IMG/VR virus record: IMGVR_UViG_3300021959_010405
Span: 32,001-96,000 of that record
DNA: 64,000 nucleotides
Source: a virus
Reading direction: 5' to 3' (one strand)
Below are positions 1 through 64,000 of the stretch, in pieces (position 1 is the first letter of the stretch; each line of letters opens with the position of its first letter). Under the pieces are notes generated by a model that saw nothing but the letters and a program-made list of their open reading frames with translations, had not been told where the DNA came from and searched no databases. Made by a program: the position numbers and the translations under genes.

Positions 1-280
1 CTATATTATTATAACTAAGTTCCCTTTGTAAAATCTCTTTATATGAAATTAGTAGAATAAGTATTATATCATTCGATGACGAGTTAGGTTTAATACTATC
101 ACGATATAATTTTCCTAATCTGTATGCAGCTTTAATTTCTTCTGGTTGATCCTTTACAAACGACTCGAGTATTACTGCAATATCCTCTATATTACCTGTT
201 GGCTTTTTACTAATCATAATATTTGATGGTTCTCTATCTTTAGCGTTTTTGTAAATAGAATTTTCTGTAATATCATTCAT
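1..280 (-). CDS. hypothetical protein, partial (runs off left edge)
   Basis: Manual translation from ATG at 280 (MNDITENSIYKNAKDREPSN...) stays open to position 1; start overlaps the stop region of the 273..713 ORF. Not in the ORF track. Confidence 0.55.
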   Translation of the reverse strand, partial: MNDITENSIYKNAKDREPSNIMISKKPTGNIEDIAVILESFVKDQPEEIKAAYRLGKLYRDSIKPNSSSNDIILILLISYKEILQRELSYNNI

Positions 281-713
281 CCTTTTTCGGCAGATTTGGT
301 GTGGTTATAGAATTATAGATTGCATCAATATTGCGATTAGATTGCTCTAAATCTACCGGTAGAGTTGCCATCACTGTCTCAGCATTAATTTGAACATTAA
401 CTCTTTTATCACACCCATCGCATATATACGAGTTATTGCTATTGAGTGTTACTGGTATAAACTGGTCTACTGCTTTATGACATGGACAAACTACAGATAA
501 TCCCTGCTTTTCCATAGACTTGATACGATCTACCTCAATTTTGCGGAGATTTATATCTCTAAGACTATTTAACGCAGCAAATATTATTATTTGAGCGCCG
601 GTTGCCATAACAAACACTTGCCAAAAACCATATTGAAGTAGCGACGCTGCAATCGCAGTGCTAATTAGCAAGGTCAATATTAATGATCTTAAAATACTTA
701 TAAAAGGTCCCAT
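273..713 (-). CDS. hypothetical membrane protein
   Basis: Two N-terminal hydrophobic segments, then CPC and CDGC motifs; sigma70-like promoter at 721..748. Confidence 0.6.
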   Translation of the reverse strand: MGPFISILRSLILTLLISTAIAASLLQYGFWQVFVMATGAQIIIFAALNSLRDINLRKIEVDRIKSMEKQGLSVVCPCHKAVDQFIPVTLNSNNSYICDGCDKRVNVQINAETVMATLPVDLEQSNRNIDAIYNSITTPNLPKKDE

Positions 714-720
714 ATAATAT

Positions 721-748
721 ATGGTATAGTATAATTCTACTTATTCAA
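721..748 (-). promoter_or_regulatory. sigma70-like promoter TTGAAT-N16-TACCAT
   Basis: -35 at 743..748, -10 at 721..726, 7 nt before ATG 713. Confidence 0.45.
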
Positions 749-1102
749 CTGTAAATTATCTATTTCCGCTGTTGCATTTGCTACTATAGCATTGGCTTCA
801 TCTAAGCTATTATTTATAGCTTCTATAGTCTTTAATTTGCTACCGTTTATAGAAGGATTATTAGTTACTTGTTTAAAAATCTTTTTAATTGAAAGAATTG
901 ATACAAATACGTCACCTAACCTATCAACAATATTTGATAATTCATAAGGTAGCGCTTGCTGCCCAATATTATTTGTATCTTGCTGCTGCTTCTCTCTATC
1001 AAAAACGTCGCCGACAGGCATTCTCACCTTAGCATCATCTGAAACACCGCTACCTACACCACTACCTGATTGGGAACGCTCTTGATTAGACATTGTATCC
1101 AT
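737..1102 (-). CDS. hypothetical protein (start revised to 1102, MDTMSNQ...)
   Basis: TAAATA lies 5 nt upstream of ATG 1102; the longer 1186 start would overlap the divergent 1157 gene. Confidence 0.6.
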   Translation of the reverse strand: MDTMSNQERSQSGSGVGSGVSDDAKVRMPVGDVFDREKQQQDTNNIGQQALPYELSNIVDRLGDVFVSILSIKKIFKQVTNNPSINGSKLKTIEAINNSLDEANAIVANATAEIDNLQLNK

Positions 1103-1107
1103 AATAT

Positions 1108-1113
1108 TATTTA
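1108..1113 (-). promoter_or_regulatory. gp55-type late promoter TAAATA
   Basis: 5 nt upstream of ATG 1102. Confidence 0.6.
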
Positions 1114-1145
1114 ATATAAATGCAAGAGAAATACTAAATAATGCA

Positions 1146-1151
1146 TAAATA
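1146..1151 (+). promoter_or_regulatory. gp55-type late promoter TAAATA
   Basis: 5 nt upstream of ATG 1157. Confidence 0.65.
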
Positions 1152-1156
1152 TTATT

Positions 1157-1600
1157 ATGAATTTTTACAGTAAGGCATTTAATCAACTTTTAGAACAGGA
1201 CGAAAATATGGATATGGCTGTCGATCCGGGAGCTGAAGCCAGTGCTGCTCAAGAAACATTAGAGCCAGGAACTGAAATGGGCGATTTGGGAGCTAGTGGC
1301 GATGCTGCTACATCTGGCGCTGAAGTAGCAGACGCCATGGCCAGAAACAGCGAAGCGATGAAAACAACTCTCACAACTTGGATCGAAACAATGGATGAAT
1401 TTGTTGAGTTTTTAAACGGTCTTGAGGAAGGGTCAGTTCAATCTCAACTCAAAAATGCGGTACCTGACACGATAATGGATAAAATTAGAGGGTCAGAAAT
1501 GAAAAAGATATCCCGAGTATCAATGGAAGTCGCCGGTCTCAAAGAAATTCTTCGCGGCTATCTCGCAAGCTCTGACGATGCTAAATACAAATACGTATAA
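1157..1600 (+). CDS. acidic hypothetical protein, candidate head-internal protein
   Basis: Late promoter; N-terminal leader ending LLE. Confidence 0.65.
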   Translation: MNFYSKAFNQLLEQDENMDMAVDPGAEASAAQETLEPGTEMGDLGASGDAATSGAEVADAMARNSEAMKTTLTTWIETMDEFVEFLNGLEEGSVQSQLKNAVPDTIMDKIRGSEMKKISRVSMEVAGLKEILRGYLASSDDAKYKYV

Positions 1601-1622
1601 TTATTCTATTATTTTTATATAA

Positions 1623-1922
1623 ATGGAAAATAACGATACTTTTGTATTTGAATTCGATCGAATTGTTGAGCAAATCCTCAACGAAAAGATTGATAAAGAT
1701 CGAATGAAATGTAACTCACCGAGACGCACATCCGGCGGGTCTAAAAAGTTCGTTGTTAAAGCTTGTAAGGACGGTAAAGAGAAGATTGTTCGTTTCGGTG
1801 ATCCGAACATGAAAATTAAAAAGAGTAACCCAAAGAGACGTAAATCTTTCCGTGCTCGACACAAATGCGATCAGAAAAAAGATAAATTCTCGGCTGGCTA
1901 CTGGAGTTGTAAAAAGTGGTAA
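1623..1922 (+). CDS. small basic phage protein (DUF6321-like)
   Basis: VRFGDPNMKIKK...RRKSFRARHKC...YWSCKKW resembles a motif common in aquatic phages; family name from recall. Confidence 0.65.
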   Translation: MENNDTFVFEFDRIVEQILNEKIDKDRMKCNSPRRTSGGSKKFVVKACKDGKEKIVRFGDPNMKIKKSNPKRRKSFRARHKCDQKKDKFSAGYWSCKKW

Positions 1923-1931
1923 TAATTTAAT

Positions 1932-2954
1932 ATGAATACGAGAAGAAGGCGTAAGAATTTAAATGAAGCTAAAAAAGGTGCTCGTAATTTACCACCTGGA
2001 GCTCCAGGTGGTGTTAGGTCCTCCGGATTTATTGATCCTAGCAATGTAGATGATAGACCTAAGGCAAGCAATCTTCCTAGCGATAAGGGGATAATGGATC
2101 AAAAAAAGTTATATAATCTTTTTAATACTGGTCTAAAAATTATATTCAGACAAGGAAAAGGAGATGAATTAGAAAACTTTATTGAGGATGGTTTGAAAAG
2201 CTATAATAGACTCAAAAGTGCAGCAAGAATATTATCTGATCCTAAACGCTATAGAGATTATAGTCCCGAGTTGTATAGACAAGATGCTAAGCAGAGTAAA
2301 TCAGAAATATTAGACCTTTACGACGATGCAGAAGATTATCTCTCACGCCTTGTTGCTCAGACTGTCGGGCGCGCGTATATAAAAGCAAGTAGCGAAGATA
2401 AACAAAAAATTGCTACAATGAAAGATTTAAGCGAGCTCCCGACTGATCTTGACTCAATATCTGTAGATGAAGCTGAGCTTATATCTGCAATATTTTTTAA
2501 AGGCAGTGAAAGGGCCTCCAAGGATGAGGCAATTGAAAAAGTTAACGCAATTGTAAACTCCTTTATTAAACTCGATAAAGAAGTTATGGCAGATGAGGAT
2601 ACTGTTCATAATATGCTAACGCGTTTGCAGACAGCAGCTAAAACTGCTAAAGTAGAAAAAGATCAAATTAATATGCCTAAAAAGAGGCAGCCAATAGCTG
2701 AGCCTACTGCGGGCTACTCAAATGTTGATTTAGCGATCAAGCGTAAGATTACTAAAGCGTTTGGAAGCGGGGATCTAGATGAAGTTAAGGCTCAACTAGA
2801 TGCGTCAGGCAGAAAGGATCTAGTTAAAGCTGTTGGAGATAAATCCGAGGCTCAAATATTAAAAGCATATGTTACAGGGAAGCCGATTGAAGAAGGATTT
2901 GTATCTATGTATGATCTAGTTGTAGAAGATCTACTTCATCGATATAGCCTCTAA
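1932..2954 (+). CDS. hypothetical protein, possibly virion-associated
   Basis: 340-aa ORF with a basic leader ending LNE; no family recognised. Confidence 0.7.
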   Translation: MNTRRRRKNLNEAKKGARNLPPGAPGGVRSSGFIDPSNVDDRPKASNLPSDKGIMDQKKLYNLFNTGLKIIFRQGKGDELENFIEDGLKSYNRLKSAARILSDPKRYRDYSPELYRQDAKQSKSEILDLYDDAEDYLSRLVAQTVGRAYIKASSEDKQKIATMKDLSELPTDLDSISVDEAELISAIFFKGSERASKDEAIEKVNAIVNSFIKLDKEVMADEDTVHNMLTRLQTAAKTAKVEKDQINMPKKRQPIAEPTAGYSNVDLAIKRKITKAFGSGDLDEVKAQLDASGRKDLVKAVGDKSEAQILKAYVTGKPIEEGFVSMYDLVVEDLLHRYSL

Positions 2955-3965
2955 AGCTATTTTAGCACCCATTCCTTTATACGAGTTATCTGTAATGAAT
3001 TTTGCAGATAACTCGTTTAAGTTAAACTTAATAGCTAAATCATTAAAATCCTTATATTTACGACCTATATTTTCAGGCCATATAAATAGAGTCTCATTCT
3101 GATCTGCTAATATTTTACTTTTAGATAGACTAGCCGAATCTATCCATTGGGAGTCTAGAACCCATATTCTCCTAAAGAGCTTAAGGGCTGATAACTGTTC
3201 TTCTTGTTTACGAGTAAACGACTGGTGAGATTTTTCCTGTATACCAGCGACCGCGAGACCGTTATTAACAAAGAAGCTATTGATAGGGCCCTCAAAGATA
3301 AACACATCATCTAAAGATGCATCGATATTATCGAAACCATACAAACTTTTTGTACTATTTACTTTAGATATATATTTCGGCTTTGTATCGTTTGCAAAAA
3401 TAGATCTAGATTGATAAAAAACAATCTCGCCGTTAGAATCATAAAACGGTATAACAAGTCTGTCCTTATGAACATTATCATTTAAGGAAACATACAAGGC
3501 CTTGGGTCTATTAACAGCTGTATCAAGCTTTCTAGACTTAATTATATTAATAGCGCGCTTAACTGTATTATTATTTTTAAAGAACTCTACTTGTAACTCG
3601 TCGAGCAAATTTATACAATCCTTAGGTAGCGTGGAAGCCTCTTTCTTTTCAGGCTGATCCCTTCTTTCAATATATTCTTCAACATCTACATCAAAATCCT
3701 TAAGCTCATCAATAACATCGTTAAAAGATAAATTGCCGGCTTCTTTAACCCAATTTAACGGGCTAGAGGACCACCCGCAATTGTGGCAGTATATATTGTT
3801 GTTAGACGGTATATAGTAACATCTCTGCTTTCTCCCTATAGAGTTACCTTCTCTACATATAGGGCATCCGCATTGATAAGAATCATTAAACTTATTATGT
3901 TTAGATCCTACCCCGTACTGGAAGAACTTTAATACAATATATTCTCTAGGGAGCTCAAAGGGCAT
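2931..3965 (-). CDS. gp61: DNA primase (T4 gp61-like)
   Basis: Zn finger CPIC...CHNC, LVIPF, YQSR, TOPRIM FIFEGP, KDFND. Confidence 0.93.
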   Translation of the reverse strand: MPFELPREYIVLKFFQYGVGSKHNKFNDSYQCGCPICREGNSIGRKQRCYYIPSNNNIYCHNCGWSSSPLNWVKEAGNLSFNDVIDELKDFDVDVEEYIERRDQPEKKEASTLPKDCINLLDELQVEFFKNNNTVKRAINIIKSRKLDTAVNRPKALYVSLNDNVHKDRLVIPFYDSNGEIVFYQSRSIFANDTKPKYISKVNSTKSLYGFDNIDASLDDVFIFEGPINSFFVNNGLAVAGIQEKSHQSFTRKQEEQLSALKLFRRIWVLDSQWIDSASLSKSKILADQNETLFIWPENIGRKYKDFNDLAIKFNLNELSAKFITDNSYKGMGAKIALEAISMK

Positions 3966-3972
3966 CCCTTAT

Positions 3973-4000
3973 ATTATAAAGGAGATTAATAAAATCTCAA
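3973..4000 (-). promoter_or_regulatory. sigma70-like promoter TTGAGA-N16-TATAAT
   Basis: -35 at 3995..4000, -10 at 3973..3978; contains inverted repeat GAGATT-N5-AATCTC (3982..3998). Confidence 0.65.
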
Positions 4001-4049
4001 CAAAATATTATGATATTTGGGAGATCGTATCCCGTACTAGCAGCAAAAC

Positions 4050-4346
4050 TTAGTCGTCGTGGCTAGCTCTCCATATGAGATCTTCCCACTTATTAAGGAG
4101 TTCACCCATCACAACTTGAATCTCTTCAAAGTCGCCATCATAGTTAAGTCCTGGGCCACCGCGGGTTTTATTGATATGTTTATTTAAATTGGATCCCTTT
4201 CTTAATACATTTGAAAGAGCGTCCACCGCCCTAGTAACATCATCTACCGACATATTGTTTAAGGCTTCGGCAAGGATTTTAAGCTTATACTCTTTAGCGC
4301 TTATTTTTTTATAATTTTCAAAAATTATTTTTGATTCATTATTCAT
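4050..4346 (-). CDS. hypothetical protein with MNxxSxxIFENYK leader
   Basis: TAAATA-N5-ATG and shared leader cassette. Confidence 0.7.
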   Translation of the reverse strand: MNNESKIIFENYKKISAKEYKLKILAEALNNMSVDDVTRAVDALSNVLRKGSNLNKHINKTRGGPGLNYDGDFEEIQVVMGELLNKWEDLIWRASHDD

Positions 4347-4378
4347 AATATTATTTAGTTGTTTGGGCGTTTTTTTTT
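4308..4378 (-). repeat. promoter+leader cassette copy A
   Basis: 9 mismatches over 69 nt versus copy C (18892..18960); includes TAAATA at 4352..4357. Confidence 0.85.
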
Positions 4379-4393
4379 AAATAAAAATAGTAT

Positions 4394-4786
4394 TTAAGCA
4401 TCGGCCATGCCTTGGCCTGCCATATCCATCCAGAGATGGTAAGCAAAAGTACCCTCTTCGTGAGGGTTGTTACCTTCAAGACCACCAGGCTTTGGGAGAT
4501 GGTATCCCATACCAGCGTCATAACCAAGACCGTATGCGCCGATAAAATCTTTGTGGTCGCGAGCAATCTTGTCAAACATCGCAAACTGCTTAAGGTCAAG
4601 CGGTTTCATACTTTGGTCAAAATCCTCTTTAGTTGCACTGATCCTCTTTGAATTGTCGAGAAGTTCCTGCATACCTTCTTCGTCAGTAGGGACTTCAATC
4701 GTAGACTCGGTAATGCCTTCAATCTTAGTCTCTTTATTGTTTATTTTTTTGTAATTTTCGAAAATTAATTCTGAGTCTTTATTCAT
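4394..4786 (-). CDS. hypothetical protein with MNKDSELIFENYK leader
   Basis: TAAATA-N5-ATG and shared leader cassette. Confidence 0.7.
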   Translation of the reverse strand: MNKDSELIFENYKKINNKETKIEGITESTIEVPTDEEGMQELLDNSKRISATKEDFDQSMKPLDLKQFAMFDKIARDHKDFIGAYGLGYDAGMGYHLPKPGGLEGNNPHEEGTFAYHLWMDMAGQGMADA

Positions 4787-4816
4787 AACATTATTTAGAG
4801 ATTTAGGTGTTTTTTT
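4748..4816 (-). repeat. promoter+leader cassette copy B
   Basis: 7 mismatches over 69 nt versus copy C; includes TAAATA at 4792..4797. Confidence 0.9.
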
Positions 4817-4856
4817 AAAAAAATAGTAATAATGTTTAAATTAACGACCGTAGTAT

Positions 4857-5237
4857 TTAATATATTCCGATCTCCTTAAGACCTTCTTCAATTTTGCTCT
4901 TGATAAAACTCTCTCCAACACCAGGATTGCGGCGAGCGATATCCCGAGTCTCGCTTTCGACAAAGTGAACAATGGACTCAACCGGAGCGTCGCCAGATTC
5001 AACAATTTCTGCTAGACTCTCAACTACGGACTCGATCTCGTTTTTAAGATCTTCGTTCATATCATATTTTTCTCTAATTTCAACAATACCTTTGCGAATA
5101 AAAGCTCCGGACTGAGGATCGATCCAATGAGCTTCAACAACAACCTTATCAGGAAGGTCGTTTTCAACTAATCTAGGAGCGACTGGTTGACCGCTTATAG
5201 GGGAAGGTATATTTACAGGTCGTACAAACTGATTCAT
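4857..5237 (-). CDS. hypothetical protein (possibly two fused small genes)
   Basis: TAAATA (5243..5248)-N5-ATG; internal in-frame Met at 5060. Confidence 0.65.
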   Translation of the reverse strand: MNQFVRPVNIPSPISGQPVAPRLVENDLPDKVVVEAHWIDPQSGAFIRKGIVEIREKYDMNEDLKNEIESVVESLAEIVESGDAPVESIVHFVESETRDIARRNPGVGESFIKSKIEEGLKEIGIY

Positions 5238-5285
5238 ACACTTATTTATGTAAAACTATGCAAATAACTTACTAATTTGGAGAAG

Positions 5286-7058
5286 TTAACGCCGACGACG
5301 ACCACGCCTTCTAGTCTCGTCATCAATATTCGGGTCCGAATCATTTAGCTTCTTTGGGCTCTTACCAGGATTGCTCGAGTCAACCCCGTCGTAGTTGTTA
5401 CCATGACCGTTATTTTGTTTAAGAGCTGCATCTTCCTCGTCAGTCAAATTTCTAGAGCAATCAATCGAGCCGACGTCAGTCTCAACCTCCTCATAAAAAC
5501 TGACCAGAAATGCTAGATCTTGAAGATCGAACCCACTGCTACTTACATCCGTATGGGTCAACTCGACCAAGTAAATCACATCCCTCGAGCCGATCTTTAT
5601 CCTACCTTCCGAATCGAGAAATGGCAGAAGGAAGGACTCGATCGAGGGCTGCTGATACAGGGGCGTTGTTGTCGGAGGGACATCACCATTCCGAAGGGCC
5701 CTTACATTTTGTGAAACCGAGCGGGAGTCGAACGTTGAACTCCAATACCCGTCATGGCGTACGTAGCGTCCACTGAAATCGAGAGTGTCTCCGCTAGCCA
5801 ACTTTGTCGACCAAACAATCTTGTTTGGATTAATACGATCATTCGTATCAAAGAAAAAGCTTTTTGAGGAACCTCCATTCTGACTCACCCTTCCTTGCGT
5901 AGGTACCCATTCCCAGTGAACAACTTTATCACGCCAATTCTTCCAAACTCTCTTAACAGAGGCGCCAAGTACCCTAACATCAGCGAAGACGCAACGATCA
6001 GCTCGGACCGTTCCTGTATTTTCAATGGACACAATATCCGAAACAGCCTCAGGAACAGTAACATTCCACGATAGTGTTGGGTGAGTACCCGCTTGAACTT
6101 GAGTCGGGCTAGCAATCAATGTACCAACGGGGATGATCGGAGATTCTTCCTGTCCCAACATTAAAGCTGGTACTGCTGTCAGCATAATGAATATTAAGGC
6201 AAATAATTTACTAATAGTATTATTTAAAACGCTTTTCATAAAGAAAACGTCATGCCATTTACTTTCTTGCTTAAGAATACCGTTAAGATTAAATTTTTCG
6301 CAGATATTTTTAAACGTCTTGAAGTTAGGCTCAAATTCTGCATCAGGAATCTGACTATCATAAAACTTATACTCATCTACCCACATCTCATTGTGACTAT
6401 TATCTAGATCAATAAGCTCTCTATTTTTATCAACAATATCTTGTTGTTCTTGTGTCAGTATCTTTTCTCCTTTGATAATAGCAAGAGCTCTTTTATTACC
6501 AAACCCCTCTACGCCTTCAATATTGTCTGACTTATCACCAACAATACACTTATACTCACAAAATCTATTCGGATGCATGCCATATTTCTCATACATTGTG
6601 GGAATATCAAACAATATCTTTTTAATTGGTGAAAATACTTTAGTTTCTGCAGAAACTAATTGTAAAAGATCTGTATCCGCAGAAATAATGACATTCTCGC
6701 CTGGAAGCTTTTTTGATAGCCAGAAAATAATATCATCTGCTTCACCTCTCTTAGGATATACATTAATAATACCTAGTGACTCAAATAGATTCTCAATAAC
6801 ACTGGTAAGTTCATGGACCTGCGCATTATATTCATTATCTCTTGTTTCCTTATACACAGAATCACCTTCCTTTCTGAAAGCTACCTCTGAACTCTTACGC
6901 ATATCCCATGCGCAGTATATCTTTGTTGGTTCAAACTTTTCTACATAGGATTTAATAGATGTCAACACAATAGAGAGGTGATTTACACCACCCCTACTAT
7001 TTGATACCCAGTAGGCTCTATGTACAAGATTATTACCGTCAATTATTAGATTTTTCAT
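5286..7058 (-). CDS. rnh: T4-type RNase H (5'-3' exonuclease) fused in frame to a secreted-type protein domain
   Basis: Start revised to MKNLIIDGNN (7058). Exonuclease motifs IDGNN, EADD, SADTDLLQL, GDKSDNIEG run to ~6200; then a hydrophobic segment and a GC-rich unrelated domain. Confidence 0.85.
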   Translation of the reverse strand: MKNLIIDGNNLVHRAYWVSNSRGGVNHLSIVLTSIKSYVEKFEPTKIYCAWDMRKSSEVAFRKEGDSVYKETRDNEYNAQVHELTSVIENLFESLGIINVYPKRGEADDIIFWLSKKLPGENVIISADTDLLQLVSAETKVFSPIKKILFDIPTMYEKYGMHPNRFCEYKCIVGDKSDNIEGVEGFGNKRALAIIKGEKILTQEQQDIVDKNRELIDLDNSHNEMWVDEYKFYDSQIPDAEFEPNFKTFKNICEKFNLNGILKQESKWHDVFFMKSVLNNTISKLFALIFIMLTAVPALMLGQEESPIIPVGTLIASPTQVQAGTHPTLSWNVTVPEAVSDIVSIENTGTVRADRCVFADVRVLGASVKRVWKNWRDKVVHWEWVPTQGRVSQNGGSSKSFFFDTNDRINPNKIVWSTKLASGDTLDFSGRYVRHDGYWSSTFDSRSVSQNVRALRNGDVPPTTTPLYQQPSIESFLLPFLDSEGRIKIGSRDVIYLVELTHTDVSSSGFDLQDLAFLVSFYEEVETDVGSIDCSRNLTDEEDAALKQNNGHGNNYDGVDSSNPGKSPKKLNDSDPNIDDETRRRGRRRR

Positions 7059-7296
7059 TTTTGTCGTATTGTTTTTTTGATACTTTATAGACATATCTTG
7101 GAACTCTTTCAACCATATTAACGATGCCAGATTCTATACCATCGTCAAATGTTTTACAGTCGATTGTTCTATTTTCCATTAATGGTATCGATAAAAAATT
7201 ATATTGAGGTTCCTTTTTTTCTTTTCCACAATATATCCACATTTCACCAGCATAACTACCAGTTTCAATTGCGTATATTTCTCTTTCTTTTGGCAT
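7039..7296 (-). CDS. hypothetical protein
   Basis: 85-aa ORF tightly packed in the operon upstream of rnh. Confidence 0.6.
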   Translation of the reverse strand: MPKEREIYAIETGSYAGEMWIYCGKEKKEPQYNFLSIPLMENRTIDCKTFDDGIESGIVNMVERVPRYVYKVSKKQYDKNEKSNN

Positions 7297-7297
7297 T

Positions 7298-7717
7298 TTA
7301 CAATTCCGGAGGAAGCTGTCGTGAAAAATATTTAGTTACAAGTTTTTGTAAGGACATTCCCAGAGCATCTGTTTCCATAGCTGATTTAGCCTTTATAATT
7401 TCAACCGGATCTCCGTTAAAATCAAAACCTATAAGTATAAAAGATGAAATAAACTCTTCAACAGTCGAAGATAATGCAATCTTACAATTCCTAGTATATT
7501 TTTTTTCCTTGGATACGTTTTTCAATGCTTCTACTAGCATCTCTTGAAAGACCTCTTCATCAACCCCGTCAATATCTTCTGAATCTATATAAATTTCGTA
7601 TTCTTCCTCCGGAAAGCTTTCAGACTTTTTTTTATTATTAGATATATCAGGTTTTTTCTTGTTCTTACTACCTTTGGGTCGTCCTCTTTTACGTTTCTTG
7701 GGGTTCTGATCCTCCAT
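7298..7717 (-). CDS. hypothetical protein with AT-hook-like motif
   Basis: KRKRGRPKGSKNKK followed by an acidic tract; TATAAATA 6 nt upstream. Confidence 0.7.
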   Translation of the reverse strand: MEDQNPKKRKRGRPKGSKNKKKPDISNNKKKSESFPEEEYEIYIDSEDIDGVDEEVFQEMLVEALKNVSKEKKYTRNCKIALSSTVEEFISSFILIGFDFNGDPVEIIKAKSAMETDALGMSLQKLVTKYFSRQLPPEL

Positions 7718-8072
7718 TAGATATATTTATATCAGAACCCTTAAAAAATCGACTTTTATCAGACGCAGATTGCTTGACCCCCGATGTAATGAGTTTTTCA
7801 ACGATAATTTCTATTGATGATGTCTTTAGCATAGTGTTTTTTGCAAACAATTTGCCCCCATCGTCGAAATGAAATACTACCTCGCCTTTAACGAATGGGT
7901 CATTCATACAAGTAATAAATAAGCTCGTGTCTCCAGGATCGACCAATATAGTCCATCTCCTAGGATCGTCTTTTTTATAGTCTTGGAAGATTCTTAAAAC
8001 AATAAAGTCATTGTCTCTAAGACGCTTTATGAAATATCCGGGCGTATAAATTTTGTTTTTTGTATTTTTCAT
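7689..8072 (-). CDS. hypothetical protein
   Basis: 127-aa ORF; start overlaps the clamp gene stop. Confidence 0.7.
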   Translation of the reverse strand: MKNTKNKIYTPGYFIKRLRDNDFIVLRIFQDYKKDDPRRWTILVDPGDTSLFITCMNDPFVKGEVVFHFDDGGKLFAKNTMLKTSSIEIIVEKLITSGVKQSASDKSRFFKGSDINISNGGSEPQET

Positions 8073-8800
8073 GCTACTACTGAAGTTACAATGTATTGTA
8101 AGATAGATTGATTTGTTGTAATTTTAAATTGAACGATACCATATTCATTATTAATGCTGACGTCAGTATTTAAATTAAGAGCAGAAAAAGAACGCACAGC
8201 ATCTAACATTAGAGGTATAGGTTCAGTTATCGGAGGGCCGTTATAATTATCTACAACGCAGAAGGTAAACATATCGCTGTTATCAATAGTCCTATCAGTC
8301 AATTCAGCATATATACTGTTTTCTTGCGTATAAAGATATATTTTATTAACATCGCCTGCGATTGAGGAGCTTTTAACGAGCTGATTGATAACTTGACTCT
8401 CTATTAGAAAATTAACATCATACTCGAACTCGTTAATTTTATCTAAATTAAGCTTAGGGACCGTAAGAATGCCATCTTCAAACAAATGAAATCTAAATTT
8501 AATATTATTTGATTTATATTGTATATTGTTTGAATTAATTTTAAGACTAACTTCATTATCATCAATAATTTTTAGTGAACTAACTAATTTATCAATATTA
8601 GGCACATTAATTTGAAATTCCTCTTCAACGTTAGAGGCTAACATATATTTTGAATATAATACTGTCGTATTATCTATCGATGATACTAAGCAACTTATTT
8701 CATTTCCGGAAACTTTAAGTATTGCGGTTTCGGAAAATCGATTTATAGGCTTTAAGAAATTTTGTATAAAGCCATCCTTGTCTTGTAGATTTAAATCCAT
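8069..8800 (-). CDS. gp45: DNA polymerase sliding clamp (gp45/PCNA-like)
   Basis: 243 aa with a two-domain alpha/beta pattern typical of clamps, in replication-gene context. Confidence 0.72.
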   Translation of the reverse strand: MDLNLQDKDGFIQNFLKPINRFSETAILKVSGNEISCLVSSIDNTTVLYSKYMLASNVEEEFQINVPNIDKLVSSLKIIDDNEVSLKINSNNIQYKSNNIKFRFHLFEDGILTVPKLNLDKINEFEYDVNFLIESQVINQLVKSSSIAGDVNKIYLYTQENSIYAELTDRTIDNSDMFTFCVVDNYNGPPITEPIPLMLDAVRSFSALNLNTDVSINNEYGIVQFKITTNQSILQYIVTSVVA

Positions 8801-9355
8801 TTACTTTTTTTTAGCGACCTTTTTAGTAGAGGGTTTAGTAGCTTTTTTCGCGGTAGGTCTTTTGACTGCTTGGAGCTCTTCCACTATAGATAATACCTTA
8901 TTAAGTTTATTATTCAACAAGTTAATTTCGCCTAAAATAATATTTGTCTGACCATTAGGTTCAGTAAAATCAAACTCTAATTGATCTGGATCGATTTGAT
9001 TTGTTACCGGTTGTACATTATTAGCTGGTTGTACATTATTAGCTGGTTGTATAGGTGGTTCAGTAACATTGCTTACTCCCTCAACGGGTTCAATTCCTAA
9101 ACTCTCCAGGGGCGCGTCGTATGGTATCATCTGCGCCGCTACATCTACCCCTCCCGGTAGACCATGAGGGAGCGTCTGGGAGGGAGTAGACGATGCAAAT
9201 TTGGCATCGATTTCGGAAGCTACTTTAGTTATTAAAGTTTCATTATTTTGCTTTGATACTGGGACTACAGTTCCAGAATCAATTTCCTTAGATTTATTCA
9301 TTATAGATCCAAGGAAATTTGCAATTGCTGCCTTTTCGTTTTGCGAATTATCCAT
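8801..9355 (-). CDS. hypothetical protein (start revised to 9355, MDNSQNEK)
   Basis: ATG directly follows the gp32 stop; the track's 9523 start overlaps gp32. Pro/Gln-rich with a basic tail. Confidence 0.65.
   Translation of the reverse strand: MDNSQNEKAAIANFLGSIMNKSKEIDSGTVVPVSKQNNETLITKVASEIDAKFASSTPSQTLPHGLPGGVDVAAQMIPYDAPLESLGIEPVEGVSNVTEPPIQPANNVQPANNVQPVTNQIDPDQLEFDFTEPNGQTNIILGEINLLNNKLNKVLSIVEELQAVKRPTAKKATKPSTKKVAKKK
9009..9050. repeat. 18-bp coding tandem repeat (QPANNV x2 plus partial)
   Basis: ggttgtacattattagct twice, then ggttgt. Confidence 0.85.
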
Positions 9356-9356
9356 A

Positions 9357-10223
9357 TTAATCATCGATACCAGCAAGAAGCTCAGCGACAATGGAATCAT
9401 CATCATCAGTAGCTGTATCTGTCGCTGCCGGTGCACTGTTTGTAACGGGCACTGTATTAACTGCAGGAGATGGGTTAGCTTCGTGAACCGTAGGAGTAGA
9501 ATAACTATCGGAAGATGATTCATTTACAAGATAGTGCTCTTGGAACATTTTTTCGAGCTCCTCGTATGACTTAACCTGAAAGACCTCGTCAAGTACATGT
9601 GTATTCTTGTAGATTTCTTCAATCCTACTATCAGATAACCCAAGATCGCTCTTCGACCCTGTAAACCGAGAAGAAACGTAGGTTGGATATTCACCCTGTG
9701 ATTCGACTTCAATTTTTAGACTAACACCGTTAGATCCAAGATCAAAAATACGAGGACCAAACTCATCACTATCCTCACCATCGATAGCCCTGCGGATAAT
9801 TTTATCTAGCTGCTTACCATAACGAATAATTTTAACTTCACCGTTATTATCCGGATTTTCAGTATCGTCTACTACATAGGCGTTAACAAGCCACTTTTCC
9901 GCACGACGGACAGATTTAATCTTCTCTTTTTCATCGTCAGTACCGTGTTTGTAAATACGATATCGCGCTTCTAGAATAGGGTCACGCTCTCCAAACGATT
10001 GAGGAGAAATAGACTGAACATATTGACCGGTCGCGAAAGACTCCCACCCAACTGTATAGTAGTGAAAGAAACTCTTTTCTGGAGCTTCCACGTTAGGCAG
10101 AAGCCTAACTGTATATGTATTGCCGGATTTCATAGAAAGAATATCGGCATAACTATTTCGCTCTTCTTGCTTAGAGAGAGCGCCTTTAATGCTATCAAAC
10201 ATAGATGAATTGAATGTACTCAT
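9357..10223 (-). CDS. gp32: single-stranded DNA-binding protein (gp32-like, no Cys)
   Basis: TVRLLP, KWLVNAYVVDD.ENPDNNGEVKI, acidic tail DDDDSIVAELLAGIDD. Confidence 0.85.
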   Translation of the reverse strand: MSTFNSSMFDSIKGALSKQEERNSYADILSMKSGNTYTVRLLPNVEAPEKSFFHYYTVGWESFATGQYVQSISPQSFGERDPILEARYRIYKHGTDDEKEKIKSVRRAEKWLVNAYVVDDTENPDNNGEVKIIRYGKQLDKIIRRAIDGEDSDEFGPRIFDLGSNGVSLKIEVESQGEYPTYVSSRFTGSKSDLGLSDSRIEEIYKNTHVLDEVFQVKSYEELEKMFQEHYLVNESSSDSYSTPTVHEANPSPAVNTVPVTNSAPAATDTATDDDDSIVAELLAGIDD

Positions 10224-10249
10224 ATTTTGTATCTTTATTATAGGTTATC

Positions 10250-10906
10250 TTAGGTTATTTTCAACTTGGTTTTTATTTGTTTTATTAGGTTGTTATATTT
10301 GCTAGAGTTTAAACATTTAGTTCTTGCAAAATCTATTCTATCGAAAAAGTCATCACCGCACATTAGCTTAGTAATATCTTTATCGCATTCTAAAATTATT
10401 GTATTAAATTCGGAAAAGGAAATTAGCGCATTTATCCAGGTTTTTCGCTCCATTAGGTGTAGGAGACATTTATACTGATTACCATCCTTTAGATTAAAAT
10501 ATTCCGTAATTGTTAATTTATTGTTGTTAATATAATCTCTTATAAAAACAAACGATTTAGCGGTCCGTGTTAGAGATTCGGCGCTGTCAGGGGAAAGAGA
10601 TTCTATATGCTTCATATACTTAACATAAGCATTCATGGCCTTTGCAGTTGTATAGAAATCTAAATTTACGTTTAAACTAGCATCCTCAAAAAATGGTGCA
10701 TAAAAAAAATCTTTAATATTTATATGAGGATATTTGAGTAATTTTTTAGATATAGCCTTGCATGGGACTAATTTATCTTCCGGAAAATTATCGAAATTTG
10801 TTCTCGCTTTCCAGGGCTTATTTTTTATCGAGCGTGTTGTAATTAGGTATTGGTTATAAACAGCTCGTTCATGCATTGTTATTTTATTACCTGCGATGGC
10901 GCGCAT
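10250..10906 (-). CDS. hypothetical protein (possible gp59-like helicase loader by position and size)
   Basis: Basic 218-aa ORF immediately upstream of gp32; function inferred from synteny only. Confidence 0.55.
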   Translation of the reverse strand: MRAIAGNKITMHERAVYNQYLITTRSIKNKPWKARTNFDNFPEDKLVPCKAISKKLLKYPHINIKDFFYAPFFEDASLNVNLDFYTTAKAMNAYVKYMKHIESLSPDSAESLTRTAKSFVFIRDYINNNKLTITEYFNLKDGNQYKCLLHLMERKTWINALISFSEFNTIILECDKDITKLMCGDDFFDRIDFARTKCLNSSKYNNLIKQIKTKLKIT

Positions 10907-11178
10907 TTATTTAAATATTTTGAAATATACTTACTTTTACTTAGTGTTGGATCGTATTCGATAAATCTCGCAAACGTATCGTAGTCATTATCGATACCCG
11001 TCATATATTGGAATAAATTTCTATAGTTTTTATTCTCCAATAATAATAAGAAAATATTCGGTAAATTCAACTTTTTATTATGTAAAATACAAATAAAACT
11101 ACAAAAACATAAAAGCAAATGATCGCTTTCTACAAAGTTTATACTGTCGATAGGGTTAAATTGATTTTTCGGGGTCAT
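10879..11178 (-). CDS. hypothetical protein
   Basis: 99-aa ORF; start overlaps the DHH gene stop. Confidence 0.55.
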   Translation of the reverse strand: MTPKNQFNPIDSINFVESDHLLLCFCSFICILHNKKLNLPNIFLLLLENKNYRNLFQYMTGIDNDYDTFARFIEYDPTLSKSKYISKYLNKCAPSQVIK

Positions 11179-12050
11179 ATTTTTTTAAGTTTTTTAGTAA
11201 AATTCATAAACTGTTCAGTAATATAACCTCCCGCTGATTCGGCATGCCCTCCCCCGTTCGCGAGTTTTTTCGCTATTTCATTCATAGGGAGTGTGCACTT
11301 ATCTGAACGTCTAAATGAAACTGTACCGCTGTTTGGGTTTACCACAATACCAATATCTGCGTTATATGTAGAAATAATATTTTTAGCTATATCATTAATA
11401 CCAAAACTAGCTATAGTTGAAACTACTCGACGAGGCTTTTCTCCAATATTAATATCCCCTACATGTATTTCTATTTTTGAAAGAATTTCTTTAAGTTTTT
11501 TATTATATATATTAATTGAATTTTTTTGCTGTCGAGAAAATCCTGAAAATCCGTTATGAAAACTATCAATAAATTTTTGAACCCTATCCCCAGTTAGACT
11601 CCAATAGAGTCTATTTAAATCCTCCGACATTGGATATTTTAGTTCGTTACTATCGTAGTCATCTATTAGATTTATAAGGAGTTTTTGCTCCTTAAATGCA
11701 TTAATAGAATCCTTATAAGTATCATATATTAATTTTGTAGTAGATCCGCACTTCTTAATAAGAGTATTGCATTTACTATATCTATTAGATTCTAAGATGT
11801 GAGTGTCATGATGATCTATAATGAAGATGTTCTTCTGATCTACAATATCAATGTTAGAGCTTACATCTAGATCACATATAAAAATTTTCTGAAAGTTATG
11901 ACCTTCATGACGATACCAATTTTCGAAATCCTTACGAAAATTACGAGATGTAGTTATTTTACTAGGCAATGTTCTTTTAGCGAACCAAGAAAGGGCTAAA
12001 ATAGAACCTACACCATCTAAATCTACATCTGACCAAACAAATAGCGACAT
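11175..12050 (-). CDS. DHH/DHHA1 family phosphoesterase
   Basis: DVDLDG, ICDL, IIDHH, GGGHAESAGG. Confidence 0.9.
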   Translation of the reverse strand: MSLFVWSDVDLDGVGSILALSWFAKRTLPSKITTSRNFRKDFENWYRHEGHNFQKIFICDLDVSSNIDIVDQKNIFIIDHHDTHILESNRYSKCNTLIKKCGSTTKLIYDTYKDSINAFKEQKLLINLIDDYDSNELKYPMSEDLNRLYWSLTGDRVQKFIDSFHNGFSGFSRQQKNSINIYNKKLKEILSKIEIHVGDINIGEKPRRVVSTIASFGINDIAKNIISTYNADIGIVVNPNSGTVSFRRSDKCTLPMNEIAKKLANGGGHAESAGGYITEQFMNFTKKLKKI

Positions 12051-12082
12051 TTACAATATAATTATATTAATTATTGTAATAA

Positions 12083-13414
12083 TCAACTATCGGTAAGCAT
12101 TCTTAAGCTACTATAAATATCGTTAGATTCGTCTGTTTCAGATATCATATCTTCTTCATCGAATTCGCTTAACGTTAAGGTAGTAAAGTCAATAGAAAAG
12201 CGATTAGACCCTACCGCTCTACCGAATCGATTTTTCATTATACCTGCATGTATTGTTTGAAATTCTATATCCTCTTCATCCTGCCATAATCCCATAATAA
12301 AGTCTGCAGTTGCAGCAACACCAACCGATTCAGATAAGCTATCAAGACCAGGATTATCTTCATCAAAACCACCACGATTTAGCTGAGTAGCGGTAATGAT
12401 AGGGCAGTTATAAATGTAACTCATAGCCCTAAGCTGCTCTGTTACATGCTTAACTCTTTCATATAGGTTTGTACCTGATGGTGAAGATAATAAGTTCAAA
12501 TAATCAATTACGATAGCATCAAATTTAATTCCTGACGATTGTAATTTTTTTATAAACCCTGACAATTGTTTAGGGGTAATAGTCGAAGGAGGAAACTCCT
12601 TTATATAAATTTTACGTCGAGGATTTTTCTCGTGTATCTTGAGCATATCGTTTTTCAACGCGGCAGAAGAATTAGCCAATTCAGATAAAGGTATAGCTGT
12701 AGCATTAGAGCATAATCTTCTTGCATAGATCATCTCCGACATTTCAAGAGATATAACTAGTACATTATTACCAGCTGCGGATATATTATTTGCAATATTT
12801 CCTAAGAATATACTTTTACCAACGTTAGGTCGGCCTGCATATATATAAATCGATCTACCGTCTCTCAAAAATCCTCCTCCAAGAGTTTTGTCCATCCACT
12901 CCCACCCGGATGAAATTACAGGCTCGACTTTATTAAGATCTTCAACAATACGATTAATGTCTGTAAATAATTCAATACCATGATCTGTAGTGAGATTTAC
13001 ATTACATGCTTTTTCAAATTTATCTAGAATTAAAGAGGTATCTGCACCCCCATCACCAACAGTCTTGGCTGTTTCAAGAAGAGTATTGTAGACATTACGT
13101 TCTTTAATAAACTGCTCTGTATTCAGTATTAACTCATCTTGATTATAATTAGTATCTAATTTACTAAATTCTTCTACTACGGACTTAAACGATGTTCGAA
13201 GATCGTCTGTAGTTAATAAAGCCTTTACCTCTGTAATATTAGGGCATGTATTATTGCGATCATGAAAATCAGAGATAATACTAATTATATCCTTAATGTT
13301 TTTATTTTCAAAAATATCAGGCTGTAAAAAATCAATTACAGATGTAAGATAACCTTCATTAGTTAGCGAATGGAAAAGAATAATCTTTTCCATAAATTTA
13401 TGATCTATCTTCAT
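12083..13414 (-). CDS. gp41: replicative DnaB-like helicase (gp41)
   Basis: Walker A GRPNVGKS, SLEM, IVIDY, TATQLNR, MKNRFG. Confidence 0.93.
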   Translation of the reverse strand: MKIDHKFMEKIILFHSLTNEGYLTSVIDFLQPDIFENKNIKDIISIISDFHDRNNTCPNITEVKALLTTDDLRTSFKSVVEEFSKLDTNYNQDELILNTEQFIKERNVYNTLLETAKTVGDGGADTSLILDKFEKACNVNLTTDHGIELFTDINRIVEDLNKVEPVISSGWEWMDKTLGGGFLRDGRSIYIYAGRPNVGKSIFLGNIANNISAAGNNVLVISLEMSEMIYARRLCSNATAIPLSELANSSAALKNDMLKIHEKNPRRKIYIKEFPPSTITPKQLSGFIKKLQSSGIKFDAIVIDYLNLLSSPSGTNLYERVKHVTEQLRAMSYIYNCPIITATQLNRGGFDEDNPGLDSLSESVGVAATADFIMGLWQDEEDIEFQTIHAGIMKNRFGRAVGSNRFSIDFTTLTLSEFDEEDMISETDESNDIYSSLRMLTDS

Positions 13415-13419
13415 ACAGT

Positions 13420-13935
13420 TTAAGCCGCGTGCTTAGTCCAAGTAGCGAAGGGCTTATCCATTTTATAATATAGTTGATATTTTTCAACTGTAGGAAGAGA
13501 TTCAAAATTTGGCAGCTGCCTGCAATTCATGGTTTGACTAATCGCTACTGCGAAGGGAGTAAGCTCACCATCAGGTATGTGAGAATTTCCTATGTTGCTA
13601 TCACACCATTCAATAAATGGTCTAGTGAAATGTTCCTTACCAGGCCATCTACGTAATCTCTCGTCACACATTTCGAGTGCATGATTTATAAGCCATTTCA
13701 TATTAGACTTTGACTCAACTACCCATTTGCTGCAAGGGTGATTGCGATGTCTTTTAGCTTGTTTTCGTGGCTGACCGGTCGCGGTCCTAGGACAATCCGG
13801 ATGCTCTAGTTGTTCCGTTGTAAAACAATACGCTAACATTTGACCAGACTCGATAATCATTTTCGATCTTATGTGTTTATCACACATAAGTCTTGCGGCT
13901 TCTTTAGGATTGCTATCAAGTACAAATATATTCAT
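13420..13935 (-). CDS. pyrimidine-dimer DNA glycosylase/endonuclease V-like family protein
   Basis: MNIFVLD...CDKH..KMIIESGQML, HRNHPCSKW, YQLYY; family recognised from recall. Confidence 0.72.
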   Translation of the reverse strand: MNIFVLDSNPKEAARLMCDKHIRSKMIIESGQMLAYCFTTEQLEHPDCPRTATGQPRKQAKRHRNHPCSKWVVESKSNMKWLINHALEMCDERLRRWPGKEHFTRPFIEWCDSNIGNSHIPDGELTPFAVAISQTMNCRQLPNFESLPTVEKYQLYYKMDKPFATWTKHAA

Positions 13936-13941
13936 ATAATG

Positions 13942-13969
13942 AATATAATTTCATATGAGAAATAATCAA
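13942..13969 (-). promoter_or_regulatory. sigma70-like promoter TTGATT-N16-TATATT
   Basis: -10 ends 6 nt before ATG 13935. Confidence 0.65.
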
Positions 13970-13983
13970 TTTTTTTTTCAAAT

Positions 13984-14676
13984 TTAAGACCACTTTTCTA
14001 AAAACCACTTTTTACCAGCTTCCCACTCATTATCCGGATTAGTTAATCCTGGTGATTTATGAACAATAGGAATATCCCATACTCCTATTTTCTTTTTATT
14101 TTTATTACATTCAAGCGAAAAATCTAAATCATAATAATGAAATCTAGATGGATTATCCTCACTAAATCTGCATGACTCTAACACGCTAGGTGTAGTTGCA
14201 ATAAATACCCCATCAATAAGTAACACTCTTTCGTTTAGAGGGCCGAATGAGGTGTACATATAGGGCATTATATTATTAGAATCGGGAGATAAGCAGTGAG
14301 CTACACAACCTCTCCTCGATTCTGGAGGACCCATTAAGTGCCAAAGACCATATTCTATATTTGATACAGTAGTTGTACCTGCTACACCTACAACATCAAA
14401 CTGCTCAAATGCCTTATCTAATTTTCGATCTATGTTACCACAATTTATATATACATCATCATGTACAAATACTATAGCTGTATTATCGTCGTAATATCCC
14501 AAGCTCTCATCAATAAATTTATTATATTGAGCTGATAGTGATTTATCATTTGTATCAAACCTATAAATGTCATAATTCAAATTAGGGCATTCCTTCGATA
14601 TACTTGTCTCTAGTAACGTTTTTTTACTAGATTTGTTTTTAGTACAGATTACGAAAGATATATTTGTGATACTCAT
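13984..14676 (-). CDS. glycosyltransferase, GT-A (GT2-like)
   Basis: FVHDDV DxD-type motif, IDGVFIA, FHYYDLDFSL. Confidence 0.8.
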   Translation of the reverse strand: MSITNISFVICTKNKSSKKTLLETSISKECPNLNYDIYRFDTNDKSLSAQYNKFIDESLGYYDDNTAIVFVHDDVYINCGNIDRKLDKAFEQFDVVGVAGTTTVSNIEYGLWHLMGPPESRRGCVAHCLSPDSNNIMPYMYTSFGPLNERVLLIDGVFIATTPSVLESCRFSEDNPSRFHYYDLDFSLECNKNKKKIGVWDIPIVHKSPGLTNPDNEWEAGKKWFLEKWS

Positions 14677-15371
14677 ATAAAGAAAGGGCTTTTATTTTTA
14701 AATTGTCCGACTAACACGGGACCTTTTGATGTTAACTCAAAAATCTTACCCTCTTTCAATTCTTCCCATTGGTTTTTACTATTAATAGAAGAAAAGTTCC
14801 CTCTATCGTCAGCAAACAATGTAGATCCCTGCCTCGCTATATAAACTTTTTTAGAATCGGTGTTGTATACCCAAACTGAAAATGTACCCTCAAGCTTAGC
14901 TAAAGCCTTTTCAATAGCAGTTACATGATTTACCTTTATTTTAGTAGATGATATGCTATTTGCCATGATAGGTATAAGTTTTGAATCAACTGATACTTTT
15001 ATACCATTGTTATATTCCTTAATTAAAGATTCCTGATTAGTAATCACTCCATTATGAGCAATTATCCATTCACCGATATGAAAAGGGTGTGTAGTCTCTT
15101 CACTCCATTTTCTATTAGACCCTGTAGGTGCTTGTAAATGACCTAAATATATATCAAACTTATCCGGTTCTAGTATTTTACTAATTTTATCTTGTTTACC
15201 TTCCCACCTCTTAACTTGGTATAGTTTTTTAATATTTTTTTTCTTGTTTGGAGAATAATTGAGTACATCATATATACCCATATAACTACCTCCCCACGCT
15301 CCTCTAATTTGATTCACGTCGTGAAGAACTTCAAACATTGATTTGTTAAAAGAACCAAATATCGCACACAT
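14673..15371 (-). CDS. class II (Ntn) glutamine amidotransferase-like protein, standalone
   Basis: N-terminal nucleophile MCAIFG, GHLQAPT, THPF, AHNGVI, VDS. Confidence 0.85.
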   Translation of the reverse strand: MCAIFGSFNKSMFEVLHDVNQIRGAWGGSYMGIYDVLNYSPNKKKNIKKLYQVKRWEGKQDKISKILEPDKFDIYLGHLQAPTGSNRKWSEETTHPFHIGEWIIAHNGVITNQESLIKEYNNGIKVSVDSKLIPIMANSISSTKIKVNHVTAIEKALAKLEGTFSVWVYNTDSKKVYIARQGSTLFADDRGNFSSINSKNQWEELKEGKIFELTSKGPVLVGQFKNKSPFFI

Positions 15372-15376
15372 AACCT

Positions 15377-15384
15377 TATTTATA
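15377..15384 (-). promoter_or_regulatory. late promoter TATAAATA
   Basis: Full T4 consensus, 5 nt upstream of ATG 15371. Confidence 0.7.
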
Positions 15385-15455
15385 AAAGAATTAGTTTAAA
15401 ACAAACTCCTCAAATTAATAATAAATATAATTCCTAAAAAATCCACTTGTTTGAA

Positions 15456-15461
15456 TAAATA
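15456..15461 (+). promoter_or_regulatory. late promoter TAAATA
   Basis: 5 nt upstream of ATG 15467. Confidence 0.65.
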
Positions 15462-15466
15462 TTTCT

Positions 15467-16942
15467 ATGAAGCCATGGCAAAATGATATTTTCAGCTTAT
15501 ATGTCGAACAAAGAGGTCGAGCAGGTCGCAATGTAGGTAAATACCACCCTAAATTAAAAGGAACTAGACAGGACGTTAGATCTGCAGGTCTTTCAGTTCC
15601 AAGTAGAGATGCTCCTAATTTTATTGCGACATTATTATATAATTTAGACATATTTGATGATGCAGAAGCTGACTCTATTATACGCGCGACATCATCTCCA
15701 GCACGGGGAGAGTCCTTAATGCAATCATTGGAGGCTCATTCCGACGAGATTATTAAACGTCAAGATGATATTTCTAATGCATACGAAGAGGAGTTAACAA
15801 AGTATGTAAATAGAGCTAAAATCAATAGAGGTCGTGGGGGTAAAGGTAGTAAAGGTCGTACAGAGAGATACGAAGCTCAGGCAGCTGCTATTGAAATAGC
15901 AAAGCAACAAAAAGAACTATTGAAGCAAATGAAGTCTCAAGGTGTTGATGCTGCTACGTCTATAGAGGATGCTATTTTAAATAGTATGGAGAGTACAAAA
16001 GACGAGACTCTAGTCTCTATGCAAATAAGAGGTCTTACAGATGCGGATGGTTTAATTGATACAATCGAAAAGTTAGGTGTTGATAAATCTGATATTGGCG
16101 TTGAAAGGGTTTCGGGGGGAGTTGTTGTAGATTTCTTTATATCGACAAATTCTCGTATAGGTAGGGATTTCGAAAGTATTCCTCCTACAGAAATTGATGA
16201 TATGTTTAGTAGATTTAGTTCCTCCGGTGAGGTTGTTGTGGAGGTTCTGCCTCCTGATGATATTGCTGATGCCATATCTGGTTTAAAATCAAGTTTATCT
16301 CAACCAGATAGAAAATCGAAAGGCGAAACTTACGACGAGCCAGAAAAGGAAGATAGCGAGGTAGAGTTTGACCCTAAAACATCGGGGGAAGTACCAACTG
16401 TTACGTCAGTAGATGATGATGAAGACTTTAGACCTACAGAAGATGATTTTGATGAGGTAGGTGTTGCATATGACCCGTCGTTTAGTCGTGAGGATGATTA
16501 CGACGTAGACTCGGAGGATATGAACTATGATCCAATGAACCCATATGATGAGGATCGGTTCGAAGATGAAGAGGGTGAGCGCGAATGCGAAGAATGCGAC
16601 GGAGAGGGAGGTAAAGAATATCCATATCAAGGAGAAATGGAATGGGAAACATGTAGATCTTGCAAAGGATCTGGTAAAACTAATCAACCATCACGCTACG
16701 GTGAAGATCGATATGAAAACGAAGAGGCAAAGCCAGATTATATTGATATCGATGGGGATGGTGACAAAGAGGAGCCGATGAAAAAGGCTGCTAAGGAGAG
16801 AGAAGAAGAAAACAATGAAGAAAATATCAATGAAGGGCACAAAATGTCACCCCAGCAAGCAAACCAATGGATGACTCAACAGCGAAACGAGAGAATGCGC
16901 AGTTATATGAAGCATGACGAGCGCTGGAAAGGATATTATTAA
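15467..16942 (+). CDS. acidic hypothetical protein, candidate head-internal/core protein
   Basis: Leader ending LYVE; D/E-rich C-half with CEECDGEG...CRSCKGSG and DIDGDGDKEEPMKKAAK. Confidence 0.75.
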   Translation: MKPWQNDIFSLYVEQRGRAGRNVGKYHPKLKGTRQDVRSAGLSVPSRDAPNFIATLLYNLDIFDDAEADSIIRATSSPARGESLMQSLEAHSDEIIKRQDDISNAYEEELTKYVNRAKINRGRGGKGSKGRTERYEAQAAAIEIAKQQKELLKQMKSQGVDAATSIEDAILNSMESTKDETLVSMQIRGLTDADGLIDTIEKLGVDKSDIGVERVSGGVVVDFFISTNSRIGRDFESIPPTEIDDMFSRFSSSGEVVVEVLPPDDIADAISGLKSSLSQPDRKSKGETYDEPEKEDSEVEFDPKTSGEVPTVTSVDDDEDFRPTEDDFDEVGVAYDPSFSREDDYDVDSEDMNYDPMNPYDEDRFEDEEGERECEECDGEGGKEYPYQGEMEWETCRSCKGSGKTNQPSRYGEDRYENEEAKPDYIDIDGDGDKEEPMKKAAKEREEENNEENINEGHKMSPQQANQWMTQQRNERMRSYMKHDERWKGYY

Positions 16943-16957
16943 TTTAAAAAAAAGATT

Positions 16958-18322
16958 ATGACTAATGATACAGATCTAATTTTTGAAAGATATTGCAATA
17001 TACAAGAAGGTATTTTTCAGCGAGGGAGAGCCAAACTAAACGCATTCGGTGAAACTGATGAAAGTCTTCAGAATTTAATTAACCAATATACAAAAAAAAT
17101 AGGTAAACATGTAGGAGATTTAGAAGCTGATTTAAAAACATTTAAAGGAAGTCTTCAGCCAATAACTCAAGAAAAAATGGCGATTTTACTTAATAATTTA
17201 AATAGCGCAGGAGTCGAAAGTGCTCAATCCGCACTAGGTAAAATAGGTCATATGTTAGGTAGATTCGTCGGCGCTGCAGCTCCTGCAGCTGCAGTCACTG
17301 CATTAGCTGCTGGTACTGGTGGTTTAGGTGGAATAGCTACTGGAGCACTCGCAGGCGCAACTCGAGGGCTTCAACGTAATTTAACTAGGACTGATATCGA
17401 TACTAAAAATAAATTTGGAAATGTTGCAAAAACTACCGCTGCCGGCGCTGCGATTGGAGGTGTAAGTGACTTTGTTGCAAGCAAGTTAGCTAATGCACCT
17501 GATGCAGGATTTGAACCAGCAGGGCCACCTAGCGAGTTAGCTAATGCACCTAGCGAGTTAGCTAATGCACCTGATGCAGGATTGGACCTAGCAGGTGCAC
17601 CTAGCGAGTTAGCTAATGCACCTGATGCAGGATTGGACCTAGCAGGTGCACCTAGCGAGTTAGCTAATGCACCTCTACAGGATACCATTGGTGCAATGCC
17701 GGAGTTACCTCCTATGAATCCCGACCTTTTCCAAAATTTGCACAATTCTTCGTATGATCCAAATAGTATAGTAGATCAGGCTAAGATGTTGTTGCAACAA
17801 CAGGCGGAGCAGCAAGGAATAACTGATCCAAACGAAATTGCTAATTTCGTTTATAGAAATGGTGGTATTGAAACTCTAGATAGTGTAGGGGCTGAGGAAA
17901 TTATTAATAACTTTAATTCTACAGTGGACCAAATTGCAAGTCAAGCTATTGAACCGGGAATCACGTTTTCGGAATTACCAACAGATCTTAAGTCTAGCGC
18001 GGAAGGTCTCTATAATCAAATGATAGAAAAGGGTTATTCAGCTGAAGATGCATCAAATGAATTGAGTGGCATTAATGATATATTCGCCGGCACTAAGAGG
18101 GTATCAGGAGATGACGCTGCCGTGGAAGTGGTTAAAGATTATGTAAAAGGAGTCGCTGAGGATATAGCCAGCCCAGGAACTTCTAATAACACTCTTAATG
18201 TACTTCAAAACGCGGCGAGGCGCGGCAGGCTGACTGATGAAATGAAACAACTTTTTCTTAATAAAGCTATAGAAAGAGGAGCTACTGACGGAGAGTTACA
18301 GGCTATTATGAATTTAAATTAA
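16958..18322 (+). CDS. hypothetical protein with glycine-zipper segments and 17-aa repeats, candidate ejected protein
   Basis: Leader MTNDTDLIFE; Ala/Gly hydrophobic stretch AAAVTALAAGTGGLGGIATGALAG. Confidence 0.75.
   Translation: MTNDTDLIFERYCNIQEGIFQRGRAKLNAFGETDESLQNLINQYTKKIGKHVGDLEADLKTFKGSLQPITQEKMAILLNNLNSAGVESAQSALGKIGHMLGRFVGAAAPAAAVTALAAGTGGLGGIATGALAGATRGLQRNLTRTDIDTKNKFGNVAKTTAAGAAIGGVSDFVASKLANAPDAGFEPAGPPSELANAPSELANAPDAGLDLAGAPSELANAPDAGLDLAGAPSELANAPLQDTIGAMPELPPMNPDLFQNLHNSSYDPNSIVDQAKMLLQQQAEQQGITDPNEIANFVYRNGGIETLDSVGAEEIINNFNSTVDQIASQAIEPGITFSELPTDLKSSAEGLYNQMIEKGYSAEDASNELSGINDIFAGTKRVSGDDAAVEVVKDYVKGVAEDIASPGTSNNTLNVLQNAARRGRLTDEMKQLFLNKAIERGATDGELQAIMNLN
17484..17674 (+). 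repeat. 51-bp coding tandem repeat (ANAPDAGLDLAGAPSEL)
   Basis: Three units plus a 21-bp sub-unit; the last two units are identical. Confidence 0.9.
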
Positions 18323-18338
18323 CCCCATTAATACATTA

Positions 18339-18893
18339 ATGAAAAAATATGACACAGATATTATTTTAGAGAAGCAATTATCACAAATTGATGAAGGTCT
18401 TCTAGATCGCATAAAAGCTAAAGCTTCTGGAGCTAAAGCTTTCCTCACAACTGACATGGGTAAAGGATTAGGTGGTATGAGTCAAAACTATCAAGAGACT
18501 GCCCAATCAAAGCTTATTGATAATAAGATTGAAAAAATACATAAAATTATATTAGATTTAGAAACAGATCTAATGAAAACTGCAGGAATGAGTACTGAGA
18601 CTTTAAAAAATCAATACCCTCAGATTTATCAGCAGTTACAGTTTTTAAGAAATTCAGTATCTCTTAACCCGCAACAACAGCAAGCCCCGCAACAACAGCA
18701 AGACCCGCAACAACAGCAAGACCCACAGCAACGCTCATTTAACCCCGGAGATGTAATTAAATACACTAGTACAAGAAACCCTCAAGGGGAGCAGGCTGAA
18801 GTTGTAGAGGTTTTGCAAAACGGAAATATACAGGTTAAGCCAGTAGGCAAATCTAATCCTGTTTTTGCTATATCCCCAAATCAAATTCTATAA
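18339..18893 (+). CDS. hypothetical protein, candidate head-internal protein
   Basis: Leader MKKYDTDIILE...IDEGLLDRIKAK; PQQQQ repeats; small beta-rich C-terminal domain. Confidence 0.75.
   Translation: MKKYDTDIILEKQLSQIDEGLLDRIKAKASGAKAFLTTDMGKGLGGMSQNYQETAQSKLIDNKIEKIHKIILDLETDLMKTAGMSTETLKNQYPQIYQQLQFLRNSVSLNPQQQQAPQQQQDPQQQQDPQQRSFNPGDVIKYTSTRNPQGEQAEVVEVLQNGNIQVKPVGKSNPVFAISPNQIL
18669..18731 (+). repeat. 18-bp coding repeat (PQQQQA/D x3)
   Basis: ccgcaacaacagcaag(c/a)c three times. Confidence 0.85.
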
Positions 18894-18960
18894 AAAAACA
18901 CCTAAAGACCTAAATAATATTATGAATAAAGACTCAGAATTAATCTTTGAAAATTATAAA
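18892..18960 (+). repeat. promoter+leader cassette copy C
   Basis: aaaaaaacacctaaagaccTAAATAatattATGaataaagactcagaattaatctttgaaaattataaa. Confidence 0.9.
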
Positions 18961-19644
18961 TCTATAAATGTAAAACAGTTAATGCTCGAATCATCTTTTG
19001 ATACATTTGAGCGAAACGCGCCTAACGTAAATACTCTAGAAGAGGCGTATGCAATTTTAGATATATATGAGATGTTAGAGGAAGCTGGGTTTTTTGGAGC
19101 TGTAAAAAATGTAGCTCGAGGGGCTGGTAATACCTTAAAGGCAGGAGCTACTAAATTAAAAGCCGGAGCTCAACAAGTCGGTGACGTGGTAAAATCGGGA
19201 GCTCAACAAGCTGGTAGTGCCTTAAAGGCAGGAGGTGCTGGATTGGCAGCTGGAGCTCAACAAGTTGGTTCAAATGTAGCCGATATGGCCCGGACTGGAG
19301 CTGCCGTCTCGCAAGGTCAACAAGTAATTAAACAAGCCGCTACAGCTGCACAACAAATTATTGATCTCGTAAACAAAGCAAAGCAAATCTCTCCAGAAAC
19401 ATTCACAGGCTCGCAAGGTCGTGAGCTCGCTCAAAATATATCAAATCTTCCGCTTATAAAAATAATGGATTATTTAGATGAACTAGCTGCAAATACCACC
19501 GCTGCAGCTACGGCCGCTAGTGATAAAGGAATATTTGGAGGGGCCGGCGCTGCTGCAAAGCAGGCCGCTTCTAATGAATATCAACAATCTCAGCAAGCAG
19601 CACAACCAGCAGCACAACCAGCTGCAGCTGCTCAACCAGCTTAA
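18922..19644 (+). CDS. Ala/Gly/Gln-rich amphipathic-repeat protein (start revised to 18922)
   Basis: TAAATA-N5-ATG; MNKDSELIFENYK leader; AGAQQ repeats. Confidence 0.75.
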   Translation: MNKDSELIFENYKSINVKQLMLESSFDTFERNAPNVNTLEEAYAILDIYEMLEEAGFFGAVKNVARGAGNTLKAGATKLKAGAQQVGDVVKSGAQQAGSALKAGGAGLAAGAQQVGSNVADMARTGAAVSQGQQVIKQAATAAQQIIDLVNKAKQISPETFTGSQGRELAQNISNLPLIKIMDYLDELAANTTAAATAASDKGIFGGAGAAAKQAASNEYQQSQQAAQPAAQPAAAAQPA

Positions 19645-19649
19645 TAAAT

Positions 19650-20411
19650 CTACAATAGGTTCTTAAAGGCGTAGACTTCGTATGGTATGAGGTCTACGCC
19701 TTTTTCTTTGTATACATCAATTAATCGCTTTTGATCCTTATATAAGCAAGGATCTGCATAACCAGCCTCTAGAAATCCTTGTAATCTTAGAGATGAGCTT
19801 GCAGTTGTGGACTCAGGTAATTTACCACCTTCGTAGCATGTCCAGGTTTCACTAAACATTACCTTGTTATTAATACCTTCTTGAACGATCTGAGCTTTAG
19901 ATAGATCTATAAGCGGCGCCTCTATCCTTATGGGATTATCTCTATTAAGATTTAATATATTATTAATAGAATCTAAAAATTCAGGCGAGCCATCCCAGTA
20001 TCCAGCAAGAGAATCTGCTTGAGCTGCACCATGCCATACTGTATCTGCTCCTACAGCTTCAGCGTGAGCAGCACATATACTCAAAAACATCATATTTCTG
20101 TTAGGTACATATGTTTTAGGCTGAGCTTCACCCATAATATCTCTAACGTTAGGGGTTTCTATACTATTGTTTGTTAGAGAGCTAGTAGGTGCGAGTTCTC
20201 TAAGAAAGTTAACATCTAATACCTTGTGATGAATATTTTTATTCTTTTTAAGGGCGTGTTTAATTTGCATATGAGCAAATTCTATCTCTTTTTTATGTCT
20301 CTGACCGTAATCAAACGTCAAACAATGAATAGAATCAAATTCATTGACTGCTTTATGTAGGAGAACAGAAGAATCCATGCCTCCAGATATTGGTAATACT
20401 AATTTATTCAT
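19650..20411 (-). CDS. queC: 7-cyano-7-deazaguanine synthase QueC (atypical Zn site)
   Basis: PP-loop SGGMDS, FDYGQRH.KE, TYVPNRN.MFLS, TWTCY. Confidence 0.9.
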   Translation of the reverse strand: MNKLVLPISGGMDSSVLLHKAVNEFDSIHCLTFDYGQRHKKEIEFAHMQIKHALKKNKNIHHKVLDVNFLRELAPTSSLTNNSIETPNVRDIMGEAQPKTYVPNRNMMFLSICAAHAEAVGADTVWHGAAQADSLAGYWDGSPEFLDSINNILNLNRDNPIRIEAPLIDLSKAQIVQEGINNKVMFSETWTCYEGGKLPESTTASSSLRLQGFLEAGYADPCLYKDQKRLIDVYKEKGVDLIPYEVYAFKNLL

Positions 20412-20421
20412 ATTGTGTTAA

Positions 20422-20610
20422 TTACCCAATTTTATATTCGTAATCTTGGAAATTGAAGCGTACGTATTTATTAGTGTAATAAATCTCTCGGTGTTTGACT
20501 CTATCGCAATGTGTCGTCCACTCACTTTCACCGATTTTTCTACCGGATATAGTTTTACCGTCTTTCGCTGCTTGTATAATCGCGATTTGTTCATCGTATG
20601 TATATTTCAT
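20422..20610 (-). CDS. small hypothetical protein
   Basis: 62-aa ORF filling the gap between the peptidase and queC. Confidence 0.5.
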   Translation of the reverse strand: MKYTYDEQIAIIQAAKDGKTISGRKIGESEWTTHCDRVKHREIYYTNKYVRFNFQDYEYKIG

Positions 20611-20615
20611 TCGTT

Positions 20616-21374
20616 CTATGGTAATTTAGGGTCTAGACTCCAAGCTTCAACTACATGTTGTTTAACATAATCCCACGACATTTTAAAGGTACCATTATCG
20701 CCCCATAGATTTGACCAGGAATTTACCAATGTAATACCGCTTTCGTCAACTTCATCAACATAAACCCAATGGTAGCCCACTACAGGGTCGCTAGGGCCTG
20801 GCATTAAAAGCTCTCCAGTATTTTTAGTATGTATCTCGAAGGATTTATGAACTGCCATGGTTATTCCTACTGGTAGTTTTTCCTCTCCAATACAATAAAA
20901 GAAGTCATTTACAATGTTATCAAAATTTTTTTTATTGAAGTCAAATCTTTTATACCCTTTAAATTTAATAAGCTTGTCCTCACCTATTTCAGGTGGAGAT
21001 TCATTAAAGTTTTCAGGCTTCCATTCTACATCTTCGCATGTACCGATTTTAACTAAATTTTTAAAGACATCACGGGGATATGCTCCACTATTTTGTGTCT
21101 CCCAACCATTAGCTTTCCTCGCCCAATACCAAATCCAATATGGACTAAAATCTATACTATCAGTGGTAAGACGCTTATATAAGGTATGAAGCATTCCTGC
21201 CGTACCATGACCAGTACACGATCCCCATGTCCCTTGATCTAAAATTTTACCTCTATATTCTTTGAGAGAAGCTTTTTTCTTACTTGTACTACCCGCCTTA
21301 TATAAAATATCTCTACTATCTGGTAGAGATGGTAATACATATGAATATTTGTTTCTAAGTTTTGATAATTTCAT
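20616..21374 (-). CDS. papain-like cysteine peptidase (C1 family)
   Basis: DQGTWGSC (oxyanion Q, catalytic C), GYHWV (H), NSWSNLWGDNG (N). Confidence 0.9.
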   Translation of the reverse strand: MKLSKLRNKYSYVLPSLPDSRDILYKAGSTSKKKASLKEYRGKILDQGTWGSCTGHGTAGMLHTLYKRLTTDSIDFSPYWIWYWARKANGWETQNSGAYPRDVFKNLVKIGTCEDVEWKPENFNESPPEIGEDKLIKFKGYKRFDFNKKNFDNIVNDFFYCIGEEKLPVGITMAVHKSFEIHTKNTGELLMPGPSDPVVGYHWVYVDEVDESGITLVNSWSNLWGDNGTFKMSWDYVKQHVVEAWSLDPKLP

Positions 21375-21727
21375 ACACCTTCAAATGATAAATTTAAAAA
21401 TAAATCAATAGACTTAACAACAATTGTACGATCTTTACCTGCTGCCCATTTGTTGATAGCACTATATTTAATTTTATTAATGTTACCTTTCAAGTAATCT
21501 TCCCTATAGCTTGTAATTAAATCCTTATCACGTGTAATATATACGAGTTCAGTTAAATATTTAGCCTTAATAAAACTCTCACTGGATGCAGGGGGTTCTA
21601 CATCATGAGAACGATTTACAATTGCACAGCTTGTAACTAATACAAAAGGCAGTATAAATATCAATAGTTTTTTACTAAAATTCGTTAGCATATAATTCCT
21701 TCTCATCATTTTCTTGATCTTTATCAT
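21371..21727 (-). CDS. putative lipoprotein
   Basis: KK + hydrophobic run LLIFILPFVLV + lipobox-like VTSC; probable start at MLTNFSKK. Confidence 0.6.
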   Translation of the reverse strand: MIKIKKMMRRNYMLTNFSKKLLIFILPFVLVTSCAIVNRSHDVEPPASSESFIKAKYLTELVYITRDKDLITSYREDYLKGNINKIKYSAINKWAAGKDRTIVVKSIDLFLNLSFEGV

Positions 21728-21884
21728 CTATTAAAATTATTATCTCTTGATTTTTTTTAATTGTTTTAATTAATTTTTTAAATAATTTCTCTTGGGTTTT
21801 ATTTAATAAAGTTATACCACCATTCGAAACGGCTTCCATCGTCTCAATTAAGTCGTCCTGCAAAAAATATTTTTTAAGCTTCAT
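21675..21884 (-). CDS. small hypothetical protein
   Basis: 69-aa ORF overlapping the uvsX stop. Confidence 0.5.
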   Translation of the reverse strand: MKLKKYFLQDDLIETMEAVSNGGITLLNKTQEKLFKKLIKTIKKNQEIIILIDDKDQENDEKELYANEF

Positions 21885-23004
21885 CCTTTACAACATCTCC
21901 GGTTTCGCTCTCTACAATCTCTTCAGGAACCTCTTCTTCTCCCTCCTCTAGATTACTGTACATCCATTCTGATTTAATTCTTTCTTCTAGTCTAGGTATA
22001 ATAGTCTCTTCCCAGAGATCAACATCCTTTCGAAAGTTTTTATAATATCCGATTTTTTTACCATCCTCTAACTGGTAAGTAGATCCAGTCTGTATCAAAA
22101 CACCTAAACCTACAGCAATATCTAATAGACCATAAAATCTGTCTAGACCTTTTGAGAAGGATAGGTACATCTCTCCTTCGAGATATTGCTTTAAAAAACG
22201 ATTTTTTCTTGTAAGAGCTCTAATAATAATACCAGAATATTTTTTCTGACTTACAGCAAGTTTACCATCACTGATCTTACCACCATCCTCCTTCATAGGT
22301 TTGCGAGCTAGCTGGACTGTTACAGATGGCAGATATACAACCGATTTGCCTCCAGGCATATTTTTCTCAATTGATGGAAACATTGCAGATGGGTCATCGT
22401 ATACATGGTTAGTAAGCAATACAGTTGTTTGTGTTGTAGCACCTAAATTAGTACATGTTTGAAGTAATGATTTAATTGCTCTAGCTTTAGTACCCATATC
22501 GACTGCGGTACTCTCTTTATTCATTCGATTTAACTCAAGCTCGGATTGAAGATTCCCTAATGAATCTACTGCGATAATAAACTTACCTTCAAGCCCCTTT
22601 TCTTTAATAGCTTCGAATAATTTATAAATAGCATTTCTTGTTTGTTCAATACTAGAACATGGTACATATTTTACATTTGAAATATCTAGACCAATCCTCT
22701 CAGCGGATTCCGGGTCGATCGCGTTCTCAGTATCAAATACGACTGGTATAAGACCTTCCTTTTGTGCATTAGCAAGAATCTTCATAACAAATAATGACTT
22801 ACCAGTCATCGACTCACCCGCTAACATAGTCACTCGACCTTTGGGAATGCCTCCATTTACAGAACCAGAAATTATTGAATTTAATACATATGATCCTGTA
22901 TCGATCCAGCCCTTTACCAGACTAAGGGAAGAGTTATCCAAGTAAGATGCGAAAGGGTTAATTTCGTCAATCTCATCTAATGCGCTTTTTATATCTTTAT
23001 CCAT
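21874..23004 (-). CDS. uvsX: RecA-like recombinase UvsX
   Basis: WIDTGSY, GESMTGKS, FDTENA, VDSLGNL, PGG. Confidence 0.93.
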   Translation of the reverse strand: MDKDIKSALDEIDEINPFASYLDNSSLSLVKGWIDTGSYVLNSIISGSVNGGIPKGRVTMLAGESMTGKSLFVMKILANAQKEGLIPVVFDTENAIDPESAERIGLDISNVKYVPCSSIEQTRNAIYKLFEAIKEKGLEGKFIIAVDSLGNLQSELELNRMNKESTAVDMGTKARAIKSLLQTCTNLGATTQTTVLLTNHVYDDPSAMFPSIEKNMPGGKSVVYLPSVTVQLARKPMKEDGGKISDGKLAVSQKKYSGIIIRALTRKNRFLKQYLEGEMYLSFSKGLDRFYGLLDIAVGLGVLIQTGSTYQLEDGKKIGYYKNFRKDVDLWEETIIPRLEERIKSEWMYSNLEEGEEEVPEEIVESETGDVVKDEA

Positions 23005-23015
23005 ATACTACAAAT

Positions 23016-23043
23016 AGTATAATATATATTTTAAATTAGTCCA
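23016..23043 (-). promoter_or_regulatory. sigma70-like promoter TGGACT-N16-TATACT
   Basis: Immediately downstream of the terminator and upstream of uvsX. Confidence 0.5.
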
Positions 23044-23072
23044 TAAAAAAAGCCCCCGTAGGGGGGCTTTTT
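23044..23072. terminator. intrinsic terminator (bidirectional geometry)
   Basis: A-run, GCCCCC-gtag-GGGGGC stem, T-run; gives a T7 tail on the minus strand after the gp43 operon. Confidence 0.9.
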
Positions 23073-23095
23073 AATTATTTATTTTATATTATTTT

Positions 23096-23515
23096 TTATT
23101 CATCAAAAAGTTTGATCACCTTTTCACTATTATCTGGTGTTACAATTTTTGATTCTGGAACTAGTCCGAAAGTTCTATTGTATTGCTGTAAGAGTCTTTC
23201 ATCCAGCTCAATAGGTTTATTACTTACCGTAATATCACTTTTATTAAAAACCCACTCAGTACCTGTATCGCGCTGATCCGAACTTAGCAGCTCTGAAAAC
23301 CATACTGGGAAAAGCTGTACTTGAATTTGACCATCTTGAGTTGGTTGAAGGTGAACCGATGCAGGATTTCTCACTACGAGGGTTTTGGTATTTTCGCTAA
23401 CTAGCTGGCCAATAATTGATCTTTGACCATCAATAAAGGAAACTAAATCTTTTGCTTCGACTGGTGTTTTTTCACTCATATATGTATATTTTATATTAAC
23501 TTTTGTATTATTCAA
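23096..23515 (-). CDS. hypothetical protein (Sm-like small phage protein)
   Basis: IIGQL...LVVRNPA...QVQLFP pattern resembles small proteins next to gp43 in T4-like phages. Confidence 0.6.
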   Translation of the reverse strand: MNNTKVNIKYTYMSEKTPVEAKDLVSFIDGQRSIIGQLVSENTKTLVVRNPASVHLQPTQDGQIQVQLFPVWFSELLSSDQRDTGTEWVFNKSDITVSNKPIELDERLLQQYNRTFGLVPESKIVTPDNSEKVIKLFDE

Positions 23516-26121
23516 GAAAATAATTCAAATAAATCACAACGAATCTGCTCGTTAGGCTTTCTTGCCACCCAATTTACGCGTTTGTAGAATCGCTCAACAA
23601 CGCTAAAAACAATTTTGTTAAACATTTTTTCATAATCAACCTTAAATAGATCTTTCATCTGACTAGGAAGTTCATCCTTAAACCCGATAACTGAGACCCC
23701 ATACTTATTTGCTGGCTGGACATACATCCAGCGAATTTTATCGCCCGTGTTTACCGGCTCATATTCGGTATCAATTGAAAGATCTTTAAGGATATTATTA
23801 TAATAGTAACCCGCTTTTGCATGAACTGGCATGCCTTTACATGTTTGAAATCCATTGCATTTTCTTACATACTCATCAAACGATGATAATCCCACAACAA
23901 AGGATATATCTTCAACTGGTAGCGAAGTAAAAATATCATATGCTTCTTTAACGGCTTTATCCGTCTCAGCTTGAGACCTTTTCATTAACATCGTCTCAAT
24001 AATATTTTTTACATAAGGCTTTACCGGATCGGGCATTGTTGTTCTTACAACTTCAACTCCGGTATACTTAAACTTATTAACCTTTACATCCTCATCATCT
24101 AGAATATGCATTGCATATCGTTTTTTCTCTAAAAATAAGCTAACATCGCTTATTACTTCCCTTTTAAATACAAGTCTACAATCTTGAGAGTTGAAAGATT
24201 TAATAGCCCATTCTGTTATGTTTTTGTTTAGATAATCTGTTAGTTCCTCACTGTACTTATAAACGTCGCTAGATAAATTACCATTTTCATCTGCAAACTC
24301 TTTTATAATCCCACTATCTACTAGAGACTTAATCGATATATAACACGAATCAGTATCATTATATACAACCGGGTCATTATGTTTTAAATAATCATCTGAT
24401 ATATTGGTCTTTTCTTTAAGATAGTTTTTAGCTAAAACGTTGGATTGTTTAATAACAGCTTGACCCGAAAGTGTAATACTACTAGCGATGTCATCATCTC
24501 CAATAGGCGAATGTTTATTACCGAAATACCCATATGCGCTATTAATAAGAACTTTAATTGTCAATTGCTTAGTATCGAGTCTATTAATTGTAAATTTAAG
24601 TTCTTGCTTCCTGTTTTCGCTATCAATATCAGTTTTATCTTGTAAGCTAACTAATTCTAAAGTAGCTTTACGAAGATCGTCCTTAACCTCTACTCGCTTG
24701 TTGTAATAAAAGTCTACCATCTCTGGCATAATACCTTTAGTTTTCTGAGAAAATAAAATACCTGCTTTCGATATCGCTAAACTTTCTTTCTTAACTAGTT
24801 GACCAAATTGAGCAGGGGTTAAATCAAACGTTTCTCCGTTTACGTACCTTACTACCACTTTACTCGAGTCATGAGAGACGATCTTACCAACTTTAGTCTC
24901 CGGAGACATGTTAAGAGAAATCATTAGGTTGGGATATAGGGAGTTAGCATCAAATGATACCACATACTGCTGAAAACCCTCTAAAGGTTCGCCTACGAAT
25001 GCACCTGGATTCTTACCAGAGTCTTCATGTCTAACAAACGTTGCAATCTTTTGATTCCGGTCACGTGCTCTAATAGTAGCCGCTCCATTGATAACAGCAA
25101 CAGCGCCCATTGCAGCTTCGAACGTAGTCAATCCAACGTATGCTAACATTCGAATCAACTCCATATATCGCAATTCTTCATCTAGCCTTTGGAGCAGAAA
25201 AACGTCGTGTATGTTATATTCAACAAACGTTTGCCAGTCTTGCGCACATAAATCAGCAATGTGCATATTGCCGTATTCGATTTTTTTCTCCCCGATTTCA
25301 ATTTGAGCAATATTATCTAATTTATATGAATCACGATTTTTTAATTGAAATCTTTTGTATACATCAAGATAATCTAAACAAGAAATGCCATCAATAAACC
25401 ATCTTACTGAATTTTTACCGAATGCTCCTCTAATAGCTCTATTATAAACATTTCCAGTAGGTGATAATCTGCGAACATGCTCCTCACCCATTACGTTATG
25501 AATTCGGTTTATAATGTAAGGTATATCGAAGCCAGCTGAGTTCCACCCAGATATAATATCCGGATAGTCTGCTTCTAGAAACGTTAGCATTTTGTCAATA
25601 AGCTCAATCTCCGTCTTACAGTTGTAATATGTAAGTTCAGATGGATCAAACTTCGAGGAATCAAACTCCCCTACCCCCCATACGTGCTTATGCTTCTCGA
25701 TAGTATCATAGATAGTTACTACGTTGATTGGGTGCACTGCCTCTTCAGGGTCTGGAAACTCATCCCGAGCTACAGCCTCAATATCAATAAACTGTACCTT
25801 GAGAGGCATCGATGAAAACTCGGGCAGCTCATTATCCTGCCAGTATTCATCAATTAAGAACTGCTGATATGTTGGAAGATTTTCAAATAATCTTCTTATA
25901 CCGGTATCACGAATAAACCTTGTTCTTTCATACTGATTATTGAATACCTTCTTACGTACTTTAGTTTTATATATAGAAACTTCGTCTCCATTTTTGTCCT
26001 CGATATATACGTACGGTCTATATGGCTGAGTATACGAGGTGCGATTTCCTTGAGCGTCCCATGTCCATACTTTAACTTCTTTAGTCCGCGGTATGTATGA
26101 AATATTTCTATATCCTATCAT
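23512..26121 (-). CDS. gp43: family B DNA polymerase (gp43)
   Basis: Exo DIE, GWNSAGFDIPY, YNIHDV; Pol SFDANSLYP, KVLINSAYG, YNDTDS, KKRY; no intein evident. Confidence 0.97.
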   Translation of the reverse strand: MIGYRNISYIPRTKEVKVWTWDAQGNRTSYTQPYRPYVYIEDKNGDEVSIYKTKVRKKVFNNQYERTRFIRDTGIRRLFENLPTYQQFLIDEYWQDNELPEFSSMPLKVQFIDIEAVARDEFPDPEEAVHPINVVTIYDTIEKHKHVWGVGEFDSSKFDPSELTYYNCKTEIELIDKMLTFLEADYPDIISGWNSAGFDIPYIINRIHNVMGEEHVRRLSPTGNVYNRAIRGAFGKNSVRWFIDGISCLDYLDVYKRFQLKNRDSYKLDNIAQIEIGEKKIEYGNMHIADLCAQDWQTFVEYNIHDVFLLQRLDEELRYMELIRMLAYVGLTTFEAAMGAVAVINGAATIRARDRNQKIATFVRHEDSGKNPGAFVGEPLEGFQQYVVSFDANSLYPNLMISLNMSPETKVGKIVSHDSSKVVVRYVNGETFDLTPAQFGQLVKKESLAISKAGILFSQKTKGIMPEMVDFYYNKRVEVKDDLRKATLELVSLQDKTDIDSENRKQELKFTINRLDTKQLTIKVLINSAYGYFGNKHSPIGDDDIASSITLSGQAVIKQSNVLAKNYLKEKTNISDDYLKHNDPVVYNDTDSCYISIKSLVDSGIIKEFADENGNLSSDVYKYSEELTDYLNKNITEWAIKSFNSQDCRLVFKREVISDVSLFLEKKRYAMHILDDEDVKVNKFKYTGVEVVRTTMPDPVKPYVKNIIETMLMKRSQAETDKAVKEAYDIFTSLPVEDISFVVGLSSFDEYVRKCNGFQTCKGMPVHAKAGYYYNNILKDLSIDTEYEPVNTGDKIRWMYVQPANKYGVSVIGFKDELPSQMKDLFKVDYEKMFNKIVFSVVERFYKRVNWVARKPNEQIRCDLFELFS

Positions 26122-27350
26122 CGATTAAATTTCGATAACATTATACGACCTGGATCACCATAAGGCAAATTAAAAAGTTCTAAAAAGCAATCTAAATTTT
26201 CATCTCGTTCGAGAAATCTTTTTTCCGCTACCTTATATCGACTAACAGCCTCTGATTTATATTTTCTACCATTAGATAGAGTCTGTTCAATTTTTTTGAT
26301 CATGTCATCTCCATCACTAAACTTAATAGGTGCATCTTTATATGTGCACATATCTTGACATGCAATAGGTATACCGAGAGCACAAGCCTCGATATATTTT
26401 AGATCACTTTTCGCTCTATTAAAGTTATTATCAACTAATGGGGCTACTGCCATTTGAATTTCAAGATCGTTTAATTTCTCAGGGTATAAATAAATTTGCT
26501 GCCATGGATGGAACTCTATCTCTCCAGACTGTACGTATGGTCTAAGTGCAATAGGAAATGCTCCTACAAATACCCATTGAAATCTCTTACGTGTTTTAAT
26601 TACAGCTTCTATAACGTGATTAAAATCATCCCGTTGTTTATCTTTATTATCAACATCGAAATGTGCTCCTGAACCGGCATATAGTATTCGAGGTTTATTC
26701 TGATGCTTTTTATAAAGCTGAGTTACTCTTTTCTCATTAAAGAAATTGCCAATCCAAAACTTAGGTGGAAAGTTAGGTATAACTGTAACCTCCTCTTTAC
26801 CTGTTTTTTCTCTATAATAATCACGCATAAACTCACATGTGCATGTAATTTCATCGCACAACTTCATTATTTCGAGAGAAGATTCTCTTATTTCGTCGCT
26901 TTCAAATGCAAACTTAAATTTATTATAATCAGGAATATCCTCCCGAAATATAATATCATCAATTTCATAAACAATCCTACAGCCTACCCTGGGCTGTATT
27001 TCTTTCTTCAAAAATTTTACAAACTCTAATTGATTTTTTGTAGCCTGGCGCTGTACTCGAATAACTTTTACATTTGTATAAAATTCAGGATTAGTAATCA
27101 TTACTGATGAATTTTGTACTAATGCTTTATTGTGTACATTTAATAAATGCTCAGGCCATAACATTCTCCATAAACCGCAACCACTATAGTCAGCTAAATA
27201 GTTAATACAGCGAGGTAAATCCGTGGGGTCTCCGGACTGCTTGGGAGGGGGCTTGGGTCGGGAGAAGTTTGATTCTCCAGATGGTAGATGTGGGGGACCA
27301 TATGGAGACGAAAACGGAGATGAAAACGGGAGACCCTGATTGGTAATCAT
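26118..27350 (-). CDS. glycosyltransferase (GT-B-like)
   Basis: IVYEIDD, NFNRAKSDLKYIEACALG; Pro-rich N-terminus; stop overlaps the gp43 start. Confidence 0.8.
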   Translation of the reverse strand: MITNQGLPFSSPFSSPYGPPHLPSGESNFSRPKPPPKQSGDPTDLPRCINYLADYSGCGLWRMLWPEHLLNVHNKALVQNSSVMITNPEFYTNVKVIRVQRQATKNQLEFVKFLKKEIQPRVGCRIVYEIDDIIFREDIPDYNKFKFAFESDEIRESSLEIMKLCDEITCTCEFMRDYYREKTGKEEVTVIPNFPPKFWIGNFFNEKRVTQLYKKHQNKPRILYAGSGAHFDVDNKDKQRDDFNHVIEAVIKTRKRFQWVFVGAFPIALRPYVQSGEIEFHPWQQIYLYPEKLNDLEIQMAVAPLVDNNFNRAKSDLKYIEACALGIPIACQDMCTYKDAPIKFSDGDDMIKKIEQTLSNGRKYKSEAVSRYKVAEKRFLERDENLDCFLELFNLPYGDPGRIMLSKFNR

Positions 27351-27373
27351 TGATATTATTTAAACTCCTTTAT

Positions 27374-29188
27374 CTAAACATCAACACTTTTAACACGTGT
27401 AGTTATACCATTTTCTTTTTGAAGATATATTATTTCCGCATTATCAGTTATTGACTTAATAGCTTCCGGTCGATGTGTAATAACGAAAACACATTCATTA
27501 TTAGACGAAACTCTATCGTTAAGAATATTATTAACTAACTCTACACCCTTACTGTCTAAACTTGAGTCATATAGCTCATCAAAGAAACTAACATTGTATG
27601 CAACGTTCCCTTGCATGCGTCGCGCATCGGCGAAGGTAAACAAACATGCTAAATCTATATTTTTTCTTTCTCCGTCTGAAAAATTATAATAAGAACAAAT
27701 TTTATTATTATCGTTTATAATTTCCTCTTCAAAATATTCGTTGAAGACACATATGCAGTTTGCGTCCATTTTTTTCAAATAGTATGCAAGTCTACTATTA
27801 AAAATCTGCAATATTTGTTTAACAATATATGCTTTAACCCCTTCTTCGGATACTACAAATTTACTAATATCAATGATATTCATCATATCACGATTTTTTT
27901 CAACCTTTTGCGATATATCCTCTATCTCTTTCTTAACTTCATTAATTATAAAATCTATATTTGTTTCGGTTGATTTAAGGTTTGCAATATCTATTTCTAG
28001 ACTCTCAATCCAACTCTCATGCTGTTTTATATTTTGCTCAATATTATCCTTAGATGAAGCTTCTACATTAGCTACATTTAATTTTTGTTGAATCTTTATT
28101 AAGGATTCATTTAATTTATCCTTAACGGATTGTAATTTACTAATTACCTTATTACAATCTTCAAGATCTTGTTTTCGAGTTTTTATTTTCTCGGCAATAA
28201 TTTTCTTACCGTCAGATATGCAATCGCGATCATGATCCTCAATCTGACGTAAACAAGTTGGGCATTTATTTTCAGTTGTACCAATATTCTTATAATCTTG
28301 TCCATCGCGTTTTATATCTGTTTTAATTTCAGCACAAATTTCAAGCTGATCTCTTATTTTACTTTCTACTCTTTCAATACCATCTACAACTTCATCTAAT
28401 TTGCTTTTGATTGCAGTAGTATCAGCCTCTTTTATTTTATTTAATTTATTTTTTAAATCTTTAATAGTTTTTTTATTGTCTTTATATCTTTTATTGTAGT
28501 CGACTAATTTATCTTTTCTACTCTTAAGTATATCCTCTCGTTGATCCTTATAATTGGTCTGGGATTTATTTTTTTCCTCTAATTTAGTTAGATCGATTTC
28601 ATAGTCTCTTTTTATTTCATTATAATCATTTCTAGCTAGCTTTAGCATTTCCCCGAATACCTCTAAGGAAAAAATATTTTCAATAAACTTACGCTTAGCA
28701 ATAACCTTCTGACCCATAAACGGTATGGTATTATTAGAGGTCATTACGACACAATTTTTAAATATCTCTCCCGACGCCTCTATTAGTTCTAATATATACT
28801 GTGTTGTATTAGCTATTGAGTCGCGAGTTATATCTTCCCCATTTTTTATTAATATTAACTTCGAGGGGTTTAAAGATCTTTGTATTAAGTATTCGCTAGT
28901 CTCCTCAGGGGAGGTAATTTTAAATTTTAAAGATACGCTACATTTACCATTGGTAATATTATTTACAATAAGGTCTTTTTTATTTATATCTCGGATAGTT
29001 TTACCAAATATAGCAAAATAAAAAGCATCAGCTATAGTGCTTTTACCTACCCCATTTTTACGATCTATTTTATCCTTATTGTTACCCGTAATGACATGCA
29101 TTCCAGGTTTAAATTCTATTTCGATCGGATCTTCTCCAACAGAAAAAAAGTTTTGCAATTTAAGGGTTTTGAAAAATACGTGCTTCAT
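27374..29188 (-). CDS. gp46: recombination endonuclease ATPase subunit (gp46, Rad50/SbcC-like)
   Basis: NGVGKS, CPTC zinc hook, FSDGE signature, FFDE. Confidence 0.95.
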   Translation of the reverse strand: MKHVFFKTLKLQNFFSVGEDPIEIEFKPGMHVITGNNKDKIDRKNGVGKSTIADAFYFAIFGKTIRDINKKDLIVNNITNGKCSVSLKFKITSPEETSEYLIQRSLNPSKLILIKNGEDITRDSIANTTQYILELIEASGEIFKNCVVMTSNNTIPFMGQKVIAKRKFIENIFSLEVFGEMLKLARNDYNEIKRDYEIDLTKLEEKNKSQTNYKDQREDILKSRKDKLVDYNKRYKDNKKTIKDLKNKLNKIKEADTTAIKSKLDEVVDGIERVESKIRDQLEICAEIKTDIKRDGQDYKNIGTTENKCPTCLRQIEDHDRDCISDGKKIIAEKIKTRKQDLEDCNKVISKLQSVKDKLNESLIKIQQKLNVANVEASSKDNIEQNIKQHESWIESLEIDIANLKSTETNIDFIINEVKKEIEDISQKVEKNRDMMNIIDISKFVVSEEGVKAYIVKQILQIFNSRLAYYLKKMDANCICVFNEYFEEEIINDNNKICSYYNFSDGERKNIDLACLFTFADARRMQGNVAYNVSFFDELYDSSLDSKGVELVNNILNDRVSSNNECVFVITHRPEAIKSITDNAEIIYLQKENGITTRVKSVDV

Positions 29189-30234
29189 TAGTGCGTAACT
29201 CTTTTATATAAGTCATTAACATATTGAACAACTGGCTCATTATTATCTATATCCATTATGTTTATAAATTCGGTTATTGCTCTCTCCATATCAATTCCTG
29301 AAAAATCATGCTCACCCTCTTCATCAATCATGGTATTGAAATTAATATCATGCTCTACTTCAATTTGTATGGGTTGTAAAGCTCTAAATTGTTTAAAAAG
29401 AAATTCCGAATGTTTGGTAGATATTCTCTTATCAATAATAAACTTTATTATATTGCCCTTTACAATCTTTTTTAGATCGGCTAGAGGTACTTTCTTTTCC
29501 GCAATCTCAGATAAAAATATTTTATAAAATCGAGGCGATATATTATTTTCTATAAAATCAATGTTATTTGTATCTAAATCAACAAAATATATACCTTTTG
29601 TATCCCCAGCGTCACCAAAATCCATCTGAAACGGATTACCCACATAAATGATTTGACCTTTTTTTAGCTTTCTCTCAGATCTTAAATGAAAATGCCCTGT
29701 AAATGTTAGGGGTGATTTTTTAAGAATATCGGAAGTCTTAATGCCATGGTCACAAATTTTAAATGAATTGAGCTTGAATGACTCAATCTCGAAATGACCA
29801 AATAAGATATCACTTTTAGGTATATCCTTCTCAGAGGTACCCCACGGTATAAAAGATATTTTTTTACCGCCATCCGTTGTTATGGTAGTAGTCTTATCTA
29901 GAACTGTAATATTATCTCTCCCGTCAAAAATAGAAAGAGAATTTACTGAAGATGACTCTTTATAATAACAATCATGATTACCCGGAATAAATGTAATATT
30001 ATAGTCCTTCAATTCATTAAGAACTTTAGCGGAGTGAGATATAGTATTGGTTGCGATTGAATCTCTATAATGGTAGAAATCTCCGCAAAAAACAATATCT
30101 TTTATACCTCGACTGTCCACAGTACTCTTAAACCACTTGACCCAATCAAGAGTTATCTTATGCCATATGGGACTATCTCTATGTACACCGATGTGTATAT
30201 CACTAAAGATAGCAATGTTACTTGATTTAATCAT
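29188..30234 (-). CDS. gp47: recombination endonuclease nuclease subunit (gp47, Mre11/SbcD-like)
   Basis: SDIHIG, GDFYH, GNHD, GHFH. Confidence 0.93.
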   Translation of the reverse strand: MIKSSNIAIFSDIHIGVHRDSPIWHKITLDWVKWFKSTVDSRGIKDIVFCGDFYHYRDSIATNTISHSAKVLNELKDYNITFIPGNHDCYYKESSSVNSLSIFDGRDNITVLDKTTTITTDGGKKISFIPWGTSEKDIPKSDILFGHFEIESFKLNSFKICDHGIKTSDILKKSPLTFTGHFHLRSERKLKKGQIIYVGNPFQMDFGDAGDTKGIYFVDLDTNNIDFIENNISPRFYKIFLSEIAEKKVPLADLKKIVKGNIIKFIIDKRISTKHSEFLFKQFRALQPIQIEVEHDINFNTMIDEEGEHDFSGIDMERAITEFINIMDIDNNEPVVQYVNDLYKRVTH

Positions 30235-30680
30235 AAATCACTATCGTAAAAGTCACCTTCTTCTAGATTAGATATATTTTTTGTATAAACTTTACCGTCG
30301 CTGGAATCAATCATATGTCTTTCGTAAACTTCTTCGCGATATTCGGTTTCTGCTTGATGCAATCTTTTTTCCTTTTTAATTCTATTAATAAACGATCTAA
30401 AAGCTATAGTAGTAAAATAGGAGAAGGGATTATATTTTGATGTTACATCGAAATTTTTATTTTTTAAAGCTGCATACATCTTCACGATTGCATCACCTAC
30501 CATCTCATCTCTATACGTATAATCTTTAAATTTAGAATTGTAGCTTAAGCCTGTCGCTATTTTATTAATGCATTCTCCGAGATAATCTTCGAATTTATCG
30601 CTTTGATAGAAACGGGCTATTGCATCCTTAAACTCTTTAGGTTCTACATAATAATTGCTCTTATCTTTAGTCTTTGCCAT
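30231..30680 (-). CDS. gp55: late-transcription sigma factor gp55
   Basis: IATGLSY...F..YTYRDEMVGDA...NPFSYFTTIAF.SFINRIKKEK. Confidence 0.9.
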   Translation of the reverse strand: MAKTKDKSNYYVEPKEFKDAIARFYQSDKFEDYLGECINKIATGLSYNSKFKDYTYRDEMVGDAIVKMYAALKNKNFDVTSKYNPFSYFTTIAFRSFINRIKKEKRLHQAETEYREEVYERHMIDSSDGKVYTKNISNLEEGDFYDSDL

Positions 30681-30691
30681 AGCTAACCTTC

Positions 30692-30719
30692 ATTATAGTA
30701 GATTATTATAATAATTCAA
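30692..30719 (-). promoter_or_regulatory. sigma70-like promoter TTGAAT-N16-TATAAT
   Basis: Upstream of gp55. Confidence 0.7.
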
Positions 30720-30723
30720 CTCA

Positions 30724-32175
30724 CTAAGGTTCTTTTATTGTAGAAATATTGAATGGTATACTCTCCTTTCGATATATTTCTAACCTTTTGTTTAAATGTG
30801 ATATTCCATAATGTAGTTGATCGGCTAGATCAATAATAATTAATTTATTTTTACTGTGATGCTTTCTCAATCCTCTACCAATCGATTGTACTAGACGTAT
30901 AAAAGCCTTGCCCCCGCTTGCAAAAACAATCATATGTATATTTTTAATATTAATTCCTGTAGAAAATATAGATGACATTGCAATACAAATAACCCCGTTA
31001 TTATTCTCCATACTCTTTTTAATTTTCTCTCTATCGTCAACCTCTACCGAGCCTTGAACAAAATGAACTTCTCTATCTGAAATATTATTAAGAGTATCTA
31101 AGAGTATCTCGCCATGAGCTATATGATTAACTAGTATTAAAATATTATTTTTAAAATTACTACTTACTTGTTTTATTATTTTGTTACGATATTCACTCTC
31201 ATATAAAAAATCTAATTCTGCCTTGTATCTTGCCGTCGATGTAAATTCATCATCCTTAAAATATGTTTTAGGTTTCTTTTTATACTCAATTTTAAGAATT
31301 TTAACCTCCGCTGAAGTTAAAAATCCTTCTTCGCGAAGTTCATTACTACCTTTCTCATAATATACTGGACCTGTCTTTCCGATTATTGACCACCTATCCA
31401 TCTGCTCCTCTGGTAGGGTACCAGTAAAGCCATATTTATTATTAGTATATATCTTACTAATTAATTTACCTATTTTGTTCTTATGCTTTACTTTATGAGC
31501 TTCATCAATAACTACTAAATCTACATGTTCTATCCATGAATGATCGTCAAACTGACTTTGAACAATTTGATTACTCGCTATTACAACATTTACATTAGTA
31601 TCTAATTTATATTGTGAGGTCCATCTGCAGAAAGTAAATGGTACATTATACTCTTCAAAATCGCTGTATGTCTGCTGTACTAGACCGCGGTCAGGTACTA
31701 ATAACAAACACCTAAAATCTTTACCTCCCTTAGTTTTATTAATAATATTATGTATAAGAGTAGCTATTGTTAAGGTTTTACCTCCACCTGTCCCTAAAAC
31801 ACATACCCCCTTACCTCCTTTAAGAGCATTTTTTAAAATTTCTTCTTGATAATACCTTAATTCTAGATTATTATCTAAAAAGATGAGTTCATCGCTAAAA
31901 CCGCAATCTACAATCTCTCTAACTTCGCTTGTAAAGGAGATCTTACATGTAGGTGCAGATTCTTTTATTGTTTTTATAACATCAGATAAGAGACCTGGCT
32001 CGAACTTACCAGCAGGAGTTATAGAGTATAATCTTCTGGGGGCAAACTTGGACTGATATGCGGCCGCCTTATTAGGCACACTAAATTTCTCTCTTATTTC
32101 GTTTAACAATACGGAATTATCTGTTTTTATTAAACAGCGATTATGATTTATTGAGTAGTCAATCTCGACCTGCAT
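30724..32175 (-). CDS. uvsW: SF2 helicase UvsW
   Basis: LRYYQ, GTGGGKT, DEAH, FTGT, QSIGRGLR. Confidence 0.93.
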   Translation of the reverse strand: MQVEIDYSINHNRCLIKTDNSVLLNEIREKFSVPNKAAAYQSKFAPRRLYSITPAGKFEPGLLSDVIKTIKESAPTCKISFTSEVREIVDCGFSDELIFLDNNLELRYYQEEILKNALKGGKGVCVLGTGGGKTLTIATLIHNIINKTKGGKDFRCLLLVPDRGLVQQTYSDFEEYNVPFTFCRWTSQYKLDTNVNVVIASNQIVQSQFDDHSWIEHVDLVVIDEAHKVKHKNKIGKLISKIYTNNKYGFTGTLPEEQMDRWSIIGKTGPVYYEKGSNELREEGFLTSAEVKILKIEYKKKPKTYFKDDEFTSTARYKAELDFLYESEYRNKIIKQVSSNFKNNILILVNHIAHGEILLDTLNNISDREVHFVQGSVEVDDREKIKKSMENNNGVICIAMSSIFSTGINIKNIHMIVFASGGKAFIRLVQSIGRGLRKHHSKNKLIIIDLADQLHYGISHLNKRLEIYRKESIPFNISTIKEP

Positions 32176-32570
32176 TATAACATCTCAAGCTTCATTAGCT
32201 CGACAATATTTTTTATATCCCAAACCATAGAGGTAAGATTTTTTTCAGTTTTTTCTAAAAACTCAATAATTAATTCTAACTCCTTACATTTATTAGTAAG
32301 TTCCGTCATTTCGCTACTACCTTTAGCCATTTTAAGAGATTCTGGTATACTCAAGCGCGTTACAGATTTTTCTCTAAGTTTTTCAGCGATTTCTCTCTCA
32401 CGCTGTTGCTTTTCTTTATATATTGAATTGAGCTCATGCTTATGCCTTATGAGTCTAGCAGTCCAGTAGTGTCTTCTTGCAGGAAGGCGGCGTTGAACCT
32501 CGCTCACGTTCATTTCATCTATAGAAAGCTCTAATTTAAGTTCCTCTATATATTTTTCAAGAAGATCCAT
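32175..32570 (-). CDS. uvsY: recombination mediator UvsY
   Basis: 131-aa helical protein coupled to uvsW, ending DIKNIVELMKLE. Confidence 0.78.
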   Translation of the reverse strand: MDLLEKYIEELKLELSIDEMNVSEVQRRLPARRHYWTARLIRHKHELNSIYKEKQQREREIAEKLREKSVTRLSIPESLKMAKGSSEMTELTNKCKELELIIEFLEKTEKNLTSMVWDIKNIVELMKLEML

Positions 32571-32580
32571 CTTATTAATA

Positions 32581-32586
32581 TAAATA
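32581..32586 (+). promoter_or_regulatory. late promoter TAAATA
   Basis: 5 nt upstream of ATG 32592. Confidence 0.65.
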
Positions 32587-32591
32587 CTAAT

Positions 32592-32840
32592 ATGGAGAAA
32601 TCCAATCTTTATTTTAATACATTTATAAAAATACTATCTGAGGACTCAATCGCTGGAGATGGTGGCTCATTCGGTGAATTACAACCTACCGCTACTACAT
32701 TTAGCGGAGATAATTATGCGCCAGGGGATGCGCGTAATATATTCGGCGGATTACCTAATAAAATCCAAAGAAGAGCTGGAATTAGTACAAAAAAACGTAA
32801 AAAACGTAAAAAAACTAGAAAATCTCGTAAAAACCGTTGA
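32592..32840 (+). CDS. small protein with highly basic tail
   Basis: Leader ending ILSE; tail KKRKKRKKTRKSRKNR. Confidence 0.6.
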   Translation: MEKSNLYFNTFIKILSEDSIAGDGGSFGELQPTATTFSGDNYAPGDARNIFGGLPNKIQRRAGISTKKRKKRKKTRKSRKNR

Positions 32841-32909
32841 CTTATAAACCACGGGAATAAATAACTCTTGGCTGGGGTTGGGAGCCCTGAATAAAAACGG
32901 CCGATAAAA

Positions 32910-33332
32910 ATGATAAATTTAGGCCATTGGGTTACAGAATTAGAGATACCAGAAGATCCGTACGGATTTATATACGTTATAACAAATACCGATAATAATC
33001 ATAAGTATATTGGTAAAAAGCAGTGTAAGACCATCCTCAAACGCGCGCCTCTTAAGGGTAAGAAAAGAAAAAGACACGTCGAGAAAGATACTGACTGGAG
33101 AACATATACCGGATCGTGCAATAAGCTTAATTCTGATATTGAATCGATCGGTAAAGATAAATTTATTTTCGAAATTATTAGATTCTGCAATAATAAATGG
33201 GAATTAGCTTATTTCGAGATGAAAGAGCAGCTAGAAAAAGACGTTCTCATAAGTGATCAGTACTATAACGGTATTATTAATGCTAGAATCGGTAAAATTC
33301 CCGACGAAACACGCCGTCTTCTTGAAGAATAG
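32910..33332 (+). CDS. GIY-YIG family endonuclease
   Basis: GFIYVITN...KYIGKK, YTGS, YYN. Confidence 0.85.
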   Translation: MINLGHWVTELEIPEDPYGFIYVITNTDNNHKYIGKKQCKTILKRAPLKGKKRKRHVEKDTDWRTYTGSCNKLNSDIESIGKDKFIFEIIRFCNNKWELAYFEMKEQLEKDVLISDQYYNGIINARIGKIPDETRRLLEE

Positions 33333-33360
33333 TTGATATTCTCTCATATCAATATATTGT
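33333..33360 (+). promoter_or_regulatory. sigma70-like promoter TTGATA-N16-TATTGT
   Basis: Upstream of ATG 33371. Confidence 0.45.
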
Positions 33361-33370
33361 TATATAGTAT

Positions 33371-33946
33371 ATGGGGGTAGATTTAAAATATTACAACATA
33401 GAGCTAATAGATATAACAGACATATTAGCGGATGTCGTTCTACCAGACTGGGTCGACTATATGCATGAATTCTCAGTAGATCTTAGTAAGAAATCTCATA
33501 AGCTTAAAATATTTTATCATTTTTTTATTAAAACAGTCTGCGATCTGCTCTTAGATGCAGATATCTCCACTAAAAAAGTACTATTTCTCAATCTTCGACA
33601 GGAGAGAATACCAAATACAATACTTCGTAATAGAGCAGCTGCAGCTGGCTATAATGATAGTGAGTTTTACCTACTTGTTAAGGGACTTATAACAAAACTC
33701 GAACGTAATTTTCCTCTTAAATTTTACATTAGTAGTTATTCTTATGATAAGTTCATGAAATTAATCGATTCTGGAGACGGTCACGCTGTTTATCACATCA
33801 ATCTAATGCGTAGCAAGTTGGATACTATAGGTAAAAATAAATATCAATATAATTTAGTTGATAAATTTATAAAGAAATATGAATTAACGTGGCTAGACGA
33901 GAACTATTTTAATGGTTTTAAGACAAAACTACTATCAATTCTATAA
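33371..33946 (+). CDS. hypothetical protein
   Basis: 191-aa ORF; no family recognised. Confidence 0.7.
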   Translation: MGVDLKYYNIELIDITDILADVVLPDWVDYMHEFSVDLSKKSHKLKIFYHFFIKTVCDLLLDADISTKKVLFLNLRQERIPNTILRNRAAAAGYNDSEFYLLVKGLITKLERNFPLKFYISSYSYDKFMKLIDSGDGHAVYHINLMRSKLDTIGKNKYQYNLVDKFIKKYELTWLDENYFNGFKTKLLSIL

Positions 33947-33959
33947 ATAATACTTATAT

Positions 33960-34373
33960 ATGAAGAAATTTGATCGTATAGCGCGTACCGCTATTGAGTA
34001 TTTGACTGAGCAATCTCCAAATGAGGTTCTCGGCGCTGCAGCACCAGTTGATCCGAATTTAGCTGCAGATCCATCGATGGGAGCCGGGGAGATGGCGCCT
34101 CAAGAAGCGCCTCCGGTAGAGGAACCTGAGCAGGAGGTAGAGACTTTATCACCAGAGGCTGAGGTAGTGCTAGTTAAGTTTATACGTAAAGCACTTTTAA
34201 TCGATTTATCCTTAGAAGATAAAGCTAAGTTAATTAATTTAATACCTACTGATAAAGATATCGATCAGACTAATGCTAAATCGATTTTGGAAGCCCTTCA
34301 ATCAATAATTGGATCGTATTCCACTACAAAAACAACAGAAGAGGATAAGGATAAATTAAACATACCTGGATAA
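33960..34373 (+). CDS. hypothetical protein, candidate head-internal protein
   Basis: TATAAATA at 33942..33949; leader ending YLTE; Pro/Glu-rich linker. Confidence 0.7.
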   Translation: MKKFDRIARTAIEYLTEQSPNEVLGAAAPVDPNLAADPSMGAGEMAPQEAPPVEEPEQEVETLSPEAEVVLVKFIRKALLIDLSLEDKAKLINLIPTDKDIDQTNAKSILEALQSIIGSYSTTKTTEEDKDKLNIPG

Positions 34374-34374
34374 T

Positions 34375-35430
34375 ATGAGTTGCTGGAAATCATTAAGTGA
34401 AATATATACTGAAATATATACTGAAAACGTAGTTGAAGGTAAAGAATTATTAAGTGCCCAAGATTTAATTTCAAAAATTAAAGAACTAGACAGTAATAAC
34501 GCGTTGACACCAGAAGTAATTGAATATCTAAATCAATATCTAAGTACGGTTCCATATAAAATAAAAATTATTAATCATCTTAACCGCCATAACTTGAATA
34601 GCTCGACCTTTAGCGGTGGCCCGGATAGTAATGTAGAAAATATCATTATTAATATAATAGCTAGAAATAATGATCTCGAAAATTATTTAAATTATATTAA
34701 TAATCCCGTCGATCTATCCAGTATAGGAAAATCCGGTAATTTAGTAGCAATAATGACCAAACAAACTGGGATGAGCATTAATACTGTTAAGAGTCTTATA
34801 AATATAATAGGGACTGAGAGTGGTCGAGGGATAGGTAAAGGTGAAGTCTTCTCAGCTGCTGTTTTTAACGACGTATCTCAAGGCGGAGCGGGTGAAGGCG
34901 ATCTTAATTGGAATGGAAGATACTTAGAGGTGAAGGGAACCAGCGCGAGATTAGGGGGACGGGGCCGAGAATTTGATAATTTTCAAAATATTACACTAGG
35001 TAAAATAGCATATACGCTTAATACTCCGGGGACGGCAAATTCTATTAAAATTGTAGATATTATTGTAAATATTGCCAAAAACAAAAGTGGTAATATTGAG
35101 AAAGAGCAATTGCAAAATGCAATTAGAGAATTTATAACGATGGCTTATGGGGTAAATATCGACAATATTATTAAATTAGAGTCTATTGATTTAAAAGATC
35201 CAAGAAAAGTTCGCAATATGTTAACTACTATATATTTTACCAGTTATGCAATGCGGCACAATGTATCGGATTTTCTTTTTATAAGAACAGATGAAAGTTC
35301 GCGAAGCGGGTTTGGTAACTTTAGATTGTTTAACGCTTCAGAAATTAAAAAGCTAGTGGATGAAGATATGATATCATGCGGCGTTATTACTCTTAAGAAC
35401 TTAGATCCATCACTCAATACTATTAAGTAA
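34375..35430 (+). CDS. hypothetical protein with PD-(D/E)xK-like nuclease motif
   Basis: GKGE...GDLNWNGRYLEVKG (D...ExK). Confidence 0.65.
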   Translation: MSCWKSLSEIYTEIYTENVVEGKELLSAQDLISKIKELDSNNALTPEVIEYLNQYLSTVPYKIKIINHLNRHNLNSSTFSGGPDSNVENIIINIIARNNDLENYLNYINNPVDLSSIGKSGNLVAIMTKQTGMSINTVKSLINIIGTESGRGIGKGEVFSAAVFNDVSQGGAGEGDLNWNGRYLEVKGTSARLGGRGREFDNFQNITLGKIAYTLNTPGTANSIKIVDIIVNIAKNKSGNIEKEQLQNAIREFITMAYGVNIDNIIKLESIDLKDPRKVRNMLTTIYFTSYAMRHNVSDFLFIRTDESSRSGFGNFRLFNASEIKKLVDEDMISCGVITLKNLDPSLNTIK

Positions 35431-35449
35431 ATATTGCTGATTTATAAAT

Positions 35450-36727
35450 ATGAGAACATTTAAACAATACTATAAAAATAAAAAACAAAATCTCTATTTA
35501 GAATTTTTTGATGCTATAGATGGCGCAGTTAAGCACATTGATCATTTAGAGGAAAACATTCTTAACAAAGGTAAGCAAGGAGTACATGACGCACTAAATC
35601 AAATTGAAGCTTCGATAAAGTACTTCACAGAAGAATCTGATTATAAAATTAGTGTTAAGTTTGATGGAGCTCCAGCTATAGTTGCAGGGACTGATCCTAG
35701 TGGAAGATTCTTTGTAGCCAGTAAGTCCGCTTTTGCAAAAAATCCAAAAATAAACTATACTGTTGAAGATATTGAGCGAAATCACGGCCACGCTCCAGGT
35801 TTGGTAGATAAATTAGTAAAAGCTTTAAAATATTTACCTTCTTTAAATATAAAAGGCATCTATCAAATGGATTTTATGTTTGATGATCAACTCAAGCAAA
35901 TAGAAACCCCACAAACAATAGATGGTGTGCCCAATGAGAATACATTTATAACATTTACACCGAATACCATTAAGTATGCTGTATCTCCGGATAGTCCGTA
36001 TGGAGATCAAATACAGAAAGCACAAATAGGGGTTGCAGTGCATATTGAATATGAGGTGCGTGATGGGATTCTTAAGGTTAAAAAATATACATCAAGTCCG
36101 GATGAGTTTTCATCTTCTAATACGGTATTTTTATTCAACGTTTTAGCGGGTAAGTCTAAACAAGGTGTGAGTAGGTTCACAAAAAGACTTTTAACCGATG
36201 TTAAACGTAAGAAAGAGCGTGTATTAAAATTATCTAACAATATAAAGTTTAAAGAGCTCGAACCTTATAACGCGTTAATAAAGACGTATATTAATAGTGA
36301 AATTAGAAGCGGTAGATTCTTAGATAATATTGCAATGTCTACTGATGAATTAGTAAGATATAATGCTGATAGATATCAAAAGCAAATTGATAAGCTTAAA
36401 TCCGATGCTGGTAAGCAAAGAAAGAAAGAACAAATGGATGCAGATATGGGTAAGCTTATGGAGCTTAGATCTTCCGTTAAGGGGGTATTGGAAATTACTA
36501 AAATTATAGCAATGTTAAAAAATAATCTCGTTAAAATATTTAATGAGATAACTCGCAACGATTTGCTTGGAAATTATCTCGATGAGGGAGGCGGTCAATG
36601 GCAAACAACCGCGCCAGAAGGTTTCGCTTTATCGAAGGTAGATGATGAAGGGGCTCAAATAACCAAAATGGTAGATCGTCAAGAATTTAGTGCAGCAAAC
36701 TTTGGAACTGGAAAACCTGGATCATGA
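35450..36727 (+). CDS. DUF6267-like protein with RNA/DNA-ligase-type nucleotidyltransferase motifs
   Basis: HIDHLEE, VKFDG (motif I), QMDFMF, EGFA (motif IV), KMVDR (motif V-like). Confidence 0.75.
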   Translation: MRTFKQYYKNKKQNLYLEFFDAIDGAVKHIDHLEENILNKGKQGVHDALNQIEASIKYFTEESDYKISVKFDGAPAIVAGTDPSGRFFVASKSAFAKNPKINYTVEDIERNHGHAPGLVDKLVKALKYLPSLNIKGIYQMDFMFDDQLKQIETPQTIDGVPNENTFITFTPNTIKYAVSPDSPYGDQIQKAQIGVAVHIEYEVRDGILKVKKYTSSPDEFSSSNTVFLFNVLAGKSKQGVSRFTKRLLTDVKRKKERVLKLSNNIKFKELEPYNALIKTYINSEIRSGRFLDNIAMSTDELVRYNADRYQKQIDKLKSDAGKQRKKEQMDADMGKLMELRSSVKGVLEITKIIAMLKNNLVKIFNEITRNDLLGNYLDEGGGQWQTTAPEGFALSKVDDEGAQITKMVDRQEFSAANFGTGKPGS

Positions 36728-37323
36728 ATTTTACCCAATATGTAGAAAGTCAAAATAGTAACTCAGTAGCCTTACTACCGGGAGGGTTTAAGCCACCAAC
36801 AAAGGGTCACTTTAGAGCATTTAAATATATTCTCGAAGATGCTGATAAAGGTATTGTATTTATCGGTTCAGGTGACCGTGAGTTAGTAGAGAATGAGCCA
36901 GAAAAAGGAGTCATTACTCAAGCTCAATCAAAAGCTATCTGGGAGATCTATGCCAAGCATCTTGGTAAGCCAATTGAGGTTCGTACATCAGCAAATACCC
37001 CTGTTAGGGATGTATATAAATATGCAGATGCAAATCCAGATTTACCAATTATTGTAGGTGCTGGTGGGCCGCGTGAAATCAAACCTGGGGTATTTGATAA
37101 GGGTGATATGAAGCGTTATGAATATTTCGTAAAGAACCCTGAGAAGTATCCTCTTGTTAGGGTTGTTCAGATTCCAAGTCAAGAAAAAGGTATGCGAGCT
37201 ACTGTAATGAGAGAGCTACTTGCAAAGGATTTAGATGCTGGTATTGAAGCATTTGCACCTCTTGGTGATGATGGTATAACAGAATCTGATAAAGATGCAA
37301 TTAAGAGCATTTTAGGTGGCTAA
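36724..37323 (+). CDS. HxGH-superfamily nucleotidyltransferase (cytidylyltransferase/NMNAT-like)
   Basis: PGGFKPPTKGH and C-terminal MRATVMR; start overlaps the upstream gene stop. Confidence 0.82.
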   Translation: MNFTQYVESQNSNSVALLPGGFKPPTKGHFRAFKYILEDADKGIVFIGSGDRELVENEPEKGVITQAQSKAIWEIYAKHLGKPIEVRTSANTPVRDVYKYADANPDLPIIVGAGGPREIKPGVFDKGDMKRYEYFVKNPEKYPLVRVVQIPSQEKGMRATVMRELLAKDLDAGIEAFAPLGDDGITESDKDAIKSILGG

Positions 37324-37344
37324 AAGGAACTCTGATATAATAAT

Positions 37345-37500
37345 GTTGTTCAGATACCAAGTCAAGAAAAAGGTATGAGTGGTACTGAAATGCGAAAGCT
37401 TATTGCTGATGATTTAGACGAGGCTTTAAAATATTTCGTGCCAGAGGAGGTATCCACGGAGGGTCGTGAAATGATTAAACTAATTCTTCAAGGTAGTTAA
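37345..37500 (+). pseudogene. orphan alternative C-terminus of the nucleotidyltransferase
   Basis: 37345..37377 matches 37162..37194 at 32/33 nt, then continues as a diverged 51-aa open frame VVQIPSQEKGMSGTEMRK...QGS*. Confidence 0.8.
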
Positions 37501-37735
37501 TAATACTCTTAAGTTTTTGGTCTTGCATACTGTCTACTTTTGATTTATCTATATTATTTACCACACTTTTAAGAGTATCTACTAGCTCGTCAGTTGTAAT
37601 TGTCTCATTATTGGTAATATTTACAGGTTGATTTTGATTTGATGTGATTATTGGATCTAAACCGGGGCCTAAACCGAGATTTTCTAAAACCTGATCAATA
37701 AAAACTCGAGTTGATTCTTTTTCCCAATTATTCAT
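37475..37735 (-). CDS. hypothetical protein
   Basis: 86-aa ORF; TAAATA 8 nt upstream. Confidence 0.55.
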   Translation of the reverse strand: MNNWEKESTRVFIDQVLENLGLGPGLDPIITSNQNQPVNITNNETITTDELVDTLKSVVNNIDKSKVDSMQDQKLKSIINYLEELV

Positions 37736-37780
37736 CTATATATTATTTATATAAACTCTCTAAAAGACTATCTATTACCA

Positions 37781-37786
37781 TAAATA
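37781..37786 (+). promoter_or_regulatory. late promoter TAAATA
   Basis: 5 nt upstream of ATG 37792. Confidence 0.65.
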
Positions 37787-37791
37787 TTTGT

Positions 37792-38112
37792 ATGTCTAAC
37801 GAGAATAAAGATATAGTTGCTTTATATGAGAAAGCGATCGCAATAATCGGCGCAATGCCTCATGATATGGATCATTCACATGAAGTAGCTGATGATCATA
37901 ACCCTATGGAGCGAGATGAGAGTGAGATTCATATGGCGCTATCCGAACTTAAGAAGTTAGCTGAATACTCTCAAAAACTTTATGATAAAGTAGAGCAACT
38001 CGACGGTTTAGAGGGATGGGTTGCATCTAAGATTACTAAAGCAAGCGATTATATATCATCTGCATATCACTGGATAGATTACGAGCATGAAGATCACAAT
38101 CACGGGTGCTAA
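37792..38112 (+). CDS. conserved T4-like phage hypothetical protein (start revised to 37792)
   Basis: MALSEL...LEGWVASKITKASDYISS motif is common in large T4-like phage proteins; leader ending LYE. Confidence 0.7.
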   Translation: MSNENKDIVALYEKAIAIIGAMPHDMDHSHEVADDHNPMERDESEIHMALSELKKLAEYSQKLYDKVEQLDGLEGWVASKITKASDYISSAYHWIDYEHEDHNHGC

Positions 38113-38127
38113 TAATAAAAATTTAAC

Positions 38128-38133
38128 TAAATA
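38128..38133 (+). promoter_or_regulatory. late promoter TAAATA
   Basis: 5 nt upstream of ATG 38139. Confidence 0.65.
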
Positions 38134-38138
38134 TAGCT

Positions 38139-38456
38139 ATGGGACAATCATTTACTGACAACAACGGAACGACTTTTCATAATATTAACCAATGTAGATC
38201 ATTTACGTTTACTGCAGCCGCGAGTATCGCTAAGTTTGCTAGCCAGCCATGCTCAGAAGTCGTAATCGTTAATACTTCTGGTTCTCTTTTATCTGCTTAT
38301 GATAGTGGATATTCAGATCCTGAAAATGCTCTTGTTATACCCGACAATACTGTATTTACTATTAGAGGTCTTACTAATAGTGATCAGGTAAGCGCGGCTG
38401 GTTCTGGCCCTTTATCTTACAGAACCCAATTTTTTAGTAATAATCCGCAGAGATAG
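38139..38456 (+). CDS. hypothetical beta-rich protein, probably structural
   Basis: 105 aa under a late promoter. Confidence 0.65.
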   Translation: MGQSFTDNNGTTFHNINQCRSFTFTAAASIAKFASQPCSEVVIVNTSGSLLSAYDSGYSDPENALVIPDNTVFTIRGLTNSDQVSAAGSGPLSYRTQFFSNNPQR

Positions 38457-38494
38457 CATTGTTAATATTATCTATATTACTAAATAGATAATAA

Positions 38495-41437
38495 ATGATA
38501 GTGTTTAGCGAAAAGGTGCAACCCACCTTTACTAGCTCTGATCATAACGTCATTATTGTTGAAGATTTCAATGAAATCTTCTTCGACGTTTTTGAATTAG
38601 AGATAAACGGGAATAAATTTGTAGCGGAGAAGGTATCTGATCATAACGGATCCCCTGTTGTAACTATCCCTATTGAAAATGACGGTAAAAAATATAATGT
38701 ACCGTGTATTCTAGAGAGGGGGGATAAATTCGAGCTTTATTACAATAAGGACGCTCAAAAAACATATAAGCCCGTTAAAACATCTCCTAAGACTAACGAT
38801 ATTAATATACTCGAATTAGTTGAAACCAAAATACAGGAAAAAGTTCCTTTATTTGAAGTACCGGACATCGAGAAAGCGGTAGATAATATAAAATCTATTA
38901 AAGAATCTGCTGCCAGTTACTTAGAGCGCATGCGACTAGAGTATCTGGATGAGCAAAAGCGTGAGATAGATAAGTACGAGAAGAAAAAGAAGAGTGAAAT
39001 TAAAAGACTTAACGACGATTACCGTCGAAGCATGGTTTCTGAATTTTACGCTATTACAGAAAACATAAAAGACCAAATTTCTGAACAAAATATTAAGGAA
39101 AGAGATCAATATAACGATTTTATTAATGAGTCTTTTAACCAGTACTGTCAGGAATTAGATCAAAAGGTAGGAAAAGATTATCAATCCGCGATTAACCTGT
39201 TTGAATCTAAGATTGAGACTCTGACTAACGATATTTTTACCGAAAAAATTCAAAATATCTTCGAATCTAAGGTAAGTGATCTAGAAAAAGTACTATCTGG
39301 TAAAGAAGCTCTCTTCGAAAAAGAGTTCACCGGTAAATTTGACGAATATTCTAAAAAAATATTAGAGAAAGTTGAGAATAAAACTAATTCTTTCAATGAG
39401 CATGTAGAAAATCTTGCTAAACGTTATGAAGATGCTATTCAGTCATTGCGAGAGTCTAATATTGAAACGAATGACTTAATTACTAAGAATACTAATAGAG
39501 CTTTAAGTAGAATAGGTAATGTAAAGACGGTTCTTACTAATAAAATAGACGAAGATTTATCTAAATTACAAGAATCTAATAAAGAGGTAGAAAGGGACTT
39601 AAGAGCTAAATTATCCAATCACAAAAGCTATATTAAAAAATATTTTGGGGATAAAGTTTCTATATTAGAAACTAAATTTACTGATATTAGTGAAGATTAT
39701 AGAGATAATGTAATTGATTTAATACATAAGAGCGAGGAGAAGCTACTTAATGAAATTTCTAAGATAGATAGAGAACTCCCAACAGTATTTTTAAAGGAAG
39801 CTAAAGATAGCTCCGGAAATAATTCAGAGGTCTCGCTTGAAGATATACGTAAAGAGTTAGAGAATAATATATCTAATAAATTTAGTAGAGAAATAGTAAG
39901 TCTTAAGAGACTTATTGAAATGTCGAGCGGTGGAGGATCTGTAGCGCAACAATTTGCGAATGGCGGAGTAATCAATGGTGACTTAGTCATTACCGGATCG
40001 ATCTCGGCGTCCTCATTTCTCGGAATTTCCGGTACTAGTGGTACCGGAGGTGGTACATTATCAGCAGATAGTATAATATTTAATACTCAAGCAGGTATTA
40101 CGCCCGGTGTAGGAGAGTTAACATGGAATGCAGATGAGGAATCTCTAGATTATGGAGTTAATAGTGATGTTACTCTTCAGATAGGTCAAGAGCAGTTAAT
40201 TCACGTTAAAGCAGAGGAGGATATTAAGAACGGTCAAGCGGTTTATGCTTCCGGTGCTAGTGGTACTGGCTCTGGTAATATAAAGGTTAGACTCTTTAGA
40301 GCTAATGCAGGAGGTACTGACGAACTTTATTTTATCGGTATAGCTACTCAAGACATAGCTACAAACGAATTCGGATTTGTTACTACTTTTGGTAAAGTGC
40401 GTGGTGTACAGGTAGCTGATACAAGAGCTAGCGATGACCCTCAAGCATTAAGTGCCAATAATGAGGGTTGGAATATAGGCACAATTCTGTATGTGTCTCC
40501 TGCAGAGGCAGGCAAGTTTACACAAACCAAACCAGTAGCTCCTGATAAGGATATACCGGTAGTAATGATTCTTTCTGAGAATGGTAATCAGCGTACATTC
40601 TTTACCAGATATGAGCACGGGTATCACCTAAGCGAGATTCATGACGTATTATATAATGAGCCTATTAGCGATGGTGATTTACTAACCTGGAATAATACAA
40701 TAAGTGCGTGGGAGAATCAGCCCTCTAACTCGTCAGAAACAGATCCGGTATTTTCGTCATGGGCTCAAACTAATAGCGCTAACTACGATGTTGCATATGA
40801 GACCGTATCATCAGGCGGTGAAATTGGAGGAGATTTAACGGTTGTAGGTGATGTTAGCGCATATAACGTAACGGGTGAAAATATAACTTCTATTGAAAAT
40901 AAAATAGAATCGATATATTCTTATCTAATTCAAAATTTTGAACATACCTATACTGCAACCTCAACAACAATAGAAAATTTCGTTTCTAGCGAGTGGACTG
41001 CATCGTTAAATTTACAGCCGGGCGATATTTTATTACTATCGGGAGCAAATATAGCGTATATACTAGGAGAATCAGACGGTTCCGGTGTTGATAATTACTA
41101 TCCGGTAAATTTAAAACCAAATTTTATTTTCTTTAAAGCGGGAATTGAAGATTATAGTACCCTAGATACTTTTCCCTTATCATCAACAAAGAGCTCTAAA
41201 TATGTAGTTCAGGTAGAGGATAATGAAACTGCTGATGTTTTTTATTGCGAGTTAAATGTGGTTTCTAATGGTACAATTGCAACTGTAACTGAATTTGGAG
41301 CGAACTATACAACTAATGAACCTTTTGTTGAGTTTGGCGCTGAGGTTGACAGCCAGGCAGTAGCATTAACCGCAACCGGTATTGATAAAGATATGAGCAA
41401 TTTTATTTTTAAGGGTAATAGAATAAATTTATTTTAA
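38495..41437 (+). CDS. large virion structural/fibre-like protein
   Basis: Long coiled-coil (~aa 130-480), Gly-rich beta region, C-terminal SSKYVVQV...TEFG module; late promoter at 38481..38486. Confidence 0.7.
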   Translation: MIVFSEKVQPTFTSSDHNVIIVEDFNEIFFDVFELEINGNKFVAEKVSDHNGSPVVTIPIENDGKKYNVPCILERGDKFELYYNKDAQKTYKPVKTSPKTNDINILELVETKIQEKVPLFEVPDIEKAVDNIKSIKESAASYLERMRLEYLDEQKREIDKYEKKKKSEIKRLNDDYRRSMVSEFYAITENIKDQISEQNIKERDQYNDFINESFNQYCQELDQKVGKDYQSAINLFESKIETLTNDIFTEKIQNIFESKVSDLEKVLSGKEALFEKEFTGKFDEYSKKILEKVENKTNSFNEHVENLAKRYEDAIQSLRESNIETNDLITKNTNRALSRIGNVKTVLTNKIDEDLSKLQESNKEVERDLRAKLSNHKSYIKKYFGDKVSILETKFTDISEDYRDNVIDLIHKSEEKLLNEISKIDRELPTVFLKEAKDSSGNNSEVSLEDIRKELENNISNKFSREIVSLKRLIEMSSGGGSVAQQFANGGVINGDLVITGSISASSFLGISGTSGTGGGTLSADSIIFNTQAGITPGVGELTWNADEESLDYGVNSDVTLQIGQEQLIHVKAEEDIKNGQAVYASGASGTGSGNIKVRLFRANAGGTDELYFIGIATQDIATNEFGFVTTFGKVRGVQVADTRASDDPQALSANNEGWNIGTILYVSPAEAGKFTQTKPVAPDKDIPVVMILSENGNQRTFFTRYEHGYHLSEIHDVLYNEPISDGDLLTWNNTISAWENQPSNSSETDPVFSSWAQTNSANYDVAYETVSSGGEIGGDLTVVGDVSAYNVTGENITSIENKIESIYSYLIQNFEHTYTATSTTIENFVSSEWTASLNLQPGDILLLSGANIAYILGESDGSGVDNYYPVNLKPNFIFFKAGIEDYSTLDTFPLSSTKSSKYVVQVEDNETADVFYCELNVVSNGTIATVTEFGANYTTNEPFVEFGAEVDSQAVALTATGIDKDMSNFIFKGNRINLF

Positions 41438-41479
41438 GCTTTTATAGACAAAACCAGCTTAATTTAATAAATAATTTAT

Positions 41480-43180
41480 ATGGCCTTAAATAGAGACTTT
41501 AGAATAAAAGATTCACTTAATGTGGGAGTTAGTGCCCTTTTTAGAGGAGGATCATCACAATATGACCCGACTAAGGTCACCATAGATACGTATGGTTTAA
41601 TTCTTTCAGGAGGTCGAGACCTTGCAGAACTATTTGATACATCTCTAGGAGATATACCGAAATATGATTCGGTTTATACAACAACAAATACTAATAGTGC
41701 TAACTGGGATAGTACTTATACTACTGTTAGTAATAATAGTGCTAACTGGGATAATACTCTTGGAGAATCGGCTTATACAACAACAAATGCTAATAGCGCT
41801 AACTGGAATACAGCCTATACGGCGATTAATGCAAAAGAATCCAAGTGGGATTCCAGCTATACAACAACAAACACAAACAGTGCTAACTGGAATACAGCCT
41901 ATACGACGGTAAATGCAAAAGAGTCTAAATGGGATTCTAGCTATACTACAACGAATGAAAACAGCGCTAACTGGGATACAGCTTATACTGCGATTAACAC
42001 GAAAGAATCTAAATGGGATTCCAGTTATACAACAACAAACTCTAATAGCGCCAATTGGAATACAGCTTATACTACTGTTAATACAAAAGAATCAAACTGG
42101 GATACAGCTTATAATGCGATTAATGCAAAAGAATCTAAATGGGATTCCAGCTACACAACAACGAATGCTAATAGTGCCAACTGGGATAATACTTATACTA
42201 CTGTTAGCAATAACAGCGCTAGCTGGGATAATACTCTTGGAGAATCAGTTTATACCTCCTATAATAGTGCTTCTGCAGCTATAGTAGACTCTGTTGCAGA
42301 GGGAAATGCTCAAGGAAAAGTCGCTGTAACAAGTCTAGACGGGACAGTTACACAAGTTGATGTAAACAATTTACAAACGGACGATTCCCCAACATTCGCG
42401 GGAGTCCGCGGAGGTAATATTAATGTAGGTATTACGGATGACAATACTATAGACACCACTAGTGGTGATTTAACTATCAATTCATCGGGAGGAACTACTA
42501 CAATAGACGATGAGCTCGTCGTCGCTGGCAATACTACAGTTCAGGGTAGTTTAAGTGTTACAGGAGATTTTACATACATCGATACGACCGTATCAGTTAC
42601 TTCTGCTTTAGAAATCACTAATGCTGGTACAGGTCCTGCACTAGTAGTCAATCAAACAGGGGCACAGCCTGTTGTTGATTTTCAAGATGATGGGGAAACT
42701 ACACTATATGTAGAAGATGGAGGAAATGTTGGTATAGGAACTTCCGATCCCTCGACGAAGTTAACCGTTGCAGGAACAGTATCCGCTCAAGGCGATACAA
42801 CGATCGATGGTTCAGTAACGATAAATTCTGACATTAGCCAATACTCTGCCCCGGGTGGTACGGAGTATATCAATAATCAAGTATTTACAGATAACCTTTT
42901 ACTTGCATCACCTACTACAGTAAATACATTTAGTAAGAGCGGTGTTAAGTCTATTAAGTATATCGTTTCTATGTACAATGTTGGATCTAGAACAGCTTTC
43001 GAAATAATTGCAACATATAACGGAACTGATGCTTTCGGATCAGTATATGGTCAGGTAGATGCACAAGGAACTTCCTTACTGAGCGACGTTGATATATCCT
43101 CAACCGGTAGTACAATAGATTTAGAATTTACAGTTACCGCTGATTGTTCTGTTGCTATTCATGGAATAGCGCATTACTAA
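41480..43180 (+). CDS. tail-fibre-like protein with 14-aa W-repeat shaft
   Basis: Repeats WxxxYTxxNxxxxx, GNVGIGT, C-terminal SIKYIV...VYG module; late promoter at 41468..41473. Confidence 0.78.
   Translation: MALNRDFRIKDSLNVGVSALFRGGSSQYDPTKVTIDTYGLILSGGRDLAELFDTSLGDIPKYDSVYTTTNTNSANWDSTYTTVSNNSANWDNTLGESAYTTTNANSANWNTAYTAINAKESKWDSSYTTTNTNSANWNTAYTTVNAKESKWDSSYTTTNENSANWDTAYTAINTKESKWDSSYTTTNSNSANWNTAYTTVNTKESNWDTAYNAINAKESKWDSSYTTTNANSANWDNTYTTVSNNSASWDNTLGESVYTSYNSASAAIVDSVAEGNAQGKVAVTSLDGTVTQVDVNNLQTDDSPTFAGVRGGNINVGITDDNTIDTTSGDLTINSSGGTTTIDDELVVAGNTTVQGSLSVTGDFTYIDTTVSVTSALEITNAGTGPALVVNQTGAQPVVDFQDDGETTLYVEDGGNVGIGTSDPSTKLTVAGTVSAQGDTTIDGSVTINSDISQYSAPGGTEYINNQVFTDNLLLASPTTVNTFSKSGVKSIKYIVSMYNVGSRTAFEIIATYNGTDAFGSVYGQVDAQGTSLLSDVDISSTGSTIDLEFTVTADCSVAIHGIAHY
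41663..42260 (+). repeat. 42-bp/84-bp coding tandem repeat array
   Basis: 13 Trp-anchored units, mostly alternating WNTAYTAINAKESK and WDSSYTTTNxNSAN. Confidence 0.9.
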
Positions 43181-43223
43181 AATATATACACGTACGATAG
43201 GGGGAATGTGAACCCGATCAAAT

Positions 43224-44777
43224 ATGGAAAAATTTAATATTAAAAATGGGTTGTCTGTAGGGGCAGATAAACTAGATATAATAGATGCAACTGGTAGTCT
43301 TAGCGCTACTTCCATAACTCTTAGCGGTACAGCAGTTACATCAACAGCTACCGAACTTAATTATTTAAATGGTGTTACTGGTATTACACTAGGTAGTGCT
43401 AATGAAATATTACTTGTGGGTGGAGATGGTTCTAGTATTACTAGTGATAGCACTCTAGCAGTGGATTCTGCTAGTAACTTCATTGGCATTAACCAAACCT
43501 CTCCAGAAGTTACCTTACACATGACAGGTGAAGGCGCTCAAACAGCGCAGATTCGTATGGAGCAGTACAATGACAGTGCTGACGCTCCAGATGTAAGAAC
43601 AAGAAGATACAGAGGCACGATCGACGAGCCTGCTGCTGTACAATCAGGTGATTATCTATTTAGAAGTAACCACGAATACTGGAATGGTACATCACTACTT
43701 GTAGGTGGTGCCTTTGCTTTTGATAATACAAATAATGCTGCTAGAACACAGTTTTCGGTTGCTGTTGATACTGACGGCACAGGTGCAAATCCACAAGGCA
43801 ATAATGGGCAGTTTAAGATCGATGGTAATGACAGTGGCGCTATTACATTCAACAACGCATACAAGTTTCCAACCACAGATGGAAGCGCTAACCAAATACT
43901 ACAAACAAATGGTGCAGGAGCTTTAAGTTTTACAGGTTCTCCAACGTTTACGGGACTAACAGTTGATACAAACACACTCTATGTTGATGCAGCAAATAAC
44001 AGAATTGGTATTGGCACAACGAGCCCAGCGTATCAAGTTGAAATAGAAAACACTGGCGCAAACGCACTAATAGTATTAGATAGAACTGACGGTGCAGCTT
44101 GTTTCATCGAAGGTGGTGCTACTGCTTCAGTGATTGGTTCTGTTGGTGCCAACGATGTTGAAATAGCCTACAATAGTTTTCCAGTGGTTACAATCGGTGC
44201 AAATGGTGCTATCACAGTTAATCCAGATGGAGATGGATTTACATTTCCAACCACAGATGGAAGCGCTAACCAAATACTACAAACAGACGGAGCCGGTAAT
44301 TTGTCTTTTGTCGATGAAACAGATCCAGTATTTTCATCATGGGCTCAGAGTGTAAGCTCTAATTATGATTCGACATATACAACGGTTCAAACCAATAGTG
44401 CGAGATGGTCTATTGTAAGTAGAGAATATCAGGTATTTGACGCAAGTTTAGCTGCTAACGAAAAAGAATTATTGTTCGTCGCGACCAAGCCTGGAACAAT
44501 TCACTGGGTCGGAGCCGTGGTAGACGATCCGGGCACCGAGGATGTTGAAATTTCTATTCTCAGTGATGGTGCGGGGATTTCTGGGAGTAACATTACTTTG
44601 TCAAATGCTTCGTCTTATGCTGATTACGGCTATGGCGTGACTGAATACAATTCATCCTTCTCCGCCGGTACCGTGATCGAAGTTGAGATCGTTGATCCCG
44701 GCGAAGGGGAGGGTAGCGGAGCAGTCGCAGCGCAAGGTCCACTATATATCGAAGTAGTATTAAGTTACGATGATTAA
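43224..44777 (+). CDS. tail-fibre-like protein
   Basis: RIGIGTTSP, FIGINQTSP, duplicated FPTTDGSANQILQT; C-terminal ~125 aa is GC-rich. Confidence 0.75.
   Translation: MEKFNIKNGLSVGADKLDIIDATGSLSATSITLSGTAVTSTATELNYLNGVTGITLGSANEILLVGGDGSSITSDSTLAVDSASNFIGINQTSPEVTLHMTGEGAQTAQIRMEQYNDSADAPDVRTRRYRGTIDEPAAVQSGDYLFRSNHEYWNGTSLLVGGAFAFDNTNNAARTQFSVAVDTDGTGANPQGNNGQFKIDGNDSGAITFNNAYKFPTTDGSANQILQTNGAGALSFTGSPTFTGLTVDTNTLYVDAANNRIGIGTTSPAYQVEIENTGANALIVLDRTDGAACFIEGGATASVIGSVGANDVEIAYNSFPVVTIGANGAITVNPDGDGFTFPTTDGSANQILQTDGAGNLSFVDETDPVFSSWAQSVSSNYDSTYTTVQTNSARWSIVSREYQVFDASLAANEKELLFVATKPGTIHWVGAVVDDPGTEDVEISILSDGAGISGSNITLSNASSYADYGYGVTEYNSSFSAGTVIEVEIVDPGEGEGSGAVAAQGPLYIEVVLSYDD
43866..44285 (+). 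repeat. identical 42-bp direct repeat (43866..43907 and 44244..44285)
   Basis: tttccaaccacagatggaagcgctaaccaaatactacaaaca twice. Confidence 0.9.
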
Positions 44778-45696
44778 ACGAACCCGCTTAAAAACTACTG
44801 GAGCTTCTGATCTGGTTAATAGGGGTTTGTATTCACGCGTAGACTATTCTTCTAAACGAGTTACTCGGAACCAGAAAGATTTTAGATCATTCGGGACTCC
44901 AATGGTGATCGAAGCCATTGTTACGGTTTGCACTGAAGCGTTAATACACGAGTTACGTGAATGGTTGCCAACCGCGCGAGTATGCTATCCTAGCATTCCT
45001 TTATATGTCGCAACAGATGTTTCGGAAAGCCGCGTAATGGAATATGCACGGGAAGTCAATGTTGAGAATGTTCAGGTTGTTCCCCTAGATTTGAACCACG
45101 CAGTTGGTCGTGTGGGTAATGTAAATGTTTGGGCAAAACATTGGATTCTCGAAGCAATATGGTGCAAACTCGATGCTCTTCGGCGGGTGGTCGAAATGCA
45201 TCCTGGCGGTGTGCTTCTCGCGGATTGCGATATCACATTTATTCAATCCCCGTATCGAAAAGAGTATTGGGCCGATGTGGTGTTAAGCCCCAATTATCAT
45301 GGGGATCTGCAACTTACTACCAGGGACTTGGACGGCAAGACACGAATCCCTCTTTACGTTCGAGACTCGCTTTTTAATGCGGGTATGCTCGCAACTCGGT
45401 CGATAGAATTTTGTGAATGGTGGATCGAGCAATACGAAGCTGGTGGTCCAGGAACATTTGTCGAACAAACAGCACTTGAACAAGTACCTCGTTTATTTAA
45501 TGTGGATTACTTTGGGCCTGAAGAGAACTTTGGTAAATGGCGTTTTGCTGCCCCACCTCCCAACACAAATAGTGTTCACATGCACGTCCATGAGAGGTCG
45601 CGAAAACCTGAAGTTACTATGTTGAAAATCTCAGCGCAATCCTCAGCGGCTTCTGCGCGTAAATTTCTTCTAGAGAACCCCACTCGCCGAAAATAA
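44770..45696 (+). CDS. putative glycosyltransferase (GT-A, nucleotide-diphospho-sugar transferase-like)
   Basis: IWCKLDAL, LLADCDI (DxD), FNAGML, FVEQTAL. Confidence 0.7.
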   Translation: MIKRTRLKTTGASDLVNRGLYSRVDYSSKRVTRNQKDFRSFGTPMVIEAIVTVCTEALIHELREWLPTARVCYPSIPLYVATDVSESRVMEYAREVNVENVQVVPLDLNHAVGRVGNVNVWAKHWILEAIWCKLDALRRVVEMHPGGVLLADCDITFIQSPYRKEYWADVVLSPNYHGDLQLTTRDLDGKTRIPLYVRDSLFNAGMLATRSIEFCEWWIEQYEAGGPGTFVEQTALEQVPRLFNVDYFGPEENFGKWRFAAPPPNTNSVHMHVHERSRKPEVTMLKISAQSSAASARKFLLENPTRRK

Positions 45697-46329
45697 ATGA
45701 TCTCATTGAATAACACATTTGTTTTTGTCCATGTTAATAAAACTGGAGGTACTTCGATAACGGAAGCCCTTTCAGATTACGAGGACGTTCTACACCCGGA
45801 CTACGACCACTTATGTGCTAAGCTGACGAAGCGGTTAATAGGAGCTGATTTATGGGAAGAAATGTACTCTTTCGCTTTCTTTCGAAACCCTTTTGATCGG
45901 ATGGTTTCAAGCTATTTTTATAGGAGACAAATACTCGAAGATACGAGATGTTCTCGGCCAGCCAAGGATAAGTCGTTTCGCGATTGGATGTTGGAGGATG
46001 TGGCCAGTTTTCACTATTGCACCCATGGTCACGAATGGAATAACCAACTGGCCATGGTAGAAGAAGGGGATGGAAATGTGATTGTAGATGACATTTTCTT
46101 TTTTGAAGATGGATTGCAAAAAGGTCTTGATACCGCTTGCAATAAAATTGGAATACCAGTCCCAGAGCTAATACATAGTAATAAGACTGAGAAAGCGCAT
46201 TGGAGTAGCTATTACGACGAAGAAACGTGCGAGATAGTTGCCGAACGATTTTCACGCGATCTTCTCTGGGCGGAACAGGTTCGTCCGGGAATATGGCCTT
46301 CCCCTTTAGATTTAGATATAGCTGAATAA
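45697..46329 (+). CDS. sulfotransferase family 2 protein
   Basis: FVHVNKTGGTS (5'-PSB), FFRNPFDRMVSSY (3'-PB). Confidence 0.85.
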   Translation: MISLNNTFVFVHVNKTGGTSITEALSDYEDVLHPDYDHLCAKLTKRLIGADLWEEMYSFAFFRNPFDRMVSSYFYRRQILEDTRCSRPAKDKSFRDWMLEDVASFHYCTHGHEWNNQLAMVEEGDGNVIVDDIFFFEDGLQKGLDTACNKIGIPVPELIHSNKTEKAHWSSYYDEETCEIVAERFSRDLLWAEQVRPGIWPSPLDLDIAE

Positions 46330-46409
46330 TTTTTTCCTTATAATCTTAAAGGATTTTTATATAATAAATATTTGATCGTTAAGGATTATACTTTATTAAA
46401 ACATAAGAC

Positions 46410-46415
46410 TAAATA
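46410..46415 (+). promoter_or_regulatory. late promoter TAAATA
   Basis: 5 nt upstream of ATG 46421. Confidence 0.65.
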
Positions 46416-46420
46416 TATAT

Positions 46421-47206
46421 ATGTATTCAGATGATATAGACGAGGATATCAATAGCTATCTAGATCTTTATAATACTCCGCCATCCAATCCCCCCGGGGG
46501 GAGCATTGGTGAATATCGGGCTCTTATTGAATATAAAATTAAGCAGCTATTAAAGCAAAAACTTGATAGAATACAAGACTCTAGTGAGGATTTCCAGAAA
46601 TATCAAAACTTAAAGCACGAGTTAAAAAAAGGTCGTGAGGTGGAAATGGAACACACAAAAAGTAAATTAGAGGCTGAAAAAATTGCACTCGATCATTTAA
46701 AAGAAGACCCGAATTACTATACAAAACTCGAGAAAATACACGAGGAACAAGCAGTTTTTCAGAATTCCTTTAACTTTAATAGTATATATAATCTAGCAAG
46801 TTTACTAGAGAGAGAAGAGCTCGGATTGATTGAGCCGATAAAAATTGAAGGAATTGACGCAAAAATGTCTGCCCTTATTGATTCAGGAAATGGGGCATAT
46901 AACGTACTTCATGGTATAGATATTGAGGATAATGGTAATGAAGTAAGATTTACTACAGTAGATGGTGTAAAGGTAGTAAAAGATAAAGTAGACGAAATAA
47001 CCATTCACGTAGGTGCAGGCTATGATGAGCATAGACCAGTAGTGGAGTTCACTATTGAAATCGGTAATAAGGTATATCCCGATGTAAGATTTAGTATCGG
47101 TGATAGAACAGAAAATCAGCACCCAGTATTAGTAGGTGCTGATTTCTTGAGTCAAATCGATGCTTTGATCGATGTAAATAAAACTAAGTCTAATAAGCTC
47201 ACCTAA
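46421..47206 (+). CDS. DUF5661-like domain fused to retropepsin-like (RimK-associated type) protease
   Basis: ELKKGREVEMEH...IALDHLKEDPNYYTKL, then ALIDSGNG and IGDRTENQHPVLVG. Confidence 0.72.
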   Translation: MYSDDIDEDINSYLDLYNTPPSNPPGGSIGEYRALIEYKIKQLLKQKLDRIQDSSEDFQKYQNLKHELKKGREVEMEHTKSKLEAEKIALDHLKEDPNYYTKLEKIHEEQAVFQNSFNFNSIYNLASLLEREELGLIEPIKIEGIDAKMSALIDSGNGAYNVLHGIDIEDNGNEVRFTTVDGVKVVKDKVDEITIHVGAGYDEHRPVVEFTIEIGNKVYPDVRFSIGDRTENQHPVLVGADFLSQIDALIDVNKTKSNKLT

Positions 47207-47837
47207 GATCTTTCTTAGCGAATTCAACAAATTTATAAAACTCTGATCGACTTGAGTCTGCATTATCTAAAAATGCACCAGTCATTCTCGCTGTTCGCAT
47301 TGTTGAATCGTGTTTAATACCTCTATTAGAGCAGCATGTATGATTTGCTTCAATCACAACCGCAACTCCTTTATTGCCTTCGCATATTGTATCGATATAT
47401 GAGCTAATTTGCGAAGTTAAATTTTCCTGCACTTGAGGTCTTCTAGAGAACCAATCTACAACGCGATTAAGTTTACTAAGACCGATAACCTTACCGTCTC
47501 TACTCGGAATGTACGCGACATGTGCTACTCCTGTAAATAATGCATGGTGATGGCTACACATACTATTTACTTTAATATTGTTCTGGCATACAATTCCATC
47601 ATACTTATCAACATTATCGAACGCAGTAATACTAGGTGAATCCGAATAACATCCGCTAGCGAAATCATTTACAAAAGCCTTTGCAACCCTCATAGGGGTA
47701 TCAGCTGAATTAGGATCATTTCTCCAGTCAAATCCCAGCGCATCCATATATGCTTCATATGCCTTAGATGCATTCATAATAATTTCTTGTTTCTCTTCTT
47801 CTGTTCGAGGTTTATTGTGATTTGCGTATTTTAACAT
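47199..47837 (-). CDS. folE: GTP cyclohydrolase I FolE
   Basis: DTPMRVAK, SMCSHH, IGLSKLNR, RRPQVQE, HTCCSNRG. Confidence 0.95.
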   Translation of the reverse strand: MLKYANHNKPRTEEEKQEIIMNASKAYEAYMDALGFDWRNDPNSADTPMRVAKAFVNDFASGCYSDSPSITAFDNVDKYDGIVCQNNIKVNSMCSHHHALFTGVAHVAYIPSRDGKVIGLSKLNRVVDWFSRRPQVQENLTSQISSYIDTICEGNKGVAVVIEANHTCCSNRGIKHDSTMRTARMTGAFLDNADSSRSEFYKFVEFAKKDLR

Positions 47838-47843
47838 ATAATA

Positions 47844-47871
47844 AATATAGTATATTTTTTACGAAAGTCAA
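47844..47871 (-). promoter_or_regulatory. sigma70-like promoter TTGACT-N16-TATATT
   Basis: -10 ends 6 nt before the folE ATG; back-to-back with plus-strand TAAATA at 47872..47877. Confidence 0.65.
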
Positions 47872-47882
47872 TAAATAAAGAT

Positions 47883-48815
47883 GTGAAAAAGTTTAATCAA
47901 ATATTAAGTTTATACGTCGAGGATAATATAGATCTAGTAAAGGTCAGGCTTAAAGTTGATCCGAAGGATAAAAATATTGTTGATTATAAAGACTTTGACG
48001 GATACGAAGGGTATATTTTAAAGGAGGGTGCTTATTATAATGTATTTTTCTTACAAGAAAATCTACCAGTTTTACAAGTTCCCTTTTCTATTATAAGTGT
48101 GACGGATATAGAAGATACAAACAAGTTTGATACCGTTAAGATGGCCGCTCTTAAACTACTCGATAAAAAAGGGTGTTTAACTGATAGTAAAATTAGAAAG
48201 ATAGGGATGTGTAATGAGGTTGAATTCTTTGAACAATACTTAAGAGAAGAAGGCGTTACAGATTCAGAGATAAAAGATTTATATAAAAATAATTTATTCG
48301 AAAATGTATTGACGGAGAAGGTAAACTGGGGTAAGTTGGCTGGTTTAGCAGCTGCAGGAGTGTTCGCTCCTGGTTATGCTGCGGATGTATTAGCTGGGAA
48401 AGCTAAAGAAAAGCTCGGAAATGTATTTGATCCAAGACAAGATATATTCAGCGATGATAAACATAAAGGTTCAAGCACTAATACCGCCTCCTCTACAAGC
48501 GACAGTACCGCATCGATGCAATTTTTACCAGCCAGGTATAAAAGTCTGCAACCTGATCGAAAGTCATCTGTACTAGTGAATGACCTAGATAAAATAGGCG
48601 ATGAGTTACAGAGTAAGGGAATACAGAATGACCTTGTACTTAAAATCGACAGTAATATTAAGGATAGTATGTTTGGATCATCAGTTAAAATGGTCAAAAT
48701 AGAGGACTTAATAAATGTTTTAGACAGTCACGAACTAGTAGAAGAAATACTAAAGCCATATCAACGCGGTAATACTGGTCAAGTTAAACAATTTTTATTA
48801 CAAAAGTTTCCTTAA
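47883..48815 (+). CDS. hypothetical protein, candidate head-internal protein
   Basis: GTG start 5 nt after TAAATA; leader ending LYVE; internal hydrophobic LAGLAAAGVFAPG. Confidence 0.7.
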   Translation: MKKFNQILSLYVEDNIDLVKVRLKVDPKDKNIVDYKDFDGYEGYILKEGAYYNVFFLQENLPVLQVPFSIISVTDIEDTNKFDTVKMAALKLLDKKGCLTDSKIRKIGMCNEVEFFEQYLREEGVTDSEIKDLYKNNLFENVLTEKVNWGKLAGLAAAGVFAPGYAADVLAGKAKEKLGNVFDPRQDIFSDDKHKGSSTNTASSTSDSTASMQFLPARYKSLQPDRKSSVLVNDLDKIGDELQSKGIQNDLVLKIDSNIKDSMFGSSVKMVKIEDLINVLDSHELVEEILKPYQRGNTGQVKQFLLQKFP

Positions 48816-48819
48816 TTAA

Positions 48820-48847
48820 TTGATTTATTTAAAATATATATTATACT
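48820..48847 (+). promoter_or_regulatory. sigma70-like promoter TTGATT-N16-TATACT
   Basis: -10 ends 6 nt before the queD ATG. Confidence 0.65.
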
Positions 48848-48853
48848 CATTAT

Positions 48854-49483
48854 ATGAGTATGTATCAATCAACTAAAGTAATCGAATTAGGGTCTTGCGC
48901 ATTTAGGCAATGGAAAGCAGAACACTCTCACTGCAAGTATATTCACGGGTATCAACTTAAAGCTAAAATCTGGTTTGGTGGTAAGGAACTAGATGATAAA
49001 AACTGGATGGTAGATTTTGGAGGTCTAAAAGAGCTCAAAAAGAAACTACAAGATCAGTTCGATCATACTACTGTAGTTGCAGCAGACGATCCTAAACTTG
49101 ATGTATTCAAAGAGTTAGATAAACAAGGCATTATACAGCTAAGAGTAATGCCTGATGGTGTAGGTATAGAGAGAACTGCCGAATATGTCTGGAAGACTGC
49201 TAATGATCACGTTAAAGAGCTTACTGATGGTCGTTGTTGGTGTGTTAAAGTTGAGGTATTCGAGCATGAAGAGAACTCAGCAACTTATTCAGGAACATCG
49301 GAGAAAGCTAAAGAGGTAATTGATAGTCAGGATGCTGATATTATATCTAAATTAGGTTCTGTATCTGAGGAGGTAAAAGCAACATTTTCAGATAACCTAG
49401 AAACTAAAAATGTACAAGGGGGAAGGCCTGCACCGGTAGGAAACGCCGGTAACAAATCTTTAAAGGAAATATTTGAAACATAA
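48854..49483 (+). CDS. queD: 6-carboxy-5,6,7,8-tetrahydropterin synthase QueD (C-terminal extension)
   Basis: HCKYIHGY, MVDFGGLK, FDHT, ERTAEY. Confidence 0.9.
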   Translation: MSMYQSTKVIELGSCAFRQWKAEHSHCKYIHGYQLKAKIWFGGKELDDKNWMVDFGGLKELKKKLQDQFDHTTVVAADDPKLDVFKELDKQGIIQLRVMPDGVGIERTAEYVWKTANDHVKELTDGRCWCVKVEVFEHEENSATYSGTSEKAKEVIDSQDADIISKLGSVSEEVKATFSDNLETKNVQGGRPAPVGNAGNKSLKEIFET

Positions 49484-50209
49484 TTAACTGTCTAGTTTAT
49501 CACAAATAAATGACAGTAGAGGGTGTCTAACAATTTCTGCACTGGTGAAAGTAAAGGTATGAATTCCCATATCTTTACTTTCTTCGTCATCAAAAATATC
49601 GTAAACTTCCTTATACCCGGATTTACCTCCAATATCGCTTTGTTTACAATCTCCTAAAAGGATATACTTAGAGCCTAATCCAAATCTTGTCAGTACCGTT
49701 ATAAGTTCACTTTTAGTCATATTTTGACATTCATCTACAATAACAATACTATTTTTAAATGTTAGACCTCTTACTAAATTAACTGGAACACAATTAATAA
49801 TTCCGGTAGTCATTATGTGTTTAGCATCGCCGGGAGATAATATTTCATTCAATTTATCAAGTAGAGGCATAGACCATGGGTGAAATTTTTCATTTATATC
49901 ACCGGGTAAGTGTCCAAGCTTGCTGCTAGCAGACTCAACAACGCTTCTTATATATACTATTTCTTCTACTAAATTTTTTCTTAGAGAAAGAAGAGCTGCT
50001 AATACTGCAATGTAGGTCTTGGCACTCCCTGCAGGCCCATTTACTATAGATAGATTATTATCTCTATTTAAGACACATTCTAAGAATTCTTTATGAAGAC
50101 CTGTGAGCTCAAACTCATTAATAATGTCGTAGTTAGTGTTCCAACGTCGTTCCATGCTAGTTGTTACTTCGCTTGAAAGACCCGATACAGGGCGTTGTTT
50201 CTTTGCCAT
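49484..50209 (-). CDS. phoH: PhoH-family ATPase
   Basis: GPAGSAKT, LGHLPG..EK, RGLTF, VDECQN, LTRFG, GDCKQSD, IVRHPL. Confidence 0.92.
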   Translation of the reverse strand: MAKKQRPVSGLSSEVTTSMERRWNTNYDIINEFELTGLHKEFLECVLNRDNNLSIVNGPAGSAKTYIAVLAALLSLRKNLVEEIVYIRSVVESASSKLGHLPGDINEKFHPWSMPLLDKLNEILSPGDAKHIMTTGIINCVPVNLVRGLTFKNSIVIVDECQNMTKSELITVLTRFGLGSKYILLGDCKQSDIGGKSGYKEVYDIFDDEESKDMGIHTFTFTSAEIVRHPLLSFICDKLDS

Positions 50210-50325
50210 ACACTATTATTTATTCAAAAATATGTGGGAAAAAAATTTAAAAAAACGTTGTAATTTTGTGCATAAAATGACTATAGTGTTGACTTGAACT
50301 AATAGCACCATAAATATACATCATT

Positions 50326-51033
50326 ATGAGGATAGCAGTATCTGGAACAGCAAATACAGGAAAAACGACATTTATAAAAGATTTCTTAAAGAAATGGGAT
50401 AATTATTCTACCCCCGAAAAAACCTATCGCGACGTTTTGAAGGAAAAAAAATTAAATCATAGCGATAAGACCAATAAAGAGACACAGAAGTGTATTTTAG
50501 ATTTTTTAGTTAATCAGCAAAAGGAATACACTAAAGACGACAACATTATATATGATAGATGCCCATGGGATAACTTAGTTTATTCTATGTGGGCGCTGGA
50601 GCAAGAAGATAGCGATATTGACGAGAAATTTATTGATGAATGTATCCCTATCGTTAGAGATTCTATGAAGGATTTAGATATTATATTTTTTACCCCTTTA
50701 ACAAAAGCGTCTCCTATAAAGATTGAAGACGATGGAGTTCGTCAAGCTGATGAAAGGTATATACAGAATATAGATAGTGTATTTAAGGAATTCTATCGCC
50801 GTTATATGCATCAAAGTTTCGAGCCCTTTTTTCCACAAGGTGATGTACCAGCAATCATTGAGCTTTTCGGTGCTCCTCAGGAAAGAATATATATGGCAAG
50901 TCTTTATGTAGACGTCGACGGTGATGCTATCGAGGGTGATATGGAATCTCTTCTTGGAGAAGAAAGTCTTAAGAGTCTACTCGGTGAGCAAAAAGAAGAA
51001 TTGTTTAAATCTACAGGAATTATTACGCAGTAA
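50326..51033 (+). CDS. P-loop nucleotide-kinase-like protein (AAA_28/dNMP kinase type)
   Basis: SGTANTGKT, YDRCPWD.LVY, DGVR. Confidence 0.75.
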   Translation: MRIAVSGTANTGKTTFIKDFLKKWDNYSTPEKTYRDVLKEKKLNHSDKTNKETQKCILDFLVNQQKEYTKDDNIIYDRCPWDNLVYSMWALEQEDSDIDEKFIDECIPIVRDSMKDLDIIFFTPLTKASPIKIEDDGVRQADERYIQNIDSVFKEFYRRYMHQSFEPFFPQGDVPAIIELFGAPQERIYMASLYVDVDGDAIEGDMESLLGEESLKSLLGEQKEELFKSTGIITQ

Positions 51034-51883
51034 GATCTGTACCTAAAATACCAAAAATATCATCTTGGGATATTAGTTCCAGCATTATCTGTATCGGGTA
51101 TGTAATACCATTGTAGTGCATAAATGTAGATGGCTCTGGTCGTGGTTGTTGAGGTGTTGCAAGAGACCCATCACCTATACAAATATTGCCATCTGTGCTC
51201 ACTCTAAGACCTACTCTAGCAGTTTTACAGATATTAAAATAACCATCTATTGTAGATGTAATACTTGTTTTACCTGTTAATGATTCTGCTGGTATATGTT
51301 TTATATCACTGACAATCATAGATCTTTGAGGGCTATCTAATTGCGCTATGTCTGTAGATATTGCACAACCATAAGGATCTCCTAGGTATATACCATTATT
51401 TTCAAAATATTTTCCTGGATTTCTTACAGAAAAGCAAGCAGCAGCATGCACTCTATATGTACCTGGCGGTAGTAAGATACCTTCATCGCTAAAAATATTT
51501 AATCTATTATCTGTATAATATTTCTCCAGTGTATTGACCGCAAGGTGATTTACTGGCAATACTTTATTAACCTCATTTATTATTACAAAATCTTGATTTA
51601 AGTCAGGGGAGTTTTTATAGTATACAACAATAGCTTCTTTAAATTTAGACCCAGCTTGTATATTGTCTTGCTGCTCAACAAAATCGCTATACACATTGTT
51701 TATACCTTGCTCTGTTTGATCTACTAATGATCCAAACTGTGTATTGTAGTTTTTAAATTTAATATTATCAATCGCGATTGATTTAAGGCCTGTATCTGTA
51801 TCTATAATAATACTATTATCCCCACTTGGTGTTGTATTAGATGGCAGATTATCCAGATTTACAGATATTGGTTTTTTATTCAT
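51023..51883 (-). CDS. structural protein, paralog 1 of shared N-terminal module
   Basis: LPVNHLAVNT...LLPPGTYRV...PIQIMLELIS. Confidence 0.65.
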   Translation of the reverse strand: MNKKPISVNLDNLPSNTTPSGDNSIIIDTDTGLKSIAIDNIKFKNYNTQFGSLVDQTEQGINNVYSDFVEQQDNIQAGSKFKEAIVVYYKNSPDLNQDFVIINEVNKVLPVNHLAVNTLEKYYTDNRLNIFSDEGILLPPGTYRVHAAACFSVRNPGKYFENNGIYLGDPYGCAISTDIAQLDSPQRSMIVSDIKHIPAESLTGKTSITSTIDGYFNICKTARVGLRVSTDGNICIGDGSLATPQQPRPEPSTFMHYNGITYPIQIMLELISQDDIFGILGTDLTA

Positions 51884-53662
51884 TTATATTATTTCTACAT
51901 TATAGAGGTAAATTCCACTCTCAGCTAATGTGTCTCCAGTTACATGATCTATAGCGCTAATAAAAACAGTTTCAGCACCAGAAATATTATTTACATCAAA
52001 TTCTATCTCAGTCCTCCCATTTGAAAGAGCTACCTCAACATATACAAACCCATCGCTACTAGAATCTATAGTAGATAAAATGCTTGGGCCCCGAATTGCT
52101 GTAATTACCCCAGTATCTATCTCTCCAATCTTTATATAGGCAAGAGCTTCTGTAGCATTTTCGCTTGTAAGTGTTATTGAAGCTGAATCTCCATTGGTTA
52201 TAGAGCTTCGACTTACTGATAATTTATAATCTGGTTTTTTGGCATTAGTATTGTTTGTACCTACATTAATAGTAGATGAGCTATTCCCACCTTCTGGACA
52301 TCCAGTGTCAGCTGGGTCAGTATTGTATATAATATCAGCAATAACACTATTTTTATCTACTCTTACAACTGTATCAAATTTATCACTTACATTACTAGTA
52401 GATGTTGATGGTAGTAATCCCCACCACCCAGCTGCTAATTCATTTAGATTTTGATCTCTTACATCATAACTAGCATTATTACTTTCTACTTCAGTTATTT
52501 CTCCAGTTTTTTTAGGTATTTGAGTTCTATATTTTATAGTATCTCCCTTTTTCACTAATCCTTTATGTGCACTCGGATCTGTAATAAAACCTCTATATTC
52601 ACCAGTAACTTTACCTTGAAATCTACTATAAGGCAAACTATTAATAGTCATTTCTAAGTCAGTTGGTTTTACAATTGTGTTATTGCTAATATACTGAAGC
52701 CATCCTGCATTATAAATTAATGGTGCCTTAGGCGGTATAATAAATCTTTGTGACCTACCTACATCAGCTGATGCCTCAGTAGCATTGAGAGAATCAGTAT
52801 CAGAAATTTTCTCCAATATTATTTGCGCCGGTCTAAATGCGTTTTTATTAAACTTATCTGATATGCTTGTAAATGTAGACAGTTCGTTTGTATATGTAGA
52901 ATTAATAATTCCTGGAAATAACGTTCCCTGAACATTTAAATTTAAACTGAATTCAGTCTTTTGGTTAACATAAAAATATCCATTTAAATTTAGTGTAATG
53001 CTCTTACCTACCCCACCATATGTATAACCTTCACTCCCTATTAATATATCTCTTATAGGTGGTGTCAACTTTTTTAGAGATAAATACGATCTAATGGGCT
53101 CATATGAACATGACCCATCAGCTAGTTTTTGATTTGGTGTTACACTGACACAAGATTTGACTCTATATGTACCTCTTGGTACTGAAAATGTTCCCTCTCC
53201 AATAGTTATAGAAGCTGAATCACACTCTGCTATAGAGTCACTCTCTAGATCTATTGCCGTTTGAAGCTCATTAACTGCTGTATCAGTAAGTAGTACATGG
53301 TTTTCAGGCCCACTATACCCCTCACTAGCTATTATAGCCTCAACAAAATCACTACTATCATCATCTCCTACAGATGACACAGTAGTTGTATTAAATGTAT
53401 GTATTATTTTTTGAGCTATGTTTAATTCTTCTGCAGTTGCAGATAAGAATTGTAAATTTGAGGTACTATAAGATAATAAATCTAAAAACTCTGTATAGTT
53501 GCTCTCAATTTGAGGTAAGAAATTAATTTGATCGGAAGTCACGTAAATATTATCAAAGTCGATTAATTTTATTCCAGCAGCTGGCTCTTGTATAATAATT
53601 TTATCTCCAGAGATAAACTTATCAGCTCTAGGTAGATTTTTAATGTTGTTAGAGATCGCCAT
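51884..53662 (-). CDS. structural protein, paralog 2 with Ig-like C-terminus
   Basis: VPRGTYRV...PAQIILEKIS; C-terminal YKLSVSRSSITNGDSASITL. Confidence 0.65.
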   Translation of the reverse strand: MAISNNIKNLPRADKFISGDKIIIQEPAAGIKLIDFDNIYVTSDQINFLPQIESNYTEFLDLLSYSTSNLQFLSATAEELNIAQKIIHTFNTTTVSSVGDDDSSDFVEAIIASEGYSGPENHVLLTDTAVNELQTAIDLESDSIAECDSASITIGEGTFSVPRGTYRVKSCVSVTPNQKLADGSCSYEPIRSYLSLKKLTPPIRDILIGSEGYTYGGVGKSITLNLNGYFYVNQKTEFSLNLNVQGTLFPGIINSTYTNELSTFTSISDKFNKNAFRPAQIILEKISDTDSLNATEASADVGRSQRFIIPPKAPLIYNAGWLQYISNNTIVKPTDLEMTINSLPYSRFQGKVTGEYRGFITDPSAHKGLVKKGDTIKYRTQIPKKTGEITEVESNNASYDVRDQNLNELAAGWWGLLPSTSTSNVSDKFDTVVRVDKNSVIADIIYNTDPADTGCPEGGNSSSTINVGTNNTNAKKPDYKLSVSRSSITNGDSASITLTSENATEALAYIKIGEIDTGVITAIRGPSILSTIDSSSDGFVYVEVALSNGRTEIEFDVNNISGAETVFISAIDHVTGDTLAESGIYLYNVEII

Positions 53663-53671
53663 TATTTGTGT

Positions 53672-54559
53672 TTATTTTGTGTAACTATTATAATCCCATG
53701 GCTCTTCTACCATATAAGATTTAAAATTTTTACCATATTCAGATATATTATCTATATAATCAGATTGAGGATATTTATCATGAAATTCAATAAGTACGCT
53801 ACCTTCCAATTTAAAAAATGTATCGAAATTTATACCAATACCACCATATATGCCATATGGCACACTATTCTCAGTAACAATACCATACCATCCATCTTTT
53901 AAGGGTAGTAAATCATTAACAAATACATTATTTATATTGTAATAATTACTTACAGTATTGGATGATATATTCTCACCAAACCCACCTGGTTCTGTATAAA
54001 AATTTCTGGTGCTATTATCTATAGATACTGGGGTAAATGCTTGTGCATCTAATTTTTTTGCAAAGACATAACTGCCTAATCTGAGGTTACCTGAATCTTC
54101 ATTTGTATATGCTTGAATATCTCCACTTGACATAGACCAAGAGGTAAATCCATCTGTAGATGGTGTTCTATTAGGGGTATCTATACTATATGTCTGTAAG
54201 AAATCTGGAATAGATCTTGTTTGGCATGTTGAATTCCATGGAGAATATATTTGATATTTTCTACATGTTGCTGCTAATAGGTATAATCTAATTTTTTTGA
54301 AAGCATCACTGTTAGAAATTCTCGATAAACCTTCATACTCATCTACAATATAATCTATAACATCTAGAGGGTTATTAGGAAAACTTAATTTCAGGTCTCT
54401 AATAAAATCAGAAACCCCATCTTGATCATAATTTGTATTAGATTGGAGATTACTCCAATCCCAACCATCAACATAGAATAGGAACCCAGAAAAATTAAAT
54501 TTTTTATTTAAATTTAATAATGGTATTGAACTGTTAGATATGTAATTTTGTTGGCTCAT
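53672..54559 (-). CDS. hypothetical protein, probably structural
   Basis: 295 aa in the same operon; start overlaps the upstream gene stop. Confidence 0.65.
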   Translation of the reverse strand: MSQQNYISNSSIPLLNLNKKFNFSGFLFYVDGWDWSNLQSNTNYDQDGVSDFIRDLKLSFPNNPLDVIDYIVDEYEGLSRISNSDAFKKIRLYLLAATCRKYQIYSPWNSTCQTRSIPDFLQTYSIDTPNRTPSTDGFTSWSMSSGDIQAYTNEDSGNLRLGSYVFAKKLDAQAFTPVSIDNSTRNFYTEPGGFGENISSNTVSNYYNINNVFVNDLLPLKDGWYGIVTENSVPYGIYGGIGINFDTFFKLEGSVLIEFHDKYPQSDYIDNISEYGKNFKSYMVEEPWDYNSYTK

Positions 54560-56757
54560 TCATCGTCTTTAAGTTTTCGTGCATTGTTTGGGAAGGATCT
54601 AATTTTACCTTTATCTGCTCCCCATATAATTCTTGCTGCTCCTTGACCCCCATTTACCCCTACTACACGACTTCTCGATCCCATAAACTCTCCCTTGGCC
54701 CCTCCCCCTCCACCATACTCACCACCGATGTCTGTTACAGACTGACCTTGATTCTCTTTTGACCCAGCACCGCCTCTTTGGCCATTTTTACTGCTAGTCT
54801 CAATACCACGTTGCCCATTATCCCCTTCACCATAGAGCCCTACACCACCACCGCCGCCGCCGGCACCGCCATCGAACCTACCACCTTCACCACCGCCACC
54901 GCCGCCGCCGGCGCCGGCACCGCCAGGATTTCCTGCATAATCACCCCCATTGCCGCCATTTCCGGAGTATCCTCCAGCTCCACCGCCACCACCACCACCA
55001 GTAGCTTTCTTTTGAACGCCACCAACACCGCCAAGACCACCATTGCCACCACCTACATTCTTTATTGATTTGTCTGTGCTGCCAGAATTAGCTCCATTTC
55101 GTCGAGCAGTATTTACAGTACCCGCACGACCCCCAGCTGCTTTAAGTAGGGGTATATACTTACCTTTTCGTCTTACCTCTATTATTGTATCTCCACCATT
55201 TGTTCCTGCATTCTGCTGTCTCTTAGCATTAGATTGTCTAGCAATGCCTCCATCACCAACAGTAACTCTTATTGTTTCTCCAGCCTCTACATTGACAAAA
55301 TTTCTCCATCTCAAATCCCCACCATTACCTGCGTTCGGTCTCGCATCATTGGTAGCAGCCCCTCCGCCGCCCCCACCTATAGCGACCATAGATATTTCTG
55401 TAACACCTTTAGGCACTGTCCAATTATAAGTTGTAGTATTTGTAAATTCTTTTGCGCCTATTAATACTGGTAGTATTTGTATAGTATCCTCAACACTAGG
55501 ATATCTAATAAGTTTAATTCGTAGTGTATTCCTAGTTTTGTTAGGCAATGTTTTAATTGTAATACTAGCTTTATTGTCGTTTACTATAAAGTCTCCTACT
55601 AAGGACTTCACATCTATATCTTTTGTTGTAACTCCCGATATAATGTAAGGTACACGTGTACCATTTGATAAATCCTCTGTTTCTAAATTAGCTATAAACG
55701 AGTTTCCTTCTCTCACTACATCACGATCGAAAGATAAGCTATATGTGCTAGCAGCTAGCGCATCTACTCTATCTGTAATATCTGGTGGAGGTGTTTCAAC
55801 TATAGGAGCAAGCGATACTGACTCGAGTGTGTCGAGTTCTGGTGAAGCAATATTAAAAAGGAATGGATCATCAGATATTTTCTCAAATAATATTTGAACC
55901 GGGTTTGTGTATGTAGGGGGCAGATCATTAACATTGCCAGGAGATGGGTACCCCGCAACATAAATTCCAGCTGTGTGTGCTCTTAAATCAACATAAGATG
56001 GGTTACAAATAGATACAAACCCATACATATAACAAGTATGTGATGGTAAATTTGTAAATATTTGCTGTTCCTCTGGAACCCATGCAATTGCTGGTAAGCA
56101 CCAACTGTCTGGAGGTGAGGTGTTTGTAATCGCTAGCCCATGATCAATTGCTGGTGTGCTTGCAAGTAAGGTTTGTTGAGGATCAGTAAACTTAAACAGC
56201 TCTAATGATATAGCTGCTTTATCACCATTCCCATATAGATTTCCATTTGCATCAACACCGCCGGGTGGCCCTATTAGAGTAAAAGTAGCATTACATTCAA
56301 CTCTATATATTCCTGGCGATAATAATAATTTATTACCATCTAGTGCATTATAATCACCAGCATTAGGCGATATAGGCAAAGAACTAACACTACTTGCTAA
56401 GCTATTAATAGTGTTGACATGTAATGAACATAAAGGCAAAACTGTAGTCGCGATTCCTTCTATGCCTATTTGATCCGACTGGCTATTACTATGGACACTG
56501 TAAAATGCTGTCAAGAATTCCGGAGCTACAAAATTATTAAATTTATCTTGAGTTTGTTGTTGAATTCCTGCAGATAATATCGGTAATGAGTCAGTCGCAT
56601 TATCAATAGAATCACTAAAATCGAAATTGTCTTTATCGAAAATAATGCTTCCAAAGTCTGAAACAGTAGTTCCCTTATCGGTCTCAACTATAACCTGATC
56701 AGCTGGTTGTATTAGAGATTTCTTTTCAGATAAAGTTTTACGTAAATTATCGGCCAT
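54556..56757 (-). CDS. structural/fibre protein, paralog 3 with Ig-like and glycine-rich domains
   Basis: LSPGIYRV...PVQILFEKIS; YSLSFDRDVVREG; WTVPKGVTEISMVAIGGGGGG; late promoter at 56768..56773. Confidence 0.72.
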   Translation of the reverse strand: MADNLRKTLSEKKSLIQPADQVIVETDKGTTVSDFGSIIFDKDNFDFSDSIDNATDSLPILSAGIQQQTQDKFNNFVAPEFLTAFYSVHSNSQSDQIGIEGIATTVLPLCSLHVNTINSLASSVSSLPISPNAGDYNALDGNKLLLSPGIYRVECNATFTLIGPPGGVDANGNLYGNGDKAAISLELFKFTDPQQTLLASTPAIDHGLAITNTSPPDSWCLPAIAWVPEEQQIFTNLPSHTCYMYGFVSICNPSYVDLRAHTAGIYVAGYPSPGNVNDLPPTYTNPVQILFEKISDDPFLFNIASPELDTLESVSLAPIVETPPPDITDRVDALAASTYSLSFDRDVVREGNSFIANLETEDLSNGTRVPYIISGVTTKDIDVKSLVGDFIVNDNKASITIKTLPNKTRNTLRIKLIRYPSVEDTIQILPVLIGAKEFTNTTTYNWTVPKGVTEISMVAIGGGGGGAATNDARPNAGNGGDLRWRNFVNVEAGETIRVTVGDGGIARQSNAKRQQNAGTNGGDTIIEVRRKGKYIPLLKAAGGRAGTVNTARRNGANSGSTDKSIKNVGGGNGGLGGVGGVQKKATGGGGGGGAGGYSGNGGNGGDYAGNPGGAGAGGGGGGGEGGRFDGGAGGGGGGVGLYGEGDNGQRGIETSSKNGQRGGAGSKENQGQSVTDIGGEYGGGGGAKGEFMGSRSRVVGVNGGQGAARIIWGADKGKIRSFPNNARKLKDDE

Positions 56758-56783
56758 TAGCTACTTATATTTATTATGAATAG

Positions 56784-56811
56784 TTGAAAAACAACAAGTA
56801 TACTATATAAT
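56784..56811 (+). promoter_or_regulatory. sigma70-like promoter TTGAAA-N16-TATAAT
   Basis: -10 ends 6 nt before ATG 56818. Confidence 0.7.
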
Positions 56812-56817
56812 TACTTT

Positions 56818-57639
56818 ATGAATAATAACTTCGGAGTAGCGTTTATCACATGCGATAGGGAGGATTTCCTTCATAGGTCGATGAATTCATTTATGTTAGG
56901 AATTTCTAAACATAAAAATAATAATGTAGTTGTAGTTAATGACGGTAAACCGCTCAAAAAAAGTATATCATATGGTGATTTGATACAAAACGAAAAAAAT
57001 CTTGGGGTTGGTAAAAGTAAAAATTTAGCGTTAAAAGAATTGATGGGTAGAGGGTTTGATCATATTTTTATTATTGAGGATGATATTATACAAAAAGACA
57101 ATAGTGTAAATGTATTTGACAAATACATAGAATACTCCCAAACAACCGGTATTCAGCACTTTATGTATGGTTACCATGGGCCTGCAAACAAAGGTGGAGT
57201 TTCTAAAGGATCGCCACTACCTAGATCCGTTATTGATTATGGAGATGGTATTAAAGTACTTCTCAACCTACATTGTGTTGGTGCATTTTGCTATTATAGT
57301 CGGTTGGTTTTGGAAGAAGTAGGGCTTTTTGATGAGGGTTATAATAATGCATTTGAGCATGTGGATCACTCATATATGATAGCAAAGGCTGGAATGATTC
57401 CAGGCTACTGGTGGTGGCCTGATATTGCAGATAGCTATGAATATCTCGATGAAATTGAGTGTAGTGAGGAGTCTTCATCGATTCGACCGCGAGCTGACTG
57501 GCAGGAAAATATAATGAAAGGTGCAGAAATATTTTATAAAAAGCATGGATATAAACCAGCTTGGGATGATTATGTTCCAGATAAAAGTGAATATCAAATC
57601 AAGAAAATTTTGAAGGAAATCCATAAGAAATATACTTGA
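56818..57639 (+). CDS. glycosyltransferase family 2
   Basis: ITCDR, VVVNDG, NLGVGKSKN, IEDD, EHVD. Confidence 0.85.
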   Translation: MNNNFGVAFITCDREDFLHRSMNSFMLGISKHKNNNVVVVNDGKPLKKSISYGDLIQNEKNLGVGKSKNLALKELMGRGFDHIFIIEDDIIQKDNSVNVFDKYIEYSQTTGIQHFMYGYHGPANKGGVSKGSPLPRSVIDYGDGIKVLLNLHCVGAFCYYSRLVLEEVGLFDEGYNNAFEHVDHSYMIAKAGMIPGYWWWPDIADSYEYLDEIECSEESSSIRPRADWQENIMKGAEIFYKKHGYKPAWDDYVPDKSEYQIKKILKEIHKKYT

Positions 57640-58088
57640 TATGTAAAATATTGCTGGTAAATAATATGTATATGAACGAAGACCTAAAGTGGAGTTGGCG
57701 CCCAATCGAGCAAAATGCGCTTAAAAAGACTATTTCTGCTATAATAGAATCGGCTGATAATAAGTCAAAATTACAGCTAGATAATGTTGATCCAGAGTTG
57801 GTGGATGCTATTACATCCTTACTTGTGAGTTCCTATCGATGGGGCGCTGAAGAAGCTTCTAGTATCGATATCGATACAATAATCGATGAAAATAGAGACA
57901 GATTGCAACCCTCAGACGAAGAAGTTGATAAAATGGTTCAAGACGCAGTCAAGCCTCTACTTGAAGAAATTGCAGAGCTTAAACAGCAGAAAACTAAAGA
58001 TGCTCAATCAATTGGAGGTCTAAGAGGGCAGCTCACGAAACTAAAAGCAAAGCTTGAGACTCTTGAGTCTGGTGAAAGCGCTGACTAG
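57636..58088 (+). CDS. hypothetical coiled-coil protein
   Basis: 150-aa ORF; real start may be a later Met. Confidence 0.6.
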   Translation: MICKILLVNNMYMNEDLKWSWRPIEQNALKKTISAIIESADNKSKLQLDNVDPELVDAITSLLVSSYRWGAEEASSIDIDTIIDENRDRLQPSDEEVDKMVQDAVKPLLEEIAELKQQKTKDAQSIGGLRGQLTKLKAKLETLESGESAD

Positions 58089-58100
58089 CAATTCTAATAG

Positions 58101-58946
58101 ATGGTTACAGTTGTCATCACCCATTATAATAGAGTACATCTTCTAGAGAGGGCTTTATATTCTTTTAAACACAACAAATCCGCAGAATTTAATGTAATTA
58201 TAGTTGATGACTGTAGTAACGATCTAGAGATTAAAAAATTAATATCTTTAAAGAAAAAGTATAATCAATATTTTAATATTGATATTATCTTAATAGATAA
58301 AAAGGATAAGTGGTATGATAATCCATGTATACCATTTAATATAGGTATACGAGAAGCCAGAGGAGATATTGTAATAATCCAGTCTGCAGAGTGTATTCAT
58401 CTCGGCAATGTTATTGATCATGCAAATAAAAACTTAACAGCTAATAATTATTTTTCTTACAGTTGTTATTCTGTTGATAAAGAACAAACTAAATCTTTAT
58501 TGACTGATAAAGATTACAGTCCTCATGAATTGCTTGATTTAATTAATCCTCCAAATAATGCCGCAGTTACTCATTGCGAGGAAAAGGGATGGTATAATCA
58601 CCCTGTTTATAGACCATTAGGGTATCATTGGTGTAATGCCTACAATCGTGACGATCTATTAAAAATAAAAATGTTTGATGAGAGGTATTCTAAGGGGGTT
58701 GCGTATGATGATGATGAATTAAGTTTTAGATCTAAAAGAGATCTCAAGCTCAATATTATTGAATCTCCCATTGTACTGCATCAATGGCATGGATTAGAAA
58801 ATTATTATAAACAAACAAATCAAGTTGAAAATCAGATAAAACAAGATTATAATAGGAGCATGTTCGAGAGAGTCACTCAATCTGATTATAATAATGATAG
58901 TGTTCGAAATGATCTTTCTTTAACCGTAGATTATATAAAGAAATGA
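58101..58946 (+). CDS. glycosyltransferase family 2
   Basis: VITHYNR, IIVDDCS, FNIGIREARGD, AYDDDE. Confidence 0.88.
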   Translation: MVTVVITHYNRVHLLERALYSFKHNKSAEFNVIIVDDCSNDLEIKKLISLKKKYNQYFNIDIILIDKKDKWYDNPCIPFNIGIREARGDIVIIQSAECIHLGNVIDHANKNLTANNYFSYSCYSVDKEQTKSLLTDKDYSPHELLDLINPPNNAAVTHCEEKGWYNHPVYRPLGYHWCNAYNRDDLLKIKMFDERYSKGVAYDDDELSFRSKRDLKLNIIESPIVLHQWHGLENYYKQTNQVENQIKQDYNRSMFERVTQSDYNNDSVRNDLSLTVDYIKK

Positions 58947-60001
58947 AAACGGTAGTTACAGTTACAGGTATCCGACCGGATTTTATTAGAATGAGTAAGA
59001 TCTTTAAAGAGTTGGATAATAGATTTAATCATATTTTAATACACACCGGCCAGCATTATGATAAGCTTCTATCAGGTGTATTTTTTAATGAATTGCAAAT
59101 TAGATGCCCGGATTATAATTTAGGTATTGGTTCTCCCGGATCAACTCACTATGAGCAATCTTCACATTTATCTATTAAATTAATCGAACAGTTAAAGGCA
59201 ATAGGCTATTCTAATATAGATTGTGTAATATATTTAGGTGATTCAAATTCTGTTACCTCTGCAATGGCAGTAAAGAAGGAGGGTCTTAAAGTAGCGCATA
59301 TTGAAGCTGGAATGAGATCTGGCGATAAAAGAATGCTTGAAGAAATTAATAGAATTGTCTGCGATCACTGCAGTGATTTCCTATTTACATATCATGATAA
59401 CTACAACGACAAGCTCTCTAGAGAAAATATAACCAGTGGTGTATTTAATTACGGTAATACTATTGTAGAGGTCATTCGCGAAAATTTTGACAATAATGAT
59501 TTAAATTCCAAGAGTAGAGATTATATTGGTCTCGATATTCACCGCCCAGAAAATTTTAAATATAAAGATAGATTAATTAATATATTAAATTTTGCTAATA
59601 GTTTTGATCTCCCGGTTAAACTATTAAATTTCTCACGAACTATAAAACATATCAATGATTTTAATATTGATTGGAGTGAGTATCAAAATATTGAAGTCGT
59701 CGACTTAATGTCTTATAAAGAGTTCCTACAGTTTCAGTGGGACTCATATTGTATGGTAAGTGACTCTGGCACAGCGCAAGAAGAGCCAGCACTATTAAAC
59801 ACCCCGGTGATTGTTCCGAGAGACTATACCGAGCGCCCAGAGTCAGTATATAATGGCTGTTCTATTATGGTTAATGCAAATAAAGAAATTGATCTGAAAG
59901 AGTCTTTGGATTTTATTGAATCTTTCAACCCTAATATAGAATGGCTAGGTAGTGGCAATACAAGTAAATCTATAGCAAATAAATTAGAAGAGTTATTATG
60001 A
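58943..60001 (+). CDS. wecB: UDP-N-acetylglucosamine 2-epimerase (non-hydrolysing)
   Basis: GIRPDF, HTGQHY, HIEAGMRS, EEINR, SDSGTAQEE, TERPE. Confidence 0.93.
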   Translation: MKTVVTVTGIRPDFIRMSKIFKELDNRFNHILIHTGQHYDKLLSGVFFNELQIRCPDYNLGIGSPGSTHYEQSSHLSIKLIEQLKAIGYSNIDCVIYLGDSNSVTSAMAVKKEGLKVAHIEAGMRSGDKRMLEEINRIVCDHCSDFLFTYHDNYNDKLSRENITSGVFNYGNTIVEVIRENFDNNDLNSKSRDYIGLDIHRPENFKYKDRLINILNFANSFDLPVKLLNFSRTIKHINDFNIDWSEYQNIEVVDLMSYKEFLQFQWDSYCMVSDSGTAQEEPALLNTPVIVPRDYTERPESVYNGCSIMVNANKEIDLKESLDFIESFNPNIEWLGSGNTSKSIANKLEELL

Positions 60002-60786
60002 AAAAGAAGATTATTGGTTTCGGTCAACTTCGAAATGAAAGTGAAAATGGTAATTTAGAGAACTGGTTTCGTTGTATGGAGCCATGCGAACACATTTATA
60101 TATTTGATCAGGCAAGTACAGATAATAGTAAAGAGATCTACGAAAAATATAAAGATAAAACTACTGTAATATATAGCCCAACAAATAGATTTGAGGAAGA
60201 GTTAATATGTAAATCGGAGCTTTATAAGTTACTGTTGAAGGAACATCCGGATGTGGATTGGGTATTGTGGTTAGATGGTGATTTGCTTTTAGATGGTAGA
60301 TTATTACTAGACGATAATTTACAAAAGCTTTGTAACAAACTGGATGACGCTGGAGTTGATCTCCCACGTTTTGGCCATTATAATTTATGGCGCTCAGATA
60401 AGTGGTATCGTAAAGATAATTCATATCATAATCTACACGGTCATTGGTTCCCCTTATGGGGTAAGCCTACTAGATTATGGTTTGATGAAAGGCCAGGATT
60501 ACATCACGGGCAAGTACCGCAAGGAACTCAAAGCGCAGCTCTCGTCGATGTTAGTGTTATCCATTTTGGATTTAAAAATGAGAAAAAGATTGTTGGTAAA
60601 TATCTGCATTATAAAAGTCTAGGCCAATCTGGCTGGGATTTAGATAGATTAATTGATGAAGAAACGTTGGATGTTGATGAAGTACCTAGTGAAATATACC
60701 CAGAGTGGTTTAATATTGAGGATACTGAAAAACCTACTGAAAAAGAGCCATTGCTAAGTCTTTATAAAAATAAATTAAATGAATAA
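59998..60786 (+). CDS. glycosyltransferase family 2-like
   Basis: FDQASTD, WVLWLDGD, IHFGF. Confidence 0.75.
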   Translation: MKKKIIGFGQLRNESENGNLENWFRCMEPCEHIYIFDQASTDNSKEIYEKYKDKTTVIYSPTNRFEEELICKSELYKLLLKEHPDVDWVLWLDGDLLLDGRLLLDDNLQKLCNKLDDAGVDLPRFGHYNLWRSDKWYRKDNSYHNLHGHWFPLWGKPTRLWFDERPGLHHGQVPQGTQSAALVDVSVIHFGFKNEKKIVGKYLHYKSLGQSGWDLDRLIDEETLDVDEVPSEIYPEWFNIEDTEKPTEKEPLLSLYKNKLNE

Positions 60787-61528
60787 AGAAGTGGAAGTAA
60801 TTGCAATGGTATATAAAAGTACCAAGTTTGCAGAATTCATAATTGATCAGCTCAAACAATATTGTAAAAGTGATACAATTGATTGCTCGTTTACTATTGT
60901 ATGTAATGATGCAACTGATCGCGTTATTAAATTTATCGAGAAATCAGGTGTTAATTATAAAATCTATAAAGATAGTAAACCTGAGGATTATTATTTAAAT
61001 AGAGTTTATAGGGCTTGGAATTATGGCGGGTTTACTTGCAATAAAGAAAATTTAATTTTTGTCAATAGTGATATGGCATTTAGCGATGGTTGGATAGAAA
61101 ATCTTTTTAAGCATCATGACGGTATAAATATACCTTGTAGTAGATTAGTTGAGAGCGGTAAATTACCAGTTGGCTCCGGCATACCAAATAATGGGTGGGC
61201 AAGAGCATTTAATTTCGGTAATCATCCTGATAATTTTAATAGATCCGGATGGCAAGAAAGCTCAAAAATTTCAAAAATAGATAACATTGGAGATAAAGGT
61301 TTATATATGCCCTGCCTTTTAAATACTGCGAAATTTAAAGAAACAGGTGGATATCCAGAAGGTAATTTATATGAAGGCGGTGTTGGTAAACACAATACAG
61401 GGTTTATAAAATCCGGAGATGATTATTATTTTCATGATATTTTAGAAAATGAATATAATATGAAACATATTACGGTTTTTGATTCTTTAGTTTATCATAT
61501 GCAAGAAGGGGAAAAAGATGAGTTATGA
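60779..61528 (+). CDS. putative glycosyltransferase (GT-A)
   Basis: VCNDA, AWNYG, FVNSDM, GGYPEG, SGD..YF, VYH.Q.GE. Confidence 0.72.
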   Translation: MNKEVEVIAMVYKSTKFAEFIIDQLKQYCKSDTIDCSFTIVCNDATDRVIKFIEKSGVNYKIYKDSKPEDYYLNRVYRAWNYGGFTCNKENLIFVNSDMAFSDGWIENLFKHHDGINIPCSRLVESGKLPVGSGIPNNGWARAFNFGNHPDNFNRSGWQESSKISKIDNIGDKGLYMPCLLNTAKFKETGGYPEGNLYEGGVGKHNTGFIKSGDDYYFHDILENEYNMKHITVFDSLVYHMQEGEKDEL

Positions 61529-62055
61529 GACACGAGAAATTTATTGAATATATCGCAGCGGGTAAAAGACCAAAATCATATTTAGAGCTTGGTCTGTATC
61601 GTGGCAAGACAATTAATAACGTATCAAAATATATAGATAATAAAGAAAATGTTGTAGGGGTTGACATATCCCGAGATATAATTATCGATGGTGTTTTTTA
61701 TAATATGTCAACAGATAATTTTTTTATTCAAAATGAAAAGAGTTTTGATATGATTTTTATTGATGCGGATCATAGCTACGAAAGCGTTAAAAAAGACTTT
61801 AACAACTCGCTAAAAATTTTAAATAGAGGAGGTATAATAATTTTACATGATACCGATCCGGAGAGCGACAGCCTATTCAGTAAAGGTTATTGTGGTGATG
61901 CATATAAAATTGTAAATGAACTAGAGTTAGACAAAAATCTTAATGTAATTACATTACCAATTCAAGAGGCTGGACTATCTATTGTAACTAGAAAAAACGA
62001 AACGCGCACAAAATTGAGAAATCAAGATCTACCCGGAGGGTGTAGCTTCATGTAG
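61525..62055 (+). CDS. class I SAM-dependent methyltransferase (Methyltransf_24-like)
   Basis: YLELG, GVDI, IFIDADHSYE, GGIIILHD. Confidence 0.85.
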   Translation: MRHEKFIEYIAAGKRPKSYLELGLYRGKTINNVSKYIDNKENVVGVDISRDIIIDGVFYNMSTDNFFIQNEKSFDMIFIDADHSYESVKKDFNNSLKILNRGGIIILHDTDPESDSLFSKGYCGDAYKIVNELELDKNLNVITLPIQEAGLSIVTRKNETRTKLRNQDLPGGCSFM

Positions 62056-62128
62056 ATCTGGAGGATGGTATACAAACTAAAGAATTTCTTAAAAATTATA
62101 CAAACACAATAAACGGAGGTTATTAAAA

Positions 62129-63073
62129 ATGGAAGGCTGGCTAATACACGACCACATGACTTGTATACCTAATACAAGAACTTTATGGCATGACCTAGTT
62201 GAATGGTTACCGGGATTACAAAATAAATGCAATAATAGCGAATTAGGGGAATTACCTGACCATGTTGACTCGCTCTTAAAACATAATAGAGAACCGGAAT
62301 ATATTATAAGAAACGCTTCCTACTGGCCGCCGTACTATTTTAAAGATAGTAAAATAATATCAATACTTCAAGATTTTAGAAATGAGCCAACACTGAAGCA
62401 ATGGCAGCTTGACGTTTGTAAAAATAGTGATAAAGTTGTAGCAGTTTCTAATTTTGTAAAAGAGAGGTTCAAAAATGATATTGATGAAGATACTATAGAG
62501 GTACTACCAATAGGTACAGATTTTAATTTTTTTAAACCTCAAGAAGTAGATAATGATTTCAACATACTACCTAATTCAATTCTATGGGTAGGGGATTGTA
62601 ATGATACTCCTAAAGGTTTTGATATATTAAAAAATATAATAAAACATACAGACTATAATTTTTGTATAGTATTAAAGTCTAATATTAAATTCGAACATAA
62701 GCGTATTAAATGCTTAAATCGAGTATCTCATAAAGAGTTACTGAACATAATGAATAACTGTAAAGCAGTTTTATGCACTAGTAGGGAGGAAACTTTACAC
62801 CTATCTTCAATAGAAGCTGCAGCATGTGATCTACCCGTTATAACGTCAAATGTAGGTATACACTACAACACTGATTCGGGGATATGGGGCGAAAATGTTA
62901 ATAGTTTAGATTATAGAGATTATATAGATTCTATAAATACTGTGTACAATAATTATAATTATTATACTCCAAGAGAATATTTTGGTAGTCGATATAGCAC
63001 CGCTGCATTAAAGAAAAGATGGGTTGGAATGGTTAGTGAGATAGTTGATAGTCTTAGTACTAGTTGTAAATAA
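62129..63073 (+). CDS. glycosyltransferase family 4 (GT-B)
   Basis: VSNF, KGFD, SREETLHLSSIEAAACDLPVITSNVG. Confidence 0.85.
   Translation: MEGWLIHDHMTCIPNTRTLWHDLVEWLPGLQNKCNNSELGELPDHVDSLLKHNREPEYIIRNASYWPPYYFKDSKIISILQDFRNEPTLKQWQLDVCKNSDKVVAVSNFVKERFKNDIDEDTIEVLPIGTDFNFFKPQEVDNDFNILPNSILWVGDCNDTPKGFDILKNIIKHTDYNFCIVLKSNIKFEHKRIKCLNRVSHKELLNIMNNCKAVLCTSREETLHLSSIEAAACDLPVITSNVGIHYNTDSGIWGENVNSLDYRDYIDSINTVYNNYNYYTPREYFGSRYSTAALKKRWVGMVSEIVDSLSTSCK
63067..63072 (+). promoter_or_regulatory. late promoter TAAATA
   Basis: 5 nt upstream of ATG 63078, overlapping the end of the GT4 gene. Confidence 0.55.
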
Positions 63074-63077
63074 TAAT

Positions 63078-64000
63078 ATGAAAATTTTAATTGCCGGCGG
63101 GGCTGGTTATATAGGCGGGGCGTTCGTTGATAAATATTTAGACGATCAAGATTATGATATAACAGTTGCAGATAATCTTATATATGAAGATAGATATCTC
63201 AAAGATGTAAAATTTATTAATATAGATGTTAGAGATACTAATAAGCTTGACGAAATAATTCATGATTTTGATGCTGTTATACTTTTAGCTGCTCTCGTTG
63301 GAGACCCTGCATGCGCTGTTGATGCTCAACTATCGTATGATATTAATGTAGCGCCAGTTAAGTGGGTATCGGATAATTATAAGGGTAAGATTATTTTCAT
63401 GTCGACCTGCTCTGTGTATGGTAAAAATGATAGTTTAATTGACGAAACTGCAGATCCAAACCCATTATCAATATATGCTGAAACAAAACTCGAAGCAGAA
63501 GAATATCTAATTAATGCTCGCCCGGATAGCCTTATTTTTAGGTTAGGTACACTGTATGGTTTAGGAGATACACATAGTAGACTGCGGTTAGATCTTGTTG
63601 TCAATGTGTTGACACTTAAAGCAGCACTCGGTGAGACTTTAAGCGTTTTTGGAGGAGAGCAGTGGAGACCTCTACTACATGTAAGGGATGTAGCTAATGG
63701 TATTAATTATGGTATTAAAAATAATCTAACGGGGATTTTTAATCTATCAGAGAAAAATTATACCATTACCGACATAGCGAAAACGGTATCAAATATAGTC
63801 CCGGGATCTGAAATCAATTATAGCGATATCCCGTTTGAGGATATGAGAGATTATAAAGTTTCTAATGAAAAAATTATTAAAACAGGGTGGAAGCCAGAAC
63901 TCTCGCTAGAAGATGGTATATCAGAACTATATGATATATTTAAAGATAAAAGAGTTAAATGTCTAGATGATGACATTTACCACAATGGTAATTACATAAA
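63078..64000 (+). CDS. NAD-dependent epimerase/dehydratase (SDR), partial
   Basis: MKILIAGGAGYIGG, STCSVYG, YAETK (YxxxK), RLGTLYG; open to the window end. Not in the ORF track. Confidence 0.9.
   Translation, partial: MKILIAGGAGYIGGAFVDKYLDDQDYDITVADNLIYEDRYLKDVKFINIDVRDTNKLDEIIHDFDAVILLAALVGDPACAVDAQLSYDINVAPVKWVSDNYKGKIIFMSTCSVYGKNDSLIDETADPNPLSIYAETKLEAEEYLINARPDSLIFRLGTLYGLGDTHSRLRLDLVVNVLTLKAALGETLSVFGGEQWRPLLHVRDVANGINYGIKNNLTGIFNLSEKNYTITDIAKTVSNIVPGSEINYSDIPFEDMRDYKVSNEKIIKTGWKPELSLEDGISELYDIFKDKRVKCLDDDIYHNGNYI

Follow-up and report, generated by a model that had tools for sequence, protein, structure and literature searches.

A short leader peptide joined to the late promoter of unrelated genes in an uncultured marine T4-like phage resembles the capsid targeting sequence of T4

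Three cassettes of ~70 nt each, in which a late promoter box is followed by a start codon and 13 codons, precede three different genes in the 64-kb stretch of viral DNA analysed here (the window), which is part of a 117-kb record. Copy A (4308..4378, minus strand) consists of an A-run, CGCCCAAA, a CTAAATA box at 4352-4358, a 5-nt spacer, the ATG at 4344-4346 and 13 codons that read MNNESKIIFENYK. Copy B (4748..4818, minus strand) shows the same order, with an A-run, CACCTAAA, a CTAAATA box at 4792-4798, a 5-nt spacer, the ATG at 4784-4786 and 13 codons reading MNKDSELIFENYK, while copy C (18890..18960, plus strand) begins at the stop codon of the preceding gene and continues with a CTAAATA box at 18910-18916, a 5-nt spacer, the ATG at 18922 and again 13 codons for MNKDSELIFENYK. 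A degenerate 51-nt pattern with up to three mismatches allowed finds exactly copies A, B and C in the window, at the positions reported in a preliminary description of this DNA, and has no match in 100 shuffled sequences. Three is also the number of copies at DNA level in the whole record, the completeness of which is only ~55% according to CheckV, so that all counts of copies and tagged genes given here are lower bounds. At the protein level this total of three did not hold, as two diverged copies had been overlooked. Over 69 nt, copies B and C differ at 7 positions and A and C at 9, which reproduces the earlier counts exactly, and A and B differ at 12; of these differences 4, 4 and 6 (B-C, A-C and A-B, respectively) fall in the 30 non-coding nucleotides and 3, 5 and 6 in the 39 coding ones. 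The non-coding 30 nt are thus identical at 24-26/30 positions among the three copies, compared with an average of 15.1/30 and a maximum of 21/30 among late genes outside this set that share the promoter spacing. The similarity had been thought to end at codon 13; instead, it fades gradually, by about residue 23 between the B and C proteins (17/23 identical) and by about residue 36 between A and B (16/36), and beyond about residue 23 the three bodies bear no relation to one another. RNA folding of the three cassettes revealed no significant structure (z -0.7, -0.6 and +0.9), no terminator-like sites were found in them, and sigma-70-like sites there were not above shuffles.

At least five genes of the record carry the leader. 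Gene A (P0001, 98 aa; 4050..4346, minus strand) follows copy A and encodes a body 56% identical to a 90-aa gene product of the canonical T4-like contig L031, where this gene lies between portal and protease and bears another leader, MEDFNKKHDSLAEAAKEILDEN. Gene B (P0002, 130 aa; 4394..4786, minus strand) follows copy B and has a conserved C-terminal domain that in marine T4-like contigs is found behind at least three other N-terminal modules, also in the slot between portal and protease. Gene C (P0003, 240 aa; 18922..19644, plus strand), downstream of copy C, encodes an A/Q/G-rich protein. The fourth and fifth tagged genes lie just upstream of copy C and are missing from the island of the closest relatives: one (16958..18322, plus strand) encodes a 454-aa protein with the diverged leader MTNDTDLIFERY and a G/A-rich hydrophobic segment, a feature present in several payloads, and the other (18339..18893, plus strand) a 184-aa protein whose diverged leader, MKKYDTDIILEK, is longer by one residue. 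The first gene of this late-gene island (15467..16942, plus strand; 491 aa) has a late promoter 5 nt before its ATG and an orthologue in the closest relatives, and may possibly bear a variant leader, MKPWQNDIFSLYVEQR, which resembles MRKTDIDMFSKYVESR in contig L014. The tagged genes of this phage sit in the replication region, outside the head module. As to the function of the payloads, Pfam and PHROGs searches with more than 20 tagged proteins, a Foldseek comparison with BFVD and two ESM Atlas searches gave no usable match, and AlphaFold modelling of P0002 (pLDDT 67.6), with confidence confined to residues 80-130, offered no usable clue either. Among deposited phages, megablast with 25 kb and tblastn with P0003 and P0010 produced no match.

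The segment CTAAATAATATT-ATG that opens each cassette is the standard late promoter of this phage. TAAATA occurs 5-7 nt before ~33 start codons, including those of tail, baseplate and protease genes, and ~28 of these late genes share the promoter spacing of the cassette and are without the leader. The phage also encodes a homologue of the T4 late sigma factor gp55 (30231..30680, minus strand; E 6e-11, 37% identity), the reader of TATAAATA-type late promoters. Given a late-promoter box 5 nt before the ATG, as in the tail, baseplate and protease genes, and this sigma factor, the tagged genes may be expressed while heads are being assembled.

The leader is conserved as a peptide, with the consensus M-N-x-D-S/T-x-L-I-F-E-N/A-Y, in a clade of uncultured T4-like phages whose members carry three to six tagged genes per genome; the payloads of the 35 unique tagged proteins collected across the clade form 19 mutually unrelated clusters. 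In 30 unique genes the codons of D4, I8, F9, E10 and Y12 vary at third positions only, which indicates that selection acts on the peptide. E10 is invariant in these genes and I8 is kept in 28/30, an estimate that is partly circular as part of the set was gathered with patterns demanding some of the conserved residues; the circularity is not total, since D4, E10 and Y12 are invariant or nearly so even where the patterns permitted alternatives. Upstream of the same 30 genes the sole common element is the TAAATA box. Within this genome the non-coding 30 nt are about as conserved as the coding part, as had been noted, but the additional non-coding likeness of copies A, B and C does not look like a functional element and is best read as a probable trace of a recent conversion tract.

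Recombination at the cassette is indeed apparent in gene C, which is a chimera. Its cassette is identical to that of gene B at 63/71 positions vs 35/71 for its own orthologue, and downstream of the cassette the relation is inverted, with 63/99 positions identical to the orthologue vs 40/99 to B, which places the breakpoint at codon 13/14. In the closest relatives, the body of gene C has as its orthologue a gene of 218/224 aa (50% identity, E 8e-54) that starts with MKYISYNDQELLSESY. Copy C thus illustrates clearly, in a natural genome, how a unit of promoter and leader can act as a crossover site. Genes A and B are flanked by the DNA primase gene (2931..3965, minus strand), which served as anchor for 80 syntenic loci of relatives, and by a feature at 4857..5237 (minus strand), the homologue of which in contigs L048 and L054 directly adjoins the primase gene at a distance of 17 nt. 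None of the 80 primase-anchored loci has a tagged gene near the primase, which is evidence that A and B represent an insertion relative to L048 and L054, where the slot is empty. On the other side, the island holding copy C is flanked by queC (19650..20411, minus strand), and the adjacent slot contains tagged genes, of varying content, in 29/80 queC-anchored loci. Copy C and the A and B insertion thus both exemplify the use of the cassette as a crossover site in the gain, loss or replacement of an adjacent gene. Had only these three copies existed, always ahead of the same genes in relatives, the proposed portable unit would have been refuted. This is not the case: in relatives the leader stands in front of other genes and the A/B slot is vacant, and elsewhere these payloads are found behind leaders of another kind. 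Because the tagged genes share ~70 nt at their 5' ends, the recombination system of the phage itself could use the cassette as a homology patch: a conversion event would have given copy C its B-type cassette, and the A/B gene pair would have been placed into a new slot beside the primase gene. Capture of foreign DNA by the cassette, as initially proposed, may also take place.

The genome encodes T4-type head machinery. Its Peptidase_S77 prohead protease (PF03420, E 5e-28; 106285-106962 of the record) is accompanied by a gp20 portal and by a gp23 capsid protein that is extended by ~100 residues at its N-terminus, and PF07068 (E 3e-89) and PF07230 (E 3e-95) match in the same genome; a putative gp22-type scaffold (107137-108033) is assigned in this genome by position only, and in the relative L031 is confirmed by T4_CASP. 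All leader-bearing records of at least 88% completeness contain S77. The T4-type prohead protease cleaves at the motif (L/I)-x-E (PMC9026906; PMC5694885), and the 10-residue leader MNKDSELIFE/N, which ends in I8-F9-E10, fits this rule at the sequence level. In addition, the protease of this phage begins with ...DEFEYIFE/EK and those of relatives with EFEYI[FVL]E/E, at the position of the LIE-9 site of T4 gp21. In contigs whose head genes follow the canonical T4 order, the counterparts of payloads A and B are encoded between portal and protease; for the NCBI/JGI homologues P0010 and P0018, the gene context was taken from IMG/VR loci. This slot is occupied by small unnamed genes in the cultured pelagiphage Mosig and by neck-type genes in the phage studied here.

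Taken together, these observations make it probable that the cassette combines a late promoter with the form that the capsid targeting sequence (CTS) of T4 takes in this lineage, and that the tagged proteins are loaded into the capsid. The proposal of the preliminary description, a late promoter, a start codon and a capsid-targeting-like tag placed on unrelated proteins, accordingly gains from the S77 protease, the gp55 homologue, the I-F-E end of the leader, the 19 payload clusters and the homologues in the portal-protease slot; targeting, cleavage and delivery into the host would be its further, putative steps. In the proposed mechanism, the cassette would consist of a T4-type late promoter 5 nt before the ATG, a 10-residue propeptide M-N-K-D-S-E-L-I-F-E and then N-Y-K. 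Tagged proteins would be produced late in infection and, through binding of their leader to the scaffold core as the prohead assembles, would end up inside the capsid. Peptidase_S77 would then cut after the Glu of I-F-E, freeing the mature bodies inside the head. These bodies would form a small and fast-changing protein set, with five members here and three to six in relatives.

Among the alternatives, the one that survives best accepts that the leader targets the prohead and takes the tagged proteins as assembly components of the core (gp67/gp68-like or accessory scaffold) that are degraded or retained, and not as injected effectors or anti-defence cargo. We regard this as unlikely for the tagged set as a whole, while payloads A and B by themselves may just as well be core proteins of the prohead comparable to gp67/gp68, as their homologues are located exactly where T4 keeps genes 67 and 68. 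The A/Q-rich, low-complexity P0003 is likewise scaffold-like, and T4 IPIII itself affects head assembly (PMC9026906). Payload B is in some relatives fused to an N-terminal module of ~55 aa with a weak pairwise match to T4 gp67 via phage C48C1 (E 0.003). This module looks like gp67 by eye, and homology was considered and rejected: BLASTP found nothing for two of the three proteins compared (P0010 and the Mosig protein), the third giving the E value of 0.003, and the Pfam family GP67 (PF17634) matches T4 gp67 alone and no marine protein. The equivalence of the module and gp67 is positional only. Variability also argues against a role in the core, since essential parts would not be expected to vary so much, and yet two island genes are missing in contigs L125 and L126, in addition to the empty A/B slot of L048 and L054; moreover, the G/A-rich hydrophobic segments of several payloads are more typical of ejected, membrane-active proteins.

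It is considerably less probable that the shared N-terminus has no link with the capsid and serves as a tag recognized by something else, be it a modifying enzyme, a chaperone or a destination in the tail or membrane. Many tagged genes of the clade adjoin queC and an amidotransferase gene, which would fit an enzyme partner; this linkage is partly an artefact of having gathered loci with queC as anchor, and around tagged genes collected without an anchor the neighbours vary and no enzyme is constant. The amidotransferase/queC pair itself we take to be explained by 7-deazaguanine DNA modification. As an acidic and hydrophilic stretch, the leader does not resemble a secretion signal, and its hydrophobic-x-Glu end at residue 10, the co-occurrence with S77 and the payload homologues between portal and protease all point to the head. 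The least credible reading, to which we give almost no weight, is that the conserved 5' end acts as nucleic acid (e.g., as the initiation signal of leaderless late mRNAs, which probably start at or near the AUG given a promoter 5 nt away, so that the first codons could matter) or is a functionless trace of recent duplication; the about equal conservation of non-coding and coding parts within this genome speaks for it, and against it stand the third-position-only changes, the ~28 late genes with the same promoter spacing and no leader, the lack of significant RNA structure in the cassettes and the presence of the leader in genomes of 30-41% GC in front of unrelated bodies, which recent duplication cannot explain.

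Returning to capsid targeting as the preferred reading, the tag, if it works as in T4, marks capsid-borne proteins of abundant uncultured marine T4-like phages that probably enter the host together with the DNA. In T4, this class of proteins consists of specific inhibitors of host restriction enzymes, Ip1-3 inhibiting GmrSD enzymes (PMC12373910). The leader consensus is also a simple handle for listing such cargo in metagenomes and has already yielded its 19 unrelated families. A more far-reaching interpretation, which we offer as a doubtful though conceivable extension, is that the cassette is a self-contained, recombination-competent expression and packaging unit, the late-gene counterpart of the promoter cassettes known as PeSL. 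Any incoming open reading frame would then immediately be transcribed late, on a leaderless mRNA, and loaded into the capsid, providing integron-like, quickly exchangeable cargo at hot spots such as the slot adjacent to queC.

Of the known systems, mobile regulatory cassettes of this kind have been described as PeSL in the T4-type phages RB49 and phi1 (Arbiol et al., 2010; PMC2839356). PeSL likewise measure ~70-100 nt, lie at the 5' end of variable, non-essential genes, serve as homology patches and let genes move with their own expression signals. However, PeSL combine a sigma-70-type early promoter with a G+C-rich stem-loop terminator and remain outside the coding sequence, whereas the cassette described here contains a late promoter, shows neither significant structure nor a terminator, and includes 13 codons. 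With gp67 and gp68 of T4, the payload A and B homologues of canonical marine T4-like phages share the portal-protease position, but reliable sequence homology was not detected (the one weak pairwise match cited above) and the tagged genes of this phage lie elsewhere. The ejection proteins of phiKZ and SPN3US (PMC5694885) are paralogous head proteins with identical N-terminal residues and a small-x-Glu motif, and their propeptides are presumed to bring them into the prohead; these propeptides are mostly longer than 100 residues and are processed by an S80 protease at A/S/G-x-E, as opposed to 10 residues, S77 and I-F-E in the present case.

The closest parallel is the CTS of T4. As cited in PMC9026906, PMC3012670 and PMC12373910, the CTS of IPI, IPII, IPIII and Alt is removed by the prohead protease gp21 (Repoila et al., 1994; Mullaney and Black, 1996). 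All internal head proteins of T4 enter the core via the CTS (PMC5694885), in which residues 8 and 10 govern processing and residues 4 and 7 targeting, in propeptides of 10-19 residues (PMC9026906). In the T4 record, ipII and ipIII begin with MKTYQEFIAE/A and Alt with MELITELFDE. The leader described here is equally 10 residues long, with E6, a hydrophobic residue 7, I8 and E10; M1, E6, I8 and E10 are shared with IPII/III (4/10 identical to IPIII), a stretch too short to prove homology. Both are short N-terminal propeptides, putative in the present case, that end in hydrophobic-x-Glu, on otherwise unrelated proteins and in the presence of an S77 protease, and in both the set of genes varies between relatives. 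The architecture is the same at the DNA level as well: in T4, ipII and ipIII agree at 15/15 upstream nucleotides and at 32/33 within codons 1-11, after which the agreement falls to 17/57. In contrast, the leader sequence differs (MNxD[S/T]xLIFE[N/A]Y here vs MKTYQEFIAE), the T4 ip genes have a normal ribosome-binding site where the cassette has a late promoter abutting the ATG and no Shine-Dalgarno region, and the T4 internal proteins are small and basic, which the payloads are not, several being A/Q/G-rich or containing hydrophobic segments. The finding is not a new principle; it extends one established in T4 to a distant lineage.

Three copies of a cassette of ~70 nt, made up of a late promoter, the ATG and 13 codons, are present where the preliminary description placed them (copy A, 4308..4378, minus strand; copy B, 4748..4818, minus; copy C, 18890..18960, plus), and its counts of differences between B and C (7 of 69 nt) and between A and C (9 of 69 nt) are exact. 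A degenerate 51-mer with at most 3 mismatches matches only these copies in the window and nothing in 100 shuffles, and no further copy was found at the DNA level in the whole record. The ORFs behind them (genes A, B and C; 98, 130 and 240 aa) are unrelated past residue ~23-36. The CTAAATAATATT-ATG part is the ordinary late promoter of this phage, since a TAAATA box precedes the ATG by 5-7 nt in ~33 genes genome-wide (by exactly 5 nt in 21), including tail-fibre, baseplate and protease genes, and a homologue of gp55, the T4 late sigma factor, is encoded at 30231-30680. Genes with such a box in the window include 1157, 4857-5237 (minus), 15467, 32592, 37792, 38139, 46421 and 63078. This spacing, which in some relatives is 11 nt, leaves no room for a Shine-Dalgarno sequence. 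In T4 late promoters the box spans -13 to -6; by this geometry transcription would begin at or beside the AUG, and late mRNAs probably have little or no 5' untranslated region. The cassette-specific upstream part consists of an A-run and C(A/G)CC(T/C)AAA. In the non-coding 30 nt the copies agree at 24-26/30 positions, and other late genes with the same promoter spacing reach a mean of 15.1/30 and a maximum of 21/30 identity to them. We take this extra identity to belong to a recent conversion tract rather than to a functional element, because relatives conserve nothing upstream of the TAAATA box and no significant fold or terminator was found in the cassette region.

The conserved product of the cassette is a 10-residue leader ending in I-F-E, which recurs in related viruses. 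A scan of IMG/VR for M-N-x5-I-F-E-N-Y returned eight additional viral contigs with 30-41% G+C. In every one the motif opens an ORF preceded by a TAAATA box, and the bodies are 123-455 aa long; chance matches had neither the ORF-start position nor the box. In a queC-anchored collection, 29 of 80 related loci contain genes whose products have the N-terminus M-[NQ]-x-D-[ST]-x-L-I-F-E-[AN]-Y, and the 35 unique tagged proteins form 19 payload clusters when the first 16 residues are removed. Among 30 unique genes that align in one register, the codons of D4, I8, F9, E10 and Y12 change at third positions only, which points to selection on the peptide. The estimate of leader conservation is partly circular, as the collecting patterns demanded some of the conserved residues, and D, E and Y are (near-)invariant even where the patterns permitted alternatives. 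When whole records were scanned, this phage showed 5 tagged genes, a 199-kb relative 6, of which four are in tandem, and a 185-kb relative 3; every leader-bearing record at least 88% complete encodes a Peptidase_S77 prohead protease. The five genes of this record, exactly those found by a relaxed N-terminal motif scan, are A, B, C and two plus-strand ORFs just upstream of copy C, at 16958-18322 (454 aa, leader MTNDTDLIFERY) and 18339-18893 (184 aa, leader MKKYDTDIILEK). The 454-aa protein has a G/A-rich hydrophobic stretch, weakly matching a tagged 435-aa protein of the locus L009 (29% over 109 aa), followed by tandem PSELANAPDAGLDLAGA-type repeats. ORF 15467 (plus), the first gene of the late-gene island adjoining queC, starts MKPWQNDIFSLYVEQR, resembling a variant in the locus L014.

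Comparison with relatives bears on how the tagged genes were acquired. In the closest ones (queC 74-76% identical) the island has only two genes, which are orthologous to ORF 15467 and to gene C; the gene C orthologue, 218/224 aa long, is 50% identical (E 8e-54) and starts MKYISYNDQELLSESYNSINVKQ. Genes 16958 and 18339 are not in these islands. Over the cassette stretch copy C has 63/71 positions in common with B and 35/71 with the orthologue; over the next 99 nt the figures for gene C are 40 with B and 63 with the orthologue. This switch makes copy C a chimera, broken at codon 13/14, most simply explained by a B-type cassette converting an existing diverged leader. Genes A and B are an insertion in this phage, because the homologue of ORF 4857 in L048/L054 lies only 17 nt from the primase gene and 0/80 primase-anchored loci have a tagged gene nearby. 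The portable cassette of the preliminary description thus survives this comparison, as its copies do not always precede the same genes in relatives: island content varies, and A and B are inserted. A hot spot for opposite-strand late genes lies between queC and a gene for a class-II glutamine amidotransferase (13984-20411; L125-L204); it has one to four of them, and its content differs even between close relatives. A near-consensus sigma-70-type promoter (3973-4000, minus; TTGAGA, 16 nt, TATAAT; 11/12) in the gap separating the end of gene A from the start of the primase gene probably serves the latter as an early or middle promoter, kept downstream of the inserted pair.

The source is an uncultured, distant T4-like phage. 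Its record (117,429 bp, 35% G+C, CheckV completeness ~55%; the window is bases 32001-96000) encodes a UvsX recombinase, gp46/47-like nuclease subunits, DnaB, a primase, QueC and a family-B DNA polymerase ~30% identical to cyanomyovirus polymerases, and, outside the window, a head module of gp20 portal, Peptidase_S77 prohead protease, putative scaffold and gp23 capsid protein. Head-gene order departs from T4. The portal-protease interval (102532-106235 of the record; L003:7532-11235) has 391-aa and 205-aa genes whose products match connector/neck proteins in PHROGs, and the 205-aa one also has a Pfam match to a TnsA-like endonuclease N-terminal domain; small core genes were not found there.

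Regarding the payloads, for which no match to a family or fold and no named embedding neighbour was found, homologues of the gene B body occur with the same leader, a diverged leader (MDKESNLIWESY), an unrelated ~55-aa module (M..IQ.LI.AV.LGDK...) or MK[ST]FDN.HD.LA.AAKEILE|GN. They are flanked in those contigs by the gp20 portal and S77 protease genes, after which come a T4_CASP scaffold and gp23; in T4 this slot is the site of core genes 67 and 68. The gene A body is 56% identical (E 4e-27) to a 90-aa gene of the cluster in this slot, and the cluster genes have their own shared leader family ending EI[LF][ED], with middle and C-terminal segments shuffled among them. By this location, two of the three payloads, A and B, belong to families that elsewhere are head-module genes. 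Since their homologues occupy this slot, A and B may have a part in the core or in assembly instead of being the injected effectors that had been proposed; A/Q/G-rich and hydrophobic payloads would fit either a scaffold-like or an ejected, membrane-active role. Portal-protease clusters in marine T4-like contigs of IMG/VR (L031:4982-7244 and L029-L043) are mosaics: in one of them two genes, of 247 and 203 aa, both have the payload B C-terminal domain, and the middle segment SAEVTISVDNVALTE comes after two different N-terminal modules. In the cultured pelagiphage Mosig, five small unnamed genes lie between portal and protease.

The head-targeting role ascribed to the leader is likely: it resembles the T4 capsid targeting sequence (CTS). 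It could conceivably serve a different partner, but tagged loci collected without an anchor did not have any one neighbouring enzyme in common. In support of a CTS-like leader, ipII and ipIII of the T4 record start MKTYQEFIAE|A, Alt MELITELFDE and ipI MKTFKEF...ITE|A, and the IPII/III propeptide has the length of the leader and shares M1, E6, I8, E10 and a hydrophobic residue at 7. In T4, the CTS is the core entry route for all internal head proteins, whose propeptides gp21 then removes (PMC5694885); the first 10 residues are enough for packaging, with residues 4 and 7 mattering in targeting and 8 and 10 in processing (PMC9026906). In the locus L019 (9910-10582, minus) two tagged genes adjoin, each with its own late promoter; in one L019 tagged gene Ser replaces Glu at leader position 10 (MNKDSKTIFSNY), a variant that by the T4 rule would be targeted but uncut at that site. 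The phage's own protease (106285-106962 of the record; L003:11285-11962) begins ...DEFEYIFE|EK, and those of relatives (L027, L028) have a conserved N-terminal EFEYI[FVL]E|E, where T4 gp21 has its proposed LIE-9 autocleavage site; the protease of this lineage could thus plausibly use I-F-E as a substrate motif. This protease motif resembles the cargo leader DSELIFE|N. The gp23 propeptides also share a short motif resembling the IFEN of the leader: KIFENQE in T4 (gene 23, L020:4946-6511), IMLENQE here (108102-109598; L003:13102-14598) and LLENQE or ILENQE in relatives; the capsid maturation site here is probably LLME|SSYGG, compared with FLTE|AEIGG in T4.

As to known systems, the PeSL cassettes of RB49/phi1 offer a parallel as cassettes acting as crossover sites, but their defining early promoter and stem-loop are both lacking here (PMC2839356). 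T4 ipII and ipIII show the DNA pattern of the present cassette, alike at the 5' end (15/15 nt upstream, 32/33 nt in codons 1-11) and then losing similarity (17/57). We found no description in the literature of a CTS in marine T4-like phages. Judged from these likenesses, the arrangement appears to be of the T4 CTS/internal-protein type in a distant marine lineage (PMC3012670, PMC9026906, PMC12373910), differing from that of T4 in its leader sequence and in a late promoter that abuts the start codon.
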